Shown one piece after another: positions 1 through 64,000 of a DNA stretch of 64,000 bases (within the stretch, counting starts at the first letter, position 1; each line of letters begins with the position of its first letter). Source of the DNA: a virus. Its lineage: Duplodnaviria; Caudoviricetes. The stretch lies in the IMG/VR virus record IMGVR_UViG_3300045747_000505. One strand, given 5' to 3'. Position numbers and translations under genes: made by a program. The notes under the pieces were generated by a model. It had not been told where the DNA came from. It saw only the letters and a list, made by a program, of their open reading frames with translations, and did no database searches.

Positions 1-1
1 T

Positions 2-475
2 GGTGATTTTGCTGGTGTCAAGCTCTATCGTCGCAAGGGTCAAATCTTTGCGATTGATCCACACGACAACAATGATCTTGTGTATTGGGTCAAAACGGAT
101 GTTCGCAAGATCAACGTCATTGGCACCACGGCAATTTGCCAACGGGCTCTCTGGCGAAATACAAACAATGCCAGCACCAATGGATTGCCTGAACACATTT
201 TCTTCGATGTCTGGTTGAAAACCTATGATGCCATCGTCACAGATGGAATGCAAACAACTGGTGGGAAGAACTTCTGGTTTCGTCGAGTCAAAGACGCTTT
301 CGCTCTTGGGCACAGCGTGTATTACGCTCGCGAGCTGTCACCTCAAACCGTTGTTAAGCTAAAATCATTTGCTGAATTTCAGCGATTGGCGCTTGACGGC
401 ACAATCTGGGGAACAACCCCAGACTACAAACATCGCTTGGTGGTAATCACCACCAAGACTTTAGACGAACGATAG
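2..475 (+). CDS. GNAT-like phage protein, 5'-truncated by window edge
   Basis: Frame open from nt 2. Motif IVTDGMQTTGGKNFW is shared with the 4332 and 7237 paralogs. Confidence 0.6.
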   Translation, partial: GDFAGVKLYRRKGQIFAIDPHDNNDLVYWVKTDVRKINVIGTTAICQRALWRNTNNASTNGLPEHIFFDVWLKTYDAIVTDGMQTTGGKNFWFRRVKDAFALGHSVYYARELSPQTVVKLKSFAEFQRLALDGTIWGTTPDYKHRLVVITTKTLDER

Positions 476-484
476 GAATACGAT

Positions 485-558
485 AGCGGGATGGGTGTGG
501 TGGCTGCATAAAAGGCTCATAACCTTTAGGTACTGTTCGATTCAGGATCCCGCTTCCA
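485..558 (+). tRNA. trnM: tRNA-Met/Ile2 (CAT), atypical D-arm
   Basis: AGCGGGA/TCCCGCT acceptor, AAAGG-CTCATAA-CCTTT arm, TTCGA loop, CCA. Confidence 0.8.
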
Positions 559-566
559 GTTTTTAT

Positions 567-638
567 GGGCTTGCTCGATGGGCGAGGAAACGCACTTGCA
601 ATGCGATGCTTGGGGATCGTTACCCCACAGGTCCACCA
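567..638 (+). tRNA. trnA: tRNA-Ala (TGC), atypical T-loop
   Basis: G3:U70, A73, CCA, loop CTTGCAA, T-loop ATCGTTA. Confidence 0.7.
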
Positions 639-644
639 GTTAAT

Positions 645-732
645 GGAGCAATGGTAGAGTGGTCTATTGCGTCGCACTTGAAATGCGAAGGGTCGAAAGG
701 CCCCGTGGGTTCGAATCCTACTTGCTCCGCCA
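645..732 (+). tRNA. trnS: tRNA-Ser (TGA)
   Basis: Long variable arm, loop CTTGAAA, GTTCGAATCC, CCA. Confidence 0.95.
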
Positions 733-795
733 ATTCAAAGAACAACGGTCATCGTCTGCAGCGGTGATTGAAGTGCCGGGAGTAATTGCCCCGGC

Positions 796-920
796 GACCC
801 GCGTGGTGTAACGGTCAGCACGAAAAAGGCATAGGGTTCGAGTCCCTTACTGTCCGCAGGGACAGGCTAGGTTGCACTGAGTATCAGTTCAGAGTTCGAG
901 TCTCTGACGCAATGGGTCCA
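796..920 (+). ncRNA. tRNA-like RNA with a D-arm, two T-arms and no anticodon arm
   Basis: GACCC/GGGTC ends, D-arm GTGTAACGGTCAGCAC, two TTCGAGT hairpins. Confidence 0.45.
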
Positions 921-983
921 CATATTCGAACAACGGCGCCTATCGCGAAGGGCGTCTATAGAAATACCTAGCACAAATTCAAT

Positions 984-1058
984 GGGGGTGTGGTATAGCT
1001 GGGAACACGCTAGCCTTGCACGCTTGAGTCGGGAGTTCGACCCTCCCCACCTCCACCA
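984..1058 (+). tRNA. trnA: tRNA-Ala (TGC)
   Basis: G3:U70, loop CTTGCAC, CCA. Confidence 0.9.
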
Positions 1059-1074
1059 ATTTAGAAAGAGTAAT

Positions 1075-1159
1075 GCGGATATGGGGGAATTGGTAGACCC
1101 GCCAGGTTGAGGGCCTGGTTCTGAAAAGAGTGAGAGTTCGAGTCTCTCTATCCGCACCA
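1075..1159 (+). tRNA. trnL: tRNA-Leu (GAG)
   Basis: CCAGG-TTGAGGG-CCTGG arm, long variable arm, CCA. Confidence 0.92.
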
Positions 1160-1163
1160 TATT

Positions 1164-1221
1164 GGAAACCGTTGTTGAGGGTTATCAGGTTATGAAACAA
1201 TCCTCTTCGCCTTTTGTTTCC
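1164..1221 (+). ncRNA. Repeated structured RNA motif, copy A
   Basis: GGAAAC/GTTTCC closing stem, CG-TTGTT-GAGGG-TTATC...CCTC-TTCG-CCTTTT. Confidence 0.6.
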
Positions 1222-1237
1222 ACCATGTGTTCATGGT

Positions 1238-1315
1238 CAGAGCGTAGTGTAGCCTGGCCAACATCCTCGGTTTGGAACCGATAGATCGCGAGTTCGAATC
1301 TCGCCGCTCTGACCA
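1238..1315 (+). tRNA. trnP: tRNA-Pro (TGG)
   Basis: C1:G72, A73, loop TTTGGAA, CCA. Confidence 0.93.
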
Positions 1316-1328
1316 TGAACATACATTC

Positions 1329-1439
1329 GCAAACCGCTTGTTGAAGGTTATCTTACAGATGAATGGTTCGACTCCATGGGTGACTTCGGTTGCCCTAAGC
1401 TCCGGTCGGGGAGCGACTCCTTCAGCGTCTTTTGTTTGC
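1329..1439 (+). ncRNA. Repeated structured RNA motif, copy B (internal T-loop hairpin)
   Basis: GCAAAC/GTTTGC, CGC-TTGT-TGAAGG-TTATC...CCTTCA-GCG-TCTTTT. Confidence 0.6.
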
Positions 1440-1450
1440 ATAAATAAGCA

Positions 1451-2089
1451 ATGCTACTTCAAGAAATCAAAGGCTCCGGCGAGAAGAATTCCCAGTTCGG
1501 AACGAAGTGGGTTCATCGTGGTGTCGAAAACAAAAAGGTAGCAGATGCCGATCTTCAACAGCACTTGGATGCTGGATGGGAAATCGGAAGACGAATCAAA
1601 GCCGAATTGGCGCCACGAAAGAAGTATCGCACGGTTTGTTCTAAGTGTGATGCTGAGTTCGAGTCGAAACGGAATGACAGATCATTGTGTAATGCCTGCA
1701 CCAAGATTGCCGCAGGCAATAAAGGCGGCGAAACAATGCGGGAACGAGGGTCACACGCTGGATGGCATAACCGCAAAGGCGAACGGAGTTATCCCGAGCG
1801 ATACTTTGAGGATGTCTTTGACAAGGAAGGAATCAATGGTTGGCAACCTGATAAAAAGGTTGGTCGTTGGTTCATAGACTTCGCATTCAGTGATAAAATG
1901 ATCGCTGTAGAAATTGATGGACGTCAGCATAAGATTCAAGATCGTGCTGAGTCTGACAAATTGAAGGACGAATATCTCCGATCGCAAGGTTGGAAGGTGA
2001 TTCGAATAGATTGGTTCAACCCAAGGACACAATCTGGCAAAGATAGACTTCATCCGCAGGTGAAAGCCTTATTGGATGTGTTGAGATAA
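1451..2089 (+). CDS. Homing-type endonuclease, Vsr/DUF559 nuclease domain
   Basis: FIDFAF-x-IAVEIDGRQH...DEYLRSQGWKVIRI. N-terminal NSQFGTKW module shared with the GIY-YIG ORFs. Confidence 0.8.
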   Translation: MLLQEIKGSGEKNSQFGTKWVHRGVENKKVADADLQQHLDAGWEIGRRIKAELAPRKKYRTVCSKCDAEFESKRNDRSLCNACTKIAAGNKGGETMRERGSHAGWHNRKGERSYPERYFEDVFDKEGINGWQPDKKVGRWFIDFAFSDKMIAVEIDGRQHKIQDRAESDKLKDEYLRSQGWKVIRIDWFNPRTQSGKDRLHPQVKALLDVLR

Positions 2090-2090
2090 T

Positions 2091-2166
2091 CAGGGTTTAG
2101 TGTAGTCTGGTAACACGACTGCTTTGGGAGCAGTTATCGAGAGTTCAAATCCCTCATCCCTGACCA
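2091..2166 (+). tRNA. trnP: tRNA-Pro (TGG)
   Basis: ACTGC-TTTGGGA-GCAGT arm, C1:G72, CCA. Confidence 0.9.
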
Positions 2167-2187
2167 TTTTCTGAAAGGGAGGTCAGC

Positions 2188-2415
2188 ATGAAACGCATGC
2201 TCATTGTACTGGCAACGCTCATTCTTTCTGGGTGCGTCGTTGCTCCATACCCTAGAACTTACAGGTCAGAACCCGTGGTCGTTTACTCAGGCTTCTATTG
2301 GGAGCCGAGCGTTTCGCTTTGGTTCCGATTCGGACCTCGCGGTGAACGGTATTATCAGCCACACGGCTTCGACCCTCGTGGTCACCGCGAACATCGTCAT
2401 GGTGGACGCGATTGA
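2188..2415 (+). CDS. Small lipoprotein
   Basis: GGGAGG RBS, signal peptide with lipobox LSGC. Confidence 0.7.
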   Translation: MKRMLIVLATLILSGCVVAPYPRTYRSEPVVVYSGFYWEPSVSLWFRFGPRGERYYQPHGFDPRGHREHRHGGRD

Positions 2416-2628
2416 AAAACAGTCTTCGTCCTGACAATGACGAAGTGGTGGAGTCTGACGTGTAACCACGTCGGTCCTAGCGCAAGTGGCCAAGCACTCT
2501 AATAAGTGCCACCACGCGCAACACGCATGGCGAGTGTCTTTCGCCTAAAGGTACTGGAAATGGGTCTCCCAAGCTCAGCCGGTAAAAGTACCACGCGCTG
2601 TGACAGCCTAGTCAGCGCAGCATTCAAT

Positions 2629-2704
2629 GCGGCGTTAATTCAGTTGGTAGAATACGTGCTTGCCAAGCACGATGTCGCCGGTTCGAACCCGGCACGCCGC
2701 TCCA
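2629..2704 (+). tRNA. trnG: tRNA-Gly (GCC)
   Basis: Loop TTGCCAA, U73, CCA. Confidence 0.96.
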
Positions 2705-2793
2705 ATCTTCGGTCGCAAGACCAAAGCGCCTTCCGAGCGATACGGCTGTCCAATCGGCAACGGAGAGGACGTAAGCTAACAGTTGCACCTTAT

Positions 2794-2866
2794 GCGGGAT
2801 TTTTCCTGGGAGAAGACTCAGCCTTCCAAGCTGATGGACTCGGTTCGAATCCGGGATCCCGCTCCA
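2794..2866 (+). tRNA. trnG: tRNA-Gly (TCC), atypical D-arm
   Basis: TCAGC-CTTCCAA-GCTGA arm, U73, CCA. Confidence 0.88.
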
Positions 2867-2875
2867 GAATACAAT

Positions 2876-2965
2876 GGGTCTGTAGCTCAGCTGGCAGAGC
2901 AGTTGGCTAGGCGCGTAAGCGCTGAAACCGACGAGTCGGATGTTCGAATCATCCCAGACCCACCA
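2876..2965 (+). tRNA. tRNA body with a 21-nt anticodon loop (14-nt GNRA hairpin insertion)
   Basis: Perfect acceptor, D and T arms and CCA. Loop CTA-GGCGC-GTAA-GCGCT-GAAA. Confidence 0.7.
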
Positions 2966-2967
2966 AT

Positions 2968-3098
2968 GTGGAAGTAGCTCAGTTGGTAGAGCGGCCGCCT
3001 CGTCGAAAAACACCCGTGAACGCCCCTTGTTGCGTAAGCAACCGATTGTGAATGGTTATCCAAGCAGCTCGTCGTTGGTTCGAATCCAGCCTTCCACC
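2968..3098 (+). tRNA. tRNA-Gly-like gene with a 58-nt anticodon-loop insertion (permuted motif, copy C)
   Basis: GTGGAAG/CTTCCAC acceptor, canonical D and T arms, loop starts CT and ends TCCAA, no encoded CCA. Confidence 0.65.
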
Positions 3099-3145
3099 CC
3101 GCCTTTTTTACCGATAAATAGAAGTGATTCAACAGGAGCACTTCT

Positions 3146-3796
3146 ATGGTTCAAGCAAGCAGACGCAAGCACCACTACATTTACAAAATTACGCAGGTTG
3201 ATACCGGCAGATTCTACATTGGGATGCACTCAACAGATAATCTCAACGACGAGTATTTCGGTTCTGGGAAAATCATAACCGCTTCGATTAAGAAGCACGG
3301 CAAAGATAAGTTCATCAAAGAAATTCTTGAGCACCTACCATCCCGCGAAGCACTGAAACTTCGAGAGGAGACTATTGTGAATGCCGAGTTAATCAATGAT
3401 GCCCTTTGTATGAATCTTCAGATCGGAGGTGGCGGCGGTTTTAGTAATGACGCGCACCAACGTCGATGCTCAGAAGTTGGTAAGGCACGCTTCCTTGAAA
3501 AGCTAAAGGACCCAGAGTTTGCTGCAACCTATGCAAAGACCCATAAAATTTCTACACGAAAACGTATTGACGAGGCGTGTGAAGAGTTTGGTTTTTGGCA
3601 CAACGGCTTCGTAGGCAAAAGACATAGCGCCGAATCAAAAGCCAAAATAGGCAAAGGCAATTCATTAGCACAACTTGGTGAGAGAAACTCCCAATTTGGA
3701 ACGAAATGGATGCATTTCGATAAACAAAATGTAAAAGTTAAACCGCACGAAGTGAATGATTTCCTTCAGCGTGGTTTCAACTTTGGACGAACATAG
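3146..3796 (+). CDS. GIY-YIG homing endonuclease (SegB-like)
   Basis: HYIYKITQVDTGRFYIGMHST...YFGSG; lies in tRNA cluster; TAAATA upstream. Confidence 0.9.
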   Translation: MVQASRRKHHYIYKITQVDTGRFYIGMHSTDNLNDEYFGSGKIITASIKKHGKDKFIKEILEHLPSREALKLREETIVNAELINDALCMNLQIGGGGGFSNDAHQRRCSEVGKARFLEKLKDPEFAATYAKTHKISTRKRIDEACEEFGFWHNGFVGKRHSAESKAKIGKGNSLAQLGERNSQFGTKWMHFDKQNVKVKPHEVNDFLQRGFNFGRT

Positions 3797-4115
3797 AGCA
3801 TCGGCGGAAGCACGATGCGGGAATTTAGTTTCGCACTGTTCCCACCCAGTTTCCTCGTGCAGCCGATAGCTGTGTTTTTCGAGTGGTTTTTCCTAAAAAC
3901 CACCCCGCGGCTCGTGGTGAAGAGTGGGAACTTCAGTTGATTCCCGGGTTGGCCTGTCAGCCAACAGATACGAATACTCTTACTGACGTGGCGATAGATG
4001 TGTAACCCCATCAAGTCGCTTGAGTTGCTGATTGATGAACGCGAGAAGTAATCAGCTAGTCGACGAGTAGAAACTCGTAAGTCGTTGAGTGCCGGAATCA
4101 CTTGGCGCAGTAATT
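3797..4115 (+). ncRNA. Candidate ~320-nt multi-hairpin ncRNA
   Basis: At least six helices read by eye; no credible + strand ORF. Confidence 0.4.
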
Positions 4116-4119
4116 CAAT

Positions 4120-4205
4120 GCGGGTGTGCTGTAATTGGTAGCCAGCGTACGTTCAGACCGTACGGTCCTTAGGACATGCAGGTTCGATGCCTGTCACCCG
4201 CACCA
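4120..4205 (+). tRNA. trnL: tRNA-Leu (CAG)
   Basis: GTACG-TTCAGAC-CGTAC arm, long variable arm, CCA. Confidence 0.92.
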
Positions 4206-4213
4206 AACAAAAT

Positions 4214-4299
4214 GCGTCTGTGCTGCAATTGGTAGACAGCGTCGGTTGAGAACCGGCGGTCCCTAGGACATGTGGGTTCGATGCCCATCAGACGCACCA
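4214..4299 (+). tRNA. trnL: tRNA-Leu (GAG)
   Basis: Loop TTGAGAA, long variable arm, CCA. Confidence 0.92.
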
Positions 4300-4300
4300 C

Positions 4301-4307
4301 ATAAATA
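4301..4307 (+). promoter_or_regulatory. T4-type late promoter (one example of about 30 TAAATA sites)
   Basis: ATAAATA upstream of + genes (about 3114, 4301, 6809, 11809, 12891, 19299, 22541, 26446, 32810, 34430, 42782, 45691, 52654, 57178, 57798, 61374, 62208, 63620). Reverse-complement sites lie upstream of all four - strand genes (about 14727, 18411, 37077, 57790). Confidence 0.8.
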
Positions 4308-4331
4308 CTCCTGCCTTAGTAGGAGCTTGGA

Positions 4332-5015
4332 ATGATTCTTGCGGACTTGAAGCCATCGACATCTCGCACGACGTTTATTGAAACGTGGCTTTGTGAAATG
4401 CCAAGTGGTCTTGGCACATTCGAAACTTTCGAGACGCTGGAGTATTCAATCAAGGACTTTCTGAAGTACGGCATCAAGGTTGTCAACGTCAATGGCGTCA
4501 ACAAGATTGATGCTGGCGACAAGGTCTTCTACTGGTTCGAAGCCAACGGGAGCATTCAGCTCGCAACGGAGCTTCATAAAAAATCAGAAGGGCTGGTCGT
4601 CAGTCTTACTGGTAAGAATCCAAAGCTTCGAGGAAGAGCACCATACGCAAGCGAGCTGTACTCTGTCGTGCTAAAGGACTCTGGTAAAAACATTCGACTG
4701 ATGTCTGACACGCAGCTAAGCGACGAAGGTCTTGCTCTTTGGAAGAAGCTCGTTAAGCAGGGCCATAAGGTTTCTGTTTATGACGCAGCCAATCCAGGCA
4801 AATCATTCAAGTCATTTGAGACGCCAGCCGAGCTTGATGCGTTCTTCAAAGATGGCGATACGAATTTCAAGCGTTTTCAATATGTTCTCTCAGAAGAGCT
4901 GCTGAGCTACTGCTCGATGCGAGCAAGCTTTAGACTTCGTTTGCTGAGAGAAACGGTTGGTCATGATTTGACTGACGCACCAAATCCCGTAAGGGTGCCG
5001 TCGAGCTTGGCTTGA
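4332..5015 (+). CDS. GNAT-like phage protein
   Basis: YASELY...LMSDTQLSDEGLALWKKL; late promoter at about 4301. Confidence 0.6.
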   Translation: MILADLKPSTSRTTFIETWLCEMPSGLGTFETFETLEYSIKDFLKYGIKVVNVNGVNKIDAGDKVFYWFEANGSIQLATELHKKSEGLVVSLTGKNPKLRGRAPYASELYSVVLKDSGKNIRLMSDTQLSDEGLALWKKLVKQGHKVSVYDAANPGKSFKSFETPAELDAFFKDGDTNFKRFQYVLSEELLSYCSMRASFRLRLLRETVGHDLTDAPNPVRVPSSLA

Positions 5016-5333
5016 CGTCTAGCTAAACTGAGAAGCGACAAGAAGCTCATGCGCAGGCCGGCTGTGAGTGAAAGCCTTAGGGAAGGGGCTAGCGAGAAGG
5101 GTCAAAGCCCTTCAACACCCATTTGGTAAGAGTATGATGTGCTCTTACCAAATGGTCAAGATGGCTTAGCGGCTACACACGTGTCGCGACGGATGGCTCT
5201 GTCGGTCGTGGCTTTGCGAAGACAATGTGAAGCTCCCAAGAGTAAGATGAGCATGAGGGAGCACTTGACCATTCATAATTTGCCACCCTACCCAAGGGGT
5301 CCGAGAGAGTGGTTGGAAGCATCTCGGCGAGTA

Positions 5334-5405
5334 TTTCACGTAGCTCAATAGGCAGCAGCACCGCTTAGTATGGCGGGGATGCGGGTTCGAGCCCCGTCGT
5401 GTAAT
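5334..5405 (+). pseudogene. Degenerate tRNA (AGT-like loop)
   Basis: D-arm TAGCTCAATAGGCAGCAGC and GGTTCGAGCCC T-arm; irregular anticodon loop; no CCA. Confidence 0.5.
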
Positions 5406-5423
5406 CGTGGCATTCAATTCCAT

Positions 5424-5501
5424 CTGGGCGTAGTGTAGTCTGGCCAACATCCTCGGTCCGGAACCGATAGATCGCAGGTTCGAATCCTGCCGCCCAGACC
5501 A
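5424..5501 (+). tRNA. trnP: tRNA-Pro (CGG)
   Basis: Loop TCCGGAA, C1:G72, CCA; close paralog of 1238. Confidence 0.93.
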
Positions 5502-5673
5502 ATTCAAGAAAACGGGACCAAGGCTGCGAGGTAAGCTCTTGCTGCCAAGGTCCCGGGTTGTAAATATCCTGAGACGTGCCGATACACCATCGTAGGCCGT
5601 CCCAACGTACACGATTGCTCTATGGTCGCCGCAAGCGTCACGTGAGCGATAGGACAGGAAGGTGCAACCATCT

Positions 5674-5711
5674 ATTCAATTGCAACTTGAACATTCAATT
5701 GCAACTTCAAC
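5674..5711. repeat. 19-bp tandem repeat upstream of release factor
   Basis: ATTCAATTGCAACTTGAAC then ATTCAATTGCAACTTCAAC. Confidence 0.8.
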
Positions 5712-5722
5712 TGGAGGACAAC

Positions 5723-6391
5723 ATGAAGTGTATACTTGAAGTGCGCGCCGCGGAAGGCGGCGATGATGCGAAGCTCTTCGCAAAGGATCTTGCTGCGGCC
5801 TACGGTCGCATGTTCAGCCGCTTCGGCTGAAAGCATCGCCTGCTAGATTCTCGTCAAGGCGAGATCTCGTTAGAGGTCAGCGGCGAGGATTTGACAGGCT
5901 TGCGACAAGAGGCTGGTGGTCATCGCATCATGCGGGTTCCACCAACCGAGCGTAAGGGTCGCGTTCACACTTCAACGGTGACGGTCGCCGTGCTCGACGA
6001 GGCGAAGGCCTCCAGCATCGAGTTCAACGACCGTGACTTTCGCGTCGAGTGGTACTCTGGCACCGGTGCTGGCGGACAACACCGCAACAAGCATCAGAAC
6101 TCGTGTCGCATCACGCATCGCTCAGGAGCGGTGGCTACGGCTCAGTGTCGTAGTCGCGAGAACTCTCTGGCCGAGGCGACGATTGCGATACTGGCACGGT
6201 TGAATGGAGCGGAGCAAGCGTCATCAGCGCTGGCACGGTCGCTCGACCGAAAACAACAAACTGGCAGTGGTGAGCGTGGTGATAAAATACGCACCTACCG
6301 CTTTCAAGACAACTCGGTCAAGGACCATCGCACCAACAACAGCGCGGCTCTCGACATTGTCCTCAACGGCAAGTTCGATCTGCTTTGGTAA
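5723..6391 (+). CDS. RF1-like peptide chain release factor lacking domain 1, with in-frame TGA at codon 36
   Basis: GGAGGA RBS; LEVRAAEGGDDAKLF, GGHRIMRVPPTE (PxT), GAGGQHRNK (GGQ), GERGDKIRTY. TGA at 5828-5830, then the frame stays open to 6391. Confidence 0.85.
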
Positions 6392-6397
6392 ATAGCC

Positions 6398-6486
6398 GCG
6401 GGCTTGGCGAAATTGGTAGACGCAACGGGCTTAAACCCCGTGGCCTTTCACGAGGCGTGCGGGTTCGATGCCCGCAGTCCGCACCA
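6398..6486 (+). tRNA. trnL: tRNA-Leu (TAA)
   Basis: ACGGG-CTTAAAC-CCCGT arm, CCA. Confidence 0.94.
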
Positions 6487-6502
6487 ACATCTGGAGACAA
6501 CA

Positions 6503-6703
6503 ATGAACAAGATCATCGCAGCCATTCTGCTCGCGCTAGTAGCAATCATCATCGCCGGCCTCGTCTACGCGCCAAAGCGTCACACGCCGGTTGGCTCGCT
6601 TGAAGCCACCGTCGAATGCAAGGACGGCCACAAGTGGATTCGCAATCGCGACGGCAAGCTCATCGAGTGGATAACGGCCAACGGCACTAAGCCGCCGTGC
6701 TGA
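6503..6703 (+). CDS. Small membrane-anchored protein
   Basis: GGAG RBS, N-terminal TM helix. Confidence 0.65.
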   Translation: MNKIIAAILLALVAIIIAGLVYAPKRHTPVGSLEATVECKDGHKWIRNRDGKLIEWITANGTKPPC

Positions 6704-6708
6704 TATCT

Positions 6709-6783
6709 GGGCCGTTAGCTCACTGGGTAGAGCGTTCCCCTCATAAGGGACGGGGGAGGGTCCGATTCCCTCACGGCCTACCA
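6709..6783 (+). tRNA. tRNA-Ile2/Met (CAT)
   Basis: Loop CTCATAA, CCA. Confidence 0.88.
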
Positions 6784-6836
6784 ACCTGCATAAAGACAGC
6801 ACCGGTTGATAAATAGATGATACAATGAAATTCAAT

Positions 6837-6916
6837 GTAGAGATGGCGGAGCATGGTCAAACGCAACGCGCTGCAAACGCGTACAATCCCGGGTTCGAAT
6901 CCCGGTCTCTACTCCA
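6837..6916 (+). tRNA. trnC: tRNA-Cys (GCA)
   Basis: ACGCG-CTGCAAA-CGCGT arm, U73, CCA. Confidence 0.9.
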
Positions 6917-6922
6917 AACAAT

Positions 6923-7076
6923 GCCCTTGTAGCTCAGTGGTAGAGCAATCGCCTTTTCAGGAGGGTTTATGACCCTCCTACCCTGCAGATCCTTCAAACG
7001 GTCTGCAGTCTAGGAGAGTTACATCTCTGAAGAGTAAGCGATAGGTCGACAGTTCAATTCTAGTCCTAGGGCACCA
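6923..7076 (+). tRNA. tRNA (probably Thr-TGT) with a 78-nt structured anticodon-loop insertion
   Basis: GCCCTTG acceptor, ATCGC/GCGAT anticodon stem enclosing 85 nt, T-arm, CCA. Confidence 0.7.
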
Positions 7077-7087
7077 CTCTCTCCGAA

Positions 7088-7228
7088 CCTCAATGAAAGA
7101 GTCAACCGCTTGATTGTCGGTTATCTTCACTTCGTAAAACTGAACCGAGGACGTTCGATTCGTCCGCGCCCTTTTTGGTAAAGGCGGGCAAACGTCGACG
7201 TCGCCTTTCGTTGACTCTTTCGTTGAGG
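7088..7228 (+). ncRNA. Repeated structured RNA motif, copy G
   Basis: 19-bp closing stem, AAC-CGC-TTGA-TTGTCGG-TTATC, internal GGACG-TTCGATT-CGTCC. Confidence 0.65.
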
Positions 7229-7236
7229 CTCCAATC

Positions 7237-7872
7237 ATGAAATTACAAGATCTGTTCGAAATGCCGCTATTCATTGACAAGGAATTTCCTACGTTGAAGA
7301 ATTCGCGCATGCTTAGCGCCAACACTATCGAAGATGACTACGATGTCCTTTGGACTGGGAAGCGAAATGAAGCTTCGATCTCTGTGATCATGAAGAAAAA
7401 CAAATCAGTCGCCTTCATCGGTCATTTGGTCGAGCGAACTGACAAAGTCATTTGCCTTCAGCTTGATGGTGGCCTTGAGTTTAAAGATCGCAAGGACTTC
7501 TCCTGGATGCACGACATCAAGGTTGAAGCCAGAAACGCGCTTCAGATTGATGGTATTCAACTTGAAGAAAGCTTTCAAAAGCAAGGCCTGGCGTCGTTAC
7601 TATACCTTGAAATCGTTCGGTACGGCTACGTACTCATTTCAGATACAACACAGTATCGAGGCGGACGCAAACTTTGGGAGTCTCTTGCGAAGAGGCAAGA
7701 AGATCAAGGTGTAAAGATTTATGTTGTCGACAACGGCAAGGTCATCCTTGATGATGCTAATGAGCCGCTTGAGTACGACGGCTCAAACATTCCAGCAGAC
7801 CAAATATGGTCTACCTCAACTAACATTGAAGACAGCAAGAAGCACGTGCTACTTGTGTTGAAATCATTATGA
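7237..7872 (+). CDS. GNAT-family acetyltransferase-like protein
   Basis: FQKQGLASLLY (acetyl-CoA motif A), LISDTTQYRGGRKLW. Confidence 0.7.
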   Translation: MKLQDLFEMPLFIDKEFPTLKNSRMLSANTIEDDYDVLWTGKRNEASISVIMKKNKSVAFIGHLVERTDKVICLQLDGGLEFKDRKDFSWMHDIKVEARNALQIDGIQLEESFQKQGLASLLYLEIVRYGYVLISDTTQYRGGRKLWESLAKRQEDQGVKIYVVDNGKVILDDANEPLEYDGSNIPADQIWSTSTNIEDSKKHVLLVLKSL

Positions 7873-8162
7873 ACAACAAACTCCAAGCCGGCGATCTCGC
7901 CATCATCATCAAGTCGATGCTCGGCAAGAACATCGGCCGCATCGTGGAGTGCGTGCTCGTTGAGTCCGTGCTTCACCCTGACTTCGGCGCCATCTGGCTC
8001 GTTCGATCGTCTCGCAAGGACCTCGTCGATGAGAGCGGTGGCGTTGGCGATACCTTTCACGTGCCACAAGACTGGCTGCGCAAGATCCCGAACGATCCGC
8101 TGCCAGACGATGAGGACGCGTGGGAGCTCGATCCGACCAAGGAGTTGGAGCTCGTCAAGTAA
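7869..8162 (+). CDS. Hypothetical protein
   Basis: Coupled start, phage-like codon usage. Confidence 0.7.
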   Translation: MNNKLQAGDLAIIIKSMLGKNIGRIVECVLVESVLHPDFGAIWLVRSSRKDLVDESGGVGDTFHVPQDWLRKIPNDPLPDDEDAWELDPTKELELVK

Positions 8163-8166
8163 CAAA

Positions 8167-8253
8167 GCGGGTGTGGCGAAATTGGTAGACGCACCAGGTT
8201 TAGGTCCTGACGCCCTCACGGGCATGTCGGTTCGAGTCCGACCACCCGCACCA
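8167..8253 (+). tRNA. trnL: tRNA-Leu (TAG)
   Basis: Loop TTTAGGT, long variable arm, CCA. Confidence 0.94.
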
Positions 8254-8302
8254 ATTACTTCGAATCAGTCTAAATACTTAGGTTCAACACCAAGGAGTAT
8301 TC

Positions 8303-9118
8303 ATGGACTGGTTCATCTCATTCAAAAACTGGCTTCGTCGCTTGTTTCTCAACAAGCCGCTGGGCACTGGGCGCATCTACGCTTGGAAGCCTGACGTCCC
8401 AGACCATCGCGACCGGCTCTTCAGCCTGCCAATTCCGGCCAAGCTCCCAGACCACGTTGACCCACTCGGCGCCAATGACGTCGTAGAGGACCAAGGTCAA
8501 CTTGGGTCCTGCACTGGGCACGCCACCACGACCGCCGTTGAAATCATCACTGGCGCTCGTACGCAGTACTCTCGTCTGATGACGTACTACAACGGTCGTC
8601 TCATCGAGAACAATGTTGCCAACGACGATGGCGCGGTCATTCGCGACGTCATCAAGGGTGTTCAGAAGTATGGCATCTCTCGCGAGAGCCTTTGGCCGTA
8701 CGTCGAAGCTAAGTTCGCAAAGAAGCCAACAGCCAAGTCCTACACCGACGCGCTTGGTCTGCGCACCAAGATTGCCTCGTACGAGCGCATCACCACGCTT
8801 GAGCAGGTCAAGACGGCGCTTGCCGCTGGTCTGCCAGTGGTCTTTGGCTTCTCCGTTCCAGAGTACTTCGAGAGCGCTGAGGTTGCTCGCACTGGTTGGG
8901 TTCGCTTTCCAACGAGCAAGGACAAGATGGTTGGTGGACACGCGGTCTGCGCCATTGGCTACGATGACCGTAAGTCAGCGCCAATTCCATACGTCTGGGT
9001 TCGCAACTCATGGAGCTCCGCTTGGGGTCTGAAGGGCAACTTCCGTATGGACCAGCAGTGGTTCACCGACCCGACTCGCCTCGTCGATGACATGTGGGTC
9101 ATCCATCCAAAGGTCTGA
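8303..9118 (+). CDS. Papain-like cysteine peptidase (C1)
   Basis: DQGQLGSCTG, GGHAVCAIGY, VRNSW catalytic motifs. Confidence 0.92.
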   Translation: MDWFISFKNWLRRLFLNKPLGTGRIYAWKPDVPDHRDRLFSLPIPAKLPDHVDPLGANDVVEDQGQLGSCTGHATTTAVEIITGARTQYSRLMTYYNGRLIENNVANDDGAVIRDVIKGVQKYGISRESLWPYVEAKFAKKPTAKSYTDALGLRTKIASYERITTLEQVKTALAAGLPVVFGFSVPEYFESAEVARTGWVRFPTSKDKMVGGHAVCAIGYDDRKSAPIPYVWVRNSWSSAWGLKGNFRMDQQWFTDPTRLVDDMWVIHPKV

Positions 9119-9180
9119 ACCTAGGATTTCAAGTTCGCAGACGGTGGGAGTTGAGGTATAATGGCTCTCACCAATCCTGT

Positions 9181-9256
9181 TCCCCGATAGCTCAGTTGGT
9201 AGAGCGCCGGACTGTTAATCCGTAGGTCCCTGGTTCGAGCCCAGGTCGGGGAGCCA
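9181..9256 (+). tRNA. trnN: tRNA-Asn (GTT)
   Basis: Canonical; loop CTGTTAA, G73, CCA. Confidence 0.97.
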
Positions 9257-9262
9257 ACCATC

Positions 9263-9688
9263 ATGAAAATCCAAGGCTTTCAAGGCGACTACTGGTTTCT
9301 GTCTAACTTCGCTTTGGTGAAGGTCGACCTTGACGGTGTGACCTACCCTAGCGTTGAGCACGCCTACGTGGCGGCAAAGACGTTGGACCCAGAGCTGCGC
9401 GCGAAGGTGGCTCGGTTCACCAAGCCAGGTGACATCAAGCGCTTCGGCAGAACGCTCAAAATTCGTTCCGACTGGGAGCGGATCAAGGTCGATGTGATGA
9501 CCGATCTGCTCATTCAGAAGTTTGCTCAAGAACCGTTTCGCACGAACCTGTTAAATACAGGTGACGCGGACATCGAAGAAACAAACTGGTGGGGCGATCG
9601 ATTCTGGGGAGTGTGCGACGGCGAAGGCCTCAACACTCTCGGCGAGCTCCTAATGTGGGTGCGCGATCAATTGGAAGGACAGGTATGA
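9263..9688 (+). CDS. NADAR (YbiA-like) family protein
   Basis: FLSNF...TYPSVEHAYVAAK...KFAQ...WGDRFWG...GLNTLGELLM. Confidence 0.9.
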   Translation: MKIQGFQGDYWFLSNFALVKVDLDGVTYPSVEHAYVAAKTLDPELRAKVARFTKPGDIKRFGRTLKIRSDWERIKVDVMTDLLIQKFAQEPFRTNLLNTGDADIEETNWWGDRFWGVCDGEGLNTLGELLMWVRDQLEGQV

Positions 9689-9846
9689 GCAAGACAGTTC
9701 GCGGTGGTAAGGGTCCTGGCTACGAGTACTGGAGCAAGCGTCCGAACAAGTACGCTTCGCCCGGCAAGTCGTCGAAGATCATTACCCATCGAGTCGAGCG
9801 GCGTCAAAGCAAGGACGTCGTTCGCAGTGAGGTCAAGGACCTCTAA
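9685..9846 (+). CDS. Small basic hypothetical protein
   Basis: MSKTVRGGKGPGYEYWSKRP, coupled to NADAR. Confidence 0.6.
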   Translation: MSKTVRGGKGPGYEYWSKRPNKYASPGKSSKIITHRVERRQSKDVVRSEVKDL

Positions 9847-9974
9847 AGAATACGAAGGGACCGACTTAAAAGCGTCGGGCTGATTGAAGTGCCTAAGTGG
9901 TTAGCGGGGTCTCACCTTCTCCGCTTTCACGACGCTCGGTCAGTAAGGAAGGTGACTAGCCCTTCACAATCAAT

Positions 9975-10066
9975 GGAGCCGTGGTAGAGCGGTCTAATAC
10001 GTCGGTTTGCTAAACCGAAGGTCGGAGTAATCCGGCCCGTGGGTTCGAATCCCACCGGCTCCTCCA
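9975..10066 (+). tRNA. trnS: tRNA-Ser (GCT)
   Basis: Loop TTGCTAA, long variable arm, CCA. Confidence 0.95.
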
Positions 10067-10196
10067 AACGAAAGACAGAATGAATAGCGTGATTTGCATG
10101 GCTCGGTTTATGGATGACTTTGGCAACAGCATCGTGCCGGCCTACATGCCATACGAGACCTTTCTGGCTCGCTACTACTTTTGCAAAAGCATCTGA

Positions 10197-10273
10197 GCCC
10201 AACTACGCTAATTGGCAACGCGACCTCTCTCAAAAGGAGATGTTTCTCAGTTCGAATCTGAGGTTGGGCACCA
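10197..10273 (+). tRNA. trnL: tRNA-Leu (CAA) with short variable arm
   Basis: GCCCAAC/GTTGGGC acceptor, loop CTCAAAA, CCA. Confidence 0.75.
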
Positions 10274-10279
10274 AACAAT

Positions 10280-10371
10280 GGAGACGTGGTAGAGTGGCCT
10301 ATTGCGACTGCCTCGAAAGCAGTAGGTCGTGGTAACGCGGCCCGTGAGTTCGAATCTCACCGTCTCCTCCA
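10280..10371 (+). tRNA. trnS: tRNA-Ser (CGA)
   Basis: Loop CTCGAAA, long variable arm, CCA. Confidence 0.94.
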
Positions 10372-10462
10372 TCCTAAGTAAATAGAGCCCGGTGCCAGTG
10401 AAGTGCAGTATAATCCGCGACTGGTCACCGATCAGACTCCCTCAACTAACTGGACTACACCT

Positions 10463-10654
10463 ATGACACGCTCACTCCTCGCCGCTCTCGCTCTGACCTT
10501 TGCCGCTGCCTCCTTCGCCAACACGCTGCCCGCCGCAGCTTCGGCCCCGGCTCCTGCCGCTTCGAAGGCTCACAAGCACGTCAAGCACCACGCTGCTCAC
10601 AAGCACGCCAAGGCACACAAGGCTGCTCCGGCCGCCTCTGCTGCCTCGAAGTAA
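10463..10654 (+). CDS. Secreted Ala/Lys/His-rich small protein
   Basis: Signal peptide ending ASFA; HKHVKHHAAHKH repeats. Confidence 0.7.
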   Translation: MTRSLLAALALTFAAASFANTLPAAASAPAPAASKAHKHVKHHAAHKHAKAHKAAPAASAASK

Positions 10655-10658
10655 GATC

Positions 10659-11501
10659 GTGATTCGACGGCACAGCGATCTGGTCACGTACGCGACCACG
10701 GTCGTGCTGATGACCGTCGCCTTTCTGATCGCTCGATCAGGCCTCTACTCCTGCGATGATCCGATCGCCTACTGGATCGGCGTCGTGGGAGGCTCGTTGA
10801 TGTTGGTTCTGCTGCTCTATCCGCTGCGCAAGTACGTGCGGTGGCTTTGGGTGCAGCGACTTGGCAAGATGAAGGCATGGCTTCGCATTCACATGATCAT
10901 CGGCATTCTGGCTCCCACGTTGATTCTGCTTCACTGCACGTTTCGAACTGGGTCCGTCAACGCCGCCATCGCTCTGTGGAGCATGATCATCGTGATGTTC
11001 AGCGGCTTCATCGGTCGCTTTCTGTACAGCCACACGAAGAACGGCCTGCGATCAGAGCAGCGCCGACTTGAGACCTTCAAGAAGCTAGCTCGACTAGATG
11101 ACGAGGTCGATTCAACCCTGTGGTTCTCTCCCTATGGTCGTCGGCTGTTGGACATGTTCGAAGAGCGCGCGCTCGATGCTGAGCACGCTGCACTCCACTG
11201 GGCGAAGCTGCTGATGTTCCTACCGGCTGAGAGTTGGATGGTTCGCTTTCAAGCGCAGCACTCCATCAACGAAGAGCTCGAGATCATCGCCAAGCGCCTC
11301 CACTGGTCCTATCCAGAGCACAGTGAGCACATCGCTACAGCCAAGCACATTGTGGTAGAATACCTCACGTGCATCATGCGAGTGGCGCTGTACCGTGCTT
11401 GGGACAAGCTGTTCAGCTACTGGCACGTCGCTCACGTTCCATTCGTGTTCATGCTCGTCTTCGCCAGCATCACGCACATCATCGCCGTTCACTTCTACTG
11501 A
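10659..11501 (+). CDS. Multi-pass membrane protein, cytochrome b / ferric-reductase-like
   Basis: About 5 TM helices with His in LRIHM, LLHC, WHVAHVP, THIIAVH. Confidence 0.7.
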   Translation: MIRRHSDLVTYATTVVLMTVAFLIARSGLYSCDDPIAYWIGVVGGSLMLVLLLYPLRKYVRWLWVQRLGKMKAWLRIHMIIGILAPTLILLHCTFRTGSVNAAIALWSMIIVMFSGFIGRFLYSHTKNGLRSEQRRLETFKKLARLDDEVDSTLWFSPYGRRLLDMFEERALDAEHAALHWAKLLMFLPAESWMVRFQAQHSINEELEIIAKRLHWSYPEHSEHIATAKHIVVEYLTCIMRVALYRAWDKLFSYWHVAHVPFVFMLVFASITHIIAVHFY

Positions 11502-11503
11502 TC

Positions 11504-11803
11504 ATGATCATCACACCGCGTCCTGTCTACGACGGCATCGTCGAGGGTCTCGAACCCTTTGAGCATCACACCGACGAGAACATCGAGGAAATTCTGAGCA
11601 TTCTGTCCGATCGGGCGCACGCTCACGGACATGAGCGCGATGCTCAAGTCAAGGCGGAGGGTGGGTCTGGTGCGCCGTTCGCCTACCAAGCGACGACGAA
11701 CTGGAAGGCGGTCGAGATCATTGTGCAGCTCGAGAAGCAAGTTGAAGAGCTTCAGCGAGCGCTGAACTGCGCTAAGGCTGAGCTCGAGCAAGAGCTCAGC
11801 TAA
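11504..11803 (+). CDS. Hypothetical protein
   Basis: ORF with phage codon usage. Confidence 0.6.
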   Translation: MIITPRPVYDGIVEGLEPFEHHTDENIEEILSILSDRAHAHGHERDAQVKAEGGSGAPFAYQATTNWKAVEIIVQLEKQVEELQRALNCAKAELEQELS

Positions 11804-11823
11804 GAACGATAAATAGAATCACT

Positions 11824-11915
11824 GGAGCCGTGGCAGAGCGGCCTATCGCATCACCTTGGAAAGGTGAAGATCGTGGCAACACGGTCCGTGGGTTCGAATC
11901 CCACCGGCTCCTCCA
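11824..11915 (+). tRNA. trnS: tRNA-Ser (GGA)
   Basis: TCACC-TTGGAAA-GGTGA arm, CCA. Confidence 0.95.
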
Positions 11916-12170
11916 GTACAGTAGAGAATCACACGCCGGCCCACCATTGCGACTGCTACGAGTTCATGACTCCCGCTCTTGCTTAACAACGCGAACATAG
12001 TCTTCGGACAGGCTTCGTCACCAGCACCGTCAATCGGCCGAACGACTAAGTGCAATAAGGGCGCTGTGTCTTCTCTGCCTACGCTGAACCTAAACAATGC
12101 CTTACACAAGGTGTGAAGTTGTGGTACTATACGTAAATAGACATTACTCCACGTTAACTATAGGCATCAC

Positions 12171-12848
12171 ATGAACCTTCGCACCCTCATCGCTTCTGCT
12201 GCTCTTGCTCTATCGGTCGGTGCGCACGCTGAATCTGGTACGCTTACCTTCAGCGACTTCGTTCACAACGCTGACTTCAATGCGTCAACGCTCTACCACG
12301 GCTTCAGCTTCGGCTCGGCCTGGTTTCCAAACCCAAGCACCGAGATTCGCGACCCGTACCTCGCGCTGAGCACCAATGGCGGCGCGCGCAGCGTCTTCGT
12401 CGAGCGAGCTGACCACACGCCGTTCAACCTCGATAGCTTCAACTACGCTGGTCGCAGTGACACTGGCCTCGCCTACCTCGTCATGTACAACGGTGGCACC
12501 ACGGTGTTCAGCGGCACCACGGACAACAACGGCAAGCTTCAGTTCAAGACCCTCGCTCCGGCGCCGACTGGCGTTCCTGGCGGTCAGACGTTCAGCGTCG
12601 CTGCTACGTCGGGCTACACCGGACAAATCACTGGCTTCAGCTTCGCCTTCAAGGCAGCTGGCGGTGGCTTCGGCGATGGCAGCGATTCGCTGCAGTTTGC
12701 CTTTGACACGATGAAGTACAGCAACGCGACAGCCGCAGCGGCTCTGCCGCCAGTTACGCCGGCCGTGCCTGAACCGCAGACCTATGCGCTGATTCTCGCT
12801 GGTCTTGGCGTCCTCGTCTTCAAGGGACGTCGTCAGCGCCGAACCTAA
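12171..12848 (+). CDS. PEP-CTERM sorting-domain surface protein
   Basis: Signal peptide; C-terminal VPEPQTYALILAGLGVLVFKGRRQRR. Confidence 0.92.
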   Translation: MNLRTLIASAALALSVGAHAESGTLTFSDFVHNADFNASTLYHGFSFGSAWFPNPSTEIRDPYLALSTNGGARSVFVERADHTPFNLDSFNYAGRSDTGLAYLVMYNGGTTVFSGTTDNNGKLQFKTLAPAPTGVPGGQTFSVAATSGYTGQITGFSFAFKAAGGGFGDGSDSLQFAFDTMKYSNATAAAALPPVTPAVPEPQTYALILAGLGVLVFKGRRQRRT

Positions 12849-12954
12849 ATACGAGTGGACCTGGAAAGGTCCTTCAGGGTTAGAATCAGGATAAATACAA
12901 ACGTCGCAACGGAGCGACACAACTTTATCACTTTCACCTTTGAAGGATTTCCAA

Positions 12955-14016
12955 ATGAAGAACTACATTCTTTTCGTCCGCGACCACTCTGCCTCCATGG
13001 GCAGCCTCGCTCAAGCCGCCAAGCGCGACTTCAACGAGCAACTGGCGTCAATTCAGGCGTCAGCAACCTCCCTCGATCAAGAAACCCTTGTCTCCGTCCT
13101 GACCATCTGCGTCGGCCGTGATTCCAAGATCGGGCGCGAGGTCGTGAACACCGACGTTCGTCGCGTTCAATCGATCGCTCACTACGCGACCGAAGGCCAC
13201 TCCACTCCGATGATCAAGGCCGTCTTCGACGGCATCGAGCTGCTCGAAGCCCTGCCCGACTACAACGATCCTGAAGTCTCCTTCCTCGTCGTCACCACGA
13301 CCGACGGACAAGAGAACTGCGACCGTCATCGTGGTCGTGAGCTCGCCGCCAAGATCCGTACGCTCGTCGGCACCGATCGCTGGACCTTCGCCTTCCGCGT
13401 GCCGAAGCAAGGCGGCGTCAAGGACCTCGCAAGCCTCGGCATTCTGCAAGCGCCGGTCAGCATCTTCGAGTGGGACCTGAACTCACGTGGTGTCGAGGTC
13501 TCGACGCAAGCCAACGTGCAAGCGTTCGACGCCTACTTCGCCGAGCGTGCAACTGGCAAGCGCGCCACGTCACGCTTCTACGCGAATGCTGCCGACGTGT
13601 CGGTGGACGAAGCTCGCAAGAGCCTCATCGACGTGTCGAGCGAGGTCACCCTGTTCCCGGTCGCCGCATGCGATGCTGGCACGCTGATCCGTCCGTTCGT
13701 CGAAGCCAAGCTGGGCGAGGCGATGGTTCGCGGTGGTGCGTTCTACCAGCTCGTCAAGCTCGAGCCGAAGGTGCAAGCCAACAAGCGCATCGCCATTCGC
13801 GACAAGTCGACCGGCACCGTGTTCGCTGGTGACGCCGCTCGTCAGATGCTGGCGCTGCCAACCATCGGCACCGTTCGTCTGGCTCCCGATGACACCGGCG
13901 ATTGGGACATTTTTATCCAAAGCACTTCGGTCAATCGCAAGCTTGATCCCAACACCCAGTTGATGTATTGGAAGGGTGTTGGTAAGGCATTCAAGGAAGG
14001 TCCGTCGGCAACCTGA
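12955..14016 (+). CDS. vWA-domain protein
   Basis: DHSASM (MIDAS DxSxS), STP, TTDGQEN. Confidence 0.8.
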   Translation: MKNYILFVRDHSASMGSLAQAAKRDFNEQLASIQASATSLDQETLVSVLTICVGRDSKIGREVVNTDVRRVQSIAHYATEGHSTPMIKAVFDGIELLEALPDYNDPEVSFLVVTTTDGQENCDRHRGRELAAKIRTLVGTDRWTFAFRVPKQGGVKDLASLGILQAPVSIFEWDLNSRGVEVSTQANVQAFDAYFAERATGKRATSRFYANAADVSVDEARKSLIDVSSEVTLFPVAACDAGTLIRPFVEAKLGEAMVRGGAFYQLVKLEPKVQANKRIAIRDKSTGTVFAGDAARQMLALPTIGTVRLAPDDTGDWDIFIQSTSVNRKLDPNTQLMYWKGVGKAFKEGPSAT

Positions 14017-14710
14017 TCGAACGGCAGCGGTCAAAATGAAATCGAAGCATTGCTGGCTTCCCGCCACTCGTCTGGCAATGTGGGCAAGTGATCTTCGGTT
14101 TCGGAACCTTCTGAGAGTTGATGAAGTCCTCGGAGTGCTTGTATCCAAATGCCGGATGATCCTCGCCCTTAGCGCCAAGCCAATGGTTGTTTTTATCAAG
14201 ACGAGCTTGTTGCTTCTCGCTCATCTTGGTTCTTGCTTCATCGGTATGCTTTCGGTTCAACATACTTTTAGGACCTGGTTTTCCGAACATTGGATTACGA
14301 TCGCCGGACATATCTCGAGCGAGTGCTTGCGCCGAAAGGATCGCACGAGTTTCGTCGGTGTGTTTTCGCCCAAACATTGGATTGCGCTCTCCGTTCTTCT
14401 CCATCGTGTAGAACCCGTTGATCGTCGCATACGCCTCATTGATGAACCTCTGATCCTCGACCGCCTGAAGACGACGCTGAACCCTAAGTTCAGCTTCAGT
14501 CGCTTCAATCCGTGTGTCAAAGGTTTCAATGATCAAAGTGTCGAATGCCTCAGGTCTTGTCTTAAGTTCTTCTCGCCAGATAGCGCCGAACCTCTTAGAT
14601 TTTACTGTGCCGTGATACCCATCCTGAACCCGTTTCACTGAGGACGATCCAATGTAGCATGGCGGAAGGCGATCCCCATCATAAAAAGTTACATACACGC
14701 AGAACATCAT
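13991..14710 (-). CDS. GIY-YIG/NUMOD3 homing endonuclease
   Basis: VYVTFY...YIGSS, repeated NPMFGRKHTDE, C-terminal CPHC; own TAAATA on the - strand. Confidence 0.85.
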   Translation of the reverse strand: MMFCVYVTFYDGDRLPPCYIGSSSVKRVQDGYHGTVKSKRFGAIWREELKTRPEAFDTLIIETFDTRIEATEAELRVQRRLQAVEDQRFINEAYATINGFYTMEKNGERNPMFGRKHTDETRAILSAQALARDMSGDRNPMFGKPGPKSMLNRKHTDEARTKMSEKQQARLDKNNHWLGAKGEDHPAFGYKHSEDFINSQKVPKPKITCPHCQTSGGKPAMLRFHFDRCRSIRLPTDLP

Positions 14711-14779
14711 CTCTCCTTGTTGATGTTCTATTTATCTGAACTAGAGGACTGGAAGGTCTTCATTTTTAGGAAGAACGAA

Positions 14780-15256
14780 ATGATAGACAAGAATGCACAA
14801 CGCGCCCGTGTGGCACAGTTCGAGATGGAGCAGCTCGCTCAAGGCAAGACGATGCCGGTTCTGCCGGCGCTGAAGCCGATGACGCCACCGCCGGCCTTCA
14901 AGGTCACGACCGTCACTGTGTCCTCAACGCCGGCCTACAACGGCGCCCTCAACAAGAAGGCCTCCAACTACGTTCGCAAGGCCAAGGGTCGCCTCGCCGA
15001 GCCGTTCACCAACAGCATCGGCCAGGTCATCAACGTTGGTGACAGCGTCGTGGCCATCTCGCAGGGCTACAACAAGTCCATCAAGGTGCGCGTCGCGACC
15101 TACGTCGGCCTCCGCAAGGACAGTCAAGGCCGTGTGACGAGCGTAGCGGTGTCCGGCATGGTGACTCATGACAAGTACGTCAGCGGCAAGGGCTACGTGA
15201 AGGTGACCGAGGTCAAGACGTCGTCCCTCCCGTCCAAGCGCATCTTCAAGAGCTGA
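14780..15256 (+). CDS. Hypothetical basic protein
   Basis: ORF with strong codon bias. Confidence 0.7.
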   Translation: MIDKNAQRARVAQFEMEQLAQGKTMPVLPALKPMTPPPAFKVTTVTVSSTPAYNGALNKKASNYVRKAKGRLAEPFTNSIGQVINVGDSVVAISQGYNKSIKVRVATYVGLRKDSQGRVTSVAVSGMVTHDKYVSGKGYVKVTEVKTSSLPSKRIFKS

Positions 15257-15299
15257 CCCGTAGGGCGGTGTAAATACTCGACCAACTACTAGGACCCGT

Positions 15300-16085
15300 A
15301 TGCACCGCCTTCTTGCAGCTCTGCTGCTTGCTGTCTCCTTCTTCTCGCAAGCTGCTAGCACCGTCCCGCTCCCAATGGGGCAGTGTTCATCTCAGCTCCT
15401 CTACGGCACGCCGACCTCCGTCAAGAAGTCTGCGCTGCCGATTTGCCGTAGCTCGTACTGGACGCTGAACGATACCGCCACTGAGCTTCCACTCGCCGTC
15501 ACCTACGTCCTCACGCCAGAGCACGCCCTTGGCTGCGAGAAGCGTGACAACGGCTTCGTCGCCGATGATGCCGTTCCGCCACCACGCGCCACGCCAAAGG
15601 ATTACGCCAAGTCAGGCTACGACATCGGGCATATTGCCAATGCGGCTGACCTTGAGTATTCAACGACGGCCACCACCGAGGCGAAGATACTAACGAACGC
15701 TGCGCCGCAATTGGCTGGCTTCAATCGTGGTATTTGGAAGAAGCTCGAGGATACTACGCGCGGCTGGGCAGTCGCTCGCAATCACCCACTTCAAATTACG
15801 GCGGGTGCCATTTACACGCCGAAGACCGATACGACCATCGGCGCCAATCATATTGGCGTGCCGCACGCCTTCTACAAGATAATCACCGACACCGTCACGG
15901 CTGAATCACAGGTATATCTGTTTCAGCACAAGCCGGCAAAGGGTGATTTGAATCAATTCATTTCCTCGCTCGCTGAAGTTCAGAAACAATCAGGGCTAGT
16001 TATTCCAATGCCATCAAAGGTCAAGTACACGAAGACTTGGCCTATCACGCAGAAGAGATCAGGCAAAACGTGCGCACTCAAATGA
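15300..16085 (+). CDS. Secreted DNA/RNA non-specific endonuclease (NucA/Serratia type)
   Basis: Signal peptide; SGYDIGH, NAAPQLAGFNRGIWKKLE. Confidence 0.9.
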   Translation: MHRLLAALLLAVSFFSQAASTVPLPMGQCSSQLLYGTPTSVKKSALPICRSSYWTLNDTATELPLAVTYVLTPEHALGCEKRDNGFVADDAVPPPRATPKDYAKSGYDIGHIANAADLEYSTTATTEAKILTNAAPQLAGFNRGIWKKLEDTTRGWAVARNHPLQITAGAIYTPKTDTTIGANHIGVPHAFYKIITDTVTAESQVYLFQHKPAKGDLNQFISSLAEVQKQSGLVIPMPSKVKYTKTWPITQKRSGKTCALK

Positions 16086-16312
16086 CGACCTTTCAGAAAT
16101 TTCAATGCAGTCGATTTACTCGCTGGCTTTGGTTCTTCTGGCAGAATCAGCTCACAAAGGAAATCTCAATTCGACCACGCTGGGCTGACGAATTGGCCTG
16201 GCCGTGGAAGCGACTCTACGTGTAACGACTGAGGGTTCGTTACAAAGTTTCCCGCACGGGTTGGAAAAGATGGGTATAATGACTCCATCGCCATCCGATA
16301 CAGGATTCCAAA

Positions 16313-17845
16313 ATGAGCTCCCTCCGCCTCGCCAAGAAGTTCGTCCCCAGCCCGCAGCAAGCGACGGTCTTCGACTGGATCACGAACGGCACCGGTAGCT
16401 GCGTTCTGGAAGCGGTCGCTGGCTCTGGCAAGACCACGACGCTGGTCAAGGCCCTGAACCTGATGAGCGGCTCGATCTTCTTCGGTGCCTACAACAAGAA
16501 GATCGCCGTTGAAATCGAATCCCGCGCCCCGAGCAAGGACGGTCTGGTCATCAGCACCATGCACGCCGCCGGCTTCAGCGCTTGGCGCAACGCGACTCGC
16601 CACCCGCAAGTGAATGGCGACAAGGTCCGCGACATCTTCCGTGACGCTTGTGTCCGCAACATTCAGTACGCGACGTTCGAACGTCCTGTTCTGCAGCTCG
16701 TCTCGCTTGCCAAGCAAGCTGGCCTTGGTCTGACTGGTCTGCCAAGCTTCAAGAGCCGTGCCGCTTGGGAGCAGCTGGTCAAGCACTTCGATGTCGAGAC
16801 GTTCGACGAGAACACCGATACCGACAACACCGAGATCATCATCAAGCTGGCGATCAAGACGCTCGAAGCCTCGATCGCTCAGAACATGAAGATCGTGGAC
16901 TTCGACGACATGATCTACGCTCCGCTCTACCACGGTGCTCGTCTTCCGAAGTACGACTGGGTGCTGCTCGACGAAGCTCAAGACACCAACGCCACTCGTC
17001 GCGCTCTGGCTCTCGGCATGCTGGCTGAAGGTGGTCGTCTCATCGCCGTCGGTGACCGTCACCAAGCGATCTACGGCTTCACTGGTGCCGACTCTGACGC
17101 GCTGGACCTGATCGCTACGGAGACCAACGCCAAGCAGCTTCCGCTGACCATCACGTATCGCTGCCCGAAGGCGGTGGTTGCCTACGCTCAACAGTGGGTC
17201 AACCACATTCAAGCTGCTGAGACGGCTCCCGAAGGTGTGGTCAGCACGCTGAACTCCACCGAGCTGGCTCTGTCCGCCAAGATTGGCGACGCCATCCTCT
17301 GCCGCTTCAACGCTCCGCTCGTCGAGTACGTCTACAAGTTCATCGCTGCTGGTACGCCGGCCATGATCGAAGGCCGTGAAATCGGTAAGGGTCTGGTGAC
17401 TCTGGCTCGTCGTTGGAAGGTCAAGAGCCTTGCCGCTCTGACGACCAAGCTCGAAGCCTGGCAAGAGCGTGAGACGGCCAAGGCCACCGCCAAGGAGAAC
17501 GTCAGCAAGGCGACGGCCATCGAAGACCAGGCGAACTGCCTGAAGGTCATCATCGCTCGCGTCGAGCAGAAGGACCCGACCACGACCAACCCCGTGGCGC
17601 TGGTGGTTGCCGAGATCGAATCGATCTTCGCCGACAATCAGGACTCGACCAAGGTCGTGCTGCTCAGCTCCATTCACAAGAGCAAGGGAAGGGAATGGTC
17701 GAAGGTCTATTGGCTTCAAACTGGTCCCAACAAGCGTGCACGTCTGGACTGGCAACAGGCCCAAGAACGGAATTTGTGTTATGTGGCTGCGACCCGTGCG
17801 ATGGACGAGCTGATCCTCGTTAACATTGAGAAGAAGATTTCCTGA
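16313..17845 (+). CDS. SF1 UvrD/Rep-like helicase
   Basis: AGSGKT, DEAQD, GDRHQAIYGF, IHKSKGREW, YVAATRA. Confidence 0.95.
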   Translation: MSSLRLAKKFVPSPQQATVFDWITNGTGSCVLEAVAGSGKTTTLVKALNLMSGSIFFGAYNKKIAVEIESRAPSKDGLVISTMHAAGFSAWRNATRHPQVNGDKVRDIFRDACVRNIQYATFERPVLQLVSLAKQAGLGLTGLPSFKSRAAWEQLVKHFDVETFDENTDTDNTEIIIKLAIKTLEASIAQNMKIVDFDDMIYAPLYHGARLPKYDWVLLDEAQDTNATRRALALGMLAEGGRLIAVGDRHQAIYGFTGADSDALDLIATETNAKQLPLTITYRCPKAVVAYAQQWVNHIQAAETAPEGVVSTLNSTELALSAKIGDAILCRFNAPLVEYVYKFIAAGTPAMIEGREIGKGLVTLARRWKVKSLAALTTKLEAWQERETAKATAKENVSKATAIEDQANCLKVIIARVEQKDPTTTNPVALVVAEIESIFADNQDSTKVVLLSSIHKSKGREWSKVYWLQTGPNKRARLDWQQAQERNLCYVAATRAMDELILVNIEKKIS

Positions 17846-18398
17846 GCCTACCGCGACGAGCCATCTCGTCGCGATTTGCCAAGGCGAATGCCCTTTGTTT
17901 TTCAGAGGCATTCGCCTTGAACGCTTCAGAACGAACATGCCCTTGGGCATTCTTTTGCCCTCTCAACTTCAAGTTCGGCACGCCTATCTTGGCTTCGCTG
18001 ATCGCTTTGTTCTTCGCAGCCTTCGCCTCTGGTGTAAGGTTAGCGTGATACGATTTCATTCTAGCGCTGTGTGCTGCTATTTGTTCTGGCGTTTTTGTAT
18101 AACCACTTAGACCGTCACCGCCATCTGTAAGGTTATAGCCATTTGGTGCTTTAGTTTTGTATTGAGCAATCAACTGAACTTCTAAAGCACAGAGGTCCTT
18201 GCGAGAGAAAGAACTCGCAATCTGTTCAACGGTAAAGGCATCAACACCGTATTTGCGGATCGCATTATAGAGAGCGATGTTATCATCTGCCTTCTTTGCC
18301 GTGTTCAGATGGGCTTTGAACCGACGGTTCAAAGAACCCTTCGTGATCCCGATGTATTGTTTGCCGTTCATGGTGTTAGTGATCAAGTAAGCAATCAT
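17820..18398 (-). CDS. GIY-YIG homing endonuclease
   Basis: AYLITNTMNGKQYIGIT...NGYNLTDGG; own late promoter. Confidence 0.9.
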   Translation of the reverse strand: MIAYLITNTMNGKQYIGITKGSLNRRFKAHLNTAKKADDNIALYNAIRKYGVDAFTVEQIASSFSRKDLCALEVQLIAQYKTKAPNGYNLTDGGDGLSGYTKTPEQIAAHSARMKSYHANLTPEAKAAKNKAISEAKIGVPNLKLRGQKNAQGHVRSEAFKANASEKQRAFALANRDEMARRGRLRKSSSQC

Positions 18399-18522
18399 AG
18401 ATCCTCCTCGTCTATTTATCAGGAAAAGAAGGTATTGTAACTGTCATTTCTTGGTTACACTTCATCGCTCACAGAACCCAAGATCTGTGGTAGAATAGTG
18501 TCACTGAACAAAGGAGCCAACC

Positions 18523-19300
18523 ATGGCCGCCGTCACCAAGCTCGGTCTCGAAACTCACGTCGAGATCATCATCTACGATCCGTTGCCAACCGTCGTCAAG
18601 AAGCGCTTCGACAACTGCACCCGCCCCGCCATCATCGCCGCCATCGAGCGTGAGTATGGCGATGACCTGATCGGCATCGCCATCTACGATGTCAGCAAGG
18701 TGCAGGTCGATGGCATCGTCTATCGCTCGGACCCCATCAACAAGACTAGCTGGAAGCGGAGCTGAGCATGGCTCAACTCAACGCACATCAACTTGGCGAG
18801 CTCGACGCTCGCGACTTTCTTGGCGACGACACGTGGCGCCGGTGGAAGCAGCTCTACGACGAAGCCATGGCCTATCGCAAGACCCTCAAGGGCAAGCCGA
18901 CCGAGGAGCAGCGCGCTCAGCTCGAGGCGAACGCCGAGTGGGTTGCCTTCTGCGACCACGTGCTGTGGCACTCGGCTCGCCTTCGTGATCGGTGCTGCTG
19001 CCGGTCGTGCACTCAGAAACGTGACAGGATCACATCATGAACTTCGAATCAGTTAGCGACCTCACCATGAACCGCATGGTCAGCGTGCCAGACGCCAAGC
19101 AGAACATCGTTCGTCTGGACGACGGCGAGCTGCTGCTGGTCTCCATTCAGCTGCCGAATGGGCAAGAGCGCCTCATCAAGATCTCCAGCATGGGTTGGAT
19201 GACGCTGGTCGAGGCGCCGCGCGAGAAGACCGAGCTGCTGTTCCGCATGGGACCACCGTCCTTCGCCGTCAACGAAGTCTGCTTCGATCCTCGAGGATAA
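18523..19300 (+). CDS. Three small hypothetical ORFs (18523-18765, 18768-19040, 19037-19300)
   Basis: Coupled ORFs after an AAGGAG RBS. Confidence 0.65.
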
Positions 19301-19411
19301 ATAGATCTCCCACCAACCGCACCTTTAGGAGGATGCTATGACACCGCTAAACGCAATTCCAATGGAACACCTCGTCGCTCTGTAAACGGCATCTCGCCGA
19401 AGTTCCGGCGA

Positions 19412-19985
19412 ATGTCGGAGCTGTATCGTCACTTCGGAACGCCCATGGGGCGAACCTTAATCTTCGATGACGACGCTTTGCTTTCGTTGTATAATCACGA
19501 AAGCTATGGAACACCCCTCAGCGAGCGCAATGGGTTCGCCGTTGGCAAGCAGTACCTGAACCTGACGGTAACCGCTTGGCGTGAGATGATCCTCGAGGGG
19601 ACGCTCGCTAAGTTCGAGCTGTACGAGGACCCTGCCTACCCGCACTGGTGGTTGGACGGTGTGCTGAACAATCTCTACAAGGACATGACCTATGAAGATC
19701 TCCTCAAGACGTCCCGCGTCGGTGGAAGCCATCGTATCCGACATTCGTGACAAGTGGAGCGCCGAGGACCTGGCCTTCGTAAAGTCTGGCGCTTTCTCGA
19801 TGGGCGCCGTTGGGCGTCGCATTCGCAACGAGTACGGGCTGTGGAATCCGTCGTGTCCGCTGACCGCACGCTGGCACGCTGACCCTGCCAACCGCTTCAT
19901 TCGTGACGGCATCGACTTCTCCGTCGACCATCCGGACAGCGTGGCCGAGCGCATCGAGAGCCTGCTTCGGGAGCAGCTGCAATGA
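19412..19985 (+). CDS. Two hypothetical ORFs (19412-19750, 19692-19985)
   Basis: ORF track; the first may really start at 19338 through a frameshift. Confidence 0.55.
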
Positions 19986-20554
19986 AGATCCTCTTTCTCG
20001 ATATCGACGGCGTGCTGAACAGCTCACGCTCCGTGCTGGCCCGCAGCGGACAGCACCTGATGAACATTGGTGCTTACAATGCAGTGCGCATGCTCTGCGC
20101 TGGCGAGCTGCCGTACGGCATCAAGCAATCGCTGGAGACGGTCGACCCAGTCGCCGTTGACCTCGTCAATCGCTTGCTCTCGAAGGATGAGGACCTGCGC
20201 ATCGTGCTGTCCAGCTCACATCGCTCGTACTTCTCCTCTGTCGCCTATCTGACGCAGTTCGGCTCTGGCGAGCATCTCGCCGCGCTTCAGACCTACCTCA
20301 AGGCGCTTGGGCTGATGGCTGATCGCCTCATCGGCTGCACGCCGCAGCTCCACACCTACCGTGGCACCGAGTGTCGCAAGTGGTTGGAAGAGCATCGTGA
20401 GGTGCGATACGCGTGCGCGCTCGACGATGGCGCCGACTTTCACAAGGGCGACTGCTACCACGTGCTCGTCAATCCAGCCATTGGCTTCTCAGCGGACGAC
20501 TACTACCAAGTATGTCGCCACCTCTTCATCGACGAAAGTCCCATTCTGATCTAA
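19982..20554 (+). CDS. HAD-superfamily phosphatase (RNA-repair-associated type)
   Basis: ILFLDIDGVLNS, IVLSSS, ALDD. Confidence 0.8.
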   Translation: MKILFLDIDGVLNSSRSVLARSGQHLMNIGAYNAVRMLCAGELPYGIKQSLETVDPVAVDLVNRLLSKDEDLRIVLSSSHRSYFSSVAYLTQFGSGEHLAALQTYLKALGLMADRLIGCTPQLHTYRGTECRKWLEEHREVRYACALDDGADFHKGDCYHVLVNPAIGFSADDYYQVCRHLFIDESPILI

Positions 20555-20563
20555 GGAGGCATC

Positions 20564-20746
20564 ATGCCTGAATTCAAAGCTGGCGACGTCGTTCGCCTCA
20601 AGTCCGGTGGTCCGCGCATGACCTTGTACTTCATCTCTGGTGCGAACGTGACCTGCAAGTACTTCAACAAGGTCACTGGGCTGATCGTGCAGGAGACGTT
20701 CTTCATGCACATGCTCGAGGTCGCCTTGCCGGGCGAAGGCGAATGA
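20564..20746 (+). CDS. DUF2158/YodC-like protein
   Basis: FKAGDVVRLKSGGPRMT. Confidence 0.85.
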   Translation: MPEFKAGDVVRLKSGGPRMTLYFISGANVTCKYFNKVTGLIVQETFFMHMLEVALPGEGE

Positions 20747-21042
20747 GAAAGCCTACCTACGAAGAGCTCGAGGGTGGACTCCGCTCGTTCGCCTTTCGCG
20801 TGAACTTCCATCGCACGATGTCCATGGACAATCAAGCGGTGCTGAACGACCTCGCTGACCTGGACGCCTACGTTCAAGCGCACAGCAGCCACAACGGCGA
20901 GAACCCGCAGAAGCTCATCGACGCTCGCGTCAACGAAGCCTTCTGGCTGCGCATCGCCAAGATGACACCGCCGGCCAGGGTGCCGACCGAGCCGAAGGTT
21001 GCCAAGGAGCGCAAGCCGCGCAAGAAGAAGGACGCCGTATGA
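20743..21042 (+). CDS. Hypothetical protein
   Basis: Coupled ORF. Confidence 0.65.
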   Translation: MRKPTYEELEGGLRSFAFRVNFHRTMSMDNQAVLNDLADLDAYVQAHSSHNGENPQKLIDARVNEAFWLRIAKMTPPARVPTEPKVAKERKPRKKKDAV

Positions 21043-21312
21043 ACAGCATTGAACGAATGCTCGAGCACATCATCGAGATGCAGCGCTGGGCAGCTCAGGA
21101 CCCCGTGAAGAACGATGCGCTGCTCAATCACCTGCTGCGCGTTCGTGACGAGCTCGAGCGTCGGCTGGCGAAATCATGAGCGTGAAGAACGTTGAGCTGC
21201 CCGCTCAGTACTTCGACAAGGCGCGCCTCGAAGCCGATGCGCTGCGCGCCGAGTGGTGGGCGTACATCGAGAAGAATCAGAAGACTCTGACGTCCATTCC
21301 GACGTTTCAAGA

Positions 21313-22098
21313 ATGGTACGCGCAGCGCTCGCCGTCTTGATGCTGTGCTTCAGCTGTCTCGCTCACGCGGTGACAGCTGAAGCTTACATCGTCATCGACG
21401 CTGACCGCGGCGTGCTGCTCGAGAAGAATGCGGACGACGTTCGCTCCATCGCCTCCATCACCAAGCTGATCACGGCGCGAGCCGCCATCGATCAGGATCA
21501 AGAGACGCTCATTCGCATTCTGCCTGAGGATTTGAAGCTCGGGCACATGCGGCGCACTCCACTGCGCGCTGGCGGACTCTACTCTCGCCGCGAGCTGATC
21601 GAGCTGACGCTCGTCTCCTCGGACAACGTCGCCGCCATTGCGCTTGGGCGCTACGCCACCTCACCGGTCTTTCTACCAGAGAACACGCGCTACGTCGAGG
21701 CGTCTGGTCTTGATGCGGGCAACGTCTCAACGGCGCGTGAGATTGCTGAGTTCGCTCAGGGGCTGCTCGCCACGCCGTTGGCTGACATCTCAACGCGCTC
21801 GACAGCTTCAATTGGCAATACCGAACGAGGCTCGACGAACCCGCTCATTCTGAACCCAAGGTGGAATTTTCTACTTTCGAAGACCGGCTTCATCAACCGC
21901 TCAGGAGGGTGCGTAGTGACGATCATCGTGACGGGTGGTAGACTATTGACCTTCGTTGTTCTGGGGTCCAGGAGCATTCCTGATCGTTGGAGGGACCTTC
22001 AGGAGCTGCGGCGCATGGTCGATGAGAACGCTCCGCCGGATCAGATTGTAACGCGAGCAAAGCGTTACAAATCGGTTCGACACAACGCTTCGCGTTGA
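21313..22098 (+). CDS. D-Ala-D-Ala peptidase S11 (PBP7-like), secreted
   Basis: SITK (SxxK), SDN (SxN), KTG; signal peptide. Confidence 0.88.
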   Translation: MVRAALAVLMLCFSCLAHAVTAEAYIVIDADRGVLLEKNADDVRSIASITKLITARAAIDQDQETLIRILPEDLKLGHMRRTPLRAGGLYSRRELIELTLVSSDNVAAIALGRYATSPVFLPENTRYVEASGLDAGNVSTAREIAEFAQGLLATPLADISTRSTASIGNTERGSTNPLILNPRWNFLLSKTGFINRSGGCVVTIIVTGGRLLTFVVLGSRSIPDRWRDLQELRRMVDENAPPDQIVTRAKRYKSVRHNASR

Positions 22099-22133
22099 TG
22101 TTATAATCGAGCCACGATAACTCGGAGCCGCAC

Positions 22134-22544
22134 ATGGCAGACATTCGCACTATCACCCTCAAGGCCAACTCAATCGTTGCTGTCGAGCGTGACACCCATC
22201 AGCTCGGCATCCCCGGCATGTCGTTCGTCCTGTTCAAGCCGTACCTCGCCACGCGACAACTGGTCGAGACGATCGAAGAAGGTGAGCGCATTCGAGTCGA
22301 GCTCAAGGACATCGGCGGCGCGCACACCAGCGACCTGGTCTTCATCTGGGACGGCTTCTTCACGGACACTCGAATCAACACGATGGTGATCGAGGTCGGC
22401 ATCGACGACCTGGTCGATGACGTGGTCGCCGAACCGACGGCCGATGAGGTTCGAGTCATGCATGACGGCGAGCTTCGCACCCTCACTGAGGCCTACGCCG
22501 AAACCCTCAACGGCAAGCTCAACGCCATCTTCGGCACTCCATAA
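22134..22544 (+). CDS. Hypothetical protein
   Basis: GGAG RBS, TATAAT upstream. Confidence 0.7.
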   Translation: MADIRTITLKANSIVAVERDTHQLGIPGMSFVLFKPYLATRQLVETIEEGERIRVELKDIGGAHTSDLVFIWDGFFTDTRINTMVIEVGIDDLVDDVVAEPTADEVRVMHDGELRTLTEAYAETLNGKLNAIFGTP

Positions 22545-22551
22545 ATACTAC

Positions 22552-22626
22552 ACCGCCATAGTCCAACGGAGAGGACGGGGACCTCCTAAGTCTCAGACGC
22601 TGGTTCGATTCCAGCTGGCGGTACCA
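22552..22626 (+). tRNA. trnR: tRNA-Arg (CCT)
   Basis: Loop CTCCTAA, CCA. Confidence 0.92.
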
Positions 22627-22633
22627 ACACCAC

Positions 22634-23167
22634 ATGATCACACAACTTCACGATCCCGATCGACCGCTGATTCTGCGCCACCTTCTGGCTCTCAATCGCG
22701 AGGATCGCTACCTTCGCTTCTTCGCCTCGCTTGGCGACTACGCCATCACGCACTACGTCAACAACGTCCTCGACATGAACGCGGGCCGAGCCTACGGTGC
22801 GGTGGTCGACGGCAAGCTCGTTGGCTTCGCGCACATCAGCTCGATCATTCCGGCTGGTGAGCACATCATGGCTGAGTTCGCCGTGTCGGTGGATCGTGAT
22901 CAGCGCGGCGCCGGATTGGCAAGTCAGCTGCTCTTCATCGCCATTCAGTATGCCGAGGAGGAGGGCATCAACACGCTCTTCATGTCCTGCCTGCGCGAGA
23001 ACAAGGCCATGCAGCACATCGCTCGCAAGGCCGGGCTGAACGTCGTCGTGAACGCCGACGAGGCCTACGCCGACCTCACCACCACGCCGAAGTCGGTCAT
23101 CTCCGTCTACGACAAGGTCGAGATGCTCGACGAGGATCTTTCCAACATTGCACTGGGGCTGATATGA
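22634..23167 (+). CDS. GNAT acetyltransferase
   Basis: AEFAVSVDRDQRGAGLASQLL...NKAMQHIARKAG. Confidence 0.88.
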   Translation: MITQLHDPDRPLILRHLLALNREDRYLRFFASLGDYAITHYVNNVLDMNAGRAYGAVVDGKLVGFAHISSIIPAGEHIMAEFAVSVDRDQRGAGLASQLLFIAIQYAEEEGINTLFMSCLRENKAMQHIARKAGLNVVVNADEAYADLTTTPKSVISVYDKVEMLDEDLSNIALGLI

Positions 23168-23797
23168 GCAAGGGTGACGATCAAATCTGGCACGCGAATC
23201 GGACCTCGCAGGGTGAGAACGCTGGCATGCACATCAAGCTGCTGTCGTGGCAGCACGTGTTCAACGGCGACAAGACGCGCTGGATGGGCGGGCGTGAAGA
23301 GTGCTCGGTGGTCGCGGACCGTGCCTGCTACTCCTACTACGCGTGGAACGAGCGCATCTACCGTGTGGACGGCGACACCGACACCGGCCTGACGATCGCC
23401 GACGTGTCATGACCGAGCGCATCTACCTCAACGTCCTGCGCGACGGCGAGCCGACCATTCTGGCCATCTCCAAGTCGACGTATCGACGCATGCTCGACGT
23501 GCTGAAGTTCGCACAGCAAGAGCTGGAGCGCGAGCAGCTGCTCAACGGGCCGCGCGTCGCAGCGGCAAAGTTCAAACGGAGCAAGCTGTGGGTCAACACA
23601 TCACGCACGAATATCTACACACATCCATGGCTGGTTCCTACTGGGTACAGTGCGAGGTGGTCCGCGAAACTGAGACCCACTTCGTTATCAAGTACTTGGA
23701 CCCACTCGTCGACGAGACGATGACCTGCATGACTCGCAAGTGCTACACTCGTGAGGTTGCCGAACCTGTTTTGCCCGACGAGCAGGACTGGTTTTGA
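23164..23797 (+). CDS. Small hypothetical ORFs (23164-23412, 23409-23723, about 23627-23797)
   Basis: Coupled ORFs. Confidence 0.5.
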
Positions 23798-23843
23798 AGA
23801 TAGAATAGCCTTACCATCAACCTGATTCAAAGGGATTTTCAAA

Positions 23844-24680
23844 ATGCTGTTTCTCGGACTTGGGCTCATCGAGCTCCTCTTTTGCGCGGTGCTGCTCATC
23901 GCGCTCATCATCGCCACGGCCTTCGACCGGCGTGGTCACGAAGCCTACAAGTGGCTCGTGCTGATCGTCGGCGGTGCCTTTCTGTGGGTTCACTTCGGTG
24001 ACTCCTTCACGCTGTGGGGCAACGCACACGTCGCCGCCGTCATCGACCCGGTCTCGCAGAAGGTCACCAAGGAAGCCTACGACCGCGTCGTCCTCTGGGA
24101 TGCCGTGATGACCGCAGCCTTCTGGCGACCAGCTGGTCTCTACTTCGGTGCTGGTCTCCTCTACGTCCTGTTCGAATTCTTCTTCGGCATCTGGCGCGCC
24201 AAGAACCAGTACGCTGACCGTTGGGCGAAGTTCCTCAAGACGACCATCAACGGCAAGCTCTTCATCAGCGGCGAAGAACTGTTCGGCGTCAATGAGCAGC
24301 TGGCCTCCAAGGGTCAAGACGAGCTCAAGAGCGGCGACACCTACTCGACGATCTTCCGCTCGGCATCCGCCAACGGTGACATCGTTCCGCTGGTCGTCTT
24401 CGCTCGTGATCGCATCGACGGCAAGTTCGACAAGTCGAACACCAAGGCCGAGTGGATTCACGTCGAGCGCATCGACGGCACCCTCGAGATCGAGCCGAAG
24501 ATCGCCAAGTGGAACCTGACACAGTGGGTCACGGCTTGGACGCTGTTCTGGCCAGCCTACGGTCTGAGCCTGATCTTTGGCGACCTGCTCGCCGAAGCGT
24601 GGAAGGCCTTCACTGACTTCCTGGTCTACATCAGCCGCCACATCGTGAAGTTCAGCTTCGCCGGCATCTTCAAGTTCTAA
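23844..24680 (+). CDS. Membrane protein
   Basis: Multiple hydrophobic helices at the N- and C-termini. Confidence 0.75.
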   Translation: MLFLGLGLIELLFCAVLLIALIIATAFDRRGHEAYKWLVLIVGGAFLWVHFGDSFTLWGNAHVAAVIDPVSQKVTKEAYDRVVLWDAVMTAAFWRPAGLYFGAGLLYVLFEFFFGIWRAKNQYADRWAKFLKTTINGKLFISGEELFGVNEQLASKGQDELKSGDTYSTIFRSASANGDIVPLVVFARDRIDGKFDKSNTKAEWIHVERIDGTLEIEPKIAKWNLTQWVTAWTLFWPAYGLSLIFGDLLAEAWKAFTDFLVYISRHIVKFSFAGIFKF

Positions 24681-24726
24681 GGACTTGAGCCAATCGGGTG
24701 GGACGCAAGTCCCGCCCTTTCGGGGT

Positions 24727-25629
24727 ATGAAAGCACTGAAAACCTTCGAACCCAATCTGCTTGGTCGCGATTTCATGATCGGCGACCTACACGGGTCTCT
24801 GTCGATGCTTGGCATTCTGCTGGAGGGTATCGGCTTCGACTACGAGCGCGATCGCCTCTTCAGCGTTGGCGACCTCGTCGATCGTGGTGAGGATCATCTC
24901 GCTTGCCTCGCGCTGCTGCGCGAACCCTGGTTTCACGCCGTTCGTGCCAACCACGAGGAGATGCTGCTCTCTGGCACGCTGCATTACGACAACGACCTCG
25001 CCGGGTCGTGGATGCAGAACGGCGGCATGTGGGCGCTGCAAAGCATCTCGCGTATCATCAACAAGCAACCGTTGGAGCCCGAGGACGAAGAGCTGCTCGA
25101 GCTGGCGAAGCTCGCCGACGAGCTGCCGTACCTCATCACGGTCAAGCTGAAGAGCGGTGAGCAAGTGCACCTTGTGCACGCTGAGCTGCCGCCGATCCTT
25201 GGCATCACCGACGTTGACCTCGCGTCTGAGGAGTTCGTGCAGCAGATCGCTCGCCACACGGAGAACAACCCGTACGACCGTGCCTCGACGCGCTCGCACC
25301 TGCTCTGGGGTCGTGAGGTCTTTCTAAACTTCTATCGTGCCGACCTGTCCAACCACGCGCAGATCGTGCGCACCGCTCGCTACCATCACTTCGGACATCA
25401 ACCAGAGCTGAGCCGTGTCGTCTCTGGCCACACCATCGTTCAGCGCCCACTGACCATCTTCAACTTCACCTGCATCGACACCGCAGCGTACGATGTGAAG
25501 CGCAAGGCGTGGGCTGGTCTGACCTGTCTCGAGCTGGACACCTGGACGTTCCGTCGTGCTCGGCCTGAAGGGGTCACGATCGTTGAGCCGGTTGTTGTAA
25601 ATAGCTATCCTAACGACGGAGATGAATGA
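24727..25629 (+). CDS. Metallophosphoesterase (lambda/PphA-type Ser/Thr phosphatase)
   Basis: GDLHG, GDLVDRG, NHE, VHAE, GHT. Confidence 0.9.
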   Translation: MKALKTFEPNLLGRDFMIGDLHGSLSMLGILLEGIGFDYERDRLFSVGDLVDRGEDHLACLALLREPWFHAVRANHEEMLLSGTLHYDNDLAGSWMQNGGMWALQSISRIINKQPLEPEDEELLELAKLADELPYLITVKLKSGEQVHLVHAELPPILGITDVDLASEEFVQQIARHTENNPYDRASTRSHLLWGREVFLNFYRADLSNHAQIVRTARYHHFGHQPELSRVVSGHTIVQRPLTIFNFTCIDTAAYDVKRKAWAGLTCLELDTWTFRRARPEGVTIVEPVVVNSYPNDGDE

Positions 25630-26449
25630 TGGCTGACACACCGAACCTGCACAAGACCATGGCCGCTGACGACAAGCTGGCTTCGATCATGACCAAGCTT
25701 GAAGCGAACATCGCAGCTCTGAAAAAGGCGGCTGCCGCTGTCGAGAAGCCGACGATGTTTCAAGTTCGGATGGTTGAGCAAGCGTCGAAGGAGCTCGAGC
25801 ACCTCGCGACGGACCTTCACTCGCGACAGCGAGTTCGGTGATGATTCTCACCATCCCATGCTCGCCAGAGCAGACTGACGTCATCGCTGATCATCTCATC
25901 TACGAGAAGGTGCTTGGCGTTCAGCCTGACGAGCGAGCATGGATGCTGGCGCAAGCGCGCAAACAATACCCAACCTGCAAGATTCGAAAGGCGGATCTCG
26001 ACCTCGAGAACGCCGAGTGGATTTTGACTCTAGACTCATAGGAATACGCCATGGCTTCAGTTCAGCAAATGATTGAGACGGACGTCAGCGTTCTGCTTCT
26101 GCGCGCGCTCAACAACAAGACGCTCGTTGCCTTTGGCGACGACGGCCTTGGCAAGTATGGTACTTGCGACATGCCGCAGTACTATGCCGTCCATGACCTC
26201 GACATCTCGGTCGACATCAACGAGGCGGATGACACCGCCGCCGGTGTCGTGTACATCGAGTTGGCCGGCTATGACGCTGCGCGCTTCGGAGCCATCACCA
26301 CAGATCGGAACTTTCTGCTTAGCGTTCAGGAGCAGCTCGAAAGCGTTGGAATCGATCGTTCTGTGTTGACTTACGCCCCAGACGGCAATCATCTGGAGTA
26401 CGGCGTGCTGATGTCGATCGATATCAAGAAGTTGTTGGATTGGCCATAA
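25626..26449 (+). CDS. Three hypothetical ORFs (25626-25841, 25838-26041, 26051-26449)
   Basis: Coupled ORFs. Confidence 0.6.
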
Positions 26450-26472
26450 ATAAAACTTAACAAGGAGACAAC

Positions 26473-26826
26473 ATGCGCATCGACGAACTTCTCAGCTGCT
26501 GTCCAGAAACCCTACTCGAGGACAGCCCAGTTGAACCAATCACAGAGGCCCTGTATCAGGGCAAAACCGTCGAGCTGAACTCTCCAAAGCGCGGTGGCAC
26601 GCGCAAGTTCTACGTCTACGTGAAGAATGGTCAGGGCAACATCGTCAAGGTCAGCTTCGGCGACCCGAACGCCACGATCAAGAACGACGACCCGAAGGCT
26701 GCCGCTTCGTTCCGTGCTCGCCACAAGTGCGCGCAGCAGAAGGACAAGACGTCGGCCGCGTACTGGAGTTGCAACGTGGCTCGCTACGCCAAGTCACTCG
26801 GGCTCAGCTCGTCTCGCCCATGGTGA
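26473..26826 (+). CDS. Conserved T4-like phage late protein
   Basis: KFYVYVKN...VKVSFGDP...SFRARHKC...AAYWSC; late promoter. Confidence 0.75.
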   Translation: MRIDELLSCCPETLLEDSPVEPITEALYQGKTVELNSPKRGGTRKFYVYVKNGQGNIVKVSFGDPNATIKNDDPKAAASFRARHKCAQQKDKTSAAYWSCNVARYAKSLGLSSSRPW

Positions 26827-27083
26827 AACCGCTGCCGTTCATGGAGAACGGCTTGACTCGTATCTTTTCTGCCTCGGTCGATGAGACCGAGCTGCAGTGG
26901 CATTGGGATGAGGAAGATCGCTTGGTCTATCCGAATCACGAAACTAGTTGGCGCATTCAGCTTGACAATCAGCTGCCAAGAGAGTTGATTGTAGATGACA
27001 TCATTTTTATTCCCGCTGGTGTTTGGCACCGGCTTCTAAAGGGCAGCGAAGACCTCTCGCTGCAAGTCATCAAATGCAAGTAA
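26820..27083 (+). CDS. Cupin-like protein
   Basis: WHWDEEDR...FIPAGVWHRLLKG. Confidence 0.7.
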   Translation: MVKPLPFMENGLTRIFSASVDETELQWHWDEEDRLVYPNHETSWRIQLDNQLPRELIVDDIIFIPAGVWHRLLKGSEDLSLQVIKCK

Positions 27084-27687
27084 GTCAAGCCATCGTCGAC
27101 GAGGCCTTTGAGTGGCACATCGACTCACGGACGCCAATCAGTCAGAACATTTTTCGTTTTGGGTCAGACGCTTGGGCCGCGCTCGTGCGCCTCGCTCGTG
27201 AGCACTATCAGCTAGGTCGCATTGACGACCTTGATGAGGACGACTTCTATCTGCTCGAATCAGATGCCGGCGAGCTGGCAATGTTCGAGGGGCGTGAGGT
27301 GATGCTTGACACACCGTCGCCAATCTTCACGACCGAGGCTGGCTTTGAAGTCTTCGTTCGCTCAGGGCTCGGCGTCAAGCGCGTTGAAGTCTTTGGGCCG
27401 ATGCCGGACTACGGCAAAATTCTGGAGACAGCATGATTGCTGCTGGCTACTCGCTCGACCTGTACTGCGACAACTACTCAGCATCGCGCAAGTTCGACCA
27501 TCTGATCGACGAGCTCGGTCACCGTTGGGGTATGTTCCCAGTTCAGTACACCGGTGAGCTTGGTACCGAGTGCCGTAAGCGAGCTCGCAAGGCTGGTTGG
27601 TTGCTGAATTTTCAAACTGGGCGGGCGCTCTGCCCGCACTGTAACAAAGCTGGCGTTACACTTAAAAACCTACACAAGGTTGCCTGA
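27074..27687 (+). CDS. Two hypothetical ORFs (27074-27436; 27433-27687 with CPHC)
   Basis: ORF track. Confidence 0.6.
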
Positions 27688-27719
27688 CGTGGTATAATCT
27701 CCTCAAGGAGAATCCACAC

Positions 27720-28838
27720 ATGAAGGTCTATCTGGTTGGCGGCGCCGTCCGCGACATGCTGTTGAACCGTACGCCCAAGGATCGCGACTACGTGGTCGTT
27801 GGCGCTACCGAGCAGGAGCTGCTCGACGACGGGTTCGAGCGCGTTGGCAAGGACTTCCCAGTCTTTCTGCACCCCGTCACGAAGGACGAGTGGGCGCTGG
27901 CACGAACCGAGCGCAAGGTCGGGCGTGGCTACGGTGGCTTCGAGGTCGAGACGGATGACGTCACGATCGAGCAGGACTTGGAGCGCCGTGATCTGACGAT
28001 CAACTCCATCGCCTACGACGCTGAAGAAGATCTGTACGTCGACCCACATGGCGGTGTCTACGATCTGCAACGCCACATGCTGCGCCACACGTCCGATGCC
28101 TTTCGCGAGGACCCGCTGCGCGTCGTTCGACTGGCTCGCTTCTACGCGCGCTACGCTCAACACGGCTTCACGGTCGCCGCTGGAACGATGACGCTGGCCG
28201 CCGAAGTGGTTGACAGCGGCGAGCTGGACGAGCTGCCGGATGAACGCTTCTGGGCCGAGCTGGAGAAGGTCTTCACCGACGATGGTCAGCCAGCCAAGTT
28301 CTTCGAGCTGCTGTACGAGGTTGGCGCGCTGAACGACGTTCGCTTCTTCCGTGAGCTGTTCGGTCCGAACGTCACGTCGCACTCGCTGGATCGCATCATG
28401 AGAATGGCGCGGTCAGTCTTCAACGTGATTGAACCAGCTGCTCGCGTCGACTTCTTCGCAGCTGGGACGATGCCGTTGGGTGTGCTGCCGATGACGTTCT
28501 CGACCACGCGGTGCATGAAGCTGTACGCTGCGCAGCGCGACATTCGCCTGATCCACACGCAGAACCCGGCGACGCTGGTCGAGTTTCTGACGCGCATCAG
28601 CGCTTGGAACTCGCGCACCACCGCCGACGATCTGGTCGCACTGTTGGACGTCGTCGAGGACGCCGGCTACAACTCGCTGTACCCGTTCGAGTCGACGGAG
28701 CTGGCCGAGATCATTCAAGCTGGCCGGAGCGTCGTGTCTGGGCCGTTCCAACACCTGGTTGGCAGGGCAATCGGTCAGGCCATGATGTCCGAACGGATCG
28801 TTCGCGTCAACGACGCGCTGAACCGTATCAGCTCTTGA
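27720..28838 (+). CDS. cca: tRNA nucleotidyltransferase (CCA-adding enzyme, class II)
   Basis: YLVGGAVRD..DRDY, ALARTERK, RRDLTIN, EDPLRVVRLARF. Confidence 0.95.
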   Translation: MKVYLVGGAVRDMLLNRTPKDRDYVVVGATEQELLDDGFERVGKDFPVFLHPVTKDEWALARTERKVGRGYGGFEVETDDVTIEQDLERRDLTINSIAYDAEEDLYVDPHGGVYDLQRHMLRHTSDAFREDPLRVVRLARFYARYAQHGFTVAAGTMTLAAEVVDSGELDELPDERFWAELEKVFTDDGQPAKFFELLYEVGALNDVRFFRELFGPNVTSHSLDRIMRMARSVFNVIEPAARVDFFAAGTMPLGVLPMTFSTTRCMKLYAAQRDIRLIHTQNPATLVEFLTRISAWNSRTTADDLVALLDVVEDAGYNSLYPFESTELAEIIQAGRSVVSGPFQHLVGRAIGQAMMSERIVRVNDALNRISS

Positions 28839-28907
28839 ACCTGCTTCAAGGTTAGCCACGCACCTCAAAGCGTGGTACAATGATTCTATCACCTCAACAA
28901 AAGGACT

Positions 28908-29099
28908 TTGATGTCACGCAACAGCAAGAACGCTCGCAACCTCGCCAAGGCTCGCGAGATTTCGTCCCTCCACAAGAACGGTGGCAAGGGCCCGGCCCGC
29001 ACCGGCACCTCCACCAAGGTCAAGGCCTGGTGGAAGCTGGGCAGCTACTCGACCTTCGCCAGCGGTGGCAAGAAGAAGCCGGCTCAGTCGGACCTCTGA
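28908..29099 (+). CDS. Small basic protein
   Basis: AAGGA RBS, Lys/Arg rich. Confidence 0.6.
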   Translation: MMSRNSKNARNLAKAREISSLHKNGGKGPARTGTSTKVKAWWKLGSYSTFASGGKKKPAQSDL

Positions 29100-29434
29100 C
29101 GTGATCTGGGGCATCGTTGCTATCCTCTGGATCGTCACGATGATCCTCGCTGGTCTGTATCCACTTGCCCGCGATGACAAGTCAGGTGGCGACGTGATTC
29201 AACTCTGCGCCCTGTCCTGCGCGCTGGCCATCATCGTCAGCGCCGTTGCCGTCTTCACTTGGAAGGTCGTATGATCTGGATCACCGCCATTCTCTGGGTC
29301 CTCACGATCCTCTTCTTCTTTCTGATCGGGACGAGCGGACCGCAGACCAAGGACAACGCGTTCTGGTGGTTCGTCATCTTCGGCGTGTTGGCGCTGCTCT
29401 TCACGATCGTCACCGTCTCCGTCTGGAATCGCCT

Positions 29435-29950
29435 GTGACCACACCTACTCCCGCGCTCATCAACGTCTACATCGACAGCGATGGGCCAGTCGCCGACTTC
29501 GACAAGGCTCTCAAGGCCAGTGGTCTGCACGCCGACAACTTCAAACATCTGCCCGGCATCTACCTCTGGCTGGACGTCACGCCCGGCGCAGCCGCTGGCA
29601 TTGCACGCCTCAAGGCCTTCGACGACGCTGGCCTGATTCGCGTGTGGATCGCCACGAAGACGCCGAGTGGCTCACCGTACGCCTACACCGAGAAGGTGCT
29701 GTGGTATCGCCGTCTCTTTCCGTGGCTCGAAGACCGAGTCATTCTCACGCACGACAAGTCGCTGCTCGGCACCGAGCACGATTGGCTGCTCGACGATCGG
29801 CCACACAAGGCCAACGCCAGCAAGTTCCGTGGTGCCTTCTTTCTCTTCCGACCTGAGCGAGCTGAGCTCGACTGGGCGGACTTCACCCGGTCGGTTCTTG
29901 GACCGCTCACGACAATCACAACGATACCACCATTGATAGGAGAACCATGA
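29435..29950 (+). CDS. 5'(3')-deoxyribonucleotidase-like HAD (NT5C)
   Basis: YIDSDGPVADF, IATKTP, THDKSLL, LLDDR. Confidence 0.8.
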   Translation: MTTPTPALINVYIDSDGPVADFDKALKASGLHADNFKHLPGIYLWLDVTPGAAAGIARLKAFDDAGLIRVWIATKTPSGSPYAYTEKVLWYRRLFPWLEDRVILTHDKSLLGTEHDWLLDDRPHKANASKFRGAFFLFRPERAELDWADFTRSVLGPLTTITTIPPLIGEP

Positions 29951-30702
29951 AGCTTGCTGCACTCACTCTCGCCCTTTTCGCAGGCCTCGCCTGCGCTGCA
30001 CCGCCGGCTCCAACGCTGTCGCTGACCACTGTCAACAAGGTGCAGTCGGCCGCTGCCGTTTCTGCGTACTCACTTGGTGCTGGCTCATCGTTGTCAACCG
30101 CCACCGGCTTTCACACCGCGACGTCGTTCGTGGCTGGTGAGGGCTCGCTGAGCGCCACTCGCAACGTCGGCTACGACATCTCGCTCGCCGATTGCGCTCC
30201 GACCACTTGGGTCAACGGCACGATGATCAACGGCAACCTCGGCGTCAATGGCCTCACCTCGGTGACCGGCTACTCCGATGCCAGCAACGTGTCGACTGGT
30301 GCTGGCACCGGCGGTGCCGAATCAACTGGCCTCGCAACTGCCGCTGTGACTGGCAGCGCAGCGCTGGCCTACAAGTCGTTCGACATGAAGGTCGATGGCA
30401 ACGCCTTCTCTGGCGCGCTGACTCGCGCTACTGCTGCCCTCAACGGCTCTGACGCTTCGTCTGGCCACACGTCCTCGTCGTTTGCCAGCAAGACAGACGG
30501 CCAGCTCTTCAAGTTCGCCACGGCCACCGGCTTCGGCGACGTCAAGATCGTCAACGTCGATCTCAAGGCTCGCGCTGGCGATCTGACGTGCACCTCTGGC
30601 TGCGGCAGCACCTCCACCGACACAGCATCGTTCGTCAACGCCACCATCGAGGCCGGCGCCGGCGGTACCGCAACAACCACCATCATCGTCACCAAGCCAT
30701 GA
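29947..30702 (+). CDS. Secreted Ala/Gly/Ser/Thr-rich protein
   Basis: Signal peptide, low complexity, beta-strand-prone. Confidence 0.75.
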   Translation: MKLAALTLALFAGLACAAPPAPTLSLTTVNKVQSAAAVSAYSLGAGSSLSTATGFHTATSFVAGEGSLSATRNVGYDISLADCAPTTWVNGTMINGNLGVNGLTSVTGYSDASNVSTGAGTGGAESTGLATAAVTGSAALAYKSFDMKVDGNAFSGALTRATAALNGSDASSGHTSSSFASKTDGQLFKFATATGFGDVKIVNVDLKARAGDLTCTSGCGSTSTDTASFVNATIEAGAGGTATTTIIVTKP

Positions 30703-31190
30703 AGCACCTTCTCGTTCTCGCGAGCTTGACGCTCGCCGTCTCAGCCTTCGCGCAGAACACCGTCGAGGGCACCGTCAACGGTCAAGCGCAGGCTGACAAC
30801 GCTGGCAACACTCAAGCCATCACCTTCTCCAGCCCAGCTGACGCGAAGTCAACGATCAAGAGCGCACCACCGGTAAGTGGGCCACCGCTTGTGTCTTCCA
30901 ACGACACCTGCATGGGCTCGCTCTCGGGTGGTGTCAGCGTGGTTGGCGTTGGCCTCAGCGGTGGCACGACCTACGAGAGCGAGAGCTGCGTGGCCCTGAA
31001 GGAAGGGCGCGAGCTGTGGAACTGGGGTCTGCGCGATGCCGCCATTGCTCGCCTCTGCATGCAGGACAAGATTCGACAGTCGATGGAGCTGGCTGGTCGC
31101 GATGACTGCCCACAGACTCGACTGGCTCGCAAGACGGCCGCAGCGCCGTCAATGGGTCCGGTCGCAACGTCGCCGCGAGGCAACAGATGA
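30699..31190 (+). CDS. Secreted Cys-containing protein
   Basis: Signal peptide; SNDTCMGS...SCVAL...LC...DCP. Confidence 0.75.
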   Translation: MKHLLVLASLTLAVSAFAQNTVEGTVNGQAQADNAGNTQAITFSSPADAKSTIKSAPPVSGPPLVSSNDTCMGSLSGGVSVVGVGLSGGTTYESESCVALKEGRELWNWGLRDAAIARLCMQDKIRQSMELAGRDDCPQTRLARKTAAAPSMGPVATSPRGNR

Positions 31191-31753
31191 GAGCGCTAGC
31201 GCTGCTGTTGATCTCAACGGTGGTCTCGGCGCAGCCGATCACCGAGGTGCTTGTTCAACGCAATCTGTTCGGTAGCGGCGTGCAAGACGGGCCCGTTGAG
31301 GGCTACGTCAACGCGCTGCCAACGGCGGATGCTGGCGTCTTTCAGGTGCCGTCGTATCTCGCCGGCAATCCAACTGCCGGGACGATCTACCCGCGAGTGG
31401 TGACGGTGCAGTGTGAGCAAGAAGGTTCACGAGCAATCTGCGACGGCTACGCTTGGCGGCCAGAGCTTGGGCGTGGCGAGTACCTGTTCATTCGACCGGT
31501 GCCAAAGCCGAAGCCACCACCTCCACCCCCTCCTCCGCCTGCACCAGAGCCGACGATCGTCTACGTGCCAGTCGAGGTCTCAGTGCCGGTGCAACCTGAA
31601 TTGCCGCCGCTTGACATTGAGCCAGGCAGCGGAAAGCAAGTTATAGTGGTACCAGCCCCGCTACCAAAGCCGCGCTGGATCAAGGCTCCAACCTGCACAC
31701 CAGACGGCACAATTCGCTGGATCAAAGTCCCAGCAAAGAAAGCAAAGAAATGA
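31187..31753 (+). CDS. Secreted proline-rich protein
   Basis: Signal peptide; poly-Pro tract. Confidence 0.7.
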   Translation: MRALALLLISTVVSAQPITEVLVQRNLFGSGVQDGPVEGYVNALPTADAGVFQVPSYLAGNPTAGTIYPRVVTVQCEQEGSRAICDGYAWRPELGRGEYLFIRPVPKPKPPPPPPPPPAPEPTIVYVPVEVSVPVQPELPPLDIEPGSGKQVIVVPAPLPKPRWIKAPTCTPDGTIRWIKVPAKKAKK

Positions 31754-31917
31754 TCGGTCTCATCAGCCTCATCGGCCTCATCATCTACTTTCTGCCGAGC
31801 ATCATCGCCGCACTCAACCATCATCGGTCGATGCGTGGCATCTTCCTCGTGAACCTGCTGCTCGGCTGGTCTGGCCTCGGCTGGCTCATCGTGCTGATCA
31901 TTGCGATGCTCGGCTGA
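31750..31917 (+). CDS. imm: Superinfection immunity protein (T4 Imm family)
   Basis: IYFLPSIIA...IFLVNLLLGWSGLGW. Confidence 0.85.
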   Translation: MIGLISLIGLIIYFLPSIIAALNHHRSMRGIFLVNLLLGWSGLGWLIVLIIAMLG

Positions 31918-31918
31918 T

Positions 31919-32795
31919 ATGGGCATCGTCTACTCGCCGACAAAGTCGGGCAAGACCAAGCGCAAGCCTGGCTGGCAGAAGGTCGAGCAAGAGCACGCGG
32001 CCTGGTTGGCAAGCGTCTCATCGCAAACCTTCTCTGGTCGCTCACTTCGGCCAGGCACGAAGCGGGTCAATCCCGTAGTGCACGCTCCAGTGCTGCGCGA
32101 GGTCTCGCTGCCGGCAAGTCGCAGCACGCCTGGCGGCAATGGCACGACGAGCGTTCATCGCCCTGAGATTCTCTATCGTGACAACGAGGAGCTGCTCGCT
32201 CGTGAGCTCGCCGCACGGCAGCGCAAGTTCAACGTGGCGCCAGCCTACAACAAGGGTGCCGATCAGCTCGTGACCGAGGAAGAGCTGGTCAATCTGCTCT
32301 CGTCGAACAAGCGTCGGTCATGAAGATCAAACGAACCAGCCTGCTGTCAGGCATCACGCGCGAGCGTGAGATCAACATCACCGAGCAGCAGCTCGATCAG
32401 CTCAAGCGCATTCGAAACGTCAAGTGGCTGTGTCCGCAGCTGTCCGACGTCGATCGCGACTTTCTACTCACCGGCAATCTCCCAGAGGACTGGGAAGCCG
32501 AGCAACGGAGAACACAATGACCATTCAAACCGCCAGCGTCTCGCCAGAGTTCATCGCGAAGTCAATCACCAACGCCATCAAGGCCGAGCTTGAAGAGCTC
32601 ATTCGCAAGCGCCTTCACGCCGAGGTCGATTCGATCGTCTCCGAGCTGGCGCGCGAGATCGCCGCCACCACGATGGTCAACGCGACTGGTTACCTCGAGC
32701 AGGTCAGCAAGAGCAACTTCGGTGGGCCGGCCGTGATCATTCAGCTGTCGTTCAACAACGAGTCCGTCACCTACACGCCCGAACCTAAATCTTGA
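31919..32795 (+). CDS. Three phage hypothetical ORFs (31919-32323 with APAYNKG; 32320-32520; 32517-32795)
   Basis: Coupled ORFs; APAYNKG motif is typical of T4-like phages. Confidence 0.65.
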
Positions 32796-32906
32796 TTTGC
32801 GCAGGGCGATAAATAGAGGTGACGCAAGCCTTCGGGGTGCGTCAGTTCGCGAGGTGCCGAAAGGGCCTCACATCAACCAACTTGCTTCTTTGAAGGAGTA
32901 CCTCTC

Positions 32907-33410
32907 ATGAATCCATCATTCCGCCCAATCGTCCACTCGTTCCTCGGCTTCGACAATCTGTTCGATCAGCTCGAGAGCGCCATGATCGCCGCTGCCGATC
33001 GCACCGCGCAGTCGAGCAACTTCCCGCCGTACAACGTCTACAAGGTTGGTGATGGCTACATCATCGAAGTTGCTGTCGCTGGCTACAAGCGCGAGGACAT
33101 CGAGATCAAGCACGACAAGAAGAAGTCGCTGCTCATCATCACAGGCGACAACGGCATCAAGCAGACCGCACCGCCTGTGCAGGACGACAACGCCGTGCTC
33201 AACGCGCCTGGCGCCGAGGTCACCACGCCGACCGCACCAACTCGCGAGGTCATTCGCACTGGCATCGCTCGCCGCAGCTTCACGCGCTCCTTCAATCTCG
33301 CCGATGACCTCGAAGTCTCGAGCGCTGGTCTGCAAGACGGCATGCTGACCGTCACGCTGATGAAGGTCGAGAACGAAGCCGACAAGCCGTTGCTGATCAC
33401 GATCGGCTAA
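32907..33410 (+). CDS. Small heat-shock protein Hsp20 (IbpA-like)
   Basis: NFPPYN, EVAVAGY, GIARRSFTRSF, DGML. Confidence 0.93.
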   Translation: MNPSFRPIVHSFLGFDNLFDQLESAMIAAADRTAQSSNFPPYNVYKVGDGYIIEVAVAGYKREDIEIKHDKKKSLLIITGDNGIKQTAPPVQDDNAVLNAPGAEVTTPTAPTREVIRTGIARRSFTRSFNLADDLEVSSAGLQDGMLTVTLMKVENEADKPLLITIG

Positions 33411-33412
33411 GC

Positions 33413-33622
33413 GTGTCGCTCACCCTCAAGGACATCGCCGTCAAGCTGATGCGCGGCGAGCTTCCGCCAATGGCACCTGAAGAGCTTGGTGGTGAGCGAC
33501 TTAAAGTGTGCGAGAGCTGCGAGTACATGACTCGCTACTCTCGCCAGTGCAAGTTGTGCAGCTGCTTTCTTGACCTCAAGGTCAAGCTTCTCGAATCAAC
33601 CTGTCCAATCAACCACTGGTAA
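33413..33622 (+). CDS. Small Cys-rich protein
   Basis: CESC...CKLCSC...CPINHW. Confidence 0.7.
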   Translation: MSLTLKDIAVKLMRGELPPMAPEELGGERLKVCESCEYMTRYSRQCKLCSCFLDLKVKLLESTCPINHW

Positions 33623-33625
33623 CAC

Positions 33626-34342
33626 ATGGCAATCAACTCTACGTCTATCGAAACTGTCTCAGGCAGTTACGTCGATTTCGCTGACCCACAGCCCGACACC
33701 ATCTTCATCGACGACATCGCTTGGGGTCTGAGCCGAGAGGCTCGCTTTGGCGGTCACACCAACACGCCCAATCCGTACAGCGTCGCGCAGCACTCGTCCG
33801 TCGTCTTCAACCTCATCGTCAAGGCCTTCGAGGAAGGTCCGATTCAAGATTCGCTGCTGGACTATCTGAAGGACAGCGGCATCGGCTCGACGTGCTTTCA
33901 CATCGCGTCTCTTGACCCAGATGGACGGCGCCTTGCTGCGCTGCACGGTCTGCTGCACGACGCGTCCGAAGCCTATCTGCGCGACATTCCGAATCCGGCC
34001 AAGCAGCTGCCCGAGCTGAAGACCGGCTACATGATTCTCGAAGGCCGGCTGATGAACGTCATTCTGCGAAAGTTCATGGGCGATGAGTTCATTGCCGACA
34101 AGAACCTTAGCACCGGCCTCGTTCACGTGACCTCGCCAATCGTCGGCTGGGCTGATCGCTACGCGCTCACCGTCGAGGCCTATCACATGCTGCCAAGTCG
34201 TGGTCAGCACTGGACTGGCACTCTCAAGCTGCCACGTGATGCACTGCAAAATTTTGTCTGGCCTATGCACTCCACGTTCGCCAACGATGAGTTCATGGAG
34301 AACTTCAAGTGGGCCATGTGCCTCGCTGATTGGAAGAAGTAA
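33626..34342 (+). CDS. HD-domain nucleotidase (YfbR-like)
   Basis: RFGGH, YSVAQHS, LLHDASEAY. Confidence 0.88.
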   Translation: MAINSTSIETVSGSYVDFADPQPDTIFIDDIAWGLSREARFGGHTNTPNPYSVAQHSSVVFNLIVKAFEEGPIQDSLLDYLKDSGIGSTCFHIASLDPDGRRLAALHGLLHDASEAYLRDIPNPAKQLPELKTGYMILEGRLMNVILRKFMGDEFIADKNLSTGLVHVTSPIVGWADRYALTVEAYHMLPSRGQHWTGTLKLPRDALQNFVWPMHSTFANDEFMENFKWAMCLADWKK

Positions 34343-34464
34343 CACCACTCAGCGCATTCTAATAGCATTAGTTGCCAAATAAGGAATCGAAGAGGACCGC
34401 AAGGTCCTCTTCGGGTTTCTGCCTGACGATAAATACTCCATCACTTCCGTACTGGAGCATTCAC

Positions 34465-35801
34465 ATGAATTTCAATCGTCTTCAATCCCTGGCGGGCAAG
34501 GGTCTCACTGAAGCCAAGAGCGCAACCTCTGACTTCGACGGCATTCGCGGCATCGTTGACGACGCGCTCGGCGACCTGAGCGACAAGCTCGGCAAGGGCG
34601 GTTCGCTCTCGACCCTGATGAAGAGCTCTGGCGCTGCCAAGCTCGACACTGTCAAGGACGCCGACGGCAAGAACATCGAGAAGCAGATCGTCGCGCTGAC
34701 CACCGAGTATAAGAAGGCCATCACCAAGCTGCTGATGGAAGCCGAGCTGCTCGTTTCTCAGGTTCACGAGGCTCAAGGTTCGGGCTCAGGTTCGGTTCTG
34801 CTGGAAGCCAAGGGCGACTACAGCGACAGCGGCGAGTTCACCGACGAGTTCTTCGGTCTGTTCGACCACCTCAACAAGATGAAGGCCGTCATCAAGGCTC
34901 CGCGCTGGTTGGAGTACATGAAGATGACCGACACCAACTTCGGTACTTCGACGGTAGAATCAGCATTGTCAACCATCTCAGCTCTCAACTCGCTTGACGC
35001 TGCGCTGCACGACATCGACGCCGAGTTCGACAAGGCCAACGGACACTAATCATGCGTCTAAGCGAGATCAAGGTCCTTCGTGAAGACAGCACTCCAGCTA
35101 CTGACGCCGCAAACAGCTTCAAGGGTCATTGGGACGCTGGCTGGAGCGATGTAAAGAAAGCCGATGACAAGGCCGGCGCGAAGGATGCGACGGTCGATGA
35201 ATCAATGGAGCCGATCATCGCGCAGATTGTTGGCGGCTATCCAGCGACATCGACTCTTGATCATGCGAAGCTCACGAAGATGATGCCTGACGATGAAGCA
35301 CGAGCCACCGTCAAAAAGAACATGGATGCTATCCCGGCCATCATCATTGGGATGGCAGACAAGTACATGGCCAACCTCCGTGGTCTCGCCGATCACGGAC
35401 TTCGAGCTCGCGTTCAAGCTGCCAGAGGTGGTAAGCCCGTTGAAGATTGGCTTAAGGAGCTAAGACTTGACTTGCTCGCTCAGCTTGATAGGCGATCAGC
35501 GGTCTTCACAACAGACCACGAGAAGCTGAAGCGTCTCTCCGTCGTCTTTGCCGATCAACAGTATCGCAAGATGATGTCAGCAGCTTTGATGTCCTCCAAG
35601 GGCGCAACTGACATCGCTGACAAGGCCTCCATCAAGATCGAACCAGCCATTCGCAAGCCACTTGGGTCTAAGAACGCAGTAGATGAAGCTGACCGCACCA
35701 TCAACACTCTTGAGGCCTTCATTGGATATTGCCGAGCGCTGCTTGAAAATCAAAACGCCACGGCTCGACAGATTGGCCCGTTCTTGGATCAGAAGTCATA
35801 A
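34465..35801 (+). CDS. Two late-promoter hypothetical proteins (34465-35049, 35052-35801)
   Basis: TAAATA at about 34430; N-termini ending in a Glu-containing motif. Confidence 0.7.
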
Positions 35802-35993
35802 TGCTGGCTTCATACTACATTTTTGGCGTTGCGTATCTTTCGGTCGCTTGGCTCTTCAGCCTCGCCTACCCAGCCCCAACGCTGCCAGATGAAGCGCCTA
35901 AAGTGGAACAAGCTGCATCAGCACCTAAAGTGTAACGCCGCTCCAGATTCCCAGGTTCGTGGTATAATGGTCCTACCGAATCAAGGACACACC

Positions 35994-36296
35994 ATGGAAA
36001 ATCTCTCTCGCGCCATCGCTGAAATCGCCTATGACAACGGCGCCATCAATCGTCTCAAGGACGAAGCGAGTGTGATGAAGCGCGTGTTCGTCGCGCTGTA
36101 CAACGAGTTCACGATGGACACGCTCAGGGTCGTCGAGAATCGCCTGTCCGAGCTGTCTGACACGCAGCTCATCGTGCTGTGCACCGGTGAGGAGACCGAA
36201 GCCAAGGCGATCTACCTCAACAACGACTTCCCGTTCTCGATCCCTGACATCGCTGCGATCGAAGCCGTGCTCAACTTCATCTTCGAGACTATTTAA
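35994..36296 (+). CDS. Hypothetical protein
   Basis: TATAAT plus AAGGA RBS. Confidence 0.65.
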   Translation: MENLSRAIAEIAYDNGAINRLKDEASVMKRVFVALYNEFTMDTLRVVENRLSELSDTQLIVLCTGEETEAKAIYLNNDFPFSIPDIAAIEAVLNFIFETI

Positions 36297-37051
36297 GGAA
36301 TCGCAGCCGGTGGTGCCTCGTAGATAAGCTTCAGCTCGCGACGCTCTGGGACCGTCAGCGAGCTGACGGCTTTCTGCATGATGTTGCCAAGTCGCGCATT
36401 CGTCGGTTGATAACCAAACGAGAGCGCGTACGGGAATTCAATTGGGGCGGTCTTGAAGTGCCGATGGTACATCGCCTCAAAGTAATATGCCGAGCCGAGA
36501 TTGGTGACGACACCATCGACCGTACCGGCCATCATAGCTCGAAATGCAGCATGGTCATTCTCAAGCGCTAGAATGGTCACTTGCTTTCGCAGATTGTTCA
36601 ATCGGTCCTGTCCAAAGTAGTTTGGGGCATACCCAACGCGCAGCGGGAAATTGATTGGCAGGCTATTCAGCAGCATCACTGTTGAGAGCAGCGCGTATGG
36701 TTCAGTGAGACCCATGATGGCGAGCTGCTCCGGCGAAGGATTGACAGCCGCCAATATGTCTAGTCTGCCAGAGTAGAAATCAAGCATCATTTCGGCGCGG
36801 TCATTGTAGTGCAGCACATTGAACCGAAGTCCAGTTCGGCTTGAAACCTTCTTCAGCACATCAATCGACAGACCAACGGTTTCGCCGGTTGAGGACACCG
36901 ACGTGTAAGGTTGAAAGTTTGCGTCAGCACCAACGGTGATAATCTTCCCCGCCGCGTAGACTAGCTCTTCCTCGGTCAGCTTTGACTCGTTGATGATCGG
37001 TTTGCAGCTCGCGAGGAGCAGAAGGAGGATGATTATTAGCTTTCTCAGCAT
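36293..37051 (-). CDS. Periplasmic solute-binding protein family 3, lipoprotein
   Basis: Lipobox LASC; ITVGADANFQPY...GLSIDVL...GRLDIL. Confidence 0.8.
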   Translation of the reverse strand: MLRKLIIILLLLLASCKPIINESKLTEEELVYAAGKIITVGADANFQPYTSVSSTGETVGLSIDVLKKVSSRTGLRFNVLHYNDRAEMMLDFYSGRLDILAAVNPSPEQLAIMGLTEPYALLSTVMLLNSLPINFPLRVGYAPNYFGQDRLNNLRKQVTILALENDHAAFRAMMAGTVDGVVTNLGSAYYFEAMYHRHFKTAPIEFPYALSFGYQPTNARLGNIMQKAVSSLTVPERRELKLIYEAPPAAIP

Positions 37052-37176
37052 GATGACAATGTTTAGGTTCAGCGTAGTATTTAGTTGCAGAAGTCCTTTC
37101 GCAGGGTATAATTACAGCACTGGCTCAGCAGACTTTAATCATCAACCCCTTAGTCTGTGGGGTTCCGAGAAGCCCA

Positions 37177-38073
37177 GTGGAGAAATCAATGATGTATGCA
37201 AACAAGTTCGCGGCCGCCCTCAAAGTCAATGGGCGCGTCCTTCGTGAAGTCGAGGATTCGGTCTTCATTCCCTTTGGCGCCGAGTACGCCATCACCCTCA
37301 AGAACCTGAACGTCCGCAAGGCGCTCGTCAACATCGAGATCGATGGCAAGGACGTCACTGGCGGAGGTCTCGTCATCGAAGCTGGTCGCACCATCGACCT
37401 CGAACGGTTCATCGAGAACGGCAACCTCTCCGCTGGTCAGCGCTTCAAGTTCATCGAGCGCACCGCCAAGATCGAGAATGGTCCACGTGGCATCAAGGTC
37501 GAGGACGGCACCATTCGCGTGCGCTTCGCCTTCGACAACTCGCCGATCTACTATCAGCGTCAGGCGCGCCTTGGCACGCTGTACAGCAAGGGCGGGAGCG
37601 ATCCGTTCCGTGGTGGTCAGACCTATGACAGCTACAACATTGGCGGTGAGCTGAACAGCACGCGCAGCTTCTCGTCCAACTCTGGCCTGCTCGGCGACGC
37701 CGCAAAGGGCAGCGCCGAGTACTTCAACTCGGCTTCAGCCGGTGGCGGCACGCTCTCGGCTGCTCCGACCAAGGCCTCACACCGTCTCACCTCTTCGTCG
37801 GCAGCCATGGCTCAAGCCGCTTCGATCCCGAAGAACGACGTCGGCATCACCGTCGGCGGCTCGCTGAGCAGCCAGTCGTTCGTCGAGGTCGCCGAGTTCA
37901 GCACTGGGCCGGAAGAAGTCCTGGTGTTCCGTGTCTTCGGCGACGTGAATGGCGAGCCGGTGGCAGCACCGATGACGGTCAAGACCCTCATGCAGTGCCC
38001 GACCTGCGGTACGTCGAATGCCTTCGGCACGAAGTTCTGCGGCGAGTGCGGCACTGGTCTGCTGACCGTCTAA
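37177..38073 (+). CDS. Hypothetical protein with C-terminal zinc ribbon
   Basis: CPTCG...FCGECG. Confidence 0.75.
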   Translation: MEKSMMYANKFAAALKVNGRVLREVEDSVFIPFGAEYAITLKNLNVRKALVNIEIDGKDVTGGGLVIEAGRTIDLERFIENGNLSAGQRFKFIERTAKIENGPRGIKVEDGTIRVRFAFDNSPIYYQRQARLGTLYSKGGSDPFRGGQTYDSYNIGGELNSTRSFSSNSGLLGDAAKGSAEYFNSASAGGGTLSAAPTKASHRLTSSSAAMAQAASIPKNDVGITVGGSLSSQSFVEVAEFSTGPEEVLVFRVFGDVNGEPVAAPMTVKTLMQCPTCGTSNAFGTKFCGECGTGLLTV

Positions 38074-38137
38074 CCTGCATTGAGGTCGCCGGTGGTGTGG
38101 TACAGGATACAATGTACCATCACCACTAGGAGACCAC

Positions 38138-39310
38138 ATGCAGATGACATCGTACAAGCTTGGCTGCAACTTTAACCCAGAGCTGATTGGGAAGGTCGCA
38201 GCCCTCAACGCGAAGTATCGCGATCAAGGCGTGCAGGTCGACGAGTTCTACGGCTCGGATCGGACTCACGCCTTTCTTGCTGCCCGCCCAGACTTTCGCC
38301 TGCCGGACATCGACCGGGACTTCCTCGAGCAGTACGTGAAGGACTCGCTCGCCGCCGGCATTCGCTTCAACTACACGATGAACTCCATCAACCCTGGCTC
38401 GAAGACCGAGCTGACGGCGTTGAAGGACGAGATTCAAGACTTCGTGCTGTGGCTTGAGCAGATTGGCGTGTATCGGATCACCATCGCGAATCTGCTCATC
38501 GCTGAGCTGATTCGTGAGGTCTCAACGACCATCAAGCTCGAGCTGAGCACCATCGCGCACGTCGACACCATCTCGCAGCTCAAGTACCTGCAAGAGACCT
38601 TCGGCATCGACAAGGTCTGCGGCAACCTCGCCAAGAACCGGAACAAGCGCTTTCTCAAGCAAGCTGCTCAGTACTGCGCTGACAACGGCATGAGCTACGA
38701 GATCATGCTCAACGAGTTCTGCGGCGTCGGCACACCAGACGGCAGCACCACGCACTGCACGTTCCGTGACAGCTGCTACATCGCTCACGCCTCGGACAAG
38801 ACGCAGGCCGACGCCATGCAGTTCGACACCTACCCGATGAAGTACTGCATCACCGCTCGCAAGATGGACGTCTCGTCCTGGCTCAAGCTGCGCTGGGTTC
38901 GTCCCGAGGACATCTACCGCTACGAAGCGCTGGGCATTCGCAACTTCAAGATCACTGGCCGCACCGGCACCACCGAGTACATCGTCGCGATGGCCGAAGC
39001 GTACCTCTCACGCTCGTGGGAAGGGAACCTGCTTCAACTGTGGAAGCCGCTCGAGACAATCTACAATCACAAGAGCGAGCTCGACCAAGAGCACAACGTC
39101 AACATTCCGAACAAGAGCCTCGACAAGTTCGTCGGCAAGTGGTTCAGCGGCGAGGGCTTCCGCTGCGAAGAAGAGCTGTGCGGCACGACGTGCCGGTACT
39201 GTCACGACTACTTCGAGAAGAAGTTCAGTGACCACGAGCTCGAGGGCGAGGACGCTCACAAGCTCGGCCTGCGCGAAGGCGTCAAGATGATTCCGATTGT
39301 CGCAGCATGA
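38138..39310 (+). CDS. U32-family (Fe-S hydroxylase / peptidase U32) protein
   Basis: FNYTMN, LSTIA, NEFC...C..R..CY, FKITGR. Confidence 0.8.
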   Translation: MQMTSYKLGCNFNPELIGKVAALNAKYRDQGVQVDEFYGSDRTHAFLAARPDFRLPDIDRDFLEQYVKDSLAAGIRFNYTMNSINPGSKTELTALKDEIQDFVLWLEQIGVYRITIANLLIAELIREVSTTIKLELSTIAHVDTISQLKYLQETFGIDKVCGNLAKNRNKRFLKQAAQYCADNGMSYEIMLNEFCGVGTPDGSTTHCTFRDSCYIAHASDKTQADAMQFDTYPMKYCITARKMDVSSWLKLRWVRPEDIYRYEALGIRNFKITGRTGTTEYIVAMAEAYLSRSWEGNLLQLWKPLETIYNHKSELDQEHNVNIPNKSLDKFVGKWFSGEGFRCEEELCGTTCRYCHDYFEKKFSDHELEGEDAHKLGLREGVKMIPIVAA

Positions 39311-40059
39311 AGCGCCTCCTCACTCTCGCGCTGCTCAGCGCCTCGCTGGCTCACGCCAATCCCTACTACGTGAGCGCCACCGGCTCGACCGAGCGGCTGC
39401 GCTACGACGTCGATGGTTGGTTGACGCGCAAGCTCGCCGTCGACAATCGCGCTGACTACCTTCGCCTCTTCGAGCTGGCTGGTGGCACGATGGAGACGCA
39501 GACCAAGCTGACGAACTTCTCGTACAAGGCCACGCTCGGCTATCAAGCCAGCGAGCACCTCGCCTACGAGCTGTCCGCACGCCGCTATCAACGGCACACC
39601 ATCAGTGCCACGCTCAGGGCAAGCGGTGAGCTGCTCGACATCTCAACGACGCTTGGTGGTCACTCGGCCAGCTTGACGGCCAACGCCAGCGGGACCGCAA
39701 AGGCCGCTGCTGAGCTGACAGCAACATCGCTCAGCGCTGCAGCCGTCTATCGCGTGCACGGTCCGGTGTTCGTTCGTGGTGGGCTCGAGTACGCCTACGC
39801 GGCCGTGACGCAGACCACGTCTGATTCGCTGTCGTACTCCTACACGGCGACGGTTGACGGCGTCACGCGAACGAGCAGCAAGACGATTCCGACGACCGTC
39901 GTGGAGAAGCAATCGTACCGTGTGGCGCTGCCGCTGCTCGGCATTGGCATTGACTATCCGTTGAGCAAGCAACTCTCGCTGCGCACCGAGTTCGAGCACG
40001 TAGGTCTGCTTCGTCAGGGCTTCGACTTCGCCTCGACGACGCTGCTCTATCGCTTCTGA
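39307..40059 (+). CDS. Outer-membrane beta-barrel protein (OmpA-like TM domain)
   Basis: Signal peptide; alternating strands; C-terminal YRF. Confidence 0.75.
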   Translation: MKRLLTLALLSASLAHANPYYVSATGSTERLRYDVDGWLTRKLAVDNRADYLRLFELAGGTMETQTKLTNFSYKATLGYQASEHLAYELSARRYQRHTISATLRASGELLDISTTLGGHSASLTANASGTAKAAAELTATSLSAAAVYRVHGPVFVRGGLEYAYAAVTQTTSDSLSYSYTATVDGVTRTSSKTIPTTVVEKQSYRVALPLLGIGIDYPLSKQLSLRTEFEHVGLLRQGFDFASTTLLYRF

Positions 40060-40163
40060 TGTAATCTGCCACTTAGAGCGTTACGTTTAGGTCGAGCGCG
40101 ATTTGTCTCCTTTTCGTCACAACAGGTGTATAATCACCTTGTGTTCAACCAAGGAGTCTCATC

Positions 40164-42731
40164 ATGAAGCGCTCGCGAATCTCTCTCGCAGTCGGCCTTC
40201 TGACCCTCCTGACAGCCTGCGGTGGTGGTAGCGTCGAGTCCGACGTCCCCTCAGCACAGACCGCCAGTGGCCAGCTTCCCACAGCCGAAGTCCACCCAAC
40301 CTTTCACATGTCGGCAGTCCTTCCGGACGAGCCGAGCGATGTCGATGCCAGCGGTGGCAGCGTCTCGGCCTTCATGCCACCGGCCTCCAAGCCCGTGCCG
40401 GTCGAGCTGCAAGGCCTCTCCACCAAGCAGCTCACTCTGCAAGCTTTGACCGACGCCAGGGGCAAGACTCACGCGCTTGCCGCTGGCTCGGTCAAGCCGA
40501 TGGTGTCGGTGTCCTACACCCCAGCTCAGATTCGCGCAGCCTACGGTCTGCCGGCGGTCGCAGCCTCCACACCCGTTCAGCTCGGCGCTGGCCAGACGAT
40601 CTACATTCTGGATGCGTACGACAACCCGACCGCGCTGGCTGACCTCAACGCCTTCTCGACGAAGTTCGGCCTCCCGCTCTGCACCAACGTCGCAGTCACG
40701 GCGGCCAACGCCTTCCCCCTCGCTGCCCCGTCCAGTGGCTGCGACTTCTCGGTCATCTACACCGACTCCACCGGCAACATCGTCCCGACGGCGCCGACCT
40801 ACGACTCTGGTTGGGCTGGTGAGATCGCTCTCGACGTTCAATGGGCTCACGCCATCGCTCCGCTCGCCCGCATCGTGCTGGTCGAAGCGCAGAACTCCTA
40901 CATCGACCGCCTCTACTACGCCACGAAGACCATCAACAAGATGGGCCCGGGCCCGGTGTCCATGTCGTTCGGTGCTCCGGAATATCCTGGCTACACCGAC
41001 ACCACTCGCGACGCCTTCCTCGCGCCTGGCTACACCTACCTCGCAGCGACTGGCGACAATGGCTACCAAGCCATGTGGCCCGCCGTGATGGGTGAAGTGG
41101 TTGCCGTCGGCGGCACCTCGCTGAACTGGTCTGGCACTGGTACTCGCACCGAGACCGCTTGGTCTGGCGCTGGTGGTGCTGTCAGTCAGTACGTGCCGCT
41201 CCCGTCGTATCAAGTCAATCTCAAGCTCGCCGATGGCTCAACGCCGACGATGCGCGCAGTGGCTGACGTCTCGATGAACGCTGACCCGTCCACTGGCCAG
41301 TACGTCGCGATGACGTACAACGGTACGGTCAACTGGTTCACGTTCGGTGGGACCAGCATGTCGACACCGATGTGGGCAGGCTTCGTCGCTCTTGGCAACG
41401 CTCAACGTGCTGCCGCTAGCCAACCTGTCATCGGTCGCATTCACAGCGCGATCTACGCCGCTGGTCAAGCTGCAACGACCTACGCGCAAGTCTTCCTCGA
41501 CGTGACGACTGGCGCCAACGGAACCTGCAAGTACTGCGCCGCCACGACGAAGTACGACATCCCGACCGGCTTCGGCACTCCCAACGGTTTCGAGATGGTG
41601 GCGAACCTCGCCAGGTACGCCACGTCGACGCCCACTCCGACCCCGACGCCCACACCGCCGGCTCCGACCCCGCCGACTTCGATCTCGGTTCCTGGTGGCA
41701 ACATCCCTGGCCGCGCTGGTGCTCCGCTCAGCTACACCCTTGGCATTCAAGCCCTGCCCAGTGGCTCGTACACCTACGCAGTGTCTGGTGTGTCTGGTGT
41801 CACGGTCAGCACGATGGGTGTCCTCACCTGGGCGAAGCCTGTCCTTGGCACGTGGAACGCTACGGTGACGGTCAAGTCGACGACTGGCCAATCAGCCAGC
41901 GGTGTCTACAAGTTCGTCATCGGTGCTGCCAACAAGGCTCCGCTGGTGCAGAACATCGCGCTCTCACTGACGACCGCTCAGACTGTCTCGACCACGCCGA
42001 TGTCCTCAGACCCCGATGGTGATGCGCTGACCTTCAAGCTCGGCTCAGTCGCTCCGGCCGGCCTGGCGCTGACAACCGCTGGTGGCCTCACCTTCGCGCC
42101 TACCACCAAGGGTGTCTACACGATCCGTGTCATCGCCACCGATACGTATGGTGCCAGCTCGACCAGCACCGCAACGTTCACGGTCACGACCGCACCGTCC
42201 ACCCCGGTCATCGAGATCGCCACGGACTTCATCGAAGTGCCAGCCGGTCTGCCCGTCAGCCTGCAAGCGGTGATCACGAACGCTGATGGTCTGAGGCCTG
42301 TGACTCGGCTGATCAACGCTCCGGCCGGAATGACGCTCAGCTCCACTGGTCTCATCACTTGGCCGAAGGCTGTGGTTGGAACCTACACGGTGACGCTCGA
42401 AGCCAAGGACCCGAGTGGCCTGACCAGTACGCACTCCTTCACCGTGCAGGCCAACGCTCCCACACCGCCGACCCTCATCGAGCTGACCCTCGCCGTCAAG
42501 CCGAACCAAGTCTTCGCGATGCAGATCCCGGCCTCGACGACGAACGGTACCTCACTGAGCTATGTCCTCTACTCTGTCAACCCGACGCCCACTCCGGTAG
42601 GTCTGACGGTTAGCTCGACTGGCATGCTTCGCTGGACCAAGACCGTGAAGGGAACCTACTTCGTCACGATCATGGTGACAGATGCCCTCGGTCTGAAGTC
42701 CTCAGGCGTCATCTCTTTGCAAGTGATGTAA
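40164..42731 (+). CDS. S53 (sedolisin) peptidase lipoprotein with C-terminal Ig/cadherin-like repeats
   Basis: Lipobox LTAC; EIALD, ATGDNG, GGTS; repeated GLT/GVLTW Ig modules. Confidence 0.88.
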   Translation: MKRSRISLAVGLLTLLTACGGGSVESDVPSAQTASGQLPTAEVHPTFHMSAVLPDEPSDVDASGGSVSAFMPPASKPVPVELQGLSTKQLTLQALTDARGKTHALAAGSVKPMVSVSYTPAQIRAAYGLPAVAASTPVQLGAGQTIYILDAYDNPTALADLNAFSTKFGLPLCTNVAVTAANAFPLAAPSSGCDFSVIYTDSTGNIVPTAPTYDSGWAGEIALDVQWAHAIAPLARIVLVEAQNSYIDRLYYATKTINKMGPGPVSMSFGAPEYPGYTDTTRDAFLAPGYTYLAATGDNGYQAMWPAVMGEVVAVGGTSLNWSGTGTRTETAWSGAGGAVSQYVPLPSYQVNLKLADGSTPTMRAVADVSMNADPSTGQYVAMTYNGTVNWFTFGGTSMSTPMWAGFVALGNAQRAAASQPVIGRIHSAIYAAGQAATTYAQVFLDVTTGANGTCKYCAATTKYDIPTGFGTPNGFEMVANLARYATSTPTPTPTPTPPAPTPPTSISVPGGNIPGRAGAPLSYTLGIQALPSGSYTYAVSGVSGVTVSTMGVLTWAKPVLGTWNATVTVKSTTGQSASGVYKFVIGAANKAPLVQNIALSLTTAQTVSTTPMSSDPDGDALTFKLGSVAPAGLALTTAGGLTFAPTTKGVYTIRVIATDTYGASSTSTATFTVTTAPSTPVIEIATDFIEVPAGLPVSLQAVITNADGLRPVTRLINAPAGMTLSSTGLITWPKAVVGTYTVTLEAKDPSGLTSTHSFTVQANAPTPPTLIELTLAVKPNQVFAMQIPASTTNGTSLSYVLYSVNPTPTPVGLTVSSTGMLRWTKTVKGTYFVTIMVTDALGLKSSGVISLQVM

Positions 42732-43050
42732 TCACTCAGCCTCCGAAACGGAAGGGCCCTAGGGCCCTTCCTGCGTTTCTGATAAATACTCCTGCACTCA
42801 AGGAGATATTGCCATGATGGAAATTCTGAAGAAGCACGGCGCCCCAGCCGGTATTGCCACGCTCCTCGTGCTGGCAATTACGTTCGTCCCAATCTATTAC
42901 CAGTACAAGACGACGGTCAATCAAAACGCTCGCATCGCTCAGCTCGAGGCGAAAGTGGAAAAGCTCTCCGCCAAGTAAGCGTTACGCTTTAGCTAGGTTG
43001 TTACACTTCAACTAGTGTTCAATCGGTCAGGTTGGTGTATAATGGCATCT

Positions 43051-43269
43051 ATGAAAACCCGTGACCAACTCCTCAAAGCCTTCTGTGTTGCCGTTGACCG
43101 TGATGCCATGGCCAAGCTGGTGAATGAAGCCCTCGACTCGCTTCAGTTCGCAGAGCTTCAACAGGCTCTGGCCGAAGCGCGTCTCAAGAAGGCTGGTGAG
43201 CAGATTGCTCGTCAAGCCAAGATGATTGACGAGCTCAATCAAGCTCTGGCTGGTCCCAAACGAAAGTAA
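43051..43269 (+). CDS. Hypothetical coiled-coil protein
   Basis: TATAAT upstream. Confidence 0.6.
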   Translation: MKTRDQLLKAFCVAVDRDAMAKLVNEALDSLQFAELQQALAEARLKKAGEQIARQAKMIDELNQALAGPKRK

Positions 43270-43272
43270 GTC

Positions 43273-44328
43273 ATGTCCAAGCTCCTCACTCGTGAAGCCT
43301 TTCGTGAAGGCGTCTTCGCCCGCGACGGCCACAAGTGCGTGGTCTGCGGCAAGACCGCTGAGCAAACCCCTGAGGGCAAGCTCGACGCGCATCACATCAT
43401 CGAACGTCGGCTCTGGTCCGACGGCGGCTACTACCTCGACAACGGAGCAACGGTCTGTGAAGAACATCACCTGGAGTGCGAGCGAACTATCCGCAGCGTC
43501 GAAGAAGTTCGAGCTCAATGTGGTATTACCACGATTGTCGTCCCCGACCAATTTTACCCCGAGCAGCCAATCACCAAGTGGGGCGACTATGTCCTCGATA
43601 ACGGCTACCGCACAAAGGGTGAGCTGTTCTTTGACGTCAGCGTACAGAAGGTCCTGCGGGACGCCGGAGTCCTAGACCTCTACGTTCCGTACGTCAAGTA
43701 CGGTCGGACGTTCCATCTGCCGTTCTCGCCTGGGATGCACGACGATGACAAGGCGCTGAAGGACTGCGAGCAGTTCGAAGGCAAGGACGTCGTCATCTCC
43801 ATCAAGTTCGACGGTGAGAACACCTCGGGCTACAGCGATGGCCACGTTCACGCTCGCTCCATCGACAGCCGTGGTGGCGAGGAGCGCGCCTGGGTCAAGC
43901 GATTCCTGGCCGAGAACGTGTGCTACAACCTACCCGAAGGGTGGCGCGTCTGTGGCGAGAACGTTTGGGCCGAGCACAGCATCAAGTACACCGACCTGCC
44001 CTCCTACTTCCTCGGCTTCAGCATCTGGAACGAGAAGAACGAATGTCTGTCGTGGGACGACACGCTCGAGTGGTTCGAGCTGCTGGACATCACGCCGGTC
44101 AAGGTTCTCTACCGTGGTCCGTTCAACGGCGACGTGCTGAAGTACGCGACCGAGTTCGTTGCTCCACTGTGGGAGACCACTGAGGGCTACGTCGTTCGCG
44201 TTGCCGATAGCTTCAAGTACGGCGACTTCAAGAAGAGCGTTGCGAAGTACGTTCGCAAGGGCCACGTTCAAACCCAGAAGCACTGGCGTGCCGGTGCTCA
44301 CTTCAAACCAAACGGACTCGCAAAGTGA
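43273..44328 (+). CDS. HNH domain fused to ATP-dependent RNA ligase
   Basis: CVVC...DAHHI...VCEEHH; KFDGEN (motif I), GEN, EGYV, KYV. Confidence 0.88.
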   Translation: MSKLLTREAFREGVFARDGHKCVVCGKTAEQTPEGKLDAHHIIERRLWSDGGYYLDNGATVCEEHHLECERTIRSVEEVRAQCGITTIVVPDQFYPEQPITKWGDYVLDNGYRTKGELFFDVSVQKVLRDAGVLDLYVPYVKYGRTFHLPFSPGMHDDDKALKDCEQFEGKDVVISIKFDGENTSGYSDGHVHARSIDSRGGEERAWVKRFLAENVCYNLPEGWRVCGENVWAEHSIKYTDLPSYFLGFSIWNEKNECLSWDDTLEWFELLDITPVKVLYRGPFNGDVLKYATEFVAPLWETTEGYVVRVADSFKYGDFKKSVAKYVRKGHVQTQKHWRAGAHFKPNGLAK

Positions 44329-44966
44329 TCATCAAATCCATTCAGAGCATCGACTGTCAAGATCTCGACGAGCTCATCGTCGAAACGTACGGTCGGCCAT
44401 TCAACTTTCAACAGCAAGACGGCTGCAAGTCGCGTGGCGTCGATCACATCACCGTGCCAGTGTCGGACCCGTACGACTACGAGAACGACACGATTCCTGA
44501 AGAGGTCAATGGCGACGAGATGGGCGTGTCGTTTGCCGCGTGGCTGGCTCGAGACCCGAAGCAAAAGCTGTCAAGCAACGACTACGAGTGGTCACTTGAC
44601 CTGTTCTGGTCTCGCAACTTCTACCCGAACCTCGACATGGTCGTCAACGACCTTCACGCCCGTGGTCTGCTGCCCGCCGGCGAGTACCAGATCGTGATCG
44701 ACTGGTAAGACTTCAACAAGGACACCATCGTGAAAACCTACACCCCTGCTCAGTACGCTCGTCGTCAGAAGGTCCGTGACTGGATCGTCGCCTCGATGCC
44801 CGTCATCCTCCTGATTGCGTTCTTCAGCGCCGCCATCGCCTATCCCCTCGCTGGTCCCACGGCAGCGATTCTGGCGCCCGTCGTCATCATCGCGACGTTC
44901 AACCTCATCGAGTGGTCGCTCATTCCGCGGGATCGGCTGTACCACGCTCAACGGTCACATTACTAA
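44325..44966 (+). CDS. Hypothetical ORFs (44325-44708; 44730-44966 membrane)
   Basis: ORF track. Confidence 0.6.
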
Positions 44967-45332
44967 GGACATCATCATGGCACGAAGCAGCAACAACGGT
45001 CCCATTGCCTCCGGTCCGGAGCGCGCCCTTGGCTACGTCCCACCGGTGCGTGGAACGCTCGAGCTCGTCTGCATTGGCGCCATCATCGGCTCCATCTGCA
45101 ATCATCCATCCATCGGCATCGCCGTCGGCCTGCTCGTCGCCTTCATTGGCTACCGGGTCATTGGGCGCCTGAAGTAGCATGGCCCACTCGATCTCGTACC
45201 TCTCGCTGCTCGTCTTCGGCGGCATCGCTGGAGCGCTGGTCGGTGCTGAGGTCGATGGCGACTCACTTGCCTACGCCGCTGCCGCAATCTCCATTCTCAT
45301 CGGGCTTGGCCCATTCATCATCGAGTAATCAC

Positions 45333-45677
45333 ATGCCCTATCTCACTGCTCTTGCCGACGAATGCGTTCGCGGCGCTGGCCTCGGTCGCGAGGACTTCAA
45401 GGACCCAGGCGCCATGGGTCTCAAGCTGATGGAGGAGGTCGGCGAGTTTGCCGAGGCCATCAACTTCGCCCTTGGCAATCTGCCACACAAGAAGGTCAAG
45501 GAATCGCCCTTCGGCGAGGCCGCTGACGTCGTTCAGTGCGTCATCGCGCTGCTCGTCAAGACCTATCCGCAGATGGACAACGAGCGCATCATCGAGGAGC
45601 TGTACAAGCAGATGGTGGTGAAGAACGACAAGTACGAGAAGAAAGTGATTGAGCCGCTGCGAAAAGCGGCGAAGTAA
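45333..45677 (+). CDS. MazG-like nucleotide pyrophosphohydrolase
   Basis: KLMEEVGEFAE...EAADV. Confidence 0.85.
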   Translation: MPYLTALADECVRGAGLGREDFKDPGAMGLKLMEEVGEFAEAINFALGNLPHKKVKESPFGEAADVVQCVIALLVKTYPQMDNERIIEELYKQMVVKNDKYEKKVIEPLRKAAK

Positions 45678-45752
45678 ATCACCCGTCGCTGATAAATAGG
45701 TCCATGCGAGAGCGTGGGCCTATTTGCGCTTCTACAATCAAAAGGGTTAGAA

Positions 45753-46787
45753 ATGAAAGTCACTGAACTGTTCGAAGGCACTTCAAAGTCTGCAATCAAG
45801 AAGCTCGAAGACGCCATCTTCAACAACTGGCTCGAGCTCTCAACGAAGCAGATCGCCAAGCGAGTCAAGGGCTGGCCAGAGTTCAAGGACATGCCTGCCG
45901 CTGAGCTCGAGACCATCGTCGGCGATGCGCACTATCTGGTGCACAATCAAGTCGATGAAGGTCTGACCGAAGGCGAGGTCATTCAGGCGAAGTTCGGTGA
46001 GCCAGTCAAGACCGGCGTCGTGAAGATGCGAGTTCGCAAGCACCCGCTCGGCGCGTACTCTCCAACCGGCACCTTCAAGGTCCATGAGTTCACTGAGAAT
46101 CAAGGTGGTCGCAAGGACTCGATGTTCGTCTCGTACAAGAATTCCGATGGTGGCGTTGACGGCTGGCCGTTCGACCGCAAGAGCCCGCCAGAGTTCATCA
46201 CGTTCATGGTCGGCAATGAAAAGGTCACGCTCTCACAGGCGCTCGCCGCCTGGCGCCAGCAACAGAAGTCCGTCAAGGAAGGTCTAATGACCGAAGGCGC
46301 CTTCGTCATCAAGAACACCGCCGGTGTTGAGAAGCGCTTCAAGGACGCCAACAGCGAAGCCGCCAAGCTTTGGAAGGCATCTGGCTCCAAGGCTTCGAAG
46401 CCGTCCGCCGTGCCGACGGAGAAGTACTCACAAGCGTGGTGGCAGTATCAAGAGGACAAGGACAAGAACTACGAGAAGACCATGCCGTGGACGAAGATCG
46501 ACAAGCACGACCTTGACTCGGCTGCGCTGAAGGCTGCGTTCTCCTCCGCTGGCTGGAATGAGAACAACGTTGACGACTGGTCAGTCGTTGGTGGCAGCGG
46601 AAACGTCAAGGTCAAGGGTGTGAACTGCGCGGCTCTCACACTGCGCGTCGTGTACATGTTCACGAAGGACGATGACATTGGCGTCGAGGGCGATGATCCA
46701 GTCTCAGACTCCGAGTACATCACGATCGCTCGCTCGCCAACGGACCCGAAGAAGTATGTCTTCGTTCGTCATGGTCAGCTGCGTTAA
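45753..46787 (+). CDS. Late multi-module hypothetical protein
   Basis: Late promoter; MKVTELFE start; internal L.E linkers. Confidence 0.7.
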   Translation: MKVTELFEGTSKSAIKKLEDAIFNNWLELSTKQIAKRVKGWPEFKDMPAAELETIVGDAHYLVHNQVDEGLTEGEVIQAKFGEPVKTGVVKMRVRKHPLGAYSPTGTFKVHEFTENQGGRKDSMFVSYKNSDGGVDGWPFDRKSPPEFITFMVGNEKVTLSQALAAWRQQQKSVKEGLMTEGAFVIKNTAGVEKRFKDANSEAAKLWKASGSKASKPSAVPTEKYSQAWWQYQEDKDKNYEKTMPWTKIDKHDLDSAALKAAFSSAGWNENNVDDWSVVGGSGNVKVKGVNCAALTLRVVYMFTKDDDIGVEGDDPVSDSEYITIARSPTDPKKYVFVRHGQLR

Positions 46788-46806
46788 TCGCGCCTAAGGA
46801 TCGACA

Positions 46807-47565
46807 ATGGCCATCACTCTCAAAGAATTCCTAGTCCTGCTCGAGGACCGTACCGATCAGGCCATCAAGGACTTTGGTGCGAAGGTTGGCACCGCGCTCT
46901 CAGATGACTCGAGCCCGAACAAGCCGAAGGACGCCGAGGGCGCCATTCGCGAGCTGGCCAAGATCAGCCCAACGAACATCATGTGGCTGAGCCGCATGTA
47001 CGCTGCCAAGCAGTTCAAGCTCGAAGATGCAAGCCGCGTCAAGAAGACAATCGAGACGTTCGACAAGGTCAAGAAGAAGTTGGAGGTCAGAGACCTCAAC
47101 AACTACAAGACGCTTGGCGCTCTGTACGACGCCATCGAGCCGCACGATGGCGCTGCCGACGAGCTGTCGAAGAAGCAAGCTGCGAGACAGATCAAGACCA
47201 ATGAGACCGAAGTCTTTCTGAAGGAGCCTGACCTGCTTGTGCTCATTCCAAAGTCTGAAGCCGCTGCGTGCAAGTACGGCGCTGGCACCAAGTGGTGTAC
47301 CGCTGCTGACTCTGACAACATGTTCAGCCACTACGATGCTCAGGGCAAGCTCTACATCGTCATCGCGCCGACGCTGCCGAAGAAGGGCGACTATGAGCGC
47401 AAGTTCCAGCTGCACTATCAGACCGACTCGTTCATGGACGAGCGTGACGAGCCAGTTGGCAAGGCTGACATCAGCGCGCTGAGCAAGCTGCCGGGCTACA
47501 CGAAGTTCCTCAACAAGCTCATCAAACTTCACTACGGTCCGCACATCGACGCCCTGGAGGCGTAA
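46807..47565 (+). CDS. Hypothetical protein with YGAGTKWCT motif
   Basis: AACKYGAGTKWCTAA...GKLY. Confidence 0.7.
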   Translation: MAITLKEFLVLLEDRTDQAIKDFGAKVGTALSDDSSPNKPKDAEGAIRELAKISPTNIMWLSRMYAAKQFKLEDASRVKKTIETFDKVKKKLEVRDLNNYKTLGALYDAIEPHDGAADELSKKQAARQIKTNETEVFLKEPDLLVLIPKSEAAACKYGAGTKWCTAADSDNMFSHYDAQGKLYIVIAPTLPKKGDYERKFQLHYQTDSFMDERDEPVGKADISALSKLPGYTKFLNKLIKLHYGPHIDALEA

Positions 47566-49044
47566 TGGACCTCTACAAGTTTCACGACAAGCCGGAGACG
47601 CTTGACCATCACGACAAGGCTCAAGAGGTTGTGACCGAGCTTGTCTGGGACAAGTACAAGAATCAACCTCAAGAGCTTAAGAAGCGCGAGCACATTATTG
47701 CGAAAGATGCAGACACCGCCCTTCACTATGCCCTTCACATTCTCAAGGGCCCCTTCAAGGAAGCCGAGCCAGTCATCGCAAAGGTGCCGAAGATCGCCCT
47801 TCAGTACGCCATTCACATTCTCAAGGGTCCCTTCAAGGAAGCCGAACCAGCCATCGCAAAGAATTCACACGCCGCTTTCGGATACGCCGTACACGTTCTA
47901 CATGGCCCATTCAAAGCCGGTGAAACCGCCATTGCTTCGAGCTCATACTGCTCGTTCAGGTACGCCGCGGACGTGCTAAAGAGCCGATTCAAACCTGGCG
48001 AAGAAGCCATCAAGAAGACGCATGAATGGGGCGTCTACAAACATCTCTTCTCAATGAAGGACGACGAGTGAACCTCTACAAGCTTCACGACAGTCCGAAA
48101 GCGTTGTCGCATCATGACATCGCACACCTCCACGTGCCGATCGTGCTGAAGGACAAGATTCTTCATGACCTCAAGATGGGTCATCGCTCGCGCTACACCG
48201 CCTACACCGACGCTGAGCTGAAGCTTCTGGTCAAGGACCCAGCGACGGCCTACTGGCTGGCGAATCTGGACTCGATGAATACCGTGTCGCTCATTCCAAA
48301 GAGCATGGTGCCGGCGCTTGAGCGCACCATTGCCGCGCACTCAGACTACGCGTACTACTACGCTGAGAATCTGCACGGCGTTCCATGGCCGAAGATCACC
48401 GATGACAAGGCGACCGTCGAGCTGGCCGAGAAGAACATAGCCTCCAACGCCAACACGGCGTTCTACTACTCCACCGCAGTGCTCAAGGCGCCGTGGCCGC
48501 CAGGCGAGAAGGCCATCATGGCCTCTGGGCATGCTGAGGACTACGAGCTGTTCCTGGCTGGCGAGACCGATCACCTCTGGACGGCAGACTCATGAACCTC
48601 TACAAACTTCACAAAGACCCAAAGTCGCTTGACCATCACGACAAGGCGCACGAGGCTGTGCCGTCAATCGTGCGCTCGCGGCTGACCACTACGTGGGCTG
48701 ACTATCCGTCGGTCGATGCCTGGGCTGATGAGGTGCGCAAGTACCGTAAGGTCTTCGCTCACACCGCAGAGGATGCCACGTGGTTTGCTAGCGTGATGCA
48801 AGAACCATTTCCAGAAGCAGAGACGGTCATAGCCACCAGCGCCGGCAATTCGTATGAGTACGCTCGACAAGTGCTTAAGGGACCCTTCAAGGCCGGTGAG
48901 CCAGCCATCGCAAAGGTGCCGGTGGTCGCCTTTGAGTACGCCACCAATGTTCTCAAGGGTCCCTTCAAGGCTGGTGAGAAGGGGATGCAGGATGATTGGA
49001 AGCTTTGGACCAAGTACTTAAAGTTTCTGGACACCCTTAAATAG
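47565..49044 (+). CDS. Three tandem paralogous helical-repeat proteins (47565-48071, 48068-48595, 48592-49044)
   Basis: Shared MxLYKxHxxPxxLxHHD start and YA..(V/I)LKGPFK.(A/G)E repeats. Confidence 0.8.
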
Positions 49045-49071
49045 ACCTCGAACCTGGAGTATAATAGCACC

Positions 49072-49284
49072 ATGAACAAACTAGCTCAACTTGGCAAAGC
49101 CCTGCTTGCCGAAAGTGGAAAACCCTACAACGCCTTCAACGGGTTTCTGGGTCCGTTCCGCGTCGACCACGCCTACGTCAATGACGCCCGTGGCAACACC
49201 GTCGTCAACTGTGAGGGCAATCAGGCGACCGCCAAGGTCATCTGCGCTCTGCTCAACAAGACCTACCCGCCGAAGGCAAAGTGA
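49072..49284 (+). CDS. Hypothetical protein
   Basis: TATAAT upstream. Confidence 0.6.
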   Translation: MNKLAQLGKALLAESGKPYNAFNGFLGPFRVDHAYVNDARGNTVVNCEGNQATAKVICALLNKTYPPKAK

Positions 49285-49745
49285 AGGTCGCTGAGCTGTT
49301 CGAAGCCGTTGGCAAGGCTGGCAAAGCCGGCTTCATGCCGTACGTGCTCGAGGGCGACGTGCCGATCTATCTGTTCATGGTCTCCTCAGCGTCGCAGTAC
49401 GGTGGCGCTGACCCACAGATCTCGAAGGGCCACATCGACGCCGGTGAGGACGCCAAGACCGCCGGAGTTCGTGAGGCAGAGGAGGAGCTCGGACTGCGCA
49501 AGTCTAACCTCATCTCCACCATCGAGGGTTGGAGCGGCACGCAGACCGGGCTCGACGCAACCTACAAGATGACCATCTTCGCCGGTCAAGTGAAGTCCAA
49601 GTCTGCCTTCGACAAGCCGCACTACGAGACGAAGGAGACCGTTTGGCTCTCCGCCGCGGACTTCGCCACGAAGGGTCGCAAGGCGCAGAACTCCATCGTC
49701 GCAGCCGTTGACAAGTCAGTTCGAGCTTCGTTACAATCAACCTAG
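49281..49745 (+). CDS. Nudix hydrolase
   Basis: GHIDAGEDAKTAGVREAEEELG Nudix box. Confidence 0.92.
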   Translation: MKVAELFEAVGKAGKAGFMPYVLEGDVPIYLFMVSSASQYGGADPQISKGHIDAGEDAKTAGVREAEEELGLRKSNLISTIEGWSGTQTGLDATYKMTIFAGQVKSKSAFDKPHYETKETVWLSAADFATKGRKAQNSIVAAVDKSVRASLQST

Positions 49746-50019
49746 GACTGTTACACTTAAAAGTGTGCAGACCGCCAAAACCGTGTTATAGTACATCTAT
49801 CGACACGAACACAGCAATGTGTTCAGGTTGAGACGAGAACGGTCTCCGCCGAACCTGAAAATTGTCTTGTACGAAGCTCAGGAACGTGTTATAGTTCAAC
49901 TCTGGTGATGCGACAAGTGCGCTGATCGCTGATCCTTGAAACAACCTTCCGCGAAATCTTCGGAAATCGCTAAATAGAAACATCGCCGCAAGGCACTGGA
50001 ACCAACTTAGGAAACCATC

Positions 50020-50154
50020 GTGAACTTCACTCGCAACACTTTCAAAACAACGGAGATGCATTGGCAGCAACGCCAACACGTCACCGTGCGCTTTGAGATT
50101 AAGCGAGACGAGAATGATACGACCCTCCCAGGTCAGGAGAAGCTAGCAGCGTAA
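50020..50154 (+). CDS. Candidate 44-aa leader peptide of tRNA cluster 2
   Basis: AGGA RBS, GTG start, ends EKLAA-stop; overlapping alternative hairpins. Confidence 0.35.
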   Translation: MNFTRNTFKTTEMHWQQRQHVTVRFEIKRDENDTTLPGQEKLAA

Positions 50155-50354
50155 GCAGCAAGCCTTCACCAAACTCCAAGACCTGGGACCTTAGCGCAAG
50201 CAAGGTCCCAGGTTCGTCTTAGAAAGAACCTCGCGTCAGGATTCGCGAGCAACAAATAACGCCAGACCGCTGTGATACTAGCCGGAGAACCTACGTGAGG
50301 CTAGAGGAGTGCGAGATAGGATGAATATGGCTTGATCCGGACTTCGGTCCGGAT

Positions 50355-50448
50355 CTATTTCAAACACGCTGACCGAATCGCAATCGAAGGTTATCCTTTC
50401 ACGATCTCCCCTTCAACCGCACTTAACTTGTCGGCATGTTTGAAATAG
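50355..50448 (+). ncRNA. Repeated structured RNA motif, copy E
   Basis: Long closing stem; GAAGG-TTATC...GA...CCTTC. Confidence 0.5.
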
Positions 50449-50455
50449 ATTCAAT

Positions 50456-50532
50456 TGGTCGTTAGCTCAATCAGGCAGAGCACTCGCCTCCAAAGCGATA
50501 GGTTGTGGGTTCGATTCCTACACGGCCAGCCA
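50456..50532 (+). tRNA. trnW: tRNA-Trp (CCA)
   Basis: Loop CTCCAAA, G73, C27:U43 mismatch. Confidence 0.92.
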
Positions 50533-50541
50533 AATTTGAAT

Positions 50542-50616
50542 GCCTTCATAGCTCAGTGGTAGAGCACCGTCTTGATAAGGCGTAGGTCCTTGGTTCGATC
50601 CCAAGTGAAGGCACCA
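50542..50616 (+). tRNA. trnI: tRNA-Ile (GAT)
   Basis: Loop TTGATAA, CCA. Confidence 0.92.
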
Positions 50617-50627
50617 AGTTATTCAAT

Positions 50628-50702
50628 GCCGAGTTGGACTTTTGGTGAGGTCCTCTGCCCTTCAAGCAGAAGAGACGGGTTCGATTCCCGTACTCGGTAC
50701 CA
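50628..50702 (+). tRNA. trnE: tRNA-Glu (TTC)
   Basis: TCTGC-CCTTCAA-GCAGA arm, CCA. Confidence 0.9.
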
Positions 50703-50712
50703 ACAATTCTGT

Positions 50713-50786
50713 TGGGGTCTGGTGTTCTGGTGAACACAGTCGGCTTTGACCCGACCGAGGTGGGTTCGATCCCCACGTCCCCTGCA
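50713..50786 (+). tRNA. trnQ: tRNA-Gln (TTG), imperfect acceptor, no CCA
   Basis: GTCGG-CTTTGAC-CCGAC arm. Confidence 0.75.
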
Positions 50787-50835
50787 TCCCGCATCGCAGT
50801 TCAGCACACATCTTTTTGTGTTACAATGAACTGCG

Positions 50836-51471
50836 ATGCAAAAGCCACCTAAGACTTACCACTACCTTTATCGAACAACCTGTCTTGTGACAGGCAAGTT
50901 CTATGTTGGTATGCACTCAACAGACGACCTCAACGACGGTTATCTTGGGAGCGGAAAGATTTTAGGTCGCTCTCGCAAAAAGCATGGTGACGAAAAACAT
51001 GTGAAAGAAATTCTTGAACACTGTGCCTCTCGTGAAGCGCTGAAACTTCGTGAGAAGGAAATAGTCTCAGCAGAGATGCTCGCCAACCCGTTGAACATCA
51101 ATTTGAAGATTGGCGGCGAAGGCGGTTGGGATCATATACCGCAGGAGGTAGTTCTATCGAACCTCTCAAAAAGAAATGTTGGTTGGGCGACCTACAACAG
51201 ATCAGAAAAGGGAAGGCTCAAAGCCTCTGAAAACATTCGCAAGATAAATGTTGTTGGTCGAAAGTCTTCTTATGGTTTTCGTGGCAAACAACATACCGAT
51301 GAAACTAAACAAATTCAAAGCCAGCACCATCAAGGTGCTGGCAACTCTCAATACGGAACTTGTTGGGTAACCAAAGACAACAAGTCATCCAAAATCAAAA
51401 AGACTGACCTTGACGAATACCTCGCTAATGGTTTCTCGAAAGGCAGAGTAATTTCTAAAATGGTGATGTAG
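50836..51471 (+). CDS. GIY-YIG homing endonuclease (SegB-like)
   Basis: YLYRTTCLVTGKFYVGMHST...YLGSG; paralog of 3146. Confidence 0.9.
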   Translation: MQKPPKTYHYLYRTTCLVTGKFYVGMHSTDDLNDGYLGSGKILGRSRKKHGDEKHVKEILEHCASREALKLREKEIVSAEMLANPLNINLKIGGEGGWDHIPQEVVLSNLSKRNVGWATYNRSEKGRLKASENIRKINVVGRKSSYGFRGKQHTDETKQIQSQHHQGAGNSQYGTCWVTKDNKSSKIKKTDLDEYLANGFSKGRVISKMVM

Positions 51472-51587
51472 TGTAGTGGCAGCACAGAAAACATCGTTCG
51501 CGCTTTTTGTTGCGCAAGTAACCGCTTGTGAATGGTTATCTTTATCATCCAAAGCTAGGGTTGGTTCGAATCCAGCCATCACCACCA
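51462..51587 (+). ncRNA. tRNA-like RNA whose anticodon arm is replaced by the permuted motif (copy D)
   Basis: GGTGATG/CATCACC acceptor, A73, CCA, D and T arms; 31/34 nt identical to the 2968 insertion. Confidence 0.65.
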
Positions 51588-51595
51588 AAATCAAT

Positions 51596-51671
51596 TCCGT
51601 CTTAGTATTCTCGGCGAGTACCTCCGGCTGTTAACCGGATGAGTCTGGTTCGAATCCAGAAGACGGAGCCA
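51596..51671 (+). tRNA. trnN: tRNA-Asn (GTT)
   Basis: Loop CTGTTAA, G73, CCA. Confidence 0.9.
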
Positions 51672-51679
51672 AGATCTGA

Positions 51680-51752
51680 TGGGGAGCGTCAAGGTTTGAC
51701 CGACTCGGCTCTGACCCGAGTTGCTTAGGTTCGAGTCCTAACTCCCTTGCCA
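51680..51752 (+). tRNA. trnQ: tRNA-Gln (CTG)
   Basis: CTCGG-CTCTGAC-CCGAG arm, CCA. Confidence 0.85.
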
Positions 51753-51760
51753 AATTCTAT

Positions 51761-51836
51761 GCGTCGTTATCCGATGTGGTCATGGAAGCTCCCTGAAGAG
51801 GAGATAAACCGGGTTCGATTCCTGGACGACGCACCA
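51761..51836 (+). tRNA. trnF: tRNA-Phe (GAA)
   Basis: Loop CTGAAGA, CCA. Confidence 0.88.
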
Positions 51837-51844
51837 ATTATAAT

Positions 51845-51919
51845 ACTCGCTTGGTTCAGTGGTGGAACGCTTCCTTGACATGGAAGAGGTCGCAGGTCCG
51901 ATTCCTGCAGCGAGTACCA
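51845..51919 (+). tRNA. trnV: tRNA-Val (GAC)
   Basis: Loop TTGACAT, CCA. Confidence 0.92.
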
Positions 51920-51927
51920 AATTACAT

Positions 51928-52002
51928 GGGGTGCAAACTTTGACGGTGAAGCTCTGGCTCTTAACCAGATGGAAGACAGTTCGAATCTGTCGCGCCCCAC
52001 CA
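51928..52002 (+). tRNA. trnK: tRNA-Lys (CTT), atypical D-arm
   Basis: TCTGG-CTCTTAA-CCAGA arm, CCA. Confidence 0.82.
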
Positions 52003-52010
52003 AACACAAT

Positions 52011-52080
52011 ACCCGGTCCAATGGATTGGCTGCGGTCCTACGAAGGCTGCGTGATCGGTTCGACTCCGATACTGGGTTCA
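52011..52080 (+). tRNA. trnR: tRNA-Arg (ACG), compact D-arm
   Basis: Loop CTACGAA; CCAA-TGGA-TTGG mini D-arm. Confidence 0.7.
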
Positions 52081-52087
52081 TGATAAT

Positions 52088-52162
52088 GGGTTCGTAGCTC
52101 AGAGGCAGAGCAGGCGGCTCTTAACCGTCAGGCCGAGATTTCGAAATTCTCCGGACCCACCA
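52088..52162 (+). tRNA. trnK: tRNA-Lys (CTT)
   Basis: Loop CTCTTAA, CCA. Confidence 0.92.
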
Positions 52163-52168
52163 AGATAC

Positions 52169-52232
52169 AGACAACCGTACGACTCAGCGTTATCCTGTTA
52201 AGATTCCCCGCTTTGTCACTCCTTTGTTGTCT
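52169..52232 (+). ncRNA. Repeated structured RNA motif, copy F
   Basis: AGACAAC/GTTGTCT, AGCG-TTATC...GA...CGCT, CCTTT bulge. Confidence 0.55.
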
Positions 52233-52236
52233 CAAT

Positions 52237-52312
52237 ATCCCGTTCGTCTAGCGGCCAAGGACACTGCCCCCTCAAGGCGGGAACTCCGGTTCAAATCCGG
52301 AACGGGATTCCA
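52237..52312 (+). tRNA. trnE: tRNA-Glu (CTC)
   Basis: Loop CCCTCAA, CCA. Confidence 0.88.
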
Positions 52313-52320
52313 AATACAAT

Positions 52321-52395
52321 ACCGAGTTGGACTTTTGGTGAGGTCCTCTGCCCTTCAAGCAGAAGAGACGGGTTCGATTCCCGTACTCGGTACCA
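52321..52395 (+). tRNA. trnE: tRNA-Glu (TTC), duplicate of 50628
   Basis: 74/75 nt identical to 50628-50702. Confidence 0.9.
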
Positions 52396-52402
52396 GCATA
52401 AT

Positions 52403-52477
52403 GGATCGGTAGCCTAACGGTCAGGCACCTCTCTGTCTAAGAGGTTCAAGCGGGTTCGACTCCCGTCCGGTCCGCCA
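52403..52477 (+). tRNA. trnD: tRNA-Asp (GTC)
   Basis: CCTCT-CTGTCTA-AGAGG arm, G73, CCA. Confidence 0.93.
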
Positions 52478-52483
52478 GCATGT

Positions 52484-52559
52484 AGGCTTTAGAGTGATTG
52501 GAAATCCTATCCCTTTCATGAGGGGATGTTGCGAGGTTTGAATCCTCGATAGCCCGCCA
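52484..52559 (+). tRNA. Atypical tRNA (CAT), 1:72 mismatch
   Basis: TCCCT-TTCATGA-GGGGA arm, CCA. Confidence 0.65.
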
Positions 52560-52569
52560 GATATTCAAT

Positions 52570-52643
52570 GGTGGTTCTAGTGTAGTGGCAGCAAGACGGT
52601 CTGTGAAACCGTAAGGCAGGGTTCGATTCCCGGTCCCACCCCA
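52570..52643 (+). tRNA. trnH: tRNA-His (GTG)
   Basis: G-1:C73, loop CTGTGAA, CCA. Confidence 0.9.
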
Positions 52644-52664
52644 CCTGATTCAGATAAATAGAAG

Positions 52665-53309
52665 ATGAACAAACATCATCTAGTTTATCGCACGACGAAC
52701 CTTCTGAACGGAAGGTATTACATCGGCATCCATTCAACGTCGAACATCGACGATGGGTATCTTGGTAGCGGTCGTAGGATCAAGGCGGAAATCAAGAAGT
52801 ACGGTCAAGAGAATTTCAAGCGTGAGATCCTTGAGTCATACCCAACAAGGCAAGAAGTCTTGAAACGCGAAGCCGAATTGGTCACTGAAGAACTTCGTCA
52901 AGATTCGCTCTGTCTGAATCTTAAGAATGGCGGCGAAGGCGGTTGGGAACATCTGAATGACAACTCTGAGGTCCAACGCGCAAAAGGACGTAAAGGAAAT
53001 GCCAGCATCAAGATCTTGGCAAATGATCCTATTTGGGCCGCATCAAGAAGCGCAGCAATCAGCAATGGTCTTCGCGGAAAGTCTGCTGGGTGGAGTGAAC
53101 AAGCAACAATGGCTTCGCACACCGATGAAGTAAATCAAAAGCGAAGTCGCACAATGAAAGACTTGGCAAGGCAATCAGGCCAAGCAAATTCCCAGTTCGG
53201 AACCTGTTGGGTGACCAACGGGTTTCCAATAAAGATCAAGAAACAAGATCTCGATTCGTATCTGACAAATGGATATGTTCGAGGAAGAACAAAACAATGG
53301 TGCACGTAG
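52665..53309 (+). CDS. GIY-YIG homing endonuclease (SegB-like)
   Basis: LVYRTTNLLNGRYYIGIHST...YLGSG; late promoter. Confidence 0.9.
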   Translation: MNKHHLVYRTTNLLNGRYYIGIHSTSNIDDGYLGSGRRIKAEIKKYGQENFKREILESYPTRQEVLKREAELVTEELRQDSLCLNLKNGGEGGWEHLNDNSEVQRAKGRKGNASIKILANDPIWAASRSAAISNGLRGKSAGWSEQATMASHTDEVNQKRSRTMKDLARQSGQANSQFGTCWVTNGFPIKIKKQDLDSYLTNGYVRGRTKQWCT

Positions 53310-53375
53310 ATCAATTGGTAGATCCCGGGATTGTGATTCCCGTCGTTGTGGGTTCGAGTCCCATCGTGCACCCCA
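53299..53375 (+). tRNA. trnH: tRNA-His (GTG)
   Basis: G-1:C73, loop TTGTGAT, CCA. Confidence 0.93.
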
Positions 53376-53385
53376 GTATTTCAAT

Positions 53386-53459
53386 GCCCTCGTAGCACAT
53401 TGGTCGTGCGCACCTTTGGTATGGGTGAGAACAGAGTTCGATTCTCTGCTTGGGCACCA
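53386..53459 (+). tRNA. trnT: tRNA-Thr (GGT)
   Basis: Loop TTGGTAT, CCA. Confidence 0.9.
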
Positions 53460-53467
53460 ACTATAAC

Positions 53468-53543
53468 GCCCGCGAAGTATTACCTGGTGGTACGCGTCTT
53501 TCGTACGGATGAGGACTCAGTTCGAGGCTGAGCGTGGGCTCCA
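53468..53543 (+). tRNA. trnT: tRNA-Thr (CGT)
   Basis: Loop TTCGTAC, CCA. Confidence 0.8.
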
Positions 53544-53550
53544 GTACAAT

Positions 53551-53628
53551 TGTGGTCGAGCAAGCAAGGTGTATGCACCGCACTGTTAATGCGGACAGAG
53601 CCGGGTTCGATTCCTGGGACCACAGCCA
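53551..53628 (+). tRNA. trnN: tRNA-Asn (GTT)
   Basis: CCGCA-CTGTTAA-TGCGG arm, G73, CCA. Confidence 0.88.
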
Positions 53629-53637
53629 GATCAAAGT

Positions 53638-53712
53638 GTCTCCGTAGTTCAACGGAGAGAATAGGACGCTACGAACGTTCAGACGGGGGTTCGATTCCCT
53701 CCGGAGGCACCA
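53638..53712 (+). tRNA. trnR: tRNA-Arg (ACG)
   Basis: Loop CTACGAA, CCA. Confidence 0.92.
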
Positions 53713-53749
53713 CTATAAATAAGTCATCGCAACTCAACCGGATAAGCGT

Positions 53750-53995
53750 ATGACACTCCTTCAAGAACTCCTTGACCTGCCAAACAAAGCGCCAAAGGCC
53801 TTCAAGGCCGGCGACAAGTTTGACATCACCAACAATGGCCTTCACTTCACCATCGAGGTGGTCGCCGCCGACAAGGGTCCGTCTGAACTTCAGATCGAGA
53901 CCGTGCGCGATGGCAAGGCTCGCAAGAGCTACACCGATGCGCTTGAGCTCAGCGCTCGCCTTCGCGACTGCGAGAAGTTCAAGAAGGTCAAGTAA
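53750..53995 (+). CDS. Hypothetical late protein
   Basis: TATAAATA upstream; MTLLQELL start. Confidence 0.65.
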   Translation: MTLLQELLDLPNKAPKAFKAGDKFDITNNGLHFTIEVVAADKGPSELQIETVRDGKARKSYTDALELSARLRDCEKFKKVK

Positions 53996-54003
53996 CAATC
54001 AAT

Positions 54004-54078
54004 GGTGCTGAAGCTGAATGGTTAAGCAGCGGTCTCATAAGCCGTGCGTCGTGGGTTCGATTCCCACCAGCACCACCA
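54004..54078 (+). tRNA. trnM: tRNA-Met (CAT)
   Basis: Loop CTCATAA, CCA. Confidence 0.9.
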
Positions 54079-54199
54079 ATTACAAGAGGTCGATGCCGGC
54101 ACCTACGAGGCCGTTGTCGTACGAGTCTAACAACTTGAAAGGACGCATCATGCGTACAGTGTCATCGACGCTTGATGCGTCTCGAAAACGAACCCCTTT

Positions 54200-54273
54200 G
54201 GGGGCGTAGTTAAGTGGTATAACATGCGGCTTTTACCCGTTCGTCCTGAGTTCGATTCTCAGTGCCCCTACCA
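54200..54273 (+). tRNA. trnK: tRNA-Lys (TTT)
   Basis: Loop CTTTTAC, CCA. Confidence 0.88.
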
Positions 54274-54558
54274 TTATTGAACCAGCCAGTTCATCCTTAT
54301 GTTACCTAGAGGTAACTCTCGCTATGTTACCTAGGTAACATAACCACACTGTGAAATCGACATTCCCCGTATATAGATTATGAACCGCCTTATGTGCAGT
54401 ACTGCACTTAGTGTTCTGTACTGTACAGACTTTCCGCTGTGCTTTGTTCGGGGGCGTATAAATACATTCAACGAGCAGCAAGACTCGTCGAGGTAGCGCA
54501 GACCAAATCAGGCCATTGGCCTTTTAGGCGACGAACCACAAGGTTCGTCGCCCTCTTT

Positions 54559-54630
54559 ACCCCTGCCGAAGGAGCGGTGGCCGGCCTTCTAAGCTGGCAT
54601 ATGTGAGTTCGAGTCTCACCAGGGGTTCCA
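54559..54630 (+). tRNA. trnR: tRNA-Arg (TCT), atypical D-arm
   Basis: ACCCCTG/CAGGGGT acceptor, loop CTTCTAA, CCA. Confidence 0.8.
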
Positions 54631-55044
54631 GATTGATGTAGATCAATTAAACCGCAATGACCGAAACCTTTTCTAGGTTCGGGTCAGTTTATGTGTTTAT
54701 TGACTGGTGTTTCTAAAGTGATTCGTGTAAATACATCTGTCCAGTACAGAACATAACAGTCCCAAAGAGGACTGCAAGAATTGTGGGAACCAACCCATGA
54801 CGGTAACGGCGACGCACACCGCTAGTCTTTGCTCACGCAATGTGAGCCGAGCATTAAGGAGCGGTCAATGCCAACAGCAACCACAAATGAGACGGTACCT
54901 CCGAAGATGATCGACGCAGTCGTCGGTCTTGACGGTCTGCCTCTCAATATTGCGGTGGCCATCGAAGCAACCCGCAACGTTGACAACAACAGCGCCACAG
55001 CCACAATTCAACAGGCTAGTGTCGCAACCAAAGGGGAAACTACT

Positions 55045-55806
55045 ATGGCAGACATCGTTACCGGCACCACCACGGGCCAACTCGACACCACCGCGCTCAT
55101 GCAGGACCACGCCGACATCCGTCGTGAAAATGCACAAAGCGAAGCACAGGTTCGTCGTGACATTCAATCAACCAGCGGCGATTCTCGTCGCGAAGCAGCC
55201 GAGATCGGCGCCGCAAGCGCCTATCAGAACGCTACTCAACACGCCGGCATCGTCGACCAGGTGAAGTCTGCTGGTTGGGCCAACTCGGACCGCACCGGCA
55301 CCGAAGCTGACCGCGTCGTCGGTCAGGGCACCGCCTACTTCATCGCTGAGCAGCAGTACGCTTTCAACAACGCTACCGCCGTAGCTGCGCTGAAGGCCGG
55401 CACTGACATGCAGTTCGCGAACACTCTCAGCGCCATCAATTCCGCAGCCCAAATGGGTCAGGCAGCGACGGCTCTTGAAGGTGCGAAGTCGGCTGCAGCT
55501 GCAGCTCTCGGCCAAGCCCTCATCGGCCAGCAAATCGTTGCTGACGGCAACAACACCCGCGCGCTCATCAACGAGCTCAAGATGGAGCAGCTCAACCGCG
55601 AACTCATCGAGCGCAACGCTGCTCTCGTCGAGGCACGTGGTGACTGCCGCTACTGGCAGGGTGGCTACAACCAGTCGCAGTTCGCCGCTGTGACCTCCCA
55701 GCTTCAGGCCTTTCAGAGCCAGCTCTCTGAGACCCGCCAAGGCATGGTGAACTTCGGTACTCAATCCGGAGTTGGTCAGACCGCGACCACGAACTCCGTT
55801 CGTTAA
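55045..55806 (+). CDS. Ala/Gln-rich helical hypothetical protein
   Basis: AAGGGG RBS, strong codon bias. Confidence 0.75.
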   Translation: MADIVTGTTTGQLDTTALMQDHADIRRENAQSEAQVRRDIQSTSGDSRREAAEIGAASAYQNATQHAGIVDQVKSAGWANSDRTGTEADRVVGQGTAYFIAEQQYAFNNATAVAALKAGTDMQFANTLSAINSAAQMGQAATALEGAKSAAAAALGQALIGQQIVADGNNTRALINELKMEQLNRELIERNAALVEARGDCRYWQGGYNQSQFAAVTSQLQAFQSQLSETRQGMVNFGTQSGVGQTATTNSVR

Positions 55807-55851
55807 TTGGATGAGGGTGGAGCTAGCTCCACCCACCTTCAAGGACGCATC

Positions 55852-56667
55852 ATGGCAGTACTTGGACCACTAGAGCGCGAGTTGATTGAACTCAACTCTG
55901 CGATTTCAAACCTCCGCAGCCGCGCTGAAGGGGTGGTCTTTCACTCACAAACTGGAACGGACGCTCAAGTGCAAACAATCATCCCATCAGTCTCTGGCGG
56001 TGCCGGCAACGACATCATCAACGTTGAGGTGAATGAATCATGCGTTTGTCCACCTGGTCCTCCGGGTCCAGAGGGGCCACCAGGCCCGGTTGGTCCGCAG
56101 GGTCCGACAGGTCCTCAAGGCCCATTTGGTCCTCAAGGCTCGCAGGGTTCACAAGGCTCTGTTGGTCCAGCCGGACCTCAAGGCGATCCAGGGCCAGTGG
56201 GTTCACCAGGACCCGTTGGCCCACAAGGCGATCCAGGCCAGACAGGCCCGATTGGTCCTCCAGGTCCTATTGGCCCAGTGGGTTCGACAGGTCCTTCGGG
56301 GCCTCAAGGTCCGATTGGTCCCGCCGGTCCGCAAGGTCCAATAGGCCCCGTTGGTCCGCAAGGGCCACCAGGCAAGTGTGAGTGTGACCGAGCCACGCAG
56401 CTCATCTCGGCAGACTACGAAGCACAGATCACAGACTTTTATATCGGGGTCTCAGCGAAGGGTCCTGTAAAGATCCTCCTACCACAAAAAGCGCCAGATG
56501 GCACGTGGCTCATAGTGAAGCTTGAGATGGGAGCGCCGATCGGAACACGAAAGGTCACGCTGGATGGGAATGGGGCAACAATCGATGATGCCGCCACTAT
56601 CACCATGACCAAAGCCTACGAGATCGTTTGGTTGATCAGCCGTGGCGGGTCCTGGTTCGTGGTGTAA
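55852..56667 (+). CDS. Collagen-like protein
   Basis: About 36 uninterrupted G-X-Y triplets flanked by CVC and CEC. Confidence 0.92.
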
Positions 56668-56701
56668 TTTCATTGACAAACGTGCGAAAGGGAACAACAG
56701 C

Positions 56702-57184
56702 ATGTACTACAACAACTATCCATACTACAACAACTATTTTCGGAGACCATATGGGTATGGTCACGGTGGGGGCTACTGCCCAACCTGTGGTCACGCTCAC
56801 TCTTGGTCTCATCCGGCTTTGATTGGAAGCCAGTTGTCGTCGATCAACCAATCGCTGCTGAACTACGGCGTGCAAACGAACGTGCTTCAACAGGCAATCG
56901 CAAATCAGGCCTTGGGTTACTACTAAGGCTATGAGGTGTTATCCGTTCAAGACCTGCTTCGTAAAGCCAACTGGCTACTAAGCGCTCGCGAAGAGTGGGA
57001 GCCGCCAGTCGGCTTCTTCATGCGCCCGTGCGACACCATCGCACGTGAGCTGCTTGACCTGAGCGATGACAAGACGCAGGCGATAGGCCGACTGGATGAC
57101 TACATCAATATCACTAGAGCAGCCTTAGACGATGACGACCTGAATCGCCTAGAGCGAGCCAGGAAAATCATCAACGATAAATAG
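56702..57184 (+). CDS. Tyr-rich small ORF (56702-56926) and hypothetical ORF (56936-57184)
   Basis: ORF track. Confidence 0.55.
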
Positions 57185-57187
57185 AGC

Positions 57188-57258
57188 ATCGCCACCAATG
57201 GATTGGCATCAGGCCTCCGAAGCCAGATTGGCGGGTTCGAATCCCGCTGGCGGTTCCA
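57188..57258 (+). tRNA. trnR: tRNA-Arg (CCG), compact D-arm
   Basis: Loop CTCCGAA; CCAA-TGGA-TTGG; CCA. Confidence 0.75.
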
Positions 57259-57768
57259 TCACTTGACCGTGTACCCCACGAGGTACTTCGCCGGAACCTT
57301 TGCGTTCACGCGCAGCTCTGCGAGCTGATAGAACTGCTGGTCATTGCTATCGAACTTGTCGTATTCATCCTTGTTGAGCAGCCGCTTCAGATGAAGTGGG
57401 TCGTTGCCACGCAGGTCAGGGTCACGGTGCGCCGTCACCCAAGCGCGCGGTAGGTCGAACACGAGCGTGATGCGCTCGTTCTCATGAATGGTTTGCGCCT
57501 TCGCACCAGCCTTGCGAAACTCTGCCTCACCACCCATTGATGCAAACGCTCTTGCCGTGTATGGTTCAAGCGCGAAGGAGATCATGCCGGTGCCAGCGTC
57601 GAGGCGATCAAGGCCAGTCTTGGCGATCGACTCAAGATGCTTGAGCTGGGTGCCGTGATAGACGCGCAGCGGATTCTTGTCCTCCCACCAGCCGATGGTT
57701 GGATTCTTTTCCCACGGCAGCTTCGGCACCTCTCGTGCTTCGGCGATGAATTGTTTGAAGGTCAGCAT
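57259..57768 (-). CDS. Candidate capsid-packaged ADP-ribosyltransferase-like protein
   Basis: MLTFKQFIAE start; RVYHGT, ISFA, AELRV; own late promoter. Confidence 0.55.
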   Translation of the reverse strand: MLTFKQFIAEAREVPKLPWEKNPTIGWWEDKNPLRVYHGTQLKHLESIAKTGLDRLDAGTGMISFALEPYTARAFASMGGEAEFRKAGAKAQTIHENERITLVFDLPRAWVTAHRDPDLRGNDPLHLKRLLNKDEYDKFDSNDQQFYQLAELRVNAKVPAKYLVGYTVK

Positions 57769-57810
57769 TGGAAATCCTGTGTTGGTCTTCTATTTAGATA
57801 AATACAGCAC

Positions 57811-57886
57811 GGGTCAGTAGCTCAATTGGCAGAGTTCTGGTCTCCAAAACCAGCGGTTCGGGGTTCGAGTCCCTGCTGGCCCGCCA
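57811..57886 (+). tRNA. trnW: tRNA-Trp (CCA)
   Basis: CTGGT-CTCCAAA-ACCAG arm, G73, CCA. Confidence 0.94.
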
Positions 57887-57958
57887 CGCAACCTGAGAAT
57901 CGTTCAACACAATTTCGGTGCGCGTGATACAATAGAGCATCAACAACAGGCATCCATC

Positions 57959-58585
57959 ATGCAAAGACGCCGTGTCTACATCATCGCTGCCTTACTGATT
58001 GCATTCTCTGCTCTTGGGCTAGGCGTTCTACTTTACAAGTCATCAGGTTCATCCTCGCCGTCGGCTCCAGCAGGCGGCAGCGGTTCATCAGGCGCCGTCG
58101 GGCAACCCGTGCTGATGGTTGCCACAGTGGCAGCCGCCGCACCTCGGGTTGAGGCTCGTTCTGAGCGCCCAACCACACGAGCACGCCCGCTCTCAACTCG
58201 AACCAGCGAACCAGCACCAACCGTTCAGGCGGCTGCGCAAGAGCCAGCGCTGCCTGACGAACCCACGGGCGCCGGCCCAATGTCAATCGACGAGCAGCCT
58301 ACGTTTGCTGGTTCAGGTGGTGGTTGGGGTTCAGGCACGCCGACCAGCGCACCGGTTGAGGGTGGTGGCGGTGCGCCGATGGCTAGCGCTCTCTCCTTTC
58401 AGACGTTCGGTGGTGGTGGCAGCGTCATCAGCTCGCCATCACCTGCGCCGACCATTGACACGCGCAACGGCATTCCACGCACATCGGTTCAGGTTCCGAC
58501 CTCGCCGGTTGATGAGCCGAATCTGGTGTGGTTGATGCTCGCAGGTCTTGGAGCGCTGTCCTTCAAAGCTCGTCGGAACAAGTGA
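57959..58585 (+). CDS. Ser/Gly/Pro-rich protein with PEP-CTERM-like tail
   Basis: N-terminal TM helix; VDEPNLVWLMLAGLGALSFKARR. Confidence 0.75.
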   Translation: MQRRRVYIIAALLIAFSALGLGVLLYKSSGSSSPSAPAGGSGSSGAVGQPVLMVATVAAAAPRVEARSERPTTRARPLSTRTSEPAPTVQAAAQEPALPDEPTGAGPMSIDEQPTFAGSGGGWGSGTPTSAPVEGGGGAPMASALSFQTFGGGGSVISSPSPAPTIDTRNGIPRTSVQVPTSPVDEPNLVWLMLAGLGALSFKARRNK

Positions 58586-60649
58586 GTGAAGCAGCTCACA
58601 CCAGTAGCGCTTGCCGTGGCGCTACTTCACAGCACAGCACAGGCTGAACCAGTCGCCCTACGCGCTGTCAACAGCACGGTTGACCAGACAACATCAATCG
58701 TTCGGCTCGAGCTCTCAAAGCAAATCGCGCTGCCAACAGCCTTTACCAGCGATTCGTCAACCGTCGTTGTAGACCTTGACAATGTCAAGAACATTGGCTC
58801 ACGCAAGCTGCTTGTCAACAAGGGCAACCTCAATGAGGTCAACGTTCGCACCAGCGGCGACCGCACGCGCGTCACCATCTCGCTGACCGGACGCTCGAAC
58901 TACGACCTCACCGTTGACGGTGCCTCCATCGTCATCGTGTTCAAGCCGCCATCAGACACTGCCCGCACCAAGGCGTCTGCCGCGATGGTGATTCAACCGA
59001 CCATTGAGTTTCCATCCTCATCGCCGAAGGGCGAGACGCCAGACAAGCTGCTCGCCAACGCGAAGATTGCCTATGAGGCCGGCAACTTTCAAACGGCGCT
59101 TGAGAAGCTGAACGGACTGCTGATTCTGCCACCATCGGCTTCAACGCAAGAGGGTCAAGAGCTGATTGGGCAGGTGCGTGAGCGGCTGAAGCAGCCTGAG
59201 AAGGCGATGGCTGAGTACAAGGCGTTCATCGCGATGTACCCAGACAGCCCAGCCGTGGCGCGCACTCGTCAGCGCCTGCTCGCCCTTGAGATTGCCACAC
59301 CAGACAAGGTCCCAGAGCAGCGCGCTCGCAAGGCGAAGACAGGCAAGGGCAATGACGTCACGGGCAGCGTGGCAACCTACCTCTACGTTGGTGCGGCACC
59401 TGCCAAGGCGCTGACCTGGACAGCAGACCAGCAGGTGCTAATCAACAATGCATCGGCGACTGCGACGTTTCGCGATGACCAATACACAGTCAAGGTCGCC
59501 GGGCGTGGGTCGGTGCTCACCAATCTTCTTGACAGATCCCGTCATCGCAACTCGCTGTCGGTCTTCAACGTCTCGCTCGACGACAGTCTTCACGACTACG
59601 GCGTTCGACTCGGGCGCCAGAACGCCACCGCTGGCATTCTCGGGCGCTTCGATGGCGCCTCTGGTTACTACAATCTGACCGCCGATACGAAGATGCTGTT
59701 CGGCTTCGGCGCTCCGTATCTTAGCTCGCCATCAACTCGTCGAACTGCCAGCATTGGCATCGATTCATCGCTCACCTCCACGCTTGGTGTTCAGGCGTAT
59801 CTCAACAAGCAGAAGGTTGATGGCGTCACAGAGCGCAGCGCTCTTGGACTTGAGGGTCGCTACTTCAATAACGGTCTGTCGCTCACCGGCACCGTTGAGT
59901 ACGATACGCTCTACAAGGTGCTGAACACCTCAATGGTTCAGGGCACTTGGGTCTTCGGCGACAACACGCTCTACTTTCTAGCCGATCGTCGATTGGCGCC
60001 AGCGCTCTTCGCTGAGCGCCTGCTTCAGCTCGACTCAGCGGCTGGACCGCGCTACGGAACTGTTGGCGAAGCCTTTGGAACCTCTGGCTTCTCGCGTGAC
60101 GAGCTCTACGCCTATCTGGCAGCGTCATCGCCAGTCTCGAAGGCGTTCGTGGTAAGCTGGAGCAATCAGATTACGCCAAAGTGGCTTGGTTCAATCAGCG
60201 GTCAAACGACGAACTACTACACGCCATTCAATCAGTCAGTCATTCCAACTGAGGAGCCAATCGCTCCGGTGCAGACGATCAGCTCAATGAAGGGTCTGAA
60301 CGTTCAGCTGCTTGGGTCTGACACGCCGATGAAGGGTGGTTCCATTCATCTGCTCGGCAACTACAGCAAGTCGAAGGAGACGGCGCTTTGGTATACGGCG
60401 CTACTTAGCTCGTTCGCTTGGCGCTCGTCAAAGGTCGACGTGATGCTGAGAACCGACCGAACGATGCGCCAGTTCACGACGATTGGCAGCGTTGGTGGGT
60501 CAGTCCGCCTCAACTACAAGTTCGACTCTGGCATCTCGATTGAAACGCAGTACAGTCTGACGCGCACCACCACCGTCGATGAGCTTATGCTTCTCTCAAC
60601 CATTCTAAATAGTCAGACGTTCTTCATCGGGTTCCGCTATGAAATCTAG
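58586..60649 (+). CDS. Outer-membrane protein: AMIN-like domain, TPR, C-terminal beta-barrel (porin-like)
   Basis: Signal peptide; RTRVTISL AMIN-like; AMAEYKAFIAMYPDS TPR; amphipathic strands ending GFRYEI. Confidence 0.78.
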   Translation: MKQLTPVALAVALLHSTAQAEPVALRAVNSTVDQTTSIVRLELSKQIALPTAFTSDSSTVVVDLDNVKNIGSRKLLVNKGNLNEVNVRTSGDRTRVTISLTGRSNYDLTVDGASIVIVFKPPSDTARTKASAAMVIQPTIEFPSSSPKGETPDKLLANAKIAYEAGNFQTALEKLNGLLILPPSASTQEGQELIGQVRERLKQPEKAMAEYKAFIAMYPDSPAVARTRQRLLALEIATPDKVPEQRARKAKTGKGNDVTGSVATYLYVGAAPAKALTWTADQQVLINNASATATFRDDQYTVKVAGRGSVLTNLLDRSRHRNSLSVFNVSLDDSLHDYGVRLGRQNATAGILGRFDGASGYYNLTADTKMLFGFGAPYLSSPSTRRTASIGIDSSLTSTLGVQAYLNKQKVDGVTERSALGLEGRYFNNGLSLTGTVEYDTLYKVLNTSMVQGTWVFGDNTLYFLADRRLAPALFAERLLQLDSAAGPRYGTVGEAFGTSGFSRDELYAYLAASSPVSKAFVVSWSNQITPKWLGSISGQTTNYYTPFNQSVIPTEEPIAPVQTISSMKGLNVQLLGSDTPMKGGSIHLLGNYSKSKETALWYTALLSSFAWRSSKVDVMLRTDRTMRQFTTIGSVGGSVRLNYKFDSGISIETQYSLTRTTTVDELMLLSTILNSQTFFIGFRYEI

Positions 60650-61322
60650 CCTGCTGCTTGCACTGCTTCTCTTCGCCTCATCCTGCTTCGGCGCCGAGTG
60701 CACGCTCTACGAGAAGACGCACCCAACGTTTCTGCTCGATGGAGCGCACCTCTCCACCGGCAAGTGCAACACCTGCGCCTCGTGCCACAAGGGCGGCGTG
60801 TTCATGGGAACACCACGAACCTGCATCGGGTGCCACAACGGCGACCCAGCTCGAATGACCGTAGGACGCAGCCCCACGCATATTCCAACTGGATTGATTG
60901 ACTGCAACACGTGTCACAAGACGCTTGCCTTCACCATCGGCACTGTGATGAACCACACGGCGGTCACGACCATCCAGTGTCGAGCCTGCCACGACGGCTT
61001 TCACCTTACATCGAACGCGCTTGGCAAACCGTCCAACCACATTCCAGAAATCAACCTGATTGGCGGGTCGACGATGGACTGCAACCTCTGTCACAAGTCA
61101 ACCATCACTTGGACTGGCGCTGTCACGAACCACAACAACACGCCTGGCAATGGCGCTGGCTGGTGCGTTGGCTGTCACCTGCGTGGACAGACTTGGCTGG
61201 GCGCAGGCACTCGAATGTTGCTCAATCATCGCAATAAGACGCCGCCTCCGACGGATTGCTCAATGTCTGGCTGCCATCGCCCACTTGGCAACACGGGAAC
61301 CACCTACAGAAGTTGGGACTGA
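60639..61322 (+). CDS. Multiheme c-type cytochrome (6 CxxCH plus 1 Cx4CH)
   Basis: Signal peptide; CASCH, CIGCH, CNTCH, CRACH, CNLCH, CVGCH, CSMSGCH. Confidence 0.93.
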   Translation: MKSSLLLALLLFASSCFGAECTLYEKTHPTFLLDGAHLSTGKCNTCASCHKGGVFMGTPRTCIGCHNGDPARMTVGRSPTHIPTGLIDCNTCHKTLAFTIGTVMNHTAVTTIQCRACHDGFHLTSNALGKPSNHIPEINLIGGSTMDCNLCHKSTITWTGAVTNHNNTPGNGAGWCVGCHLRGQTWLGAGTRMLLNHRNKTPPPTDCSMSGCHRPLGNTGTTYRSWD

Positions 61323-61411
61323 ACCTCACTTAATTTAGCTTAATCATGAACCTAAGATAAAATGAGCAGGCTGATAAATACTTAACATCTGTTTACTTCC
61401 TGGAGAACGCC

Positions 61412-62137
61412 ATGTTCCGCAAACTTCTAGCAATCCTCTCACTCGCCGTCTCGAGCCTACTGATGCCTGGCACGGTAGCGCTCGTCTCGCTCGCACCATC
61501 TACCGCGCTGGCGGCGGAGTGCACCCTATACGAGCAATCACATCCAGCGTTTACCCTGGATGGCAGCCACATGTCAACTGGTAAATGCTCGACGTGCGCC
61601 TCGTGCCACCTCTCCGGCATCTTCATCGGCACGCCGAAGACGTGTATCGCCTGTCACAACGGCGACCCGCTTCGCGTGACGGTCGGTCGCTCACCGCAGC
61701 ACATTCCGACAACGGTCATTGACTGCAACAACTGCCACACAACCGGCTCATTCCTGACGAATTTCAACATGAACCACACCGCCGTTGCTGGTCAGCGCTG
61801 CGATACCTGCCACACTGGCACCTTCAAGGCCGTCTACAACGCCGATGGCAAGCCGAACACTCACGTGCCAACCACGTCTGACTGCGGCACCTGCCACCAG
61901 TCGCGTACCGCCTGGGGTGTTCAGCACGAGGTCCTCCACGCTGGCGTCACCACTGGCTGCGTCACCTGCCACGATGGCTCCTACGCCGTTGGCAAGTCGA
62001 ACTACGCTCCTGGCCACCCTCTGACCTCTGACCAGTGCGAGACGTGCCACAGCATCAACGCCAACTTCAAGTGCGCCAGCCTCGGCGACCTCATGAAGAA
62101 CTTCGCGTTCATTCGCAAGGCTTTCAACATCGCCTAA
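61412..62137 (+). CDS. Heptaheme c-type cytochrome
   Basis: Signal peptide; CASCH, CIACH, CNNCH, CDTCH, CGTCH, CVTCH, CETCH. Confidence 0.95.
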   Translation: MFRKLLAILSLAVSSLLMPGTVALVSLAPSTALAAECTLYEQSHPAFTLDGSHMSTGKCSTCASCHLSGIFIGTPKTCIACHNGDPLRVTVGRSPQHIPTTVIDCNNCHTTGSFLTNFNMNHTAVAGQRCDTCHTGTFKAVYNADGKPNTHVPTTSDCGTCHQSRTAWGVQHEVLHAGVTTGCVTCHDGSYAVGKSNYAPGHPLTSDQCETCHSINANFKCASLGDLMKNFAFIRKAFNIA

Positions 62138-62160
62138 GACGACCACTTCGTCACATCGCA

Positions 62161-62184
62161 AGGGCTCCTTCGGGAGCCCTTTTT
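62161..62184 (+). terminator. Rho-independent terminator ending the cytochrome operon
   Basis: AGGGCTCC-TTCG-GGAGCCCT-TTTT. Confidence 0.9.
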
Positions 62185-62242
62185 GCTGCCCGATGAGGCG
62201 GTGGCTTATAAATACATCATCTACAACTGGCCGGCCAACATA

Positions 62243-63622
62243 ATGAATAAGGAAAAGATCGCGGAGTTTCTCATCGAAATGATGGAAGTGCTGACGATCC
62301 GTCGCATCTCACTCCTGGCTATCCTCGCGACCCTTCTCATTTCCCTTTTCACGGTTTATGAATACCGCAACGCGGTCTTTGCAACGATTTATCGCAGCGC
62401 AGATACAGCCACCATCATCACTTGGGACCTGAGCCAAGAGAGCAAGACACAGCTCGACGGCCTCACGAACATCCCACTAGTCGGCGCAGTCTTTCTACAC
62501 GACGTCAATTTGAAGAAGAACCGTCAAGCCATCAAGTACCAATTTGTCAAGGACAGGGCGATCGCCGAATACCTTGCGCCGCTTGAAGCAGCGCTGCTCC
62601 CACAGGCTCTGTTTGACTACGACTCCAAGAACACCGAGCAGATGGTTTCAATGCTCAACAACGAATTTAGCTGCTCGCCGACGCGCGAAACAATCTTTGG
62701 ACGACAGTTTCCAGATCTTTACAAGCGGTACCCAATGGTCTGCCGCATTGCTGTCCCTCCATTCTTTGGAGAATTTGTCGGGTACGTGTCAGCAGCGCTG
62801 ACACGACAACCCGCAAGGTCAGAGCTTGATGCCCTCAAAATCGAAATGAATCGTCTCGCCATTGAGACGTATTTGAGGGACATTTCGAAAAAGCTCCCAT
62901 CGTAAACACCCAACCACACGCCCATATAGCTATCAGATAGGAATGTACTTGTGATTGCCCTGGTCTCTAAGCTGGTCAAGACGATCACCCTCAAGAGCGT
63001 GTTGCTGATTGGCCTATTCGGAATTCTAGCGATGCTCGCTCTGCTAAGCTTCGAGCATCGCGCCGAAATCTTTGGGTCAATCTCTACCAACCGTTCGCAT
63101 CTTACCAATGAAGTCGGTCATGAATTTCTTGTGAGTGAGGAGACGAGAGATCGCATTCGCAACATCGTCGCATCAGACACAACCTATTCTGGGATGGCTG
63201 TGCTCAGCACTGACATTCGATTGAACTCTCGCCGTGTGCTGTTCGTGTTTGACCCAACAGCGCCGAAGGCGAAGATGACGCACCTCATTCAAACGTCTCG
63301 TCTTCCACTCTTCACTCACAATGAAGAAAACAATCGTCAGGTCGTGAAGCTCATCAACGGCGAGTTCTTCTGCGCTCCATACGGCACTTCACAGATTGCT
63401 CAGATGGCGCCAGAGCATATTGGCAGCAACGTCACCATCTGCCGTGCCAGCATTCCACCGTACTACGGCTTCTTCTCAGGCTTCGTAGCGCTGGTGTTGA
63501 AGGTCGATCCAAGCATCGAGCAGCAAGCGCGCATCAAGGAGACTCTTGAGAACCTGGCAACCGAGGTCTACTTTCGCGACGTCATCCCAACTCACAAAAA
63601 GACGTCGTTCGGAGCGCCATAA
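62243..63622 (+). CDS. Two paralogous single-TM proteins with periplasmic domain (62243-62905, 62951-63622)
   Basis: Shared N-terminal TM helix and NN.QxV.(M/L).N.EF.C.P...C...(V/I)PP(F/Y)(F/Y)G.F.G(Y/F)V. Confidence 0.75.
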
Positions 63623-63648
63623 ATAGGCGATACACAGAGGAGACTTGA

Positions 63649-64000
63649 ATGTCGAAGATTGCTATCGTTGGAGCCGGACGACTTGGAACGGCGCTTGCCA
63701 AACTACTGTTGCTTGTATCAGACCATGAGATTGCCCTCATCGACAACGATGAAGCTGCGCTGACCCGCGCTTTCACTCGCTGCTCGAAGATCATTCGCCC
63801 AGAGCATCGCGTCGCCTTCGCACCTGAAATTCCAGTTGAGACGTTCACGGCTTACACGACCGACCAGCTTGAAGCCACGCTGCGCTCAACGCACCCAGAC
63901 ATCGTCGTCTGCGCTGCCGTTGCCGACATCACGTACGCCACGGCAGAGATTGCCAATCGCCTCAGCTGTCACTACCTCGACTTCAACACAGACCCGAATG
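63649..64000 (+). CDS. Rossmann-fold NAD(P)-binding protein (saccharopine dehydrogenase-like), 3'-truncated
   Basis: IAIVGAGRLG...DIVVCAA...CHYLD. Confidence 0.75.
   Translation, partial: MSKIAIVGAGRLGTALAKLLLLVSDHEIALIDNDEAALTRAFTRCSKIIRPEHRVAFAPEIPVETFTAYTTDQLEATLRSTHPDIVVCAAVADITYATAEIANRLSCHYLDFNTDPN

Follow-up and report, generated by a model that had tools for sequence, protein, structure and literature searches.

A conserved phage tRNA body with a tetraloop hairpin in its anticodon loop

A gene in the tRNA array of a huge phage combines an intact class-I tRNA body with a 21-nt anticodon loop, most of which is taken up by a tetraloop hairpin. This gene, called X below, occupies positions 2876 to 2965 of the window, by which we mean the whole 64,000-nt stretch of phage DNA that was analysed (IMG/VR record IMGVR_UViG_3300045747_000505). 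Judged by the pattern of base changes between X and an orthologous gene in a second phage, X is a real feature that is under selection, and it probably specifies a working RNA that is unable to read codons. Why keep a tRNA that lacks an anticodon? We tentatively read X as a tRNA mimic or scaffold that presents a structured arm instead of decoding.

An intact tRNA body without a decoding loop

The original prediction, made from the letters of the window, described an otherwise perfect tRNA with a 14-nt hairpin in the anticodon loop. That description is accurate to the base, with 21 of 21 stem pairs formed and a loop of 21 nt. The parts of X, assigned from the sequence and by the means given in brackets, are:

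2876–2965, + strand: X, the whole tRNA-shaped gene, 90 nt including A73 and CCA (Rfam RF00005, 50 bits; ARAGORN; our own model R1, 108 bits)
2876–2882, + strand: acceptor stem, 5′ strand GGGTCTG, 7 of 7 pairs with 2955–2961
2885–2900, + strand: D arm, GCTC-AGCTGGCA-GAGC, with A14 and G18 G19 present (also cmscan alignment)
2902–2906, + strand: anticodon stem, 5′ strand GTTGG, 5 of 5 pairs with 2928–2932, one of them G-U
2907–2909, + strand: CUA, the 5′ flank of the hairpin (C32, U33, A); the CUA flank also occurs in the loci L253 and L295 described below
2910–2923, + strand: hairpin GGCGC-GUAA-GCGCU, 14 nt, with a 5-bp stem, a closing G-U pair and a GNRA tetraloop (minimum-energy fold); its parts are GGCGC at 2910–2914, GTAA at 2915–2918 and GCGCT at 2919–2923
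2924–2927, + strand: GAAA, the 3′ flank of the hairpin
2928–2932, + strand: anticodon stem, 3′ strand CCGAC (also pair counts)
2933–2937, + strand: variable loop GAGTC, short (class I), with G46 and C48
2938–2954, + strand: T arm, GGATG-TTCGAAT-CATCC, stem 5 of 5 pairs (also cmscan alignment)
2955–2965, + strand: acceptor stem, 3′ strand CAGACCC, followed by discriminator A73 and the encoded CCA (2962–2965)

The D stem has 4 bp, U8, A9 and A26 are in place, and X carries all the usual tertiary-contact bases. As a tRNA it scores 50.0 bits with Rfam RF00005, whose gathering score is 29, and all 21 cloverleaf pairs are formed; the Rfam alignment accommodates the gene by putting 19 unaligned bases into the anticodon loop. 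X shares with canonical elongator tRNAs (RF00005) the cloverleaf, U8, A14, G18 G19, G53 T54 T55 C56, A58, the class-I variable loop, A73, the CCA end and a place in a tRNA operon. As a decoder, however, it fails: where an elongator tRNA has a 7-nt U-turn loop with U33, a triplet at positions 34–36 and a purine at 37, X has 21 nt with the 14-nt tetraloop hairpin and no usable anticodon. ARAGORN run without introns returns a poor, forced Ala(ggc) fold, and with introns allowed it reports Ser(aga) with a 14-nt intron. The hairpin belongs to the minimum-energy fold of X (z = −3.55), and the arm alone reaches −13.8 kcal/mol. The GAAA flank below it may be a structural GAA element, or else what is left of a GAA anticodon together with A37.

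Genomic setting

The window is part of the genome of a huge phage and holds 46 tRNA calls by ARAGORN, arranged in two arrays. The genes that bear on the interpretation of X are:

2794–2866, + strand: tRNA-Gly(tcc), ending 9 nt upstream of X; it also precedes the orthologue of X in locus L015
2968–3098, + strand: next tRNA-shaped gene, 2 nt downstream of X, with a 58-nt insert in the anticodon loop (Rfam tRNA, 45.1 bits; ARAGORN -i)
27720–28838: CCA-adding enzyme
43273–44328: RNA ligase (PF09414)
51761–51836: normal tRNA-Phe(gaa) (ARAGORN)
645–732: normal tRNA-Ser(tga) (ARAGORN)

A helicase, a metallophosphoesterase and a shortened release factor are also encoded. ARAGORN finds ordinary Ser(tga), Phe(gaa) and Arg(acg) genes, and isoacceptors are present in the window for every candidate reading of X; the true Ser tRNAs of the window are class II and 88–92 nt long. 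Two other tRNA-shaped genes of the window hold inserts at the position of the insert in X.

Several further observations concern the window itself. Genes for SegE-like GIY-YIG endonucleases and for a DUF559 endonuclease are set between the tRNA genes (3146–3796, 52665–53309 and 1451–2089), a layout that is also that of segB in the T4 tRNA cluster. The tRNA that ARAGORN reports at 5334–5406 has an anticodon of four bases (agta); its loop region, UUAGUAU, contains AGUA, and it scores only 35.8 bits as an Rfam tRNA. Two adjoining open reading frames at 60639–62137 carry multihaem cytochrome c7/c3 motifs.

An orthologue with a rebuilt hairpin

One true orthologue lineage of X was found. It is represented in locus L015, whose source record (IMGVR_UViG_3300025597_000014) is also that of L092, L161 and L166, and a gene identical to it is present in a second, separately assembled sample (L093). 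The window and L015 have in common the gene order Pro(tgg)-Gly(gcc)-Gly(tcc)-X...Leu(cag)-Leu(gag), and in both a homologous DUF559 gene (55–57% identity) stands just upstream. The L015 gene and X are each other's best match, at an identity of 0.72 compared with 0.6–0.9 for the other orthologous tRNA pairs. The covariance model R1, which was built on these two genes, gives them 108 and 100 bits, and every ordinary tRNA in 1.35 Mb scores 65 bits or less.

The two genes agree in 55 of 90 aligned columns (61%). Across the 21 cloverleaf pairs, 42 of 42 cells hold a standard pair: seven pairs have changed on both sides, three on one side, and none is broken, whereas controls with slid partners reach only 33–55% pairing. 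The anticodon stem has three double-sided compensatory changes and not one mismatch. Above it, the loop of the L015 gene reads UG-AGUA / GCC-UUCG-GGC / GAA-AC and is again 21 nt long, and the hairpins that occupy the same slot are unrelated in sequence, GGCGC-GUAA-GCGCU in the window and GCC-UUCG-GGC in L015. Between the two phages the hairpin has been rebuilt with a new stem and with an extra-stable tetraloop of another class, and the length of the loop has stayed the same. Covariation in the hairpin was read by direct parsing and not from a tool count, MAFFT having given a meaningless alignment of such short arms. Because the hairpin was rebuilt with another stem and tetraloop while all stem pairs were kept, we infer selection on the shape of the RNA. 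The intergenic DNA of the two phages is unalignable, and in our reading the matches between them come from genes only. Homologues with a normal loop and stem-breaking mutations had been named beforehand as the outcome that would count against the feature; the L015 gene shows the reverse, with its 21-nt hairpin loop retained and every stem cell paired.

Apart from the rarity of the feature, nothing speaks for X as a mis-assembled or randomly mutated tRNA gene, and we regard such an accident as highly improbable: identical L015-type copies stand in two separately assembled samples (L015/L092 and L093), the gene is conserved between orthologues, and the design recurs in unrelated phages, as set out below.

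The same comparison bears on the origin of the hairpin. The GTAA cap had been seen to match that of the insert in the neighbouring gene at 2968, and X had on this account been thought a possible minimal remnant of that insertion. The shared GC-GTAA-GC is real but not significant, as GCGTAAGC occurs 3 times where 1.65 copies are expected, a count equalled or exceeded in 26 of 100 shuffles. With this 8-mer at chance level in the window, and with UUCG and not GTAA as the cap in L015, the remnant idea is not upheld.

Rarity and the search for relatives

We collected 160 related loci with the nearby release-factor gene as an anchor. In the window and the first 80 of these loci, a strict cloverleaf parser found 385 class-I cloverleaves with 7-nt loops and only three clean enlarged anticodon loops, namely X, its orthologue (L015 6593–6681) and a gene in L013 (5642–5743); a relaxed scan of all 161 sources yielded no further clean enlarged loops. 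A blastn-short search of X against 80 related loci gave D-arm matches only, and a BLAST search of the X region against 50,697 GenBank phages gave only generic matches to tRNA-Gly. An X-specific pattern with a variable loop had zero matches both in IMG/VR and in 185,579 prokaryote genomes, as did an AGUA-type pattern in 185,579 prokaryote species with one genome each. The adjacent DUF559 gene, used as an anchor in the form of a single protein, returned no matches, and a two-sequence DUF559 profile matched the L015 contig and otherwise just one unrelated array, in which there is no X-like gene.

The L013 gene is of tRNA-Trp type (A1-U72, G73; the nearest bodies are all Trp) and has a 28-nt hairpin inside the anticodon, between CUCC and AAA; its helix has 10 bp, and the cuts needed to remove it would be offset by 2 bp, which in our reading fits RNase III. 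Other departures from the usual tRNA form occur in relatives of the window phage. Extra GNRA-capped hairpins, such as GACGAAAGTC, are found in the variable region of genes at L015:6503–6588, L017:3157–3247, L012:5887–5980, L009:36–123 and elsewhere, on the class-I isotypes Gly, Asn, Lys, Cys and Thr, and the Ile(tat) genes have long variable arms.

Hairpin-armed tRNA bodies in other phages

To look beyond these loci, IMG/VR was scanned with three IUPAC patterns that had the D arm and the T loop as anchors. The first scan, with 34–48 nt between D arm and T loop, matched at least 118 stretches; among the matches listed, 114 were tRNA-shaped, and a perfect anticodon stem below a loop of at least 10 nt was present in 23 distinct genes, often as a simple extension of the hairpin. 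Narrower patterns yielded genes with an arm of the X type, which are, with their hairpins given in brackets:

L253, 13432–13521: CUA(GGUGGU-GAAA-ACCACC)GAA, in the tRNA array of a complete 177.8-kb phage
L284, 6770–6857: CU-AGUA(GGAC-GCGA-GUCC)GAA-AC
L295 (also L296 and L299): CUA(GUUCUC-GUCA-GAGAGC)GAAAC, with a weak anticodon stem
L294: AGUA(GGUGCC...GGCAUC)GAA, a looser relative with no clear anticodon stem

All four score 46–55 bits as tRNA, above the Rfam threshold. The acceptor, anticodon and T stems differ among members, and the bodies of the five clean members are 47–71% identical. In every member the hairpin begins directly after UA and stops directly before GAA, letters that were partly built into the search since the patterns demanded CTA...GAA or AGTA...GAAAC; the clean hairpin that fills the space between these flanks was not built in. 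L284 moreover repeats the AGUA...GAAAC layout of L015, which the pattern that found it had not demanded. On this sequence evidence, the UA-hairpin-GAA design recurs on different tRNA bodies in unrelated phages. The family may be common, and its members are probably mislabelled, ARAGORN calling them Ala, Leu or undetermined.

The body of X is nearest to tRNA-Arg(ACG), at 78% to a gene at L018 5701, and lacks A20. We have dropped an Arg(ACG) origin as unproven; the bodies of other members point to Phe/Ala, Met or Thr/Gly, with no consistent identity.

The settings of the genes differ as well. In the available flanks of the X-bearing loci no common partner gene was found, and the flanking genes are unrelated. 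The L295 gene belongs to a 37-kb phage with terminal repeats, in which it is the sole match to the tRNA family; its neighbours are a Cpn10-like gene and, directly downstream, the large terminase gene. This solitary position next to the terminase gene argues for a role other than codon supply.

Other observations were made in the same scans. Among the matches listed, the loci L163–L280 (for example L257, L213, L164, L193 and L199) contain dozens of viral tRNA-shaped genes with perfect acceptor, D and T arms, whose anticodon arms are a long continuous hairpin or carry a hairpin in the loop, and many of which have no encoded CCA; an example is L199, with TATA plus the 14-nt GCAGG-GACG-CCTGC. Some 700 nt downstream of the X-like gene in L284 lies a permuted, two-piece tmRNA gene (L284:7577–7940; RF04321, 74 bits), and the same phage fragment encodes a family A DNA polymerase. 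In the L253 contig (G001:C1:35783–37876) RtcB is matched in two pieces about 900 nt apart within one open frame of 735 aa, which suggests an intein or another insertion.

Excision and decay as alternatives

Could cutting turn X back into a decoder? A possible though doubtful alternative is that its hairpin is a mini-intron removed by proteins, in which case an endonuclease of the host or the phage would cut on both sides and the phage RNA ligase (43273–44328) or host RtcB would reseal the halves. The product would be a decoder: a cut after U33 would make it one of the Phe(GAA) type, and the loss of exactly 14 nt one of the Ser type. The inserts that two other tRNA-shaped genes of the window have in the corresponding position are in keeping with this, as are the RNA ligase (PF09414), CCA-adding enzyme and metallophosphoesterase that the window encodes. 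The phages of L015 and L253 also have an RNA ligase of PF09414, and that of L253 has RtcB in addition. Lak megaphage tRNAs 'with enigmatic introns', a tRNA-Phe(GAA) among them, are on record without a mechanism (10.1101/356790).

Enumeration of the possible products speaks against such excision in X. Removal of any contiguous 14 nt leaves CUUGAAA (anticodon UGA), CUAGAAA (AGA), or one of CUAGGAA, CUAGGCA and CUAGGCG (AGG), and a GAA read as a Phe anticodon after U33 leaves a loop of 6 nt, CUGAAA. The original prediction had held that excision would place Ser anticodons (TGA or AGA) on a body with a short variable arm; ARAGORN and the enumeration agree. The main identity element for SerRS is the long variable arm of class II tRNAs, and X, with its 5-nt variable loop GAGTC and its A73, fails as tRNA-Ser. 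The loop of the L015 gene has G as its second base and GC at the start of its last seven bases, and neither a contiguous 14-nt excision nor any other single excision gives U33. In neither gene does a single excision produce a canonical loop that is concordant with the body. L253 is left with 5 nt when its insert is removed.

Other relatives behave differently. L284 and L295 without their insert (A(GUA) plus hairpin) have a perfect Phe-type loop, CUGAAAC, and in L013 the loss of the 28 nt yields CUCCAAA, a perfect Trp loop that suits its Trp-type body, with implied cuts offset by 2 bp in the manner of RNase III. Since these loops can be restored, some inserts of the family may be spliced. Across the family, however, the implied cut geometry varies from member to member and the isotype of the body is inconsistent, and the 37-kb phage of L295 shows neither ligase family.

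The anatomy of the insert in X likewise fits none of the kinds of intron compared with it. The self-splicing core of a group I intron, as found in anticodon loops of the bacterial and cyanobacterial type, is made of the paired regions P1–P9 and takes some 200 nt or more, far above the 14 nt of X, and no intron family was matched in Rfam scans. Archaeal and eukaryal bulge-helix-bulge introns have two 3-nt bulges on opposite strands with a 4-bp helix between them; in X, CUA and GAAA face each other below a capped 5-bp hairpin, and a 4-bp-helix stagger is absent. Intervening sequences that RNase III excises are out for X as well, as this enzyme makes its cuts, offset by 2 bp, in a long duplex of about one to two helical turns, for which 5 bp is too short. 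Because excision is discordant in X and gives no U33 in L015, and because the window already has ordinary Ser, Phe and Arg(acg) genes (the normal tRNA-Phe(gaa) and tRNA-Ser(tga) listed above among them), an intron reading of this pair needs special pleading. Should the hairpin of X be spliced nonetheless, bacteria and their phages would have a route of tRNA splicing that depends on proteins.

We also think it unlikely that X is a relic without a function in trans, descended from a tRNA (perhaps an intron-bearing one) and no longer able to decode, whose shape either is kept as a signal for RNase P and 3′-end processing of its packed neighbours or has had too little time to decay. X does lie 9 nt and 2 nt from its neighbours, the isoacceptors of the window cover every candidate reading, the body remains closest to tRNA-Arg(ACG) even without A20, and the loop resembles a damaged form of the restorable ones (compare CUA...CGAA in L253 and CU...GAAAC in L295 and L284). 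Yet a processing signal needs the acceptor and T arms only, and it is the anticodon stem that has stayed free of mismatches through three double-sided compensatory changes. At 61% overall identity the two genes still have in common a loop length of 21 nt and a stable tetraloop hairpin, and the intergenic DNA of the same two phages can no longer be aligned.

Comparison with known systems

The closest described things to X are the species 1 and species 2 RNAs of phage T4 (rnaC and rnaD) and the tRNA 'introns' of Lak phages. The T4 RNAs are stable non-tRNA species encoded at the end of the T4 tRNA cluster beside segB (GIY-YIG Seg), a placement similar to that of X, and rnaC has a tRNA-like acceptor and T arm at its end. 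Both nevertheless fail the tRNA model (the best result is tRNA-Sec at 17.5 bits, below threshold), whereas X is a full tRNA body altered only in its anticodon loop; no sequence similarity between X and rnaC or rnaD was seen. The Lak megaphage tRNAs (10.1101/356790) resemble X in being genes of huge phages with short inserts below self-splicing size, one of them a tRNA-Phe(GAA). Their inserts are described as excisable to yield assignable tRNAs, a description that sets X and its L015 orthologue apart: removal of the insert leaves a canonical, assignable tRNA in L284, L295 and L013, and not in X or L015.

A man-made counterpart also exists. The engineered tRNA scaffold of Ponchon and Dardel retains the acceptor, T and D arms and takes up a hairpin insertion at the anticodon stem-loop, and such a tRNA, with its anticodon loop swapped for a hairpin, is processed and stable in E. 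coli (PMC3753655). X would be the natural counterpart, with only a tetraloop hairpin as its payload. A literature search found no paper that describes a UA-hairpin-GAA arm on a full tRNA body.

Other identities were considered and set aside. YrlA-type Y RNAs are, like X, tRNA-like, and act as protein partners and not as decoders, but X lacks the Ro60-binding stem, and the best match to RF02553, which runs from the T arm of X into the D arm of its downstream neighbour, scores 21.5 bits against a threshold of 69. A K-turn is out on anatomy. The consensus of the bulged-G motif (sarcin-ricin or loop E) sets AGUA against GAA beside a helix. X, with CUA opposite GAAA and the bulged G missing, does not match it; L015, L284 and L294 do, and in L015 and L284 the AGUA and GAA flank the hairpin helix directly. 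L284 starts CUAGUA, as does the sarcin-ricin loop of E. coli 23S RNA. In the sarcin-ricin motif 1 bp separates the motif from the tetraloop, against 3–6 bp in X-type arms, and the likeness is one of sequence.

Discussion

Our results point to X as an intact and selected RNA, most likely a non-decoding one. The original prediction had called it a non-decoding tRNA mimic, and the intact and probably non-decoding character of X is supported by the 21-nt loop of the L015 gene, the 42 of 42 paired cells, the seven compensatory changes and the failure of any single excision to rescue decoding. The same prediction offered a decoy for anticodon nucleases or uncharged-tRNA sensors as an example of what such a mimic might be; the sequence data favour no particular target. 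The mimic or scaffold reading that we favour leads to the following model. From its place in the array, X would be transcribed inside the phage tRNA operon, and its intact tertiary-contact bases predict a fold into the normal L-shape; with that shape, host RNase P and the 3′ trimming enzymes could therefore release it, and it would have tRNA-like stability. Where an anticodon would be, the RNA has a rigid extension, consisting of a small internal loop (CUA opposite GAAA) and the 5-bp GNRA-capped hairpin.

Such an RNA, going by established tRNA biology, could not base-pair with any codon presented in the A site of the ribosome. Anticodon-dependent synthetases would hardly recognise it, and X also lacks the anticodon-independent identity marks, namely G3:U70 (Ala), a long variable arm (Ser/Leu) and G-1 (His). 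Because it has no anticodon and no known mark of this second kind, X is unlikely to be charged. We speculate that the tRNA body might serve both as a stabilising scaffold and as bait, with the arm acting as a protein handle or a dummy target. The partner could conceivably be a host nuclease or sensor directed at tRNAs or at the sarcin-ricin loop, or else a phage protein.

Several reports make tRNA-directed conflict between phages and hosts relevant here. PIN toxins (VapC-type) cleave tRNA anticodon loops or the sarcin-ricin loop (PMC5175351). The variable loop of tRNA-Tyr is cleaved by the Septu defence, from which the homing endonuclease SegB allows phage T6 to escape through amplification of anti-defence loci (PMC13096335). 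An anti-CRISPR protein has been found accompanied by fragmented tRNAs and tmRNA. With these precedents, a counter-defence role for X is a plausible hypothesis. A bolder generalisation, which we consider quite improbable at present, is that anticodon-less UA-hairpin-GAA tRNAs form an undescribed phage-wide class in which the arm is a dummy target for host immune nucleases or sensors, an RNA-based counter-defence built on a tRNA scaffold. The attackers would then be those of anticodon loops or of the sarcin-ricin loop, such as PIN/VapC-type toxins, and the full sarcin-ricin-type AGUA/GAA module in some members would be part of the lure.

The tRNA genes of phages are usually explained by codon supply or by the replacement of host tRNAs that defence nucleases have cut. 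A conserved non-decoding tRNA body would point to a third use, in which the tRNA fold is a stable and correctly processed carrier of a small RNA module, or a bait for host proteins that are directed at tRNAs.

Follow-up and report, generated by a model that had tools for sequence, protein, structure and literature searches.

Viral tRNA genes with a conserved anticodon-arm insertion that resembles a circularly permuted Y RNA stem

The window, by which we mean the whole 64,000-nucleotide stretch of viral DNA analyzed here, looks like a huge phage. Its genes include 46 tRNAs, GIY-YIG and DUF559 nucleases, an RF-1-domain protein, a CCA-adding enzyme, an RNA ligase and UvrD, and no close relatives of it were found among GenBank phages by DNA or by protein. 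An RF-1/PCRF-domain protein (5891–6391) is encoded within the tRNA island, and a vWA-domain protein (12940–14016) directly follows the island. Window DNA was detected in pond and wetland metagenomes, and two such runs yielded contigs identical to the window, each over part of the stretch. An 8.8-kb contig (L318) has the same sequence and reaches about 4 kb further upstream, where it carries more tRNAs and no TROVE gene. None of the RNA sequencing runs matched the window stretch. The features on which the argument turns are collected in Table 1.

Table 1. Positions of armed tRNAs A and B, their parts, and associated genes in the window
Feature	Position	Strand	Basis or detail
tRNA-framed RNA gene A, 131 nt	2968–3098	+	Rfam tRNA model and direct sequence reading
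Acceptor stem of A, GTGGAAG / CTTCCAC	2968–2974 / 3091–3097		7 bp (7/7 paired)
D arm of A, GCTC-AGTTGGTA-GAGC	2977–2992		4/4 paired
Anticodon stem of A, GCCGC / GCAGC	2994–2998 / 3064–3068		5 bp, one C·A mismatch
A-rich linker of A, before the arm	2999–3011
Y-RNA-like arm module in the anticodon loop of A	3008–3060	+	Covariance model R1, 37.9 bits, E 4e-8
P1 5' strand of A (ACcCGUGAAC)	3012–3021	+	Model alignment, family covariation
Distal helix (P2) of A	3027–3045	+	Sequence: UU 3027–3028, GUUGC 3029–3033, GUAA loop 3034–3037, GCAAC 3038–3042, bulged C 3043, GA 3044–3045
P1 3' strand GUGAAUGGU (3048–3056) and conserved linker UAUC (3057–3060) of A	3048–3060	+	Most conserved block of the arm family
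CAA linker of A, after the arm	3061–3063
Variable loop of A	3069–3073
T arm of A, GTTGG-TTCGAAT-CCAGC	3074–3090		5/5 paired
GIY-YIG homing-endonuclease cassette, 700 bp (ORF 3146–3796)	3098–3797	+	Pfam SegE_GIY-YIG
CCA-adding enzyme / poly(A) polymerase family protein	27720–28838	+	Pfam PolyA_pol head domain, E 2.6e-19
Phage RNA ligase	43273–44328	+	Pfam RNA_ligase PF09414, E 2e-24
Armed tRNA B, CAU-type loop AUCAUCC, encoded A-CCA	51462–51587	+	Rfam tRNA, 38.3 bits
Arm module of B, inserted after nt 27 of the anticodon stem	51489–51540		R1, 56.4 bits

The Rfam tRNA model (RF00005) matches A with 45.1 bits (gathering score 29, E 2e-6) at all 71 model positions, and its alignment places a 62-nt insertion within the anticodon loop. 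An earlier note on this DNA had described the acceptor, D and T arms as intact, and on reading the sequence all three are perfectly paired. The note was also right that, in place of a 7-nt anticodon loop, the anticodon stem encloses 65 nt (2999–3063) that start with CT and end with TCCAA; the C·A mismatch in this stem went unmentioned. A is not among the 46 tRNAs called by ARAGORN in the window. The same program calls Gly(GCC) (2629–2704) and Gly(TCC) (2794–2866) directly upstream of A and no Gly(CCC) within the window, in agreement with what had been reported. Removal of 58 nt does produce the loops CT-TCC-AA or CT-CCC-AA that were proposed, but the conclusion that both make A a tRNA-Gly is uncertain: three junctions are possible, giving the anticodons UCC, CCC or CGC, and the acceptor stem has U2:A71 together with A or C at position 73. 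The identity set of bacterial tRNA-Gly comprises C2:G71 and U73. Because the junction is ambiguous and the acceptor stem is unlike this set, the label 'Gly' can, on sequence grounds, be taken for A as nominal only.

In the window, position 73 of A is C and no CCA follows it. The GIY-YIG cassette starts right after the acceptor stem. In a contig from a related strain (metagenome run X3), position 3097 is joined to 3798 with ACCAGAACATTT between them, and the tRNA ends in ...CTTCCAC-A-CCA. Since this contig lacks the cassette and has ACCAGAACATTT at its place, the native end of A is A73-CCA, replaced in the window; C73 and the absence of CCA are thus due to insertion of the cassette after the acceptor stem. 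Both features had been seen in the earlier note, where they were said to point, under certain outcomes, to a decaying pseudogene. The features stand, and the X3 contig provides a concrete cause for them. The CCA-adding enzyme encoded in the window could provide the CCA that A is missing. Two more free-standing GIY-YIG genes (50836–51471 and 52665–53309) lie among the window tRNAs; the first is without a Pfam match and has an N-terminus like that of the endonuclease at 3098–3797.

When the insert of A was compared with the window by blastn, a second copy was found at 51507–51540, identical at 31 of 34 positions. It lies in an armed tRNA, B, that ARAGORN did not call either and whose T arm equals that of A over 18 nt. 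The stop codon of the GIY-YIG gene at 50836–51471 falls within the first 10 nt of B. The core TTGTGAATGGTTATC was used to retrieve tRNA-embedded copies from IMG/VR, and the core together with a T-loop pattern gave 74 metagenome loci, about 50 of them genuine. A covariance model built from 37 copies (R1) finds exactly two copies in the window, those of A and B, and 130 copies overall (75 distinct) in 67 sources, each located in the anticodon arm of a tRNA frame; many of these are divergent and lack the exact core. The match of the A insert to this model establishes as real what the earlier note had called a permuted motif. A is the most degenerate copy of the family. A search of 185,579 cellular genomes with the T-loop pattern returned 11 matches, all of which were chance matches according to the covariance model, and no copy; no further phage-type copies were found in IMG/VR. 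We found no description in the literature of tRNAs with a Y-like arm, and Rfam has no family for them.

Most carriers of the arm are giant-virus contigs, some with GVMAG names, and a few are phage-like. The giant-virus loci contain genes of the RING, WD40, MORN and SNF2 families, and their tRNAs lack an encoded CCA and carry the T loop AUCGAAA, which we take to be of the eukaryotic initiator-tRNA type. The phage-like carriers (the window, L266/L274, L292 and L312) encode CCA and have UUCGAAU T loops, with a class II frame in the case of Tyr. An identical 14-nt block is found in phage-like contigs and in those of giant viruses. Intact isoacceptors with another body accompany the armed tRNAs, as seen for Ile-UAU and Tyr in the contigs compared and for the adjacent Gly-UCC in the window, so the armed ones are not apparently needed for decoding. 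In five giant-virus contigs (L252, L275, L284, L288 and L013), as many as nine tRNA(CAU) genes, whose T loops read AUCGAAA, form an array; these contigs hold at least four armed tRNAs each, paralogues with anticodons one step from CAU (UAU, CAC, UAC, AAC). Of the words sampled from one giant-virus tRNA array (L275:1-2371), 5–14% occur in lake, river and freshwater metatranscriptomes, and RNA evidence on retention or removal of the arm can probably be obtained from such data.

The window contains other tRNA-like genes of unusual form. The gene at 2876–2965 (+ strand) is an otherwise perfect tRNA (Rfam 50 bits, CCA encoded) with a 21-nt anticodon loop that holds a mini-hairpin, GCGC-GUAA-GCGC; it does not match the arm model, and removal of 14 nt would leave a UGA or AGA anticodon. 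The insert in the anticodon loop of a 150-nt tRNA at 6923–7072 (+ strand; Rfam 32 bits) is of another kind and contains three hairpins. In the related contig of run X3, 6944–7033 (90 nt) is absent and 13 other letters stand in its place, so that this tRNA exists with and without the insert; an ORF at 7237–7872 is absent from that contig as well. Its exons would form Thr(UGU), which is otherwise missing from the window, as the sequence suggests. The tRNA that ARAGORN calls at 5334–5406 (+ strand; Rfam tRNA 35.8 bits) has an anticodon of four bases (agta) and is a possible frameshift suppressor. T-arm-like GTTCGA hairpins also occur outside called tRNAs, at 836, 894, 1366, 7153, 52058, 54559–54627 and 57186–57256. 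The hairpin region at 54559–54627 scores 28.9 bits as a tRNA and that at 57186–57256 is weakly like tRNA-Sec or mascRNA; the hairpins may mark further tRNA-like genes of unusual form.

Across the family, the arm begins with an A-rich linker, usually (U/C)AAAAC, followed by the P1 5' strand AYCGUUYRC. From there a pyrimidine-rich joining strand, with UU at its end, leads into P2, a helix of 4–5 bp with a variable loop that is often GNRA. The 3' side consists of a bulged C or U, G(A), 2–3 nt, the P1 3' strand GUGAAUGGU and the linker UAUC. In the folded arm, a 9-bp helix leads through a pyrimidine-rich internal loop to a G·U pair and a bulged pyrimidine, beyond which lie a helix of 4–5 bp and its loop. 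This fold is strongly backed by covariation. Paired bases fill 96.8% of the cells compared to 85.1% in shuffles, and the covariation score is reached by 0 of 500 shuffles. Changes of both partners are seen at seven pairs, among them a P1 pair that occurs as U-A in 48 distinct copies and as C-G in 20. When the partner strand was slid by 1–3 columns as a control, pairing fell to 17–55%. P1 of A contains one extra C and a tandem G·A/A·G mismatch, and the family fold of A is thermodynamically poor (-25.5 kcal/mol versus -37.7 kcal/mol for the minimum free energy structure). P1 does not form in the minimum free energy structures of either A or B, so support for this helix comes from covariation and not from energy.

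Chen et al. [quoted passage not shown] In the arm family, the sequence of P2 and its flanks is UU-GACC...GGUC-[C/U]-GA in many copies from giant viruses, compared with UU-GUUGC...GCAAC-C-GA in A. All 70 distinct copies with a placeable distal helix have the bulged pyrimidine followed by a G whose partner is the U immediately 5' of the helix, and among the 75 distinct copies GUC[C/U]GA is found in 35 and UGAC in 67. When the 3' half of the arm was aligned with the 5' strand of human Y RNAs, whose sequences were those printed in two papers, the mean z was 2.5; A gave a z of 4.9, with 0 of 200 shuffles as good, and a control with the strands swapped gave a z of about -0.3. The alignment spans GGUCCGA...GUG...GGUUAUC, where the arm family reads GGUC[C/U]GA…GUG…GGUUAUC. 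The arm therefore resembles, at the level of sequence, the bulged helix of Y RNAs, but it is capped by a loop and circularly permuted. Although each motif is short, the combination of the bulged pyrimidine, the G·U pair, GGUC[C/U]GA/UUGAC, the internal loop and the upper helix in the right polarity is specific.

The metazoan Y RNAs hY1, hY3, hY4 and hY5 share with the arm GGUC-C-GA / UU-GACC, the internal loop, the GUG upper stem and GGUUAUC, on the same strand and at the same place. The arm differs from them in being embedded in a tRNA, permuted and loop-capped, with a lower stem of only 4–5 bp, and its 5' half, which corresponds to the 3' strand of Y RNA, has only UUGAC in common with them. 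Its handle is nearer to the metazoan GGUCCGA type than to the bacterial GNCGAA type, and the CGAA motif is not kept in phage-type copies (CCGAU in A, CCGCU in B). The architecture resembles that of YrlA (RF02553), in which a tRNA-like body (T, D and an acceptor-type stem) is joined to a long stem with a Ro60-binding-type motif, the stem sitting where the arm of A leaves the anticodon stem. In a Paenibacillus locus of the Rfam YrlA alignment, CGGCGA, an internal loop and a second helix form a comparable layout. The succession of lower helix, bulge, internal loop and upper helix, with an effector module at the end, agrees with that of a Y RNA stem; the tRNA stands where the effector module would be, like the tRNA-like domain of YrlA. 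Both YrlA-type RNAs and armed tRNAs are found in tRNA-rich regions of phages and have links to RNA repair and quality control. However, in YrlA the termini lie in the handle and the acceptor is closed, whereas armed tRNAs have an open acceptor (carrying CCA in B) and a handle capped by a loop (GUAA in A). Armed tRNAs, unlike YrlA, also keep the anticodon arm, and no adjacent Ro60 gene was found. The Rfam models Y_RNA (RF00019) and YrlA gave only spurious YrlA matches of 20–21 bits across junctions of adjacent tRNAs; the permuted order would defeat both models. We thus describe the arm as a circularly permuted, tRNA-embedded Y-like handle, for which YrlA and Y RNAs, together with the predicted non-canonical tRNA introns of giant viruses, are the nearest published kinds.

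A TROVE/Ro60 protein was sought among the window ORFs tested and none was found: those of at least 300 aa belong to other families or have no assignment, and the protein at 12940–14016 has a vWA domain only. Nor was one found among ORFs of at least 330 aa in the flanks of the family loci. Conversely, six TROVE-bearing viral contigs with tRNA clusters, retrieved with a Paenibacillus Rsr alignment, have no arm within 10 kb, a sample too small and biased to be taken as a negative.

We favor the reading, at a probability of roughly 0.4, that the arm is a retained docking arm of the Ro60 type and a permuted relative of YrlA. Viruses would graft the arm module into the anticodon arm of tRNA frames, and A would encode an RNA shaped like a tRNA whose anticodon loop is replaced by a structured arm, about 53 nt long, with its linkers; the arm would be a permanent part of the RNA and not be excised. 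The handle would present, in order, a helix, the bulged pyrimidine with the G·U pair, the pyrimidine-rich internal loop and the 9-bp helix, with a loop where Y RNAs have their termini. We infer that it docks a ring protein of the Ro60/Rsr type, supplied by the host or encoded elsewhere in the huge phage, while the tRNA body would act as a second, tRNA-mimicking (effector) module, as in YrlA. On this reading the gene would yield an RNA that serves as adaptor or decoy instead of a decoding tRNA-Gly, with a putative role in tRNA quality control or repair or in phage–host conflict over tRNA cleavage. Ro60 is present in both bacteria and eukaryotes, and we know of no tRNA-splicing machinery common to the hosts of phages and of giant viruses. 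The 14-nt block common to phage-like and giant-virus contigs suggests a partner shared by bacteria and eukaryotes, as Ro60 is. Points against this reading are the missing TROVE gene in the ORFs searched, the lack of CGAA in phage-type copies, the poor energy of the family fold in A and the recovery of a canonical anticodon arm upon deletion of the arm, as an intron would predict.

The main alternative is that the arm is a small ribozyme-free tRNA intron, which we consider conceivable but rather unlikely. Proteins would cut both junctions, guided by P1, the linkers (A-rich 5', UAUC 3') and the tRNA fold, and a ligase, here the one encoded at 43273–44328, would seal the halves to give a decoding tRNA, Gly(UCC/CCC) in the case of A. 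This fits the finding that 82 of 91 copies (distinct with flanks included) regain a 5-bp stem and a 7-nt loop once the arm is deleted, with canonical loops such as CUUAUAA, CUCAUAA, CUGUAAA, CUACGAA and others, which leaves room for protein-mediated splicing. It also fits the covariation of the exon-1 tail with the 3' strand (for example CCU/GGG versus UCU/GGA) and the retention, in phage-type copies, of an encoded CCA and, in the Tyr frame, of a long variable arm. The phage encodes a CCA-adding enzyme and an RNA ligase, the latter possibly the sealing enzyme if the arm is excised and otherwise an enzyme of tRNA repair. In addition, the related-strain allele of the tRNA at 6923–7072 without about 90 nt of its insert indicates that removable inserts exist here. 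Introns at non-canonical positions, from 27/28 to 41/42, have been predicted in tRNAs of giant viruses (PMC11946776), a further point in favor. Like archaeal and eukaryal bulge-helix-bulge (BHB) introns, including these non-canonical ones, the arm is a short insert at variable positions of the anticodon arm whose deletion gives a canonical tRNA.

Several observations weigh against excision. Unlike BHB introns, the arm has a strongly conserved internal sequence, occurs also in phage-like contigs and lacks the BHB motif: inspection of A and family members found no two 3-nt bulges with a 4-bp helix, as the earlier note had indicated, and, whichever of the three junctions is assumed, no complementarity between the A-rich linker at the 5' end of the presumed intron and the start of exon 2. 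The arm lies between nt 29 and 30 in 58 copies, at 26/27 to 28/29 in others and inside the loop in A and L260/L288; its 3' boundary follows UAUC in 73 copies, UAU in six and UA in three, and the 5' linker measures 2–14 nt. Since these distances vary among copies, the position of the junctions follows from the tRNA fold, not from a constant spacing to the core, and a fixed splice rule is ruled out. No endonuclease candidate is known, and to our knowledge bacteria have no tRNA-splicing endonuclease. The near identity of the arm in phages and giant viruses, whose hosts have no common splicing pathway, argues in the same direction, as does the redundancy of armed copies with intact isoacceptors. 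No insert-less allele of any armed tRNA was found in the loci and runs examined: the comparison of orthologous loci proposed in the earlier note gave none for A in four metagenome runs, and none was found for the giant-virus UAU type in IMG/VR or in the family loci examined.

Self-splicing and self-cleaving RNAs were also considered. Introns of groups I and II have a catalytic core (P3–P9 or domains I–VI) and measure about 200 nt or more. As in the group I introns of bacterial and phage tRNAs, the anticodon loop of a bacterial virus is interrupted in A and homing endonuclease genes are near; but with 53–58 nt compared to a minimum of about 200 nt, no core and no Rfam match, the arm is of another kind, and the GIY-YIG gene beside A is free-standing and outside the insert. 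A group I or group II intron is thus rejected for the 58-nt insert, which matches no Rfam intron at E up to 10, and the earlier judgment that it is too short for either holds. Small self-cleaving ribozymes (hammerhead, twister, pistol, hatchet, HDV-like and others) gave no match with Rfam covariance models, and a likeness to hammerhead or hairpin ribozymes is unsupported by sequence or Rfam. These searches covered 2300–3300 at E up to 10 and 1–12500, 49800–58200 and six family loci at E up to 5; in the window and the family loci they returned only tRNA and spurious weak matches.

Altogether, a docking arm accounts somewhat better than a new intron for the strong conservation of the arm, which far exceeds what is usual for protein-spliced tRNA introns, for its occurrence in both phages and giant viruses and for its likeness to the stem of Y RNAs. 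The earlier note had suggested a new class of small tRNA intron or a decoy for anticodon nucleases; the discrete conserved element and the restoration of the anticodon arm upon its deletion bear this out in part, and the retained docking arm, which is close to the suggested decoy, fits somewhat better than the intron.

It is also conceivable, though improbable in our view, that A itself is a decaying chimera in which the 5' part of a tRNA was joined to the 3' two-thirds of a B-like armed tRNA and the native 3' end was lost to the endonuclease cassette, so that A would be functionless even if the family is functional. A agrees with B in the arm's 3' half (31/34) and throughout the T arm (18/18), whereas the two have different D arms and acceptor stems. 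A also has the lowest model score among clearly tRNA-embedded copies (37.9 bits versus 56 to 77), a P1 with one additional base and a tandem mismatch, a C·A in the anticodon stem and a GIY-YIG cassette in place of its A73-CCA end, and unlike most copies it carries the arm in the loop. However, the acceptor, D and T arms of A are perfectly paired (7/7, 4/4 and 5/5) and its 14-nt arm core is intact. Tandem G·A mismatches form a stable motif, so that those in P1 do not by themselves speak for decay. Exact, if partial, matches to the window in two pond or wetland metagenome runs, the CCA-adding enzyme encoded in the window and the same loop-type insertion in L260/L288 likewise count against the chimera.

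Slightly less probable still is a reading that combines docking with excision, in which the Y-like handle would mark a pre-tRNA for a machine of Ro60, nuclease and RNA ligase that excises the arm and reseals the anticodon arm. Such a ribozyme-free splicing or licensing pathway would be common to huge phages and giant viruses and would let the virus hold spare tRNAs in reserve, inert and resistant to anticodon nucleases, until the need arises. The machine would be of the type known from rsr-yrlBA-rtcBA RNA-repair operons. Least likely of all is a retained arm with a partner other than Ro60, serving as a decoy or trap for a host anticodon nuclease or tRNA-modifying enzyme or as a regulatory switch and resembling Y RNAs by convergence: the lack of a Ro60 gene near any copy inspected, the loss of CGAA in phage-type copies, the shortness of the motifs behind the Y RNA likeness and anticodon loops conserved as though read by something would agree with it, but the combined Y RNA motifs in the correct strand polarity are specific and none of our results points to an alternative partner.

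Tools for tRNA detection miss armed tRNAs, as seen with ARAGORN, which skipped both copies in the window, and inventories of viral tRNAs are therefore incomplete. Should the arm instead be excised, it would represent the first protein-dependent tRNA intron family of bacterial viruses. If the preferred reading of a Ro60-type handle is true, the arm would be a new, permuted Y RNA architecture, one in which whole tRNAs, with an anticodon arm and a CCA end, are wired to the Ro60 quality-control ring, and it would offer a compact natural scaffold for tethering proteins to tRNAs. The physiological RNA targets of Ro60 are still unclear. A handle of this type, present in viruses of bacteria and of eukaryotes, would link phage tRNA arsenals, RNA repair and the biology of Ro60.

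What the first reader, a model, noticed from the sequence alone, without database searches (positions are those of the whole stretch)
5723..6391. RF1-like release factor with an in-frame UGA at a conserved Trp position: possible readthrough switch
Seen in sequence: RBS-ATG, 35 codons, TGA, then 186 more in-frame codons carrying PxT (PPT) and GGQ. The context FSRFG*KHRLL aligns with the RF1 segment Y.RYAE..(G/R)W(K/R)VE, so the stop replaces Trp. TGA still terminates many other genes here, so this is not genome-wide recoding. Established knowledge: PxT factors read UAA/UAG, RF2 reads UGA, and prfB autoregulates through an internal UGA. Inference: full-length factor is made only when host RF2 is limiting or Trp-tRNA is abundant, making it a translation-state sensor. 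It also lacks domain 1, like PrfH and other rescue factors.
Basis: partly seen in the sequence, partly recalled or inferred. Interest (0 to 1): 0.75.

Follow-up and report, generated by a model that had tools for sequence, protein, structure and literature searches.

The report
UGA-gated release factor gene of huge phages
A giant freshwater phage carries a shortened RF1-type translation-termination factor whose gene can be read in full only if the ribosome reads through a UGA stop at a tryptophan position. All 106 distinct relatives keep this stop, so it is a built-in expression control and not a broken gene.

Summary
Window 5723-6391 (+) has an SD, ATG, 35 codons, TGA (5828-5830), 186 in-frame codons and TAA. 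Read through, it is an RF1-type factor (PPT, GGQ) that lacks domain 1.

The TGA is not an error or a private mutation:
- All 106 distinct homologues from metagenomes and huge-phage genomes (up to 524 kb) have TGA at codon 36.
- The two nearest uninterrupted outgroups have TGG there.
- Both sides are under purifying selection (dN/dS 0.085 and 0.125), although synonymous sites are saturated.
- The strongest synonymous constraint of the gene lies at and just 3' of the TGA.
- The real terminator is TAA in 100 of 106 genes.
- TGA is an ordinary stop in these phages, and in a 336-kb relative the RF gene is the only coding-like TGA junction.

More distant short phage RFs carry in-frame stops a few codons away, or a prfB-like +1 frameshift site (GGAGG-N-CUU UGA C) at the homologous codon.

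The phages encode tRNA-Trp variants with features linked to UGA reading: a 4-bp anticodon stem in the window and elsewhere, U11-A24, or a UCA anticodon.

Best reading: programmed UGA-to-Trp readthrough that ties factor synthesis to the balance between UGA-reading tRNA-Trp and RF2. I found no paper describing it. Earlier notes of this scan report the same device on other phage DNA.

The parts
5674..5711 (+). Tandem 19-nt direct repeat ATTCAATTGCAACTT(G/C)AAC x2 directly 5' of the SD; possible promoter or operator of the RF gene (function unknown)
   Evidence: Read. The 14-nt core occurs only at 5675-5688 and 5694-5707 in the window (8 of 100 shuffles give 2 or more matches, so this is weak).
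5713..5717 (+). Shine-Dalgarno GGAGG, 5 nt before the ATG
   Evidence: An SD-like AGGAG/GGAG precedes the start codon in most homologues.
5723..5827 (+). ORF part 1, codons 1-35: first beta-strand and helix alpha5 of RF domain 2, including the GGxD tip that corresponds to the stop-codon first-base reader
   Evidence: The AF2 model has a strand at 2-11 and a helix at 13-34. dN/dS is 0.085. E6, A10, E11, G12, G13, D15, F19, D22 and Y27 are invariant.
5828..5830 (+). In-frame TGA (codon 36) at the conserved Trp position; the recoding site
   Evidence: TGA in 106 of 106 distinct homologues. TGG in outgroups P0123 and P0124. Unchanged in an RNA-library contig of a relative.
5831..5845 (+). Conserved 3' context of the TGA (family consensus A....C CGC CTg aTa; here AAGCATCGCCTGCTA); candidate readthrough context
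   Evidence: This is the deepest synonymous-site dip of the gene, with obs/exp about 0.50 at codons 33-43. The +4 base is A 82, G 18, C 6, T 0. RNAalifold finds no conserved hairpin.
5831..6388 (+). ORF part 2, codons 37-222: rest of domain 2 with PPT (5939-5947), domain 3 with GGQ (6071-6079), and domain 4
   Evidence: dN/dS is 0.125. The fold matches ribosome-bound RF1 with TM 0.80-0.86.
6389..6391 (+). True terminator TAA
   Evidence: TAA in 100 of 106 family genes, TGA in 4 and TAG in 2, against about 47-54% TGA among the phages' rough gene calls (binomial 2e-23, genes not independent).
5424..5501 (+). tRNA-Pro(CGG) upstream; the RF gene lies inside a tRNA array
   Evidence: Sixty-nine of 81 homologous loci have tRNA genes within 6 kb.
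6398..6486 (+). tRNA-Leu(UAA), starting 7 nt after the RF stop codon
50456..50532 (+). [quoted passage not shown]
   Evidence: The same feature is seen in tRNA-Trp genes 18-300 nt upstream of the RF gene in L009/G002, L010 and L012. Its effect on UGA readthrough in E. coli is reported in PMC13092985.
57811..57886 (+). Second tRNA-Trp(CCA), canonical 5-bp anticodon stem

Best explanation
The gene encodes a domain-1-less, RF1-type class I release factor of a huge freshwater phage. Its synthesis requires programmed readthrough of UGA at codon 36. Ribosomes start at the SD-ATG, make the first 35 residues (strand 1 and helix alpha5 of the codon-reading domain) and reach GGC-UGA-A. Host RF2 can terminate there and release a useless 35-residue peptide. 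Alternatively a tRNA-Trp reads UGA by third-position mismatch, or cognately in relatives that carry a UCA anticodon. Trp is inserted, which restores the residue that RF1 has at this position, and translation continues to the TAA. The yield of full-length factor is therefore set by the ratio of UGA-decoding tRNA-Trp activity (partly supplied by the phage) to RF2 activity. The conserved 3' context tunes this ratio. Shown here: the conservation of TGA, selection on both sides, the sequence context, gene-specificity, and the presence of tRNA-Trp variants. Inferred: Trp insertion, competition with RF2, and the regulatory purpose. My preferred purpose is to make more of a UAA/UAG-reading factor when UGA termination capacity is low or UGA readthrough is high. 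The confidence given is for this whole statement. That the TGA is a functional, programmed recoding site and not a defect I put at about 0.93.
For: 1. TGA is at codon 36 in 81 of 81 and then 106 of 106 distinct genes. The search patterns were back-translated from Trp, so I infer no bias towards TGA.
2. Database proteins that show W36 translate only with TGA=W. The seven truncated ORF calls that I looked up all have the 35-codon ORF directly upstream, and all five fetched with DNA read TGA at codon 36.
3. The nearest uninterrupted outgroups have TGG, and the TGA36 genes form one clade (97/87). So one G-to-A change was then kept although 97.5% of pairs have pS above 0.6.
4. dN/dS is 0.085 upstream and 0.125 downstream of the stop.
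5. The synonymous-site minimum of the gene (0.50) lies at codons 33-43. The +4 base is never T, whereas about a third of genuine TGA stops have T. Gly is at codon 35 in 104 of 106.
6. The terminal stop is TAA in 100 of 106.
7. TGA is a normal stop: window 44 of 84 genes, G002 198 of 424, with the RF gene as the only coding-like TGA junction in 336 kb. G003 has 178 of 595 and no excess of junctions.
8. The N-terminal 35 residues form strand 1 and helix alpha5 of the fold, so the C-terminal part alone would be incomplete.
9. tRNA-Trp variants: window copy 1 is C27.U43. The only tRNA-Trp of G002 is C27.U43 and lies 209 nt upstream of the RF gene. L010, L012, L026 and L071 are also 4-bp. In total 7 of 19 tRNA-Trp against 93 of 706 other tRNAs (Fisher p = 0.009). 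G001 has one copy with U11-A24. G003 has no tRNA-Trp(CCA) but a tRNA(UCA).
10. Recoding recurs in cousins at the same place in the protein: TGA or TAG at codons 41-49, or GGAGG-N-CTT TGA C with a +1 continuation.
11. An RNA-library contig of a relative keeps TGA.
Against: There is no direct evidence of the readthrough product, of Trp at position 36, or of any response to RF2 or tRNA-Trp levels. By sequence the factor is RF1-type, so the UGA would be sensed by host RF2 and not by the product. That is a less obvious feedback loop than in prfB. UGA-reading features of tRNA-Trp are not universal: 11 of 19 sampled tRNA-Trp genes have ordinary 5-bp stems. About 13% of other phage tRNAs also lack the 27:43 pair, and most loci were sampled only within 6 kb. 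No conserved stimulatory RNA structure was found, and the role of the conserved CCGCCU context is unknown. The family genes are phylogenetically related, so the counts are not independent events. The gene calls behind the stop-codon usage figures are rough and come from my own script.
Confidence: 0.62

Rival explanations
1. Direct negative autoregulation as in prfB. The phage factor itself recognises UGA despite its PxT-type motif, for instance because of the family-specific GGxD tip or PPT, and terminates its own synthesis at codon 36 when it is abundant.
For: In-frame stops and prfB-style CUU UGA C cassettes arose repeatedly in this clade of short phage RFs. The known rationale for such cassettes is self-sensing (Atkins et al. 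2016, PMC5009743). The family has Asp instead of the Glu conserved in the RF1 and RF2 sequences I compared at the alpha5 tip, and Pro in the middle of PxT. The window protein has Met instead of Gln at the position that I recall as the third-base reader Gln181 (for Q70 in the family).
Against: All residues that I know as RF1-versus-RF2 determinants are of RF1 type: QRVPxTE and GR(I/V)HTS, not SPF. The profile scores 193 bits to RF1 and 117 to RF2, and NCBIfam gives prfA 196 against prfB 121. A self-sensing RF1-type factor would be expected to use UAG, which occurs in only 3 cousins.
Confidence: 0.12
2. Constitutive attenuator. The leaky UGA only keeps the level of a potentially toxic, RF3-independent release factor very low at a fixed percentage, with no sensing role.
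For: UGA readthrough by tRNA-Trp at a few percent is a known way to fix product ratios, as in the Q-beta A1 protein (my own knowledge). A strong SD combined with a leaky stop would give a low, robust output. No regulatory structure was found.
Against: A weak SD or start codon would do the same and would not be kept in 106 of 106 genes. Independent evolution of prfB-like frameshift cassettes, whose efficiency in prfB depends on RF2, at the homologous codon in cousins points to responsiveness. So do the strong avoidance of TGA as the true terminator and the co-occurrence with special tRNA-Trp genes.
Confidence: 0.17
3. Part of a late-infection code switch. The phage turns UGA into Trp generally (code 4-like) with its tRNAs, and the RF1-type factor is one of many UGA-containing late genes.
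For: TGA-recoded Jade phages carry RF1 plus a suppressor tRNA as a 'code change module' (Borges et al. preprint 10.1101/2021.08.26.457843). G003 has only a tRNA(UCA) for Trp and uses TGA less, at 30% of stops.
Against: In the window, G002 (whole 336 kb) and G003 (whole 524 kb), TGA ends 30-52% of genes. There is no excess of coding-like TGA junctions: 0 others in the window, 0 others in G002, and 4 of 591 in G003 against 15 of 262 for TAA. No tRNA(UCA) occurs in the window, in G002 or in 81 loci.
Confidence: 0.04
4. Broken or split gene, or an artefact: a pseudogene or sequencing error, two separate polypeptides made by reinitiation, or selenocysteine insertion.
For: Gene callers split the gene into 35-aa and 153-184-aa ORFs.
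Against: Universal conservation with dN/dS about 0.1 on both sides. An identical contig in a wetland DNA run that may itself be the source of this DNA, and TGA kept in a diverged relative's contig from a separate metatranscriptome run. No conserved start codon after the TGA: codon 37 is ACT, AAG, GCT, ATT and others, and the called downstream starts vary. No conserved SECIS-like hairpin. Trp (TGG) is the ancestral residue. The G003 tRNA(UCA) is 77 nt long, not a tRNA-Sec shape.
Confidence: 0.02

Closest known systems
prfB (RF2) autoregulatory +1 programmed frameshift (SD-like element, CUU UGA C; Atkins et al. 2016, PMC5009743)
   Same: It is an early in-frame UGA inside a class I release-factor gene, so full-length synthesis competes with UGA termination by RF2. 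More distant short phage RFs carry a near-identical cassette (GGAGG, 3-5 nt, CTT TGA C, body in the +1 frame), with the CTT at the codon homologous to W36.
   Different: In the window gene the body continues in the zero frame, so this is readthrough and not frameshift. There is no SD-like element or CUU before the UGA. The site lies in domain 2 and not in domain 1. The product is RF1-type, so the sensed factor (RF2) is probably not the product. The review states that no bacterial RF gene with a same-frame early UGA was known.
[quoted passage not shown]
   Same: A UGA in a non-U +4 context is read in frame, presumably by tRNA-Trp. One of the window's tRNA-Trp genes has the unpaired 27:43 top pair that raised UGA readthrough about 2.5-fold in E. 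coli.
   Different: In Q-beta both the short and the long products are functional and the stop sits at the end of a complete protein. Here the stop lies inside a domain, at a Trp codon, and the short product is most likely useless. The paper on 4-bp stems did not analyse phages.
Giant-virus (Megavirus/Mimivirus) eRF1 gene, which needs readthrough plus frameshift (Jeudy et al. 2012, PMC3521657), and plant eRF1 readthrough autoregulation (PMC5397192)
   Same: A virus-encoded (or cellular) termination-factor gene is gated by in-frame stop-codon recoding.
   Different: Those are eukaryotic/archaeal-type eRF1 genes, unrelated in sequence, in eukaryotic translation systems. There the factor recognises all three stops, so the loop is direct.
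Phage 'code change modules' (RF1 + suppressor tRNA + TrpRS) of TGA-recoded Jade phages (Borges et al., 10.1101/2021.08.26.457843)
   Same: A phage-encoded RF1-type factor occurs together with phage tRNAs able to read UGA.
   Different: Those phages use TGA as a sense codon in many late genes, and the module itself is written in standard code. Here TGA stays a normal stop genome-wide and the RF gene itself carries the single gated UGA.
PrfH (RF-H) and other domain-1-less RF homologues
   Same: It lacks the N-terminal domain 1 and keeps a codon-recognition-like domain and GGQ.
   Different: Weak sequence match: TIGR03072 38 bits against a cut-off of 166.65, and 45 bits to PDB 9mor against 193 to RF1. 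It has an intact PxT-type motif. The genes read next to it are tRNA genes; an RtcB partner was not searched for.

Membership tests
Bacterial class I release factor, RF1 type (prfA; TIGR00019 / NF001859) | PCRF and RF-1 domains with the GGQ peptidyl-hydrolase motif | tested here: met
   Pfam PCRF 86 bits and RF-1 63 bits, both over their cut-offs. GGQ at 117-119 is invariant. The fold matches ribosome-bound RF1 with TM 0.80-0.86.
Bacterial class I release factor, RF1 type (prfA; TIGR00019 / NF001859) | PxT tripeptide and RF1-type codon-reading residues (Q-R-V-P-x-T-E, G-R-I/V-H-T-S) | tested here: met
   P73-P74-T75, E76, H82 and S84 are invariant and T83 is nearly so. RF1 scores 193 bits against 117 for RF2. 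Deviations: the family has GGxD instead of GGxE, and the window has M70 instead of Q.
Bacterial class I release factor, RF1 type (prfA; TIGR00019 / NF001859) | Full length with N-terminal domain 1, scoring above the equivalog cut-off | tested here: not met
   The match starts at profile position 105-114 of 347-361. Scores are 196 and 190 bits against cut-offs of 400 and 423. It is an RF1-derived short factor, not an orthologue of prfA.
prfB-type autoregulatory recoding | Early in-frame UGA in a release-factor gene, conserved across homologues | tested here: met
   Codon 36 is TGA in 106 of 106 genes.
prfB-type autoregulatory recoding | SD-like element plus CUU slippery codon, with the body in the +1 frame | tested here: not met
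   The window gene continues in frame 0 and has no GGAGG or CUU before the TGA. The feature is met only in distant cousins L229-L245.
prfB-type autoregulatory recoding | The product itself recognises the internal stop (self-sensing loop) | not testable with these tools
   Sequence determinants are RF1-type, which argues against UGA recognition. A release assay is needed.
Programmed stop-codon readthrough | Conserved in-frame stop with protein-level purifying selection on both sides | tested here: met
   dN/dS is 0.085 and 0.125, and synonymous sites are saturated in 97.5% of pairs.
Programmed stop-codon readthrough | Conserved nucleotide context or synonymous-site constraint at the stop | tested here: met
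   obs/exp is 0.50 at codons 33-43, the minimum of the gene. The +4 base is never T. No hairpin was found.
Programmed stop-codon readthrough | Demonstrated readthrough product and identity of the inserted residue | not testable with these tools
   Needs a reporter assay or mass spectrometry. The only data are that TGA is unchanged in an RNA-library contig.
Genome-wide TGA-to-Trp reassignment (code 4 phage) | Many genes with in-frame TGA, and TGA rare as a terminator | tested here: not met
PrfH (TIGR03072) | Score above the family cut-off | tested here: not met
   38 bits against a cut-off of 166.65.

The most novel reading that the evidence does not exclude
Huge phages run a small network of stop-codon gates over the host's termination system. 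A phage RF1-type factor is gated by UGA, which is read by phage tRNA-Trp variants in competition with host RF2. That factor in turn competes with the phage's amber-suppressor tRNA(CUA) at UAG gates in other translation-maintenance genes. The phage would thereby measure and rebalance RF1 and RF2 activity and suppressor-tRNA activity during infection. The repeated, independent invention of readthrough and prfB-like frameshift gates at the same structural position would then be the first case of readthrough-type control of a bacterial-type release factor, an arrangement that was once hypothesised for RF2 and that a 2016 review reports as unknown in bacteria.
Probability: 0.3. Interest if true: 0.9.

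Novelty: new variant of a known kind. Interest (0 to 1): 0.8.

Why it matters
Autoregulation of RF2 by frameshifting at an internal UGA is a textbook case of recoding. A 2016 review (PMC5009743) notes that the simpler design, an early same-frame UGA read through when termination is weak, was once expected but is unknown in bacterial RF genes, and that no RF1 counterpart was known.

This phage family shows that design in at least 106 distinct genes, and its cousins show the frameshift design at the homologous codon. That gives a natural series for studying how readthrough and frameshift gates interconvert.

It also matters in three practical ways:
- It assigns a concrete target to phage tRNA-Trp genes with 4-bp anticodon stems and to phage tRNA(UCA) genes in standard-code phages.
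- It explains why gene callers split or truncate these genes, or call the contigs in code 4.
- It suggests that huge phages actively monitor the host's termination capacity.

Tried and rejected
- **Near relatives:** blastn against INPHARED phages matched only tRNA genes.
- **Whole genome:** none is held for the window.
- **RNA structure:** RNAalifold on four windows around the TGA found no conserved structure. A possible 4-6 bp CGCC/GGCG pairing seen by eye in the window is not supported by the codon 46 third-position pattern, and I dropped it.
- **Hirsh-type A24 in the window:** both window tRNA-Trp genes have C11-G24, so this does not apply here. It is seen only in one G001 copy.
- **Identity of the G003 tRNA(UCA):** global similarity is not decisive (0.77 to an Arg tRNA, 0.73-0.75 to Trp tRNAs). 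Its Trp identity rests on the absence of any other tRNA-Trp, on G73 and on the likeness of the anticodon arm.
- **Scan with P0127:** it gave one partial locus in IMG/VR.
- **Al-Shayeb-type 600-kb phages (LR756504, LR745206, LR756502):** they have short RFs with in-frame TGAs at other codons. Whether those AT-rich genomes use TGA as sense was not settled.
- **Read laying:** DNA runs X3 and X4 covered only parts of the stretch. The RNA-library contigs belong to a relative that is about 88-95% alike and may include DNA carry-over, so they do not prove transcription.
- **Coding-junction screen:** it uses my own codon-usage score. The RF junction itself fell below threshold in the window and in G003, because the gene has atypical codon usage and a short first part. 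The screen can therefore miss weak cases.
- **Not run:** Complex prediction and the metagenome and genome collection scans were not needed.

Full report
**Observation.** Window 5723-6391 (+) reads GGAGG (5713-5717), ATG, 35 codons, TGA (5828-5830), 186 further in-frame codons and TAA. Read through with Trp, the 222-residue product (P0001) matches Pfam PCRF (only the last 94 of 194 profile positions) and RF-1. It matches NCBIfam prfA (190-196 bits) better than prfB (121 bits) or PrfH (38 bits), and it lies below the prfA cut-offs because about 105 N-terminal residues (domain 1) are absent. A family profile scores 193 bits to solved RF1 structures, 117 to RF2 and 45 to PrfH. The alignment to T. 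maritima RF1 puts codon 36 on the conserved Trp of '...GW...'. An AlphaFold model (pLDDT 88) superposes on ribosome-bound RF1 with TM 0.80-0.86. The 35-codon part is therefore an integral piece of the codon-reading domain.

**Setting.** The window holds 46 tRNA genes, nearly all genes are on one strand, and the G+C content is 49-62%. This is a huge phage. The stretch occurs in pond and wetland metagenomes. The RF gene lies between tRNA-Pro (5424-5501) and tRNA-Leu (6398-6486). TGA is the commonest terminator of the window's genes (44 of 84 rough calls). No other TGA in the window has coding-like sequence on both sides.

**The stop is conserved.**
- A protein search found a large family of proteins of about 222 residues, plus shorter ORF calls of 153-184 residues.
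- All seven shorter proteins that I looked up have a separate 35-codon 'PCRF' ORF directly upstream. All five fetched with DNA read TGA at codon 36.
- Two 'full-length' database proteins translate only with TGA=W.
- Eighty IMG/VR loci, many on contigs of 220-524 kb, brought the count to 81 of 81 distinct genes with TGA at codon 36. A second scan brought it to 106 of 106.
- The search patterns were back-translated from peptides with Trp, so I infer they could not select for TGA.
- A wetland DNA run, which may itself be the source of this DNA, holds an identical contig. A metatranscriptome holds contigs of a diverged relative with TGA unchanged.

**Selection.**
- For moderately diverged pairs, dN/dS is 0.085 for codons 1-35 and 0.125 for codons 37-222. 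In 97.5% of all pairs, synonymous sites are close to saturation.
- The ratio of observed to expected synonymous differences is about 1 over most of the gene and falls to 0.50 at codons 33-43, the minimum of the gene.
- The conserved letters are GGc TGA a.. ..c CGC CTg aTa. No conserved hairpin was found.
- The base after the TGA is A 82, G 18, C 6, T 0, whereas about a third of genuine TGA terminators in G002 are followed by T. Codon 35 is Gly in 104 of 106 genes.
- The real terminator is TAA in 100 of 106 genes, although TGA ends about half of the phages' genes. This fits a gene that is expressed when UGA termination is unreliable.

**Not a changed genetic code.**
- I fetched a 98%-complete relative (G002, 336 kb). 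TGA ends 198 of 424 rough gene calls, and the RF gene is the only TGA junction in the genome that is coding-like on both sides.
- In a complete 524-kb relative (G003), TGA ends 178 of 595 genes. TGA junctions are rarer than chance TAA junctions (4 of 591 against 15 of 262).

**Who reads the UGA.**
- No tRNA(UCA) is present in the window, in G002 or in 81 loci.
- The window's first tRNA-Trp(CCA) (50456-50532) has an unpaired C27.U43 at the top of the anticodon stem. The second (57811-57886) is canonical.
- The only tRNA-Trp of G002 has the same C27.U43 and lies 209 nt upstream of its RF gene. L010 (18 nt upstream), L012 (299 nt upstream), L026 and L071 have it too.
- In all, 7 of 19 distinct tRNA-Trp genes have a 4-bp stem, against 93 of 706 other tRNAs (Fisher p = 0.009).
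- A 2026 paper shows that such a 4-bp anticodon stem raises UGA readthrough about 2.5-fold in E. coli, and that it occurs in 8.9% of bacterial tRNA-Trp genes. The paper did not analyse phages (PMC13092985).
- G001 has an E. coli-like tRNA-Trp with U11-A24, the configuration of the Hirsh UGA suppressor (my own knowledge).
- G003 has no tRNA-Trp(CCA) among 59 tRNAs. It has a 77-nt tRNA(UCA) with G73 and a Trp-like anticodon arm.
- So each of the four genomes examined offers a tRNA with a feature linked to UGA decoding. This is suggestive and not proof.

**Relatives.**
- In a tree, the TGA36 genes form one clade (97/87).
- The nearest outgroups, P0123 and P0124, are uninterrupted and have TGG at the homologous Trp. 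P0127 keeps TGG but has TGA four codons later.
- A sister clade of short phage RFs (about 40% identity) contains genes with TGA (one with TAG) at codons 45-49.
- The same clade contains 13 genes whose first 36-46 codons lie in another frame. The two frames join at GGAGG-N3-5-CTT TGA C (two genes have CTT TAG C), which is the prfB cassette.
- After a conceptual +1 shift, all 13 read open. In most of them the CTT sits at the codon homologous to W36.
- All these recoded genes fall in one clade of short phage RFs (100/95), apart from canonical RF1 and from a small uninterrupted short group. Recoding at the alpha5/strand-2 boundary therefore arose several times.

**Mechanism.** The best-supported reading is programmed UGA-to-Trp readthrough in competition with RF2, so that output follows the ratio of UGA-reading tRNA-Trp to RF2. 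The product is RF1-type by every determinant that I could check. The loop is therefore probably a cross-sensor of RF2 capacity or of UGA leakiness, and not a self-sensor. A UAA/UAG-reading factor made under those conditions could take over UAA termination, or secure termination at back-up stops. This purpose is inference. The rivals are self-sensing if the factor reads UGA, a fixed attenuator, a late code switch, and a broken or split gene. They are weighed in the Rival explanations section.

**What is known.** A 2016 review states that no bacterial RF2 gene has an early same-frame UGA, and that an RF1 counterpart is unknown. Its only viral case is the eRF1 gene of a giant amoeba virus (PMC5009743; Jeudy et al. 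2012, PMC3521657). Papers on huge and recoded phages list phage RF1 and RF2 genes but say nothing of in-frame stops in them. Seven full-text searches found no description of this device. Earlier AI notes of this scan report the same kind of gated short RF1 on other phage genomes (e1-5338922, e1-5338908, e1-5407363, e1-5378879). That agrees with my results but is not independent published evidence.

**Verdict.** This is a new variant of a known kind, namely recoding-gated release-factor genes.

Noticed in passing
window 5674-5711: A perfect tandem repeat of a 19-nt unit, ATTCAATTGCAACTT(G/C)AAC, sits directly 5' of the RF gene's SD. Its 14-nt core occurs nowhere else in the window. It may be a promoter, an operator or a processing signal.
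   Followed up: partly
window 5334-5406: ARAGORN calls a tRNA-like gene with a 4-base anticodon (agta) 316 nt upstream of the RF gene. The same oddity is present in the 93%-identical relative L005. Other notes of this scan describe it as a degenerate tRNA fused to a structured RNA.
   Followed up: no
window 1451-2089, 3146-3796, 4332-5015, 7237-7872, 50836-51471, 52665-53309: Six ORFs of similar size (211-227 aa) are interspersed among the tRNA genes; I did not compare their sequences. A first-reader note calls three ORFs in this region GNAT-like paralogues.
   Followed up: no
G002 67560-67635; L261 630-704 (G001); flanks of L057, L075, L081: Amber-suppressor-type tRNA(CUA) genes occur in relatives that otherwise use the standard code (TAG is 4-6% of stops). 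An RF1-type factor would compete with these tRNAs at UAG.
   Followed up: partly
G002 70496-70867; G003 182959-183462: ARAGORN reports tmRNA genes with tags ANDSQFAIAA and ANDNVFAMAA in the relatives. The RF gene is thus part of a wider phage kit for termination and ribosome rescue.
   Followed up: no
window 5930-5932 (codon 70): The window protein and its 93%-identical relative L005 have Met where the rest of the family has Gln (Q70). I recall this as the RF1 third-base reader (Gln181 in T. thermophilus RF1). The whole family has GGxD instead of GGxE at the alpha5 tip. Stop-codon specificity may be altered.
   Followed up: no
L092, L094, L095 (LR756504, LR745206, LR756502; 600-kb uncultured phages): Distant short RF genes (34-37% identity) in AT-rich 600-kb phages carry one or two in-frame TGAs at other codons of the same region. 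It was not settled whether those genomes read TGA as sense.
   Followed up: partly
L002 796-1305: A peptide deformylase gene lies about 1.5 kb upstream of the RF gene in a lake-phage relative. This is another translation-maintenance gene in the same neighbourhood.
   Followed up: no

Follow-up and report, generated by a model that had tools for sequence, protein, structure and literature searches.

A phage tRNA-Thr(UGU) gene interrupted in its anticodon by a conserved 78-nt insert, a candidate protein-excised mini-intron

The only published precedent that we found for the element described here is provided by the Lak megaphages. These phages carry 'enigmatic' short tRNA introns that belong to no Rfam class and interrupt anticodon loops, including that of tRNA-Thr(TGT); the introns are highly conserved, alleles with and without them occur, and their mechanism is unexplained (Devoto et al. 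2019, PMC6784885). Our locus shares their general features, i.e. a short insert of non-group-I type in the anticodon loop of a phage tRNA gene, conserved between phages. The Lak Thr intron is nevertheless a different element. In the Thr gene of Lak-A1 (MK250016; L018:155-343, minus strand), an AT-rich insert of 114 nt is located at 36/37 and contains a nested tRNA-like cloverleaf, whereas ours measures 78 nt, is located at 34/35, has no sequence likeness with it and is not recognised as tRNA-like. We found no described mechanism for the removal of phage tRNA mini-introns in the literature. The fold of our insert represents a separate type within this known but unexplained kind of phage tRNA mini-intron. 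New are its sequencing-defined boundaries, a conserved four-way-junction fold and an RNase III-like geometry of the junctions, together with a candidate ligase that the genome itself encodes.

To our knowledge, no tRNA splicing is known in bacteria and their viruses outside self-splicing group I introns. The latter are some 200 nt long or longer, contain a conserved catalytic core (P3-P9), end with a G and follow a U at the 5' splice site. One of them, in the tRNA-Leu(UAA) gene of cyanobacteria and plastids, has the same insertion point as our element (34/35, after U). Archaeal and eukaryal BHB introns, which are cut by EndA/TSEN and joined by RtcB, are likewise small, reside in the anticodon loop and pair with loop bases. 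Their hallmark is a pair of 3-nt bulges, one on either strand, with a 4-bp helix in between; the splice sites lie in the bulges, and the cuts leave 5' overhangs. We know of no bacteria that have EndA. Burgin and colleagues reportedly described, in 1990, RNase III-excised intervening sequences in the 23S rRNA of Salmonella and other bacteria. These resemble our element as extra stem-loop domains in a stable RNA, with a staggered double-strand cut at the base helix; however, the rRNA pieces stay unjoined, whereas a tRNA cut in its anticodon would need ligation. In phage T4, Pnkp and Rnl1 repair the anticodon loop of tRNA-Lys after its cleavage by PrrC, which leaves cyclic-phosphate and 5'-OH ends. 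There, a phage RNA ligase seals an anticodon-loop break beside position 34, but it repairs damage by a host nuclease and does not complete the programmed removal of an insert. Finally, the YrlA-type Y RNAs of bacteria and phages combine a tRNA-like domain with a structured module that replaces the anticodon region (Chen et al. 2014, PMC4201824; Rfam RF02553). Such RNAs share phage arrays with our interrupted gene. Unlike them, the latter is devoid of Ro60-binding motifs, its topology is unpermuted, and its exons rebuild a perfect Thr anticodon loop.

The window, i.e. the whole stretch of 64,000 nt that was analysed, is phage-like in its gene content. It harbours more than 46 tRNA genes (46 were called by ARAGORN, all on the + strand), and Pfam searches revealed a CCA-adding enzyme (27720-28838), a short release factor (5891-6391), a UvrD helicase and free-standing homing endonucleases of the GIY-YIG, DUF559 and HNH types. 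The gene at 6923-7076 was missed by ARAGORN with and without intron mode, so the check by ARAGORN intron mode suggested in the earlier note, made from the sequence of the window, was negative. The Rfam tRNA model matched 6923-7072 with 32.0 bits (gathering score 29) and placed an 81-nt insertion in the anticodon loop. As described in that note, the anticodon-stem strands ATCGC and GCGAT (6948-6952 and 7038-7042) enclose a long sequence, 85 nt instead of 7. Our analyses confirm that this is a tRNA-Thr(UGU) gene, in which a 78-nt insert separates nucleotides 34 and 35 of the anticodon.

The exons were delimited by the Rfam tRNA alignment and by comparison with a homologue on an ENA contig (L001), to which both are identical (33/33 and 43/43 positions, respectively). 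Exon 1 (6923-6955, + strand) comprises the acceptor 5' strand (6923-6929), the D arm (6932-6946) and the anticodon-stem 5' strand (6948-6952), followed by C32 U33 U34; its end coincides with a joint, starting after 6955, in a metatranscriptome contig. Exon 2 (7034-7076, + strand) starts with G35 U36 A37 A38, G7034 being anticodon nucleotide G35. It continues with the anticodon-stem 3' strand (7038-7042), the variable loop, the T arm (7048-7065), the acceptor 3' strand (7066-7072) and A73-CCA. The joined exons were recognised by ARAGORN as a 76-nt tRNA-Thr(tgt), for which it drew a cloverleaf. By the E. coli rules, the identity elements for ThrRS are G1-C72, C2-G71, G35 and U36, and all of them are present in the sequence of the joined exons. 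To align ordinary tRNAs of related phages, we used a covariance model made from the window and L001 sequences. Once 6956-7033 is removed, the anticodon arm is ATCGC-CTTGTAA-GCGAT, the same as that of an ordinary tRNA-Thr(UGU) at L005:9572-9647 (in full, ATCGC-CTTGTAA-GCGAT-AGGTC). The cloverleaf has two irregularities, a U6.U67 mismatch in the acceptor stem and one extra A (7062) in the 3' strand of the T stem; apart from that A, the T arm matches that of L016:1164-1238. Since both irregularities are conserved in L001, they appear to be tolerated or functional.

The earlier note had considered two joints, CTT|GTAA, yielding Thr(TGT), and CTTT|TAA, yielding Lys(TTT). It pointed out that Thr TGT is otherwise absent from the window and that a Lys TTT gene is present at 54200, and the gene list bears out both statements; the Thr genes called by ARAGORN elsewhere in the window are GGT and CGT. 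The Thr option is backed by the joint in the metatranscriptome, by the anticodon arm of the L005 gene and by the content of the same array slot in a close relative (see below). No joint fits the Lys(UUU) reading, and the anticodon arm is that of real Thr genes. A tmRNA-like reading was rejected as well, as G3-U70 is absent and neither ARAGORN nor Rfam returned a tmRNA match.

The insert itself (6956-7033, + strand) occurs once in the window, where a check for repeats and mobile elements detected no second copy; its counterpart in L001 is 72 nt long. The minimum free energy (MFE) folds of both homologues contain a closing helix of 6 bp, P1 (6953-6958 paired with 7029-7034, + strand), which extends the anticodon stem beyond a 3-nt bulge of the precursor. 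The bulge (7035-7037) is made of exon bases and is located on the 3' side, between the anticodon stem and P1. The 5' strand of P1 holds the 5' junction (6955|6956), and its 3' strand holds the 3' junction (7033|7034). P1 opens into a four-way junction with three hairpins, all on the + strand: Ha (6959-6979), with a GGAGGG/CCCTCC core and a TTTATGA loop; Hb (6983-7008), with a 9-bp stem, an 8-nt loop and a tip of variable length; and Hc (7013-7028), in which GGAGA pairs with TCTCT (7013-7017/7024-7028) around a loop of 6 nt in the window vs 4 nt in L001. The MFE of 6923-7076 is -57.3 kcal/mol (z = -3.84), and 0/200 shuffled sequences folded as well; the L001 homologue folds alike (z = -4.05).

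Two of the helices proposed in the earlier note, GGAGGG/CCCTCC at 6960-6965/6973-6978 and CTGCAGATC/GGTCTGCAG at 6983-6991/7000-7008, are present as described. The third, CTTTTCAG/CTGAAGAG at 6953-6960/7027-7034, is present too, but the last 2 bp of this 8-bp version share G6960 with the GGAGGG helix and compete with Hc. Because Hc is backed by covariation, the conserved fold is that with a 6-bp closing helix and three hairpins. A rod-like alternative (columns 51-58/89-96 and 38-42/102-106) was rejected, as it can form in the window but is disrupted in L001. We also rejected a mini-ORF (6969-7013) that has a Shine-Dalgarno-like AGGAGG and an ATG; its frame and length differ in L001, and one relative has ACG in place of ATG (6970 T>C). 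The view that the insert is unrelated to the module of the tRNA-like gene at 2968 held: the motif TTGTKGARGGTTATC of that module is found at 1172, 1338, 3046 and 51526 of the window, those at 3046 and 51526 lying in tRNA-shaped genes, and it has no match in 6923-7076 with 3 mismatches allowed.

The homologue survey proposed in the earlier note led to the interrupted gene in L001. This contig was reached through homologues of the protein encoded downstream (7237-7872), which is 43% identical in L001. The copy was flagged by a 144-nt match to the Rfam tRNA model (L001:4982-5125); the gene spans L001:4982-5129 and its fold is conserved. Over the whole exons, the two genes are identical (76/76), including the acceptor mismatch and the bulged T stem, whereas the 100-nt flanks are unrelated (~54%, i.e. 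background similarity) and the insert is 77% identical (60/78, with 12 substitutions and 6 gap columns). Were the exons drifting like the insert, the absence of changes in 76 bases would have a probability of ~2e-9 by our own arithmetic. Only six of the substitutions of the insert are outside of the Hb tip. Four of them form two compensatory pairs, G-C in the window to A-U in L001 at columns 41:53 of Ha and A-U to G-C at columns 93:104 of Hc; one is in the Ha loop and one in a junction. Between the two phages, conservation extends to the TCTA junction strands and to the Ha loop, and the 6/6 pairs of P1 are invariant, so that P1 is untested by covariation. This pattern of substitutions is that expected for a conserved fold, although with n = 2 full-length sequences covariation has little formal power (shuffle control floor 129/500). 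L001 also harbours a normal tRNA-Thr(TGT) gene just upstream (4859-4934), and thus its interrupted gene is not needed for decoding.

We then compared sequencing runs over 6800-7200, using contigs of three RNA libraries (X7, X8 and X9) and of one library of unrecorded type (X14). In X7, a freshwater metatranscriptome, a contig of 286 nt (depth 3.44) matches 6923-6955 with 0 differences, continues on 7034-7175 with 8 differences and extends for ~110 nt more. The joint, 6955^7034, is unambiguous in position and skips exactly 78 nt, which yields the loop CUUGUAA. This joint, CTT|GTAA, is the only one seen in the sequencing data. The contig starts at the 5' end of the mature tRNA and extends ~210 nt beyond the tRNA 3' end, and a second X7 contig stops 3 nt beyond the preceding tRNA-Cys. 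The source of the joined contig is a relative, with a downstream flank ~94% identical to that of the window. X7 has no cover over the insert, which by itself we do not count as evidence, and since RNA libraries can contain DNA the contig may reflect DNA. Two readings of the joined form have roughly even odds: splicing of the RNA in a close relative, or an allele devoid of the insert (or the transcript of such an allele). Under either reading, the insert is a discrete unit with boundaries at 6956-7033.

Insert-containing relatives are present in X8 (freshwater RNA), X9 (wastewater RNA) and X14. Their inserts differ from that of the window by 6959 A>G, 6970 T>C, 6991 C>T and by substitutions and indels at 6991-6999. 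All these variants are located in loops or preserve pairing through wobble (C6991>T leaves a G-U pair), and the indels and substitutions of relatives concentrate in the Hb loop (6991-6999). The X8 sequence differs beyond 7060, so not all relatives share one and the same tRNA body.

The array slot of the gene also speaks of its function. In L048 (Logan), a close relative, the order Met, Cys, [Thr], Y-like RNA and ORF is kept, and its tRNA-Met, tRNA-Cys and downstream Y-like RNA are near-identical to those of the window. The same slot (L048:3224-3297) harbours a tRNA-Thr(TGT) that has no insert and differs in its body; the joined tRNA of the window (76 nt) and that of L048 (74 nt) share 56 identical positions in a pairwise alignment. 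With an ordinary tRNA-Thr(TGT) in this place in L048, the slot encodes Thr-UGU decoding, and in the window it is occupied by the interrupted gene. Both in the window and in L001, a Y-like RNA is encoded directly downstream of the interrupted gene. The YrlA model of Rfam has a match at 6887-6946 (20.7 bits vs 69) that covers neighbouring tRNA arms only.

Several described classes of introns and ribozymes do not fit the insert. Similar to group I introns it follows a U (U34), yet it ends with ...GAAGA, the last base being A; with 78 nt, it consists of P1 and three hairpins without a core, and it has no match to RF00028 (E up to 10). Neither is it a BHB intron, as the precursor has a single 3-nt bulge (7035-7037), both junctions are inside P1, and the stagger has the opposite polarity. 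A tRNA-shaped mini-intron released by RNase P and RNase Z should contain an acceptor/T-arm minihelix of ~12 bp with a T loop, cut at its +1 base and after the discriminator. Stacking from the 5' junction involves only 3 bp of P1 plus 5 bp of Hc, the loop of Hc (6/4 nt) is not a T loop, and two bases rather than one follow the last pair; inside the insert, neither Rfam nor ARAGORN detected a tRNA. The models of small self-cleaving ribozymes (hammerhead, hairpin, twister, pistol, hatchet and HDV-like) have no match in 6800-7250 with E up to 10.

We consider that the best explanation for these data is a protein-excised mini-intron in a working tRNA-Thr(UGU) gene, to which we give a probability of about 0.5. 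Removal of the insert at the RNA level as such is slightly favoured, and if it is removed, this is likely to depend on proteins rather than on self-catalysis, as the insert has no self-splicing core. The transcript would have to lose exactly 6956-7033 to yield the 76-nt tRNA with the CUUGUAA loop. The geometry of the junctions suggests a possible route. They are on opposite strands of P1 (columns 31-36/107-112), with cuts after columns 33 and 111; given the pairs 34:109 and 31:112, cleavage would leave 2-nt 3' overhangs on both the exon and the insert products. RNase III generates 3'-OH and 5'-phosphate ends with 2-nt 3' overhangs, and such ends are joined by ATP-dependent RNA ligases without end healing. 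An RNase III-type enzyme might therefore make a double-strand cut across P1, at 6955|6956 and 7033|7034, and the ATP-dependent RNA ligase of the phage might then seal the broken anticodon loop directly, with no need for prior healing. RNase III substrates span about two helix turns; if stacked on one another, the 5 bp of the anticodon stem, the 6 bp of P1 and the 9 bp of Ha would provide ~20 bp. We would guess that a 2-nt stagger arises by chance in one case in six to ten. It is not a general rule, as the Lak-A1 Thr intron, the one other phage Thr intron examined, gives 3 nt on its boundaries as read.

A candidate sealing enzyme is encoded at 43273-44328 (+ strand). It is an HNH-fused ATP-dependent RNA ligase (Pfam RNA_ligase PF09414, E = 2e-24, residues 172-327), with a KxDG motif at residue ~178 and an HNH-type CxxC...HH...N...CxxHH motif at residues ~15-70. 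Jumbo phages often carry Rnl-type ligases, and HNH-fused ones occur among them (PMC7824862). The window also encodes a HAD-family phosphatase of the RNA-repair ('Swiss Army Knife') type (19982-20554, + strand; Pfam HAD_SAK_2 PF18143, E = 6e-20) and a metallophosphoesterase. For the removal of the insert, the ligase is a candidate by genome context only, and the HAD phosphatase is context. The product of the downstream gene (7237-7872), examined as a candidate nuclease, models as a divergent GNAT-like fold and not as a nuclease, and no genes for RNase III, RtcB or splicing endonucleases were found among the ~60 window ORFs scanned. For the nuclease, we can offer a guess. In a protein-driven tRNA splicing pathway of bacterial viruses, the cut might be made by the RNase III of the host or by the HNH domain of the ligase, and the phage ligase might then reseal; we consider this proposal rather unlikely. 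The specific combination of an RNase III-type cut with a phage Rnl is just as doubtful at this stage. The gene, its fold and their conservation, the boundaries of the insert and the occurrence of a joined form in an RNA library are direct results; the origin of that form by splicing and the identity of the enzymes involved are our inference.

The strongest competitor is that the 154-nt RNA is never spliced and is a stable tRNA-like small RNA, the joined form in X7 being an insert-less allele of a related phage. The tRNA body might then be a handle for tRNA-binding proteins and a source of stability, with the three-hairpin domain as the working part. We regard both the idea and these roles as rather unlikely, but several observations speak for them. 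The arrays contain tRNA-shaped genes with Y-RNA-type modules (2968-3101 and 51462-51587 in the window, L013:2696-2825), the interrupted gene is immediately followed by a Y-like RNA in both phages, the RNA-library contigs of X8 and X9 retain the insert, L001 has a separate normal Thr(TGT) gene, and the structure of the insert is conserved. An insert-less allele would also be in line with the presence/absence alleles of Lak phages (PMC6784885), and the X7 evidence is one contig of depth 3.4 that also continues well beyond the tRNA 3' end. However, the motifs of Y RNAs are not in the insert (TTGTKGARGGTTATC is unmatched, and the GNCGAA-type motif of PMC4201824 is not visible), the exons contribute to the anticodon loop precisely what a genuine Thr-UGU tRNA has there, and the same slot in L048 holds a decoding tRNA. 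Moreover, an allele that lacks the insert but keeps the odd body would in itself demonstrate that this body works as a tRNA.

It is improbable that the insert removes itself as a new, very small self-splicing or self-cleaving RNA; in the latter case, the resulting 2',3'-cyclic phosphate and 5'-OH ends would be joined by heal-and-seal enzymes of the phage. The phosphatase and ligase genes of the phage would fit such healing and sealing, the TCTA junction strands and the Ha loop are conserved, and some small ribozymes are built on four-way junctions. Against this, no Rfam family of ribozymes or introns matches 6800-7250 (E up to 10), and 78 nt is far below the size of any self-splicing intron known to us, the known ones being far larger. 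The insert ends with A and not with the terminal G of group I introns, and both junctions are embedded in a regular helix and not in a structured pocket suited to catalysis. Judged on this anatomy, self-splicing of the insert is unlikely. Still less probable is a pseudogene, in which a selfish or accidental insertion of DNA disabled a redundant tRNA gene that is now decaying. The weak tRNA score (32 bits), the acceptor mismatch and the T-stem bulge could be read as decay, free-standing homing-endonuclease genes (GIY-YIG, DUF559, HNH) are frequent in the arrays, and the content of the slot differs between close relatives. However, the exons are identical at 76/76 positions between phages with unrelated flanks and even the irregularities are kept, compensatory changes maintain the hairpins of the insert, and the variants in three more samples respect the fold.

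If the protein-driven pathway of cutting and resealing by a phage ligase is real, the tRNA-Thr(UGU) of the phage would exist only when its RNA-repair enzymes are present. Should maturation need phage enzymes, the moment at which the decoder becomes available could be set by the intron, and the pool of precursors could escape host anticodon nucleases; both ideas are speculative. A substrate of 154 nt with exact boundaries, a conserved fold and a testable cut geometry, together with the candidate ligase, makes protein-dependent splicing in a bacterial system straightforward to test at the bench. For annotation, the consequence is that standard tRNA finders miss the gene, and the phage seems to be without a Thr-UGU decoder that it probably has.

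Finally, we searched for additional copies of the element. No further insert homologue was detected in pattern scans of IMG/VR and of JGI metagenomes, and no further copy by a search of IMG/VR with the neighbour protein. The cultured phages of INPHARED yielded tRNA halves only. In GTDB, at one genome per prokaryote species, there was one chance match, in an ABC-transporter gene of Sphingobium, with no tRNA and no model match. Synteny through the endonuclease that adjoins the L001 copy led to other tRNAs and other types of inserts, with no further copy. We thus found the element in the window phage, L001 and the relatives from three further studies (X8, X9 and X14), and nowhere else. The window phage itself was detected, by shared words, in DNA runs from a pond and a wetland (X1-X4).

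The Y-like RNA located directly downstream of the interrupted tRNA-Thr(UGU) gene (window 7088-7228) has a strong fold, with a z of -5.1. It is closed by a 19-bp stem, and it contains both the Y-module motif variant CCGCTTGATTGTCGGTTATC and an internal T-arm-like hairpin. A similarly built element (L001:5130-5270) is found immediately after the homologous Thr gene of the phage contig L001. The element of the window is also retained, at ~97% identity, in L048, a close relative of the window phage with an uninterrupted tRNA-Thr(TGT) gene. Thus, in each of the three phages a Y-like RNA neighbours the Thr gene.

Comparison of L048:2930-3570 with window 6380-7260 showed that close relatives differ in their tRNA array in a patchwork manner. 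L048 is devoid of window segment 6487-6708 (~220 nt), the spacing of its tRNA-Leu(taa) gene differs from that in the window, and the place of the interrupted Thr gene is occupied by another Thr gene together with an unrelated stretch of ~95 nt.

Oversized tRNA-like genes of a second family harbour a Y-type module, GTGAATGGTTATC or GTGAATGATTATC. Members of this family are found at window 2968-3101 and 51462-51587 and at L013:2696-2825 and L012:3150-3280. In the latter two genes, the module is followed by an intact anticodon stem-loop (CUGUUAA, Asn), and thus it is located there in the region that separates the D arm from the anticodon arm, not in the anticodon loop.

The tRNA-Thr(TGT) precursor of the Lak-A1 megaphage (MK250016; L018:155-343, minus strand) resembles that of the window in that anticodon-loop bases also pair with the intron ends, which lengthens the anticodon stem. 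Reading the intron boundaries as CTTGT|...|AA gives the junctions a stagger of 3 nt and 3' overhangs.

The insert of the window gene contains a 14-codon ORF (6969-7013) within hairpins Ha and Hb, in which AGGAGG precedes the ATG by 4 nt. This ORF is conserved neither in L001 nor in one sequencing-run variant, and hence it has probably arisen by chance.

Two proteins encoded in the window were also noted. The product of 43273-44328 combines an N-terminal HNH nuclease motif with an RNA ligase (PF09414); the presence of both in a single protein would suit cut-and-seal chemistry, for which it is a candidate, its link to the intron being hypothetical. The other, a conserved protein of 211 residues (7237-7872), has eight homologues inside the tRNA arrays of related phages. 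A divergent GNAT-like acetyltransferase fold is suggested by its AlphaFold model (pLDDT 80) and by its Atlas neighbours, and the matches in the PDB are uniformly weak (E ≥ 1e-3). A tRNA-directed role is conceivable.

Further tRNA and tmRNA genes were found in these phages. The tRNA at window 5334-5406, kept in L048 (1882-1954), could be of a Tyr-like or frameshift type; its anticodon loop comprises 8 nt, and ARAGORN gives 'agta' as the anticodon. Permuted, two-piece type tmRNAs are present in the related contigs L001 (207-556) and L004 (318-648), scoring 97-118 bits with Rfam tmRNA_permuted and bearing the tags ANADNFRFAA and ANASQFRMVA. L004 also codes for an amber suppressor tRNA (1546-1621, anticodon CTA), labelled Pyl by ARAGORN.
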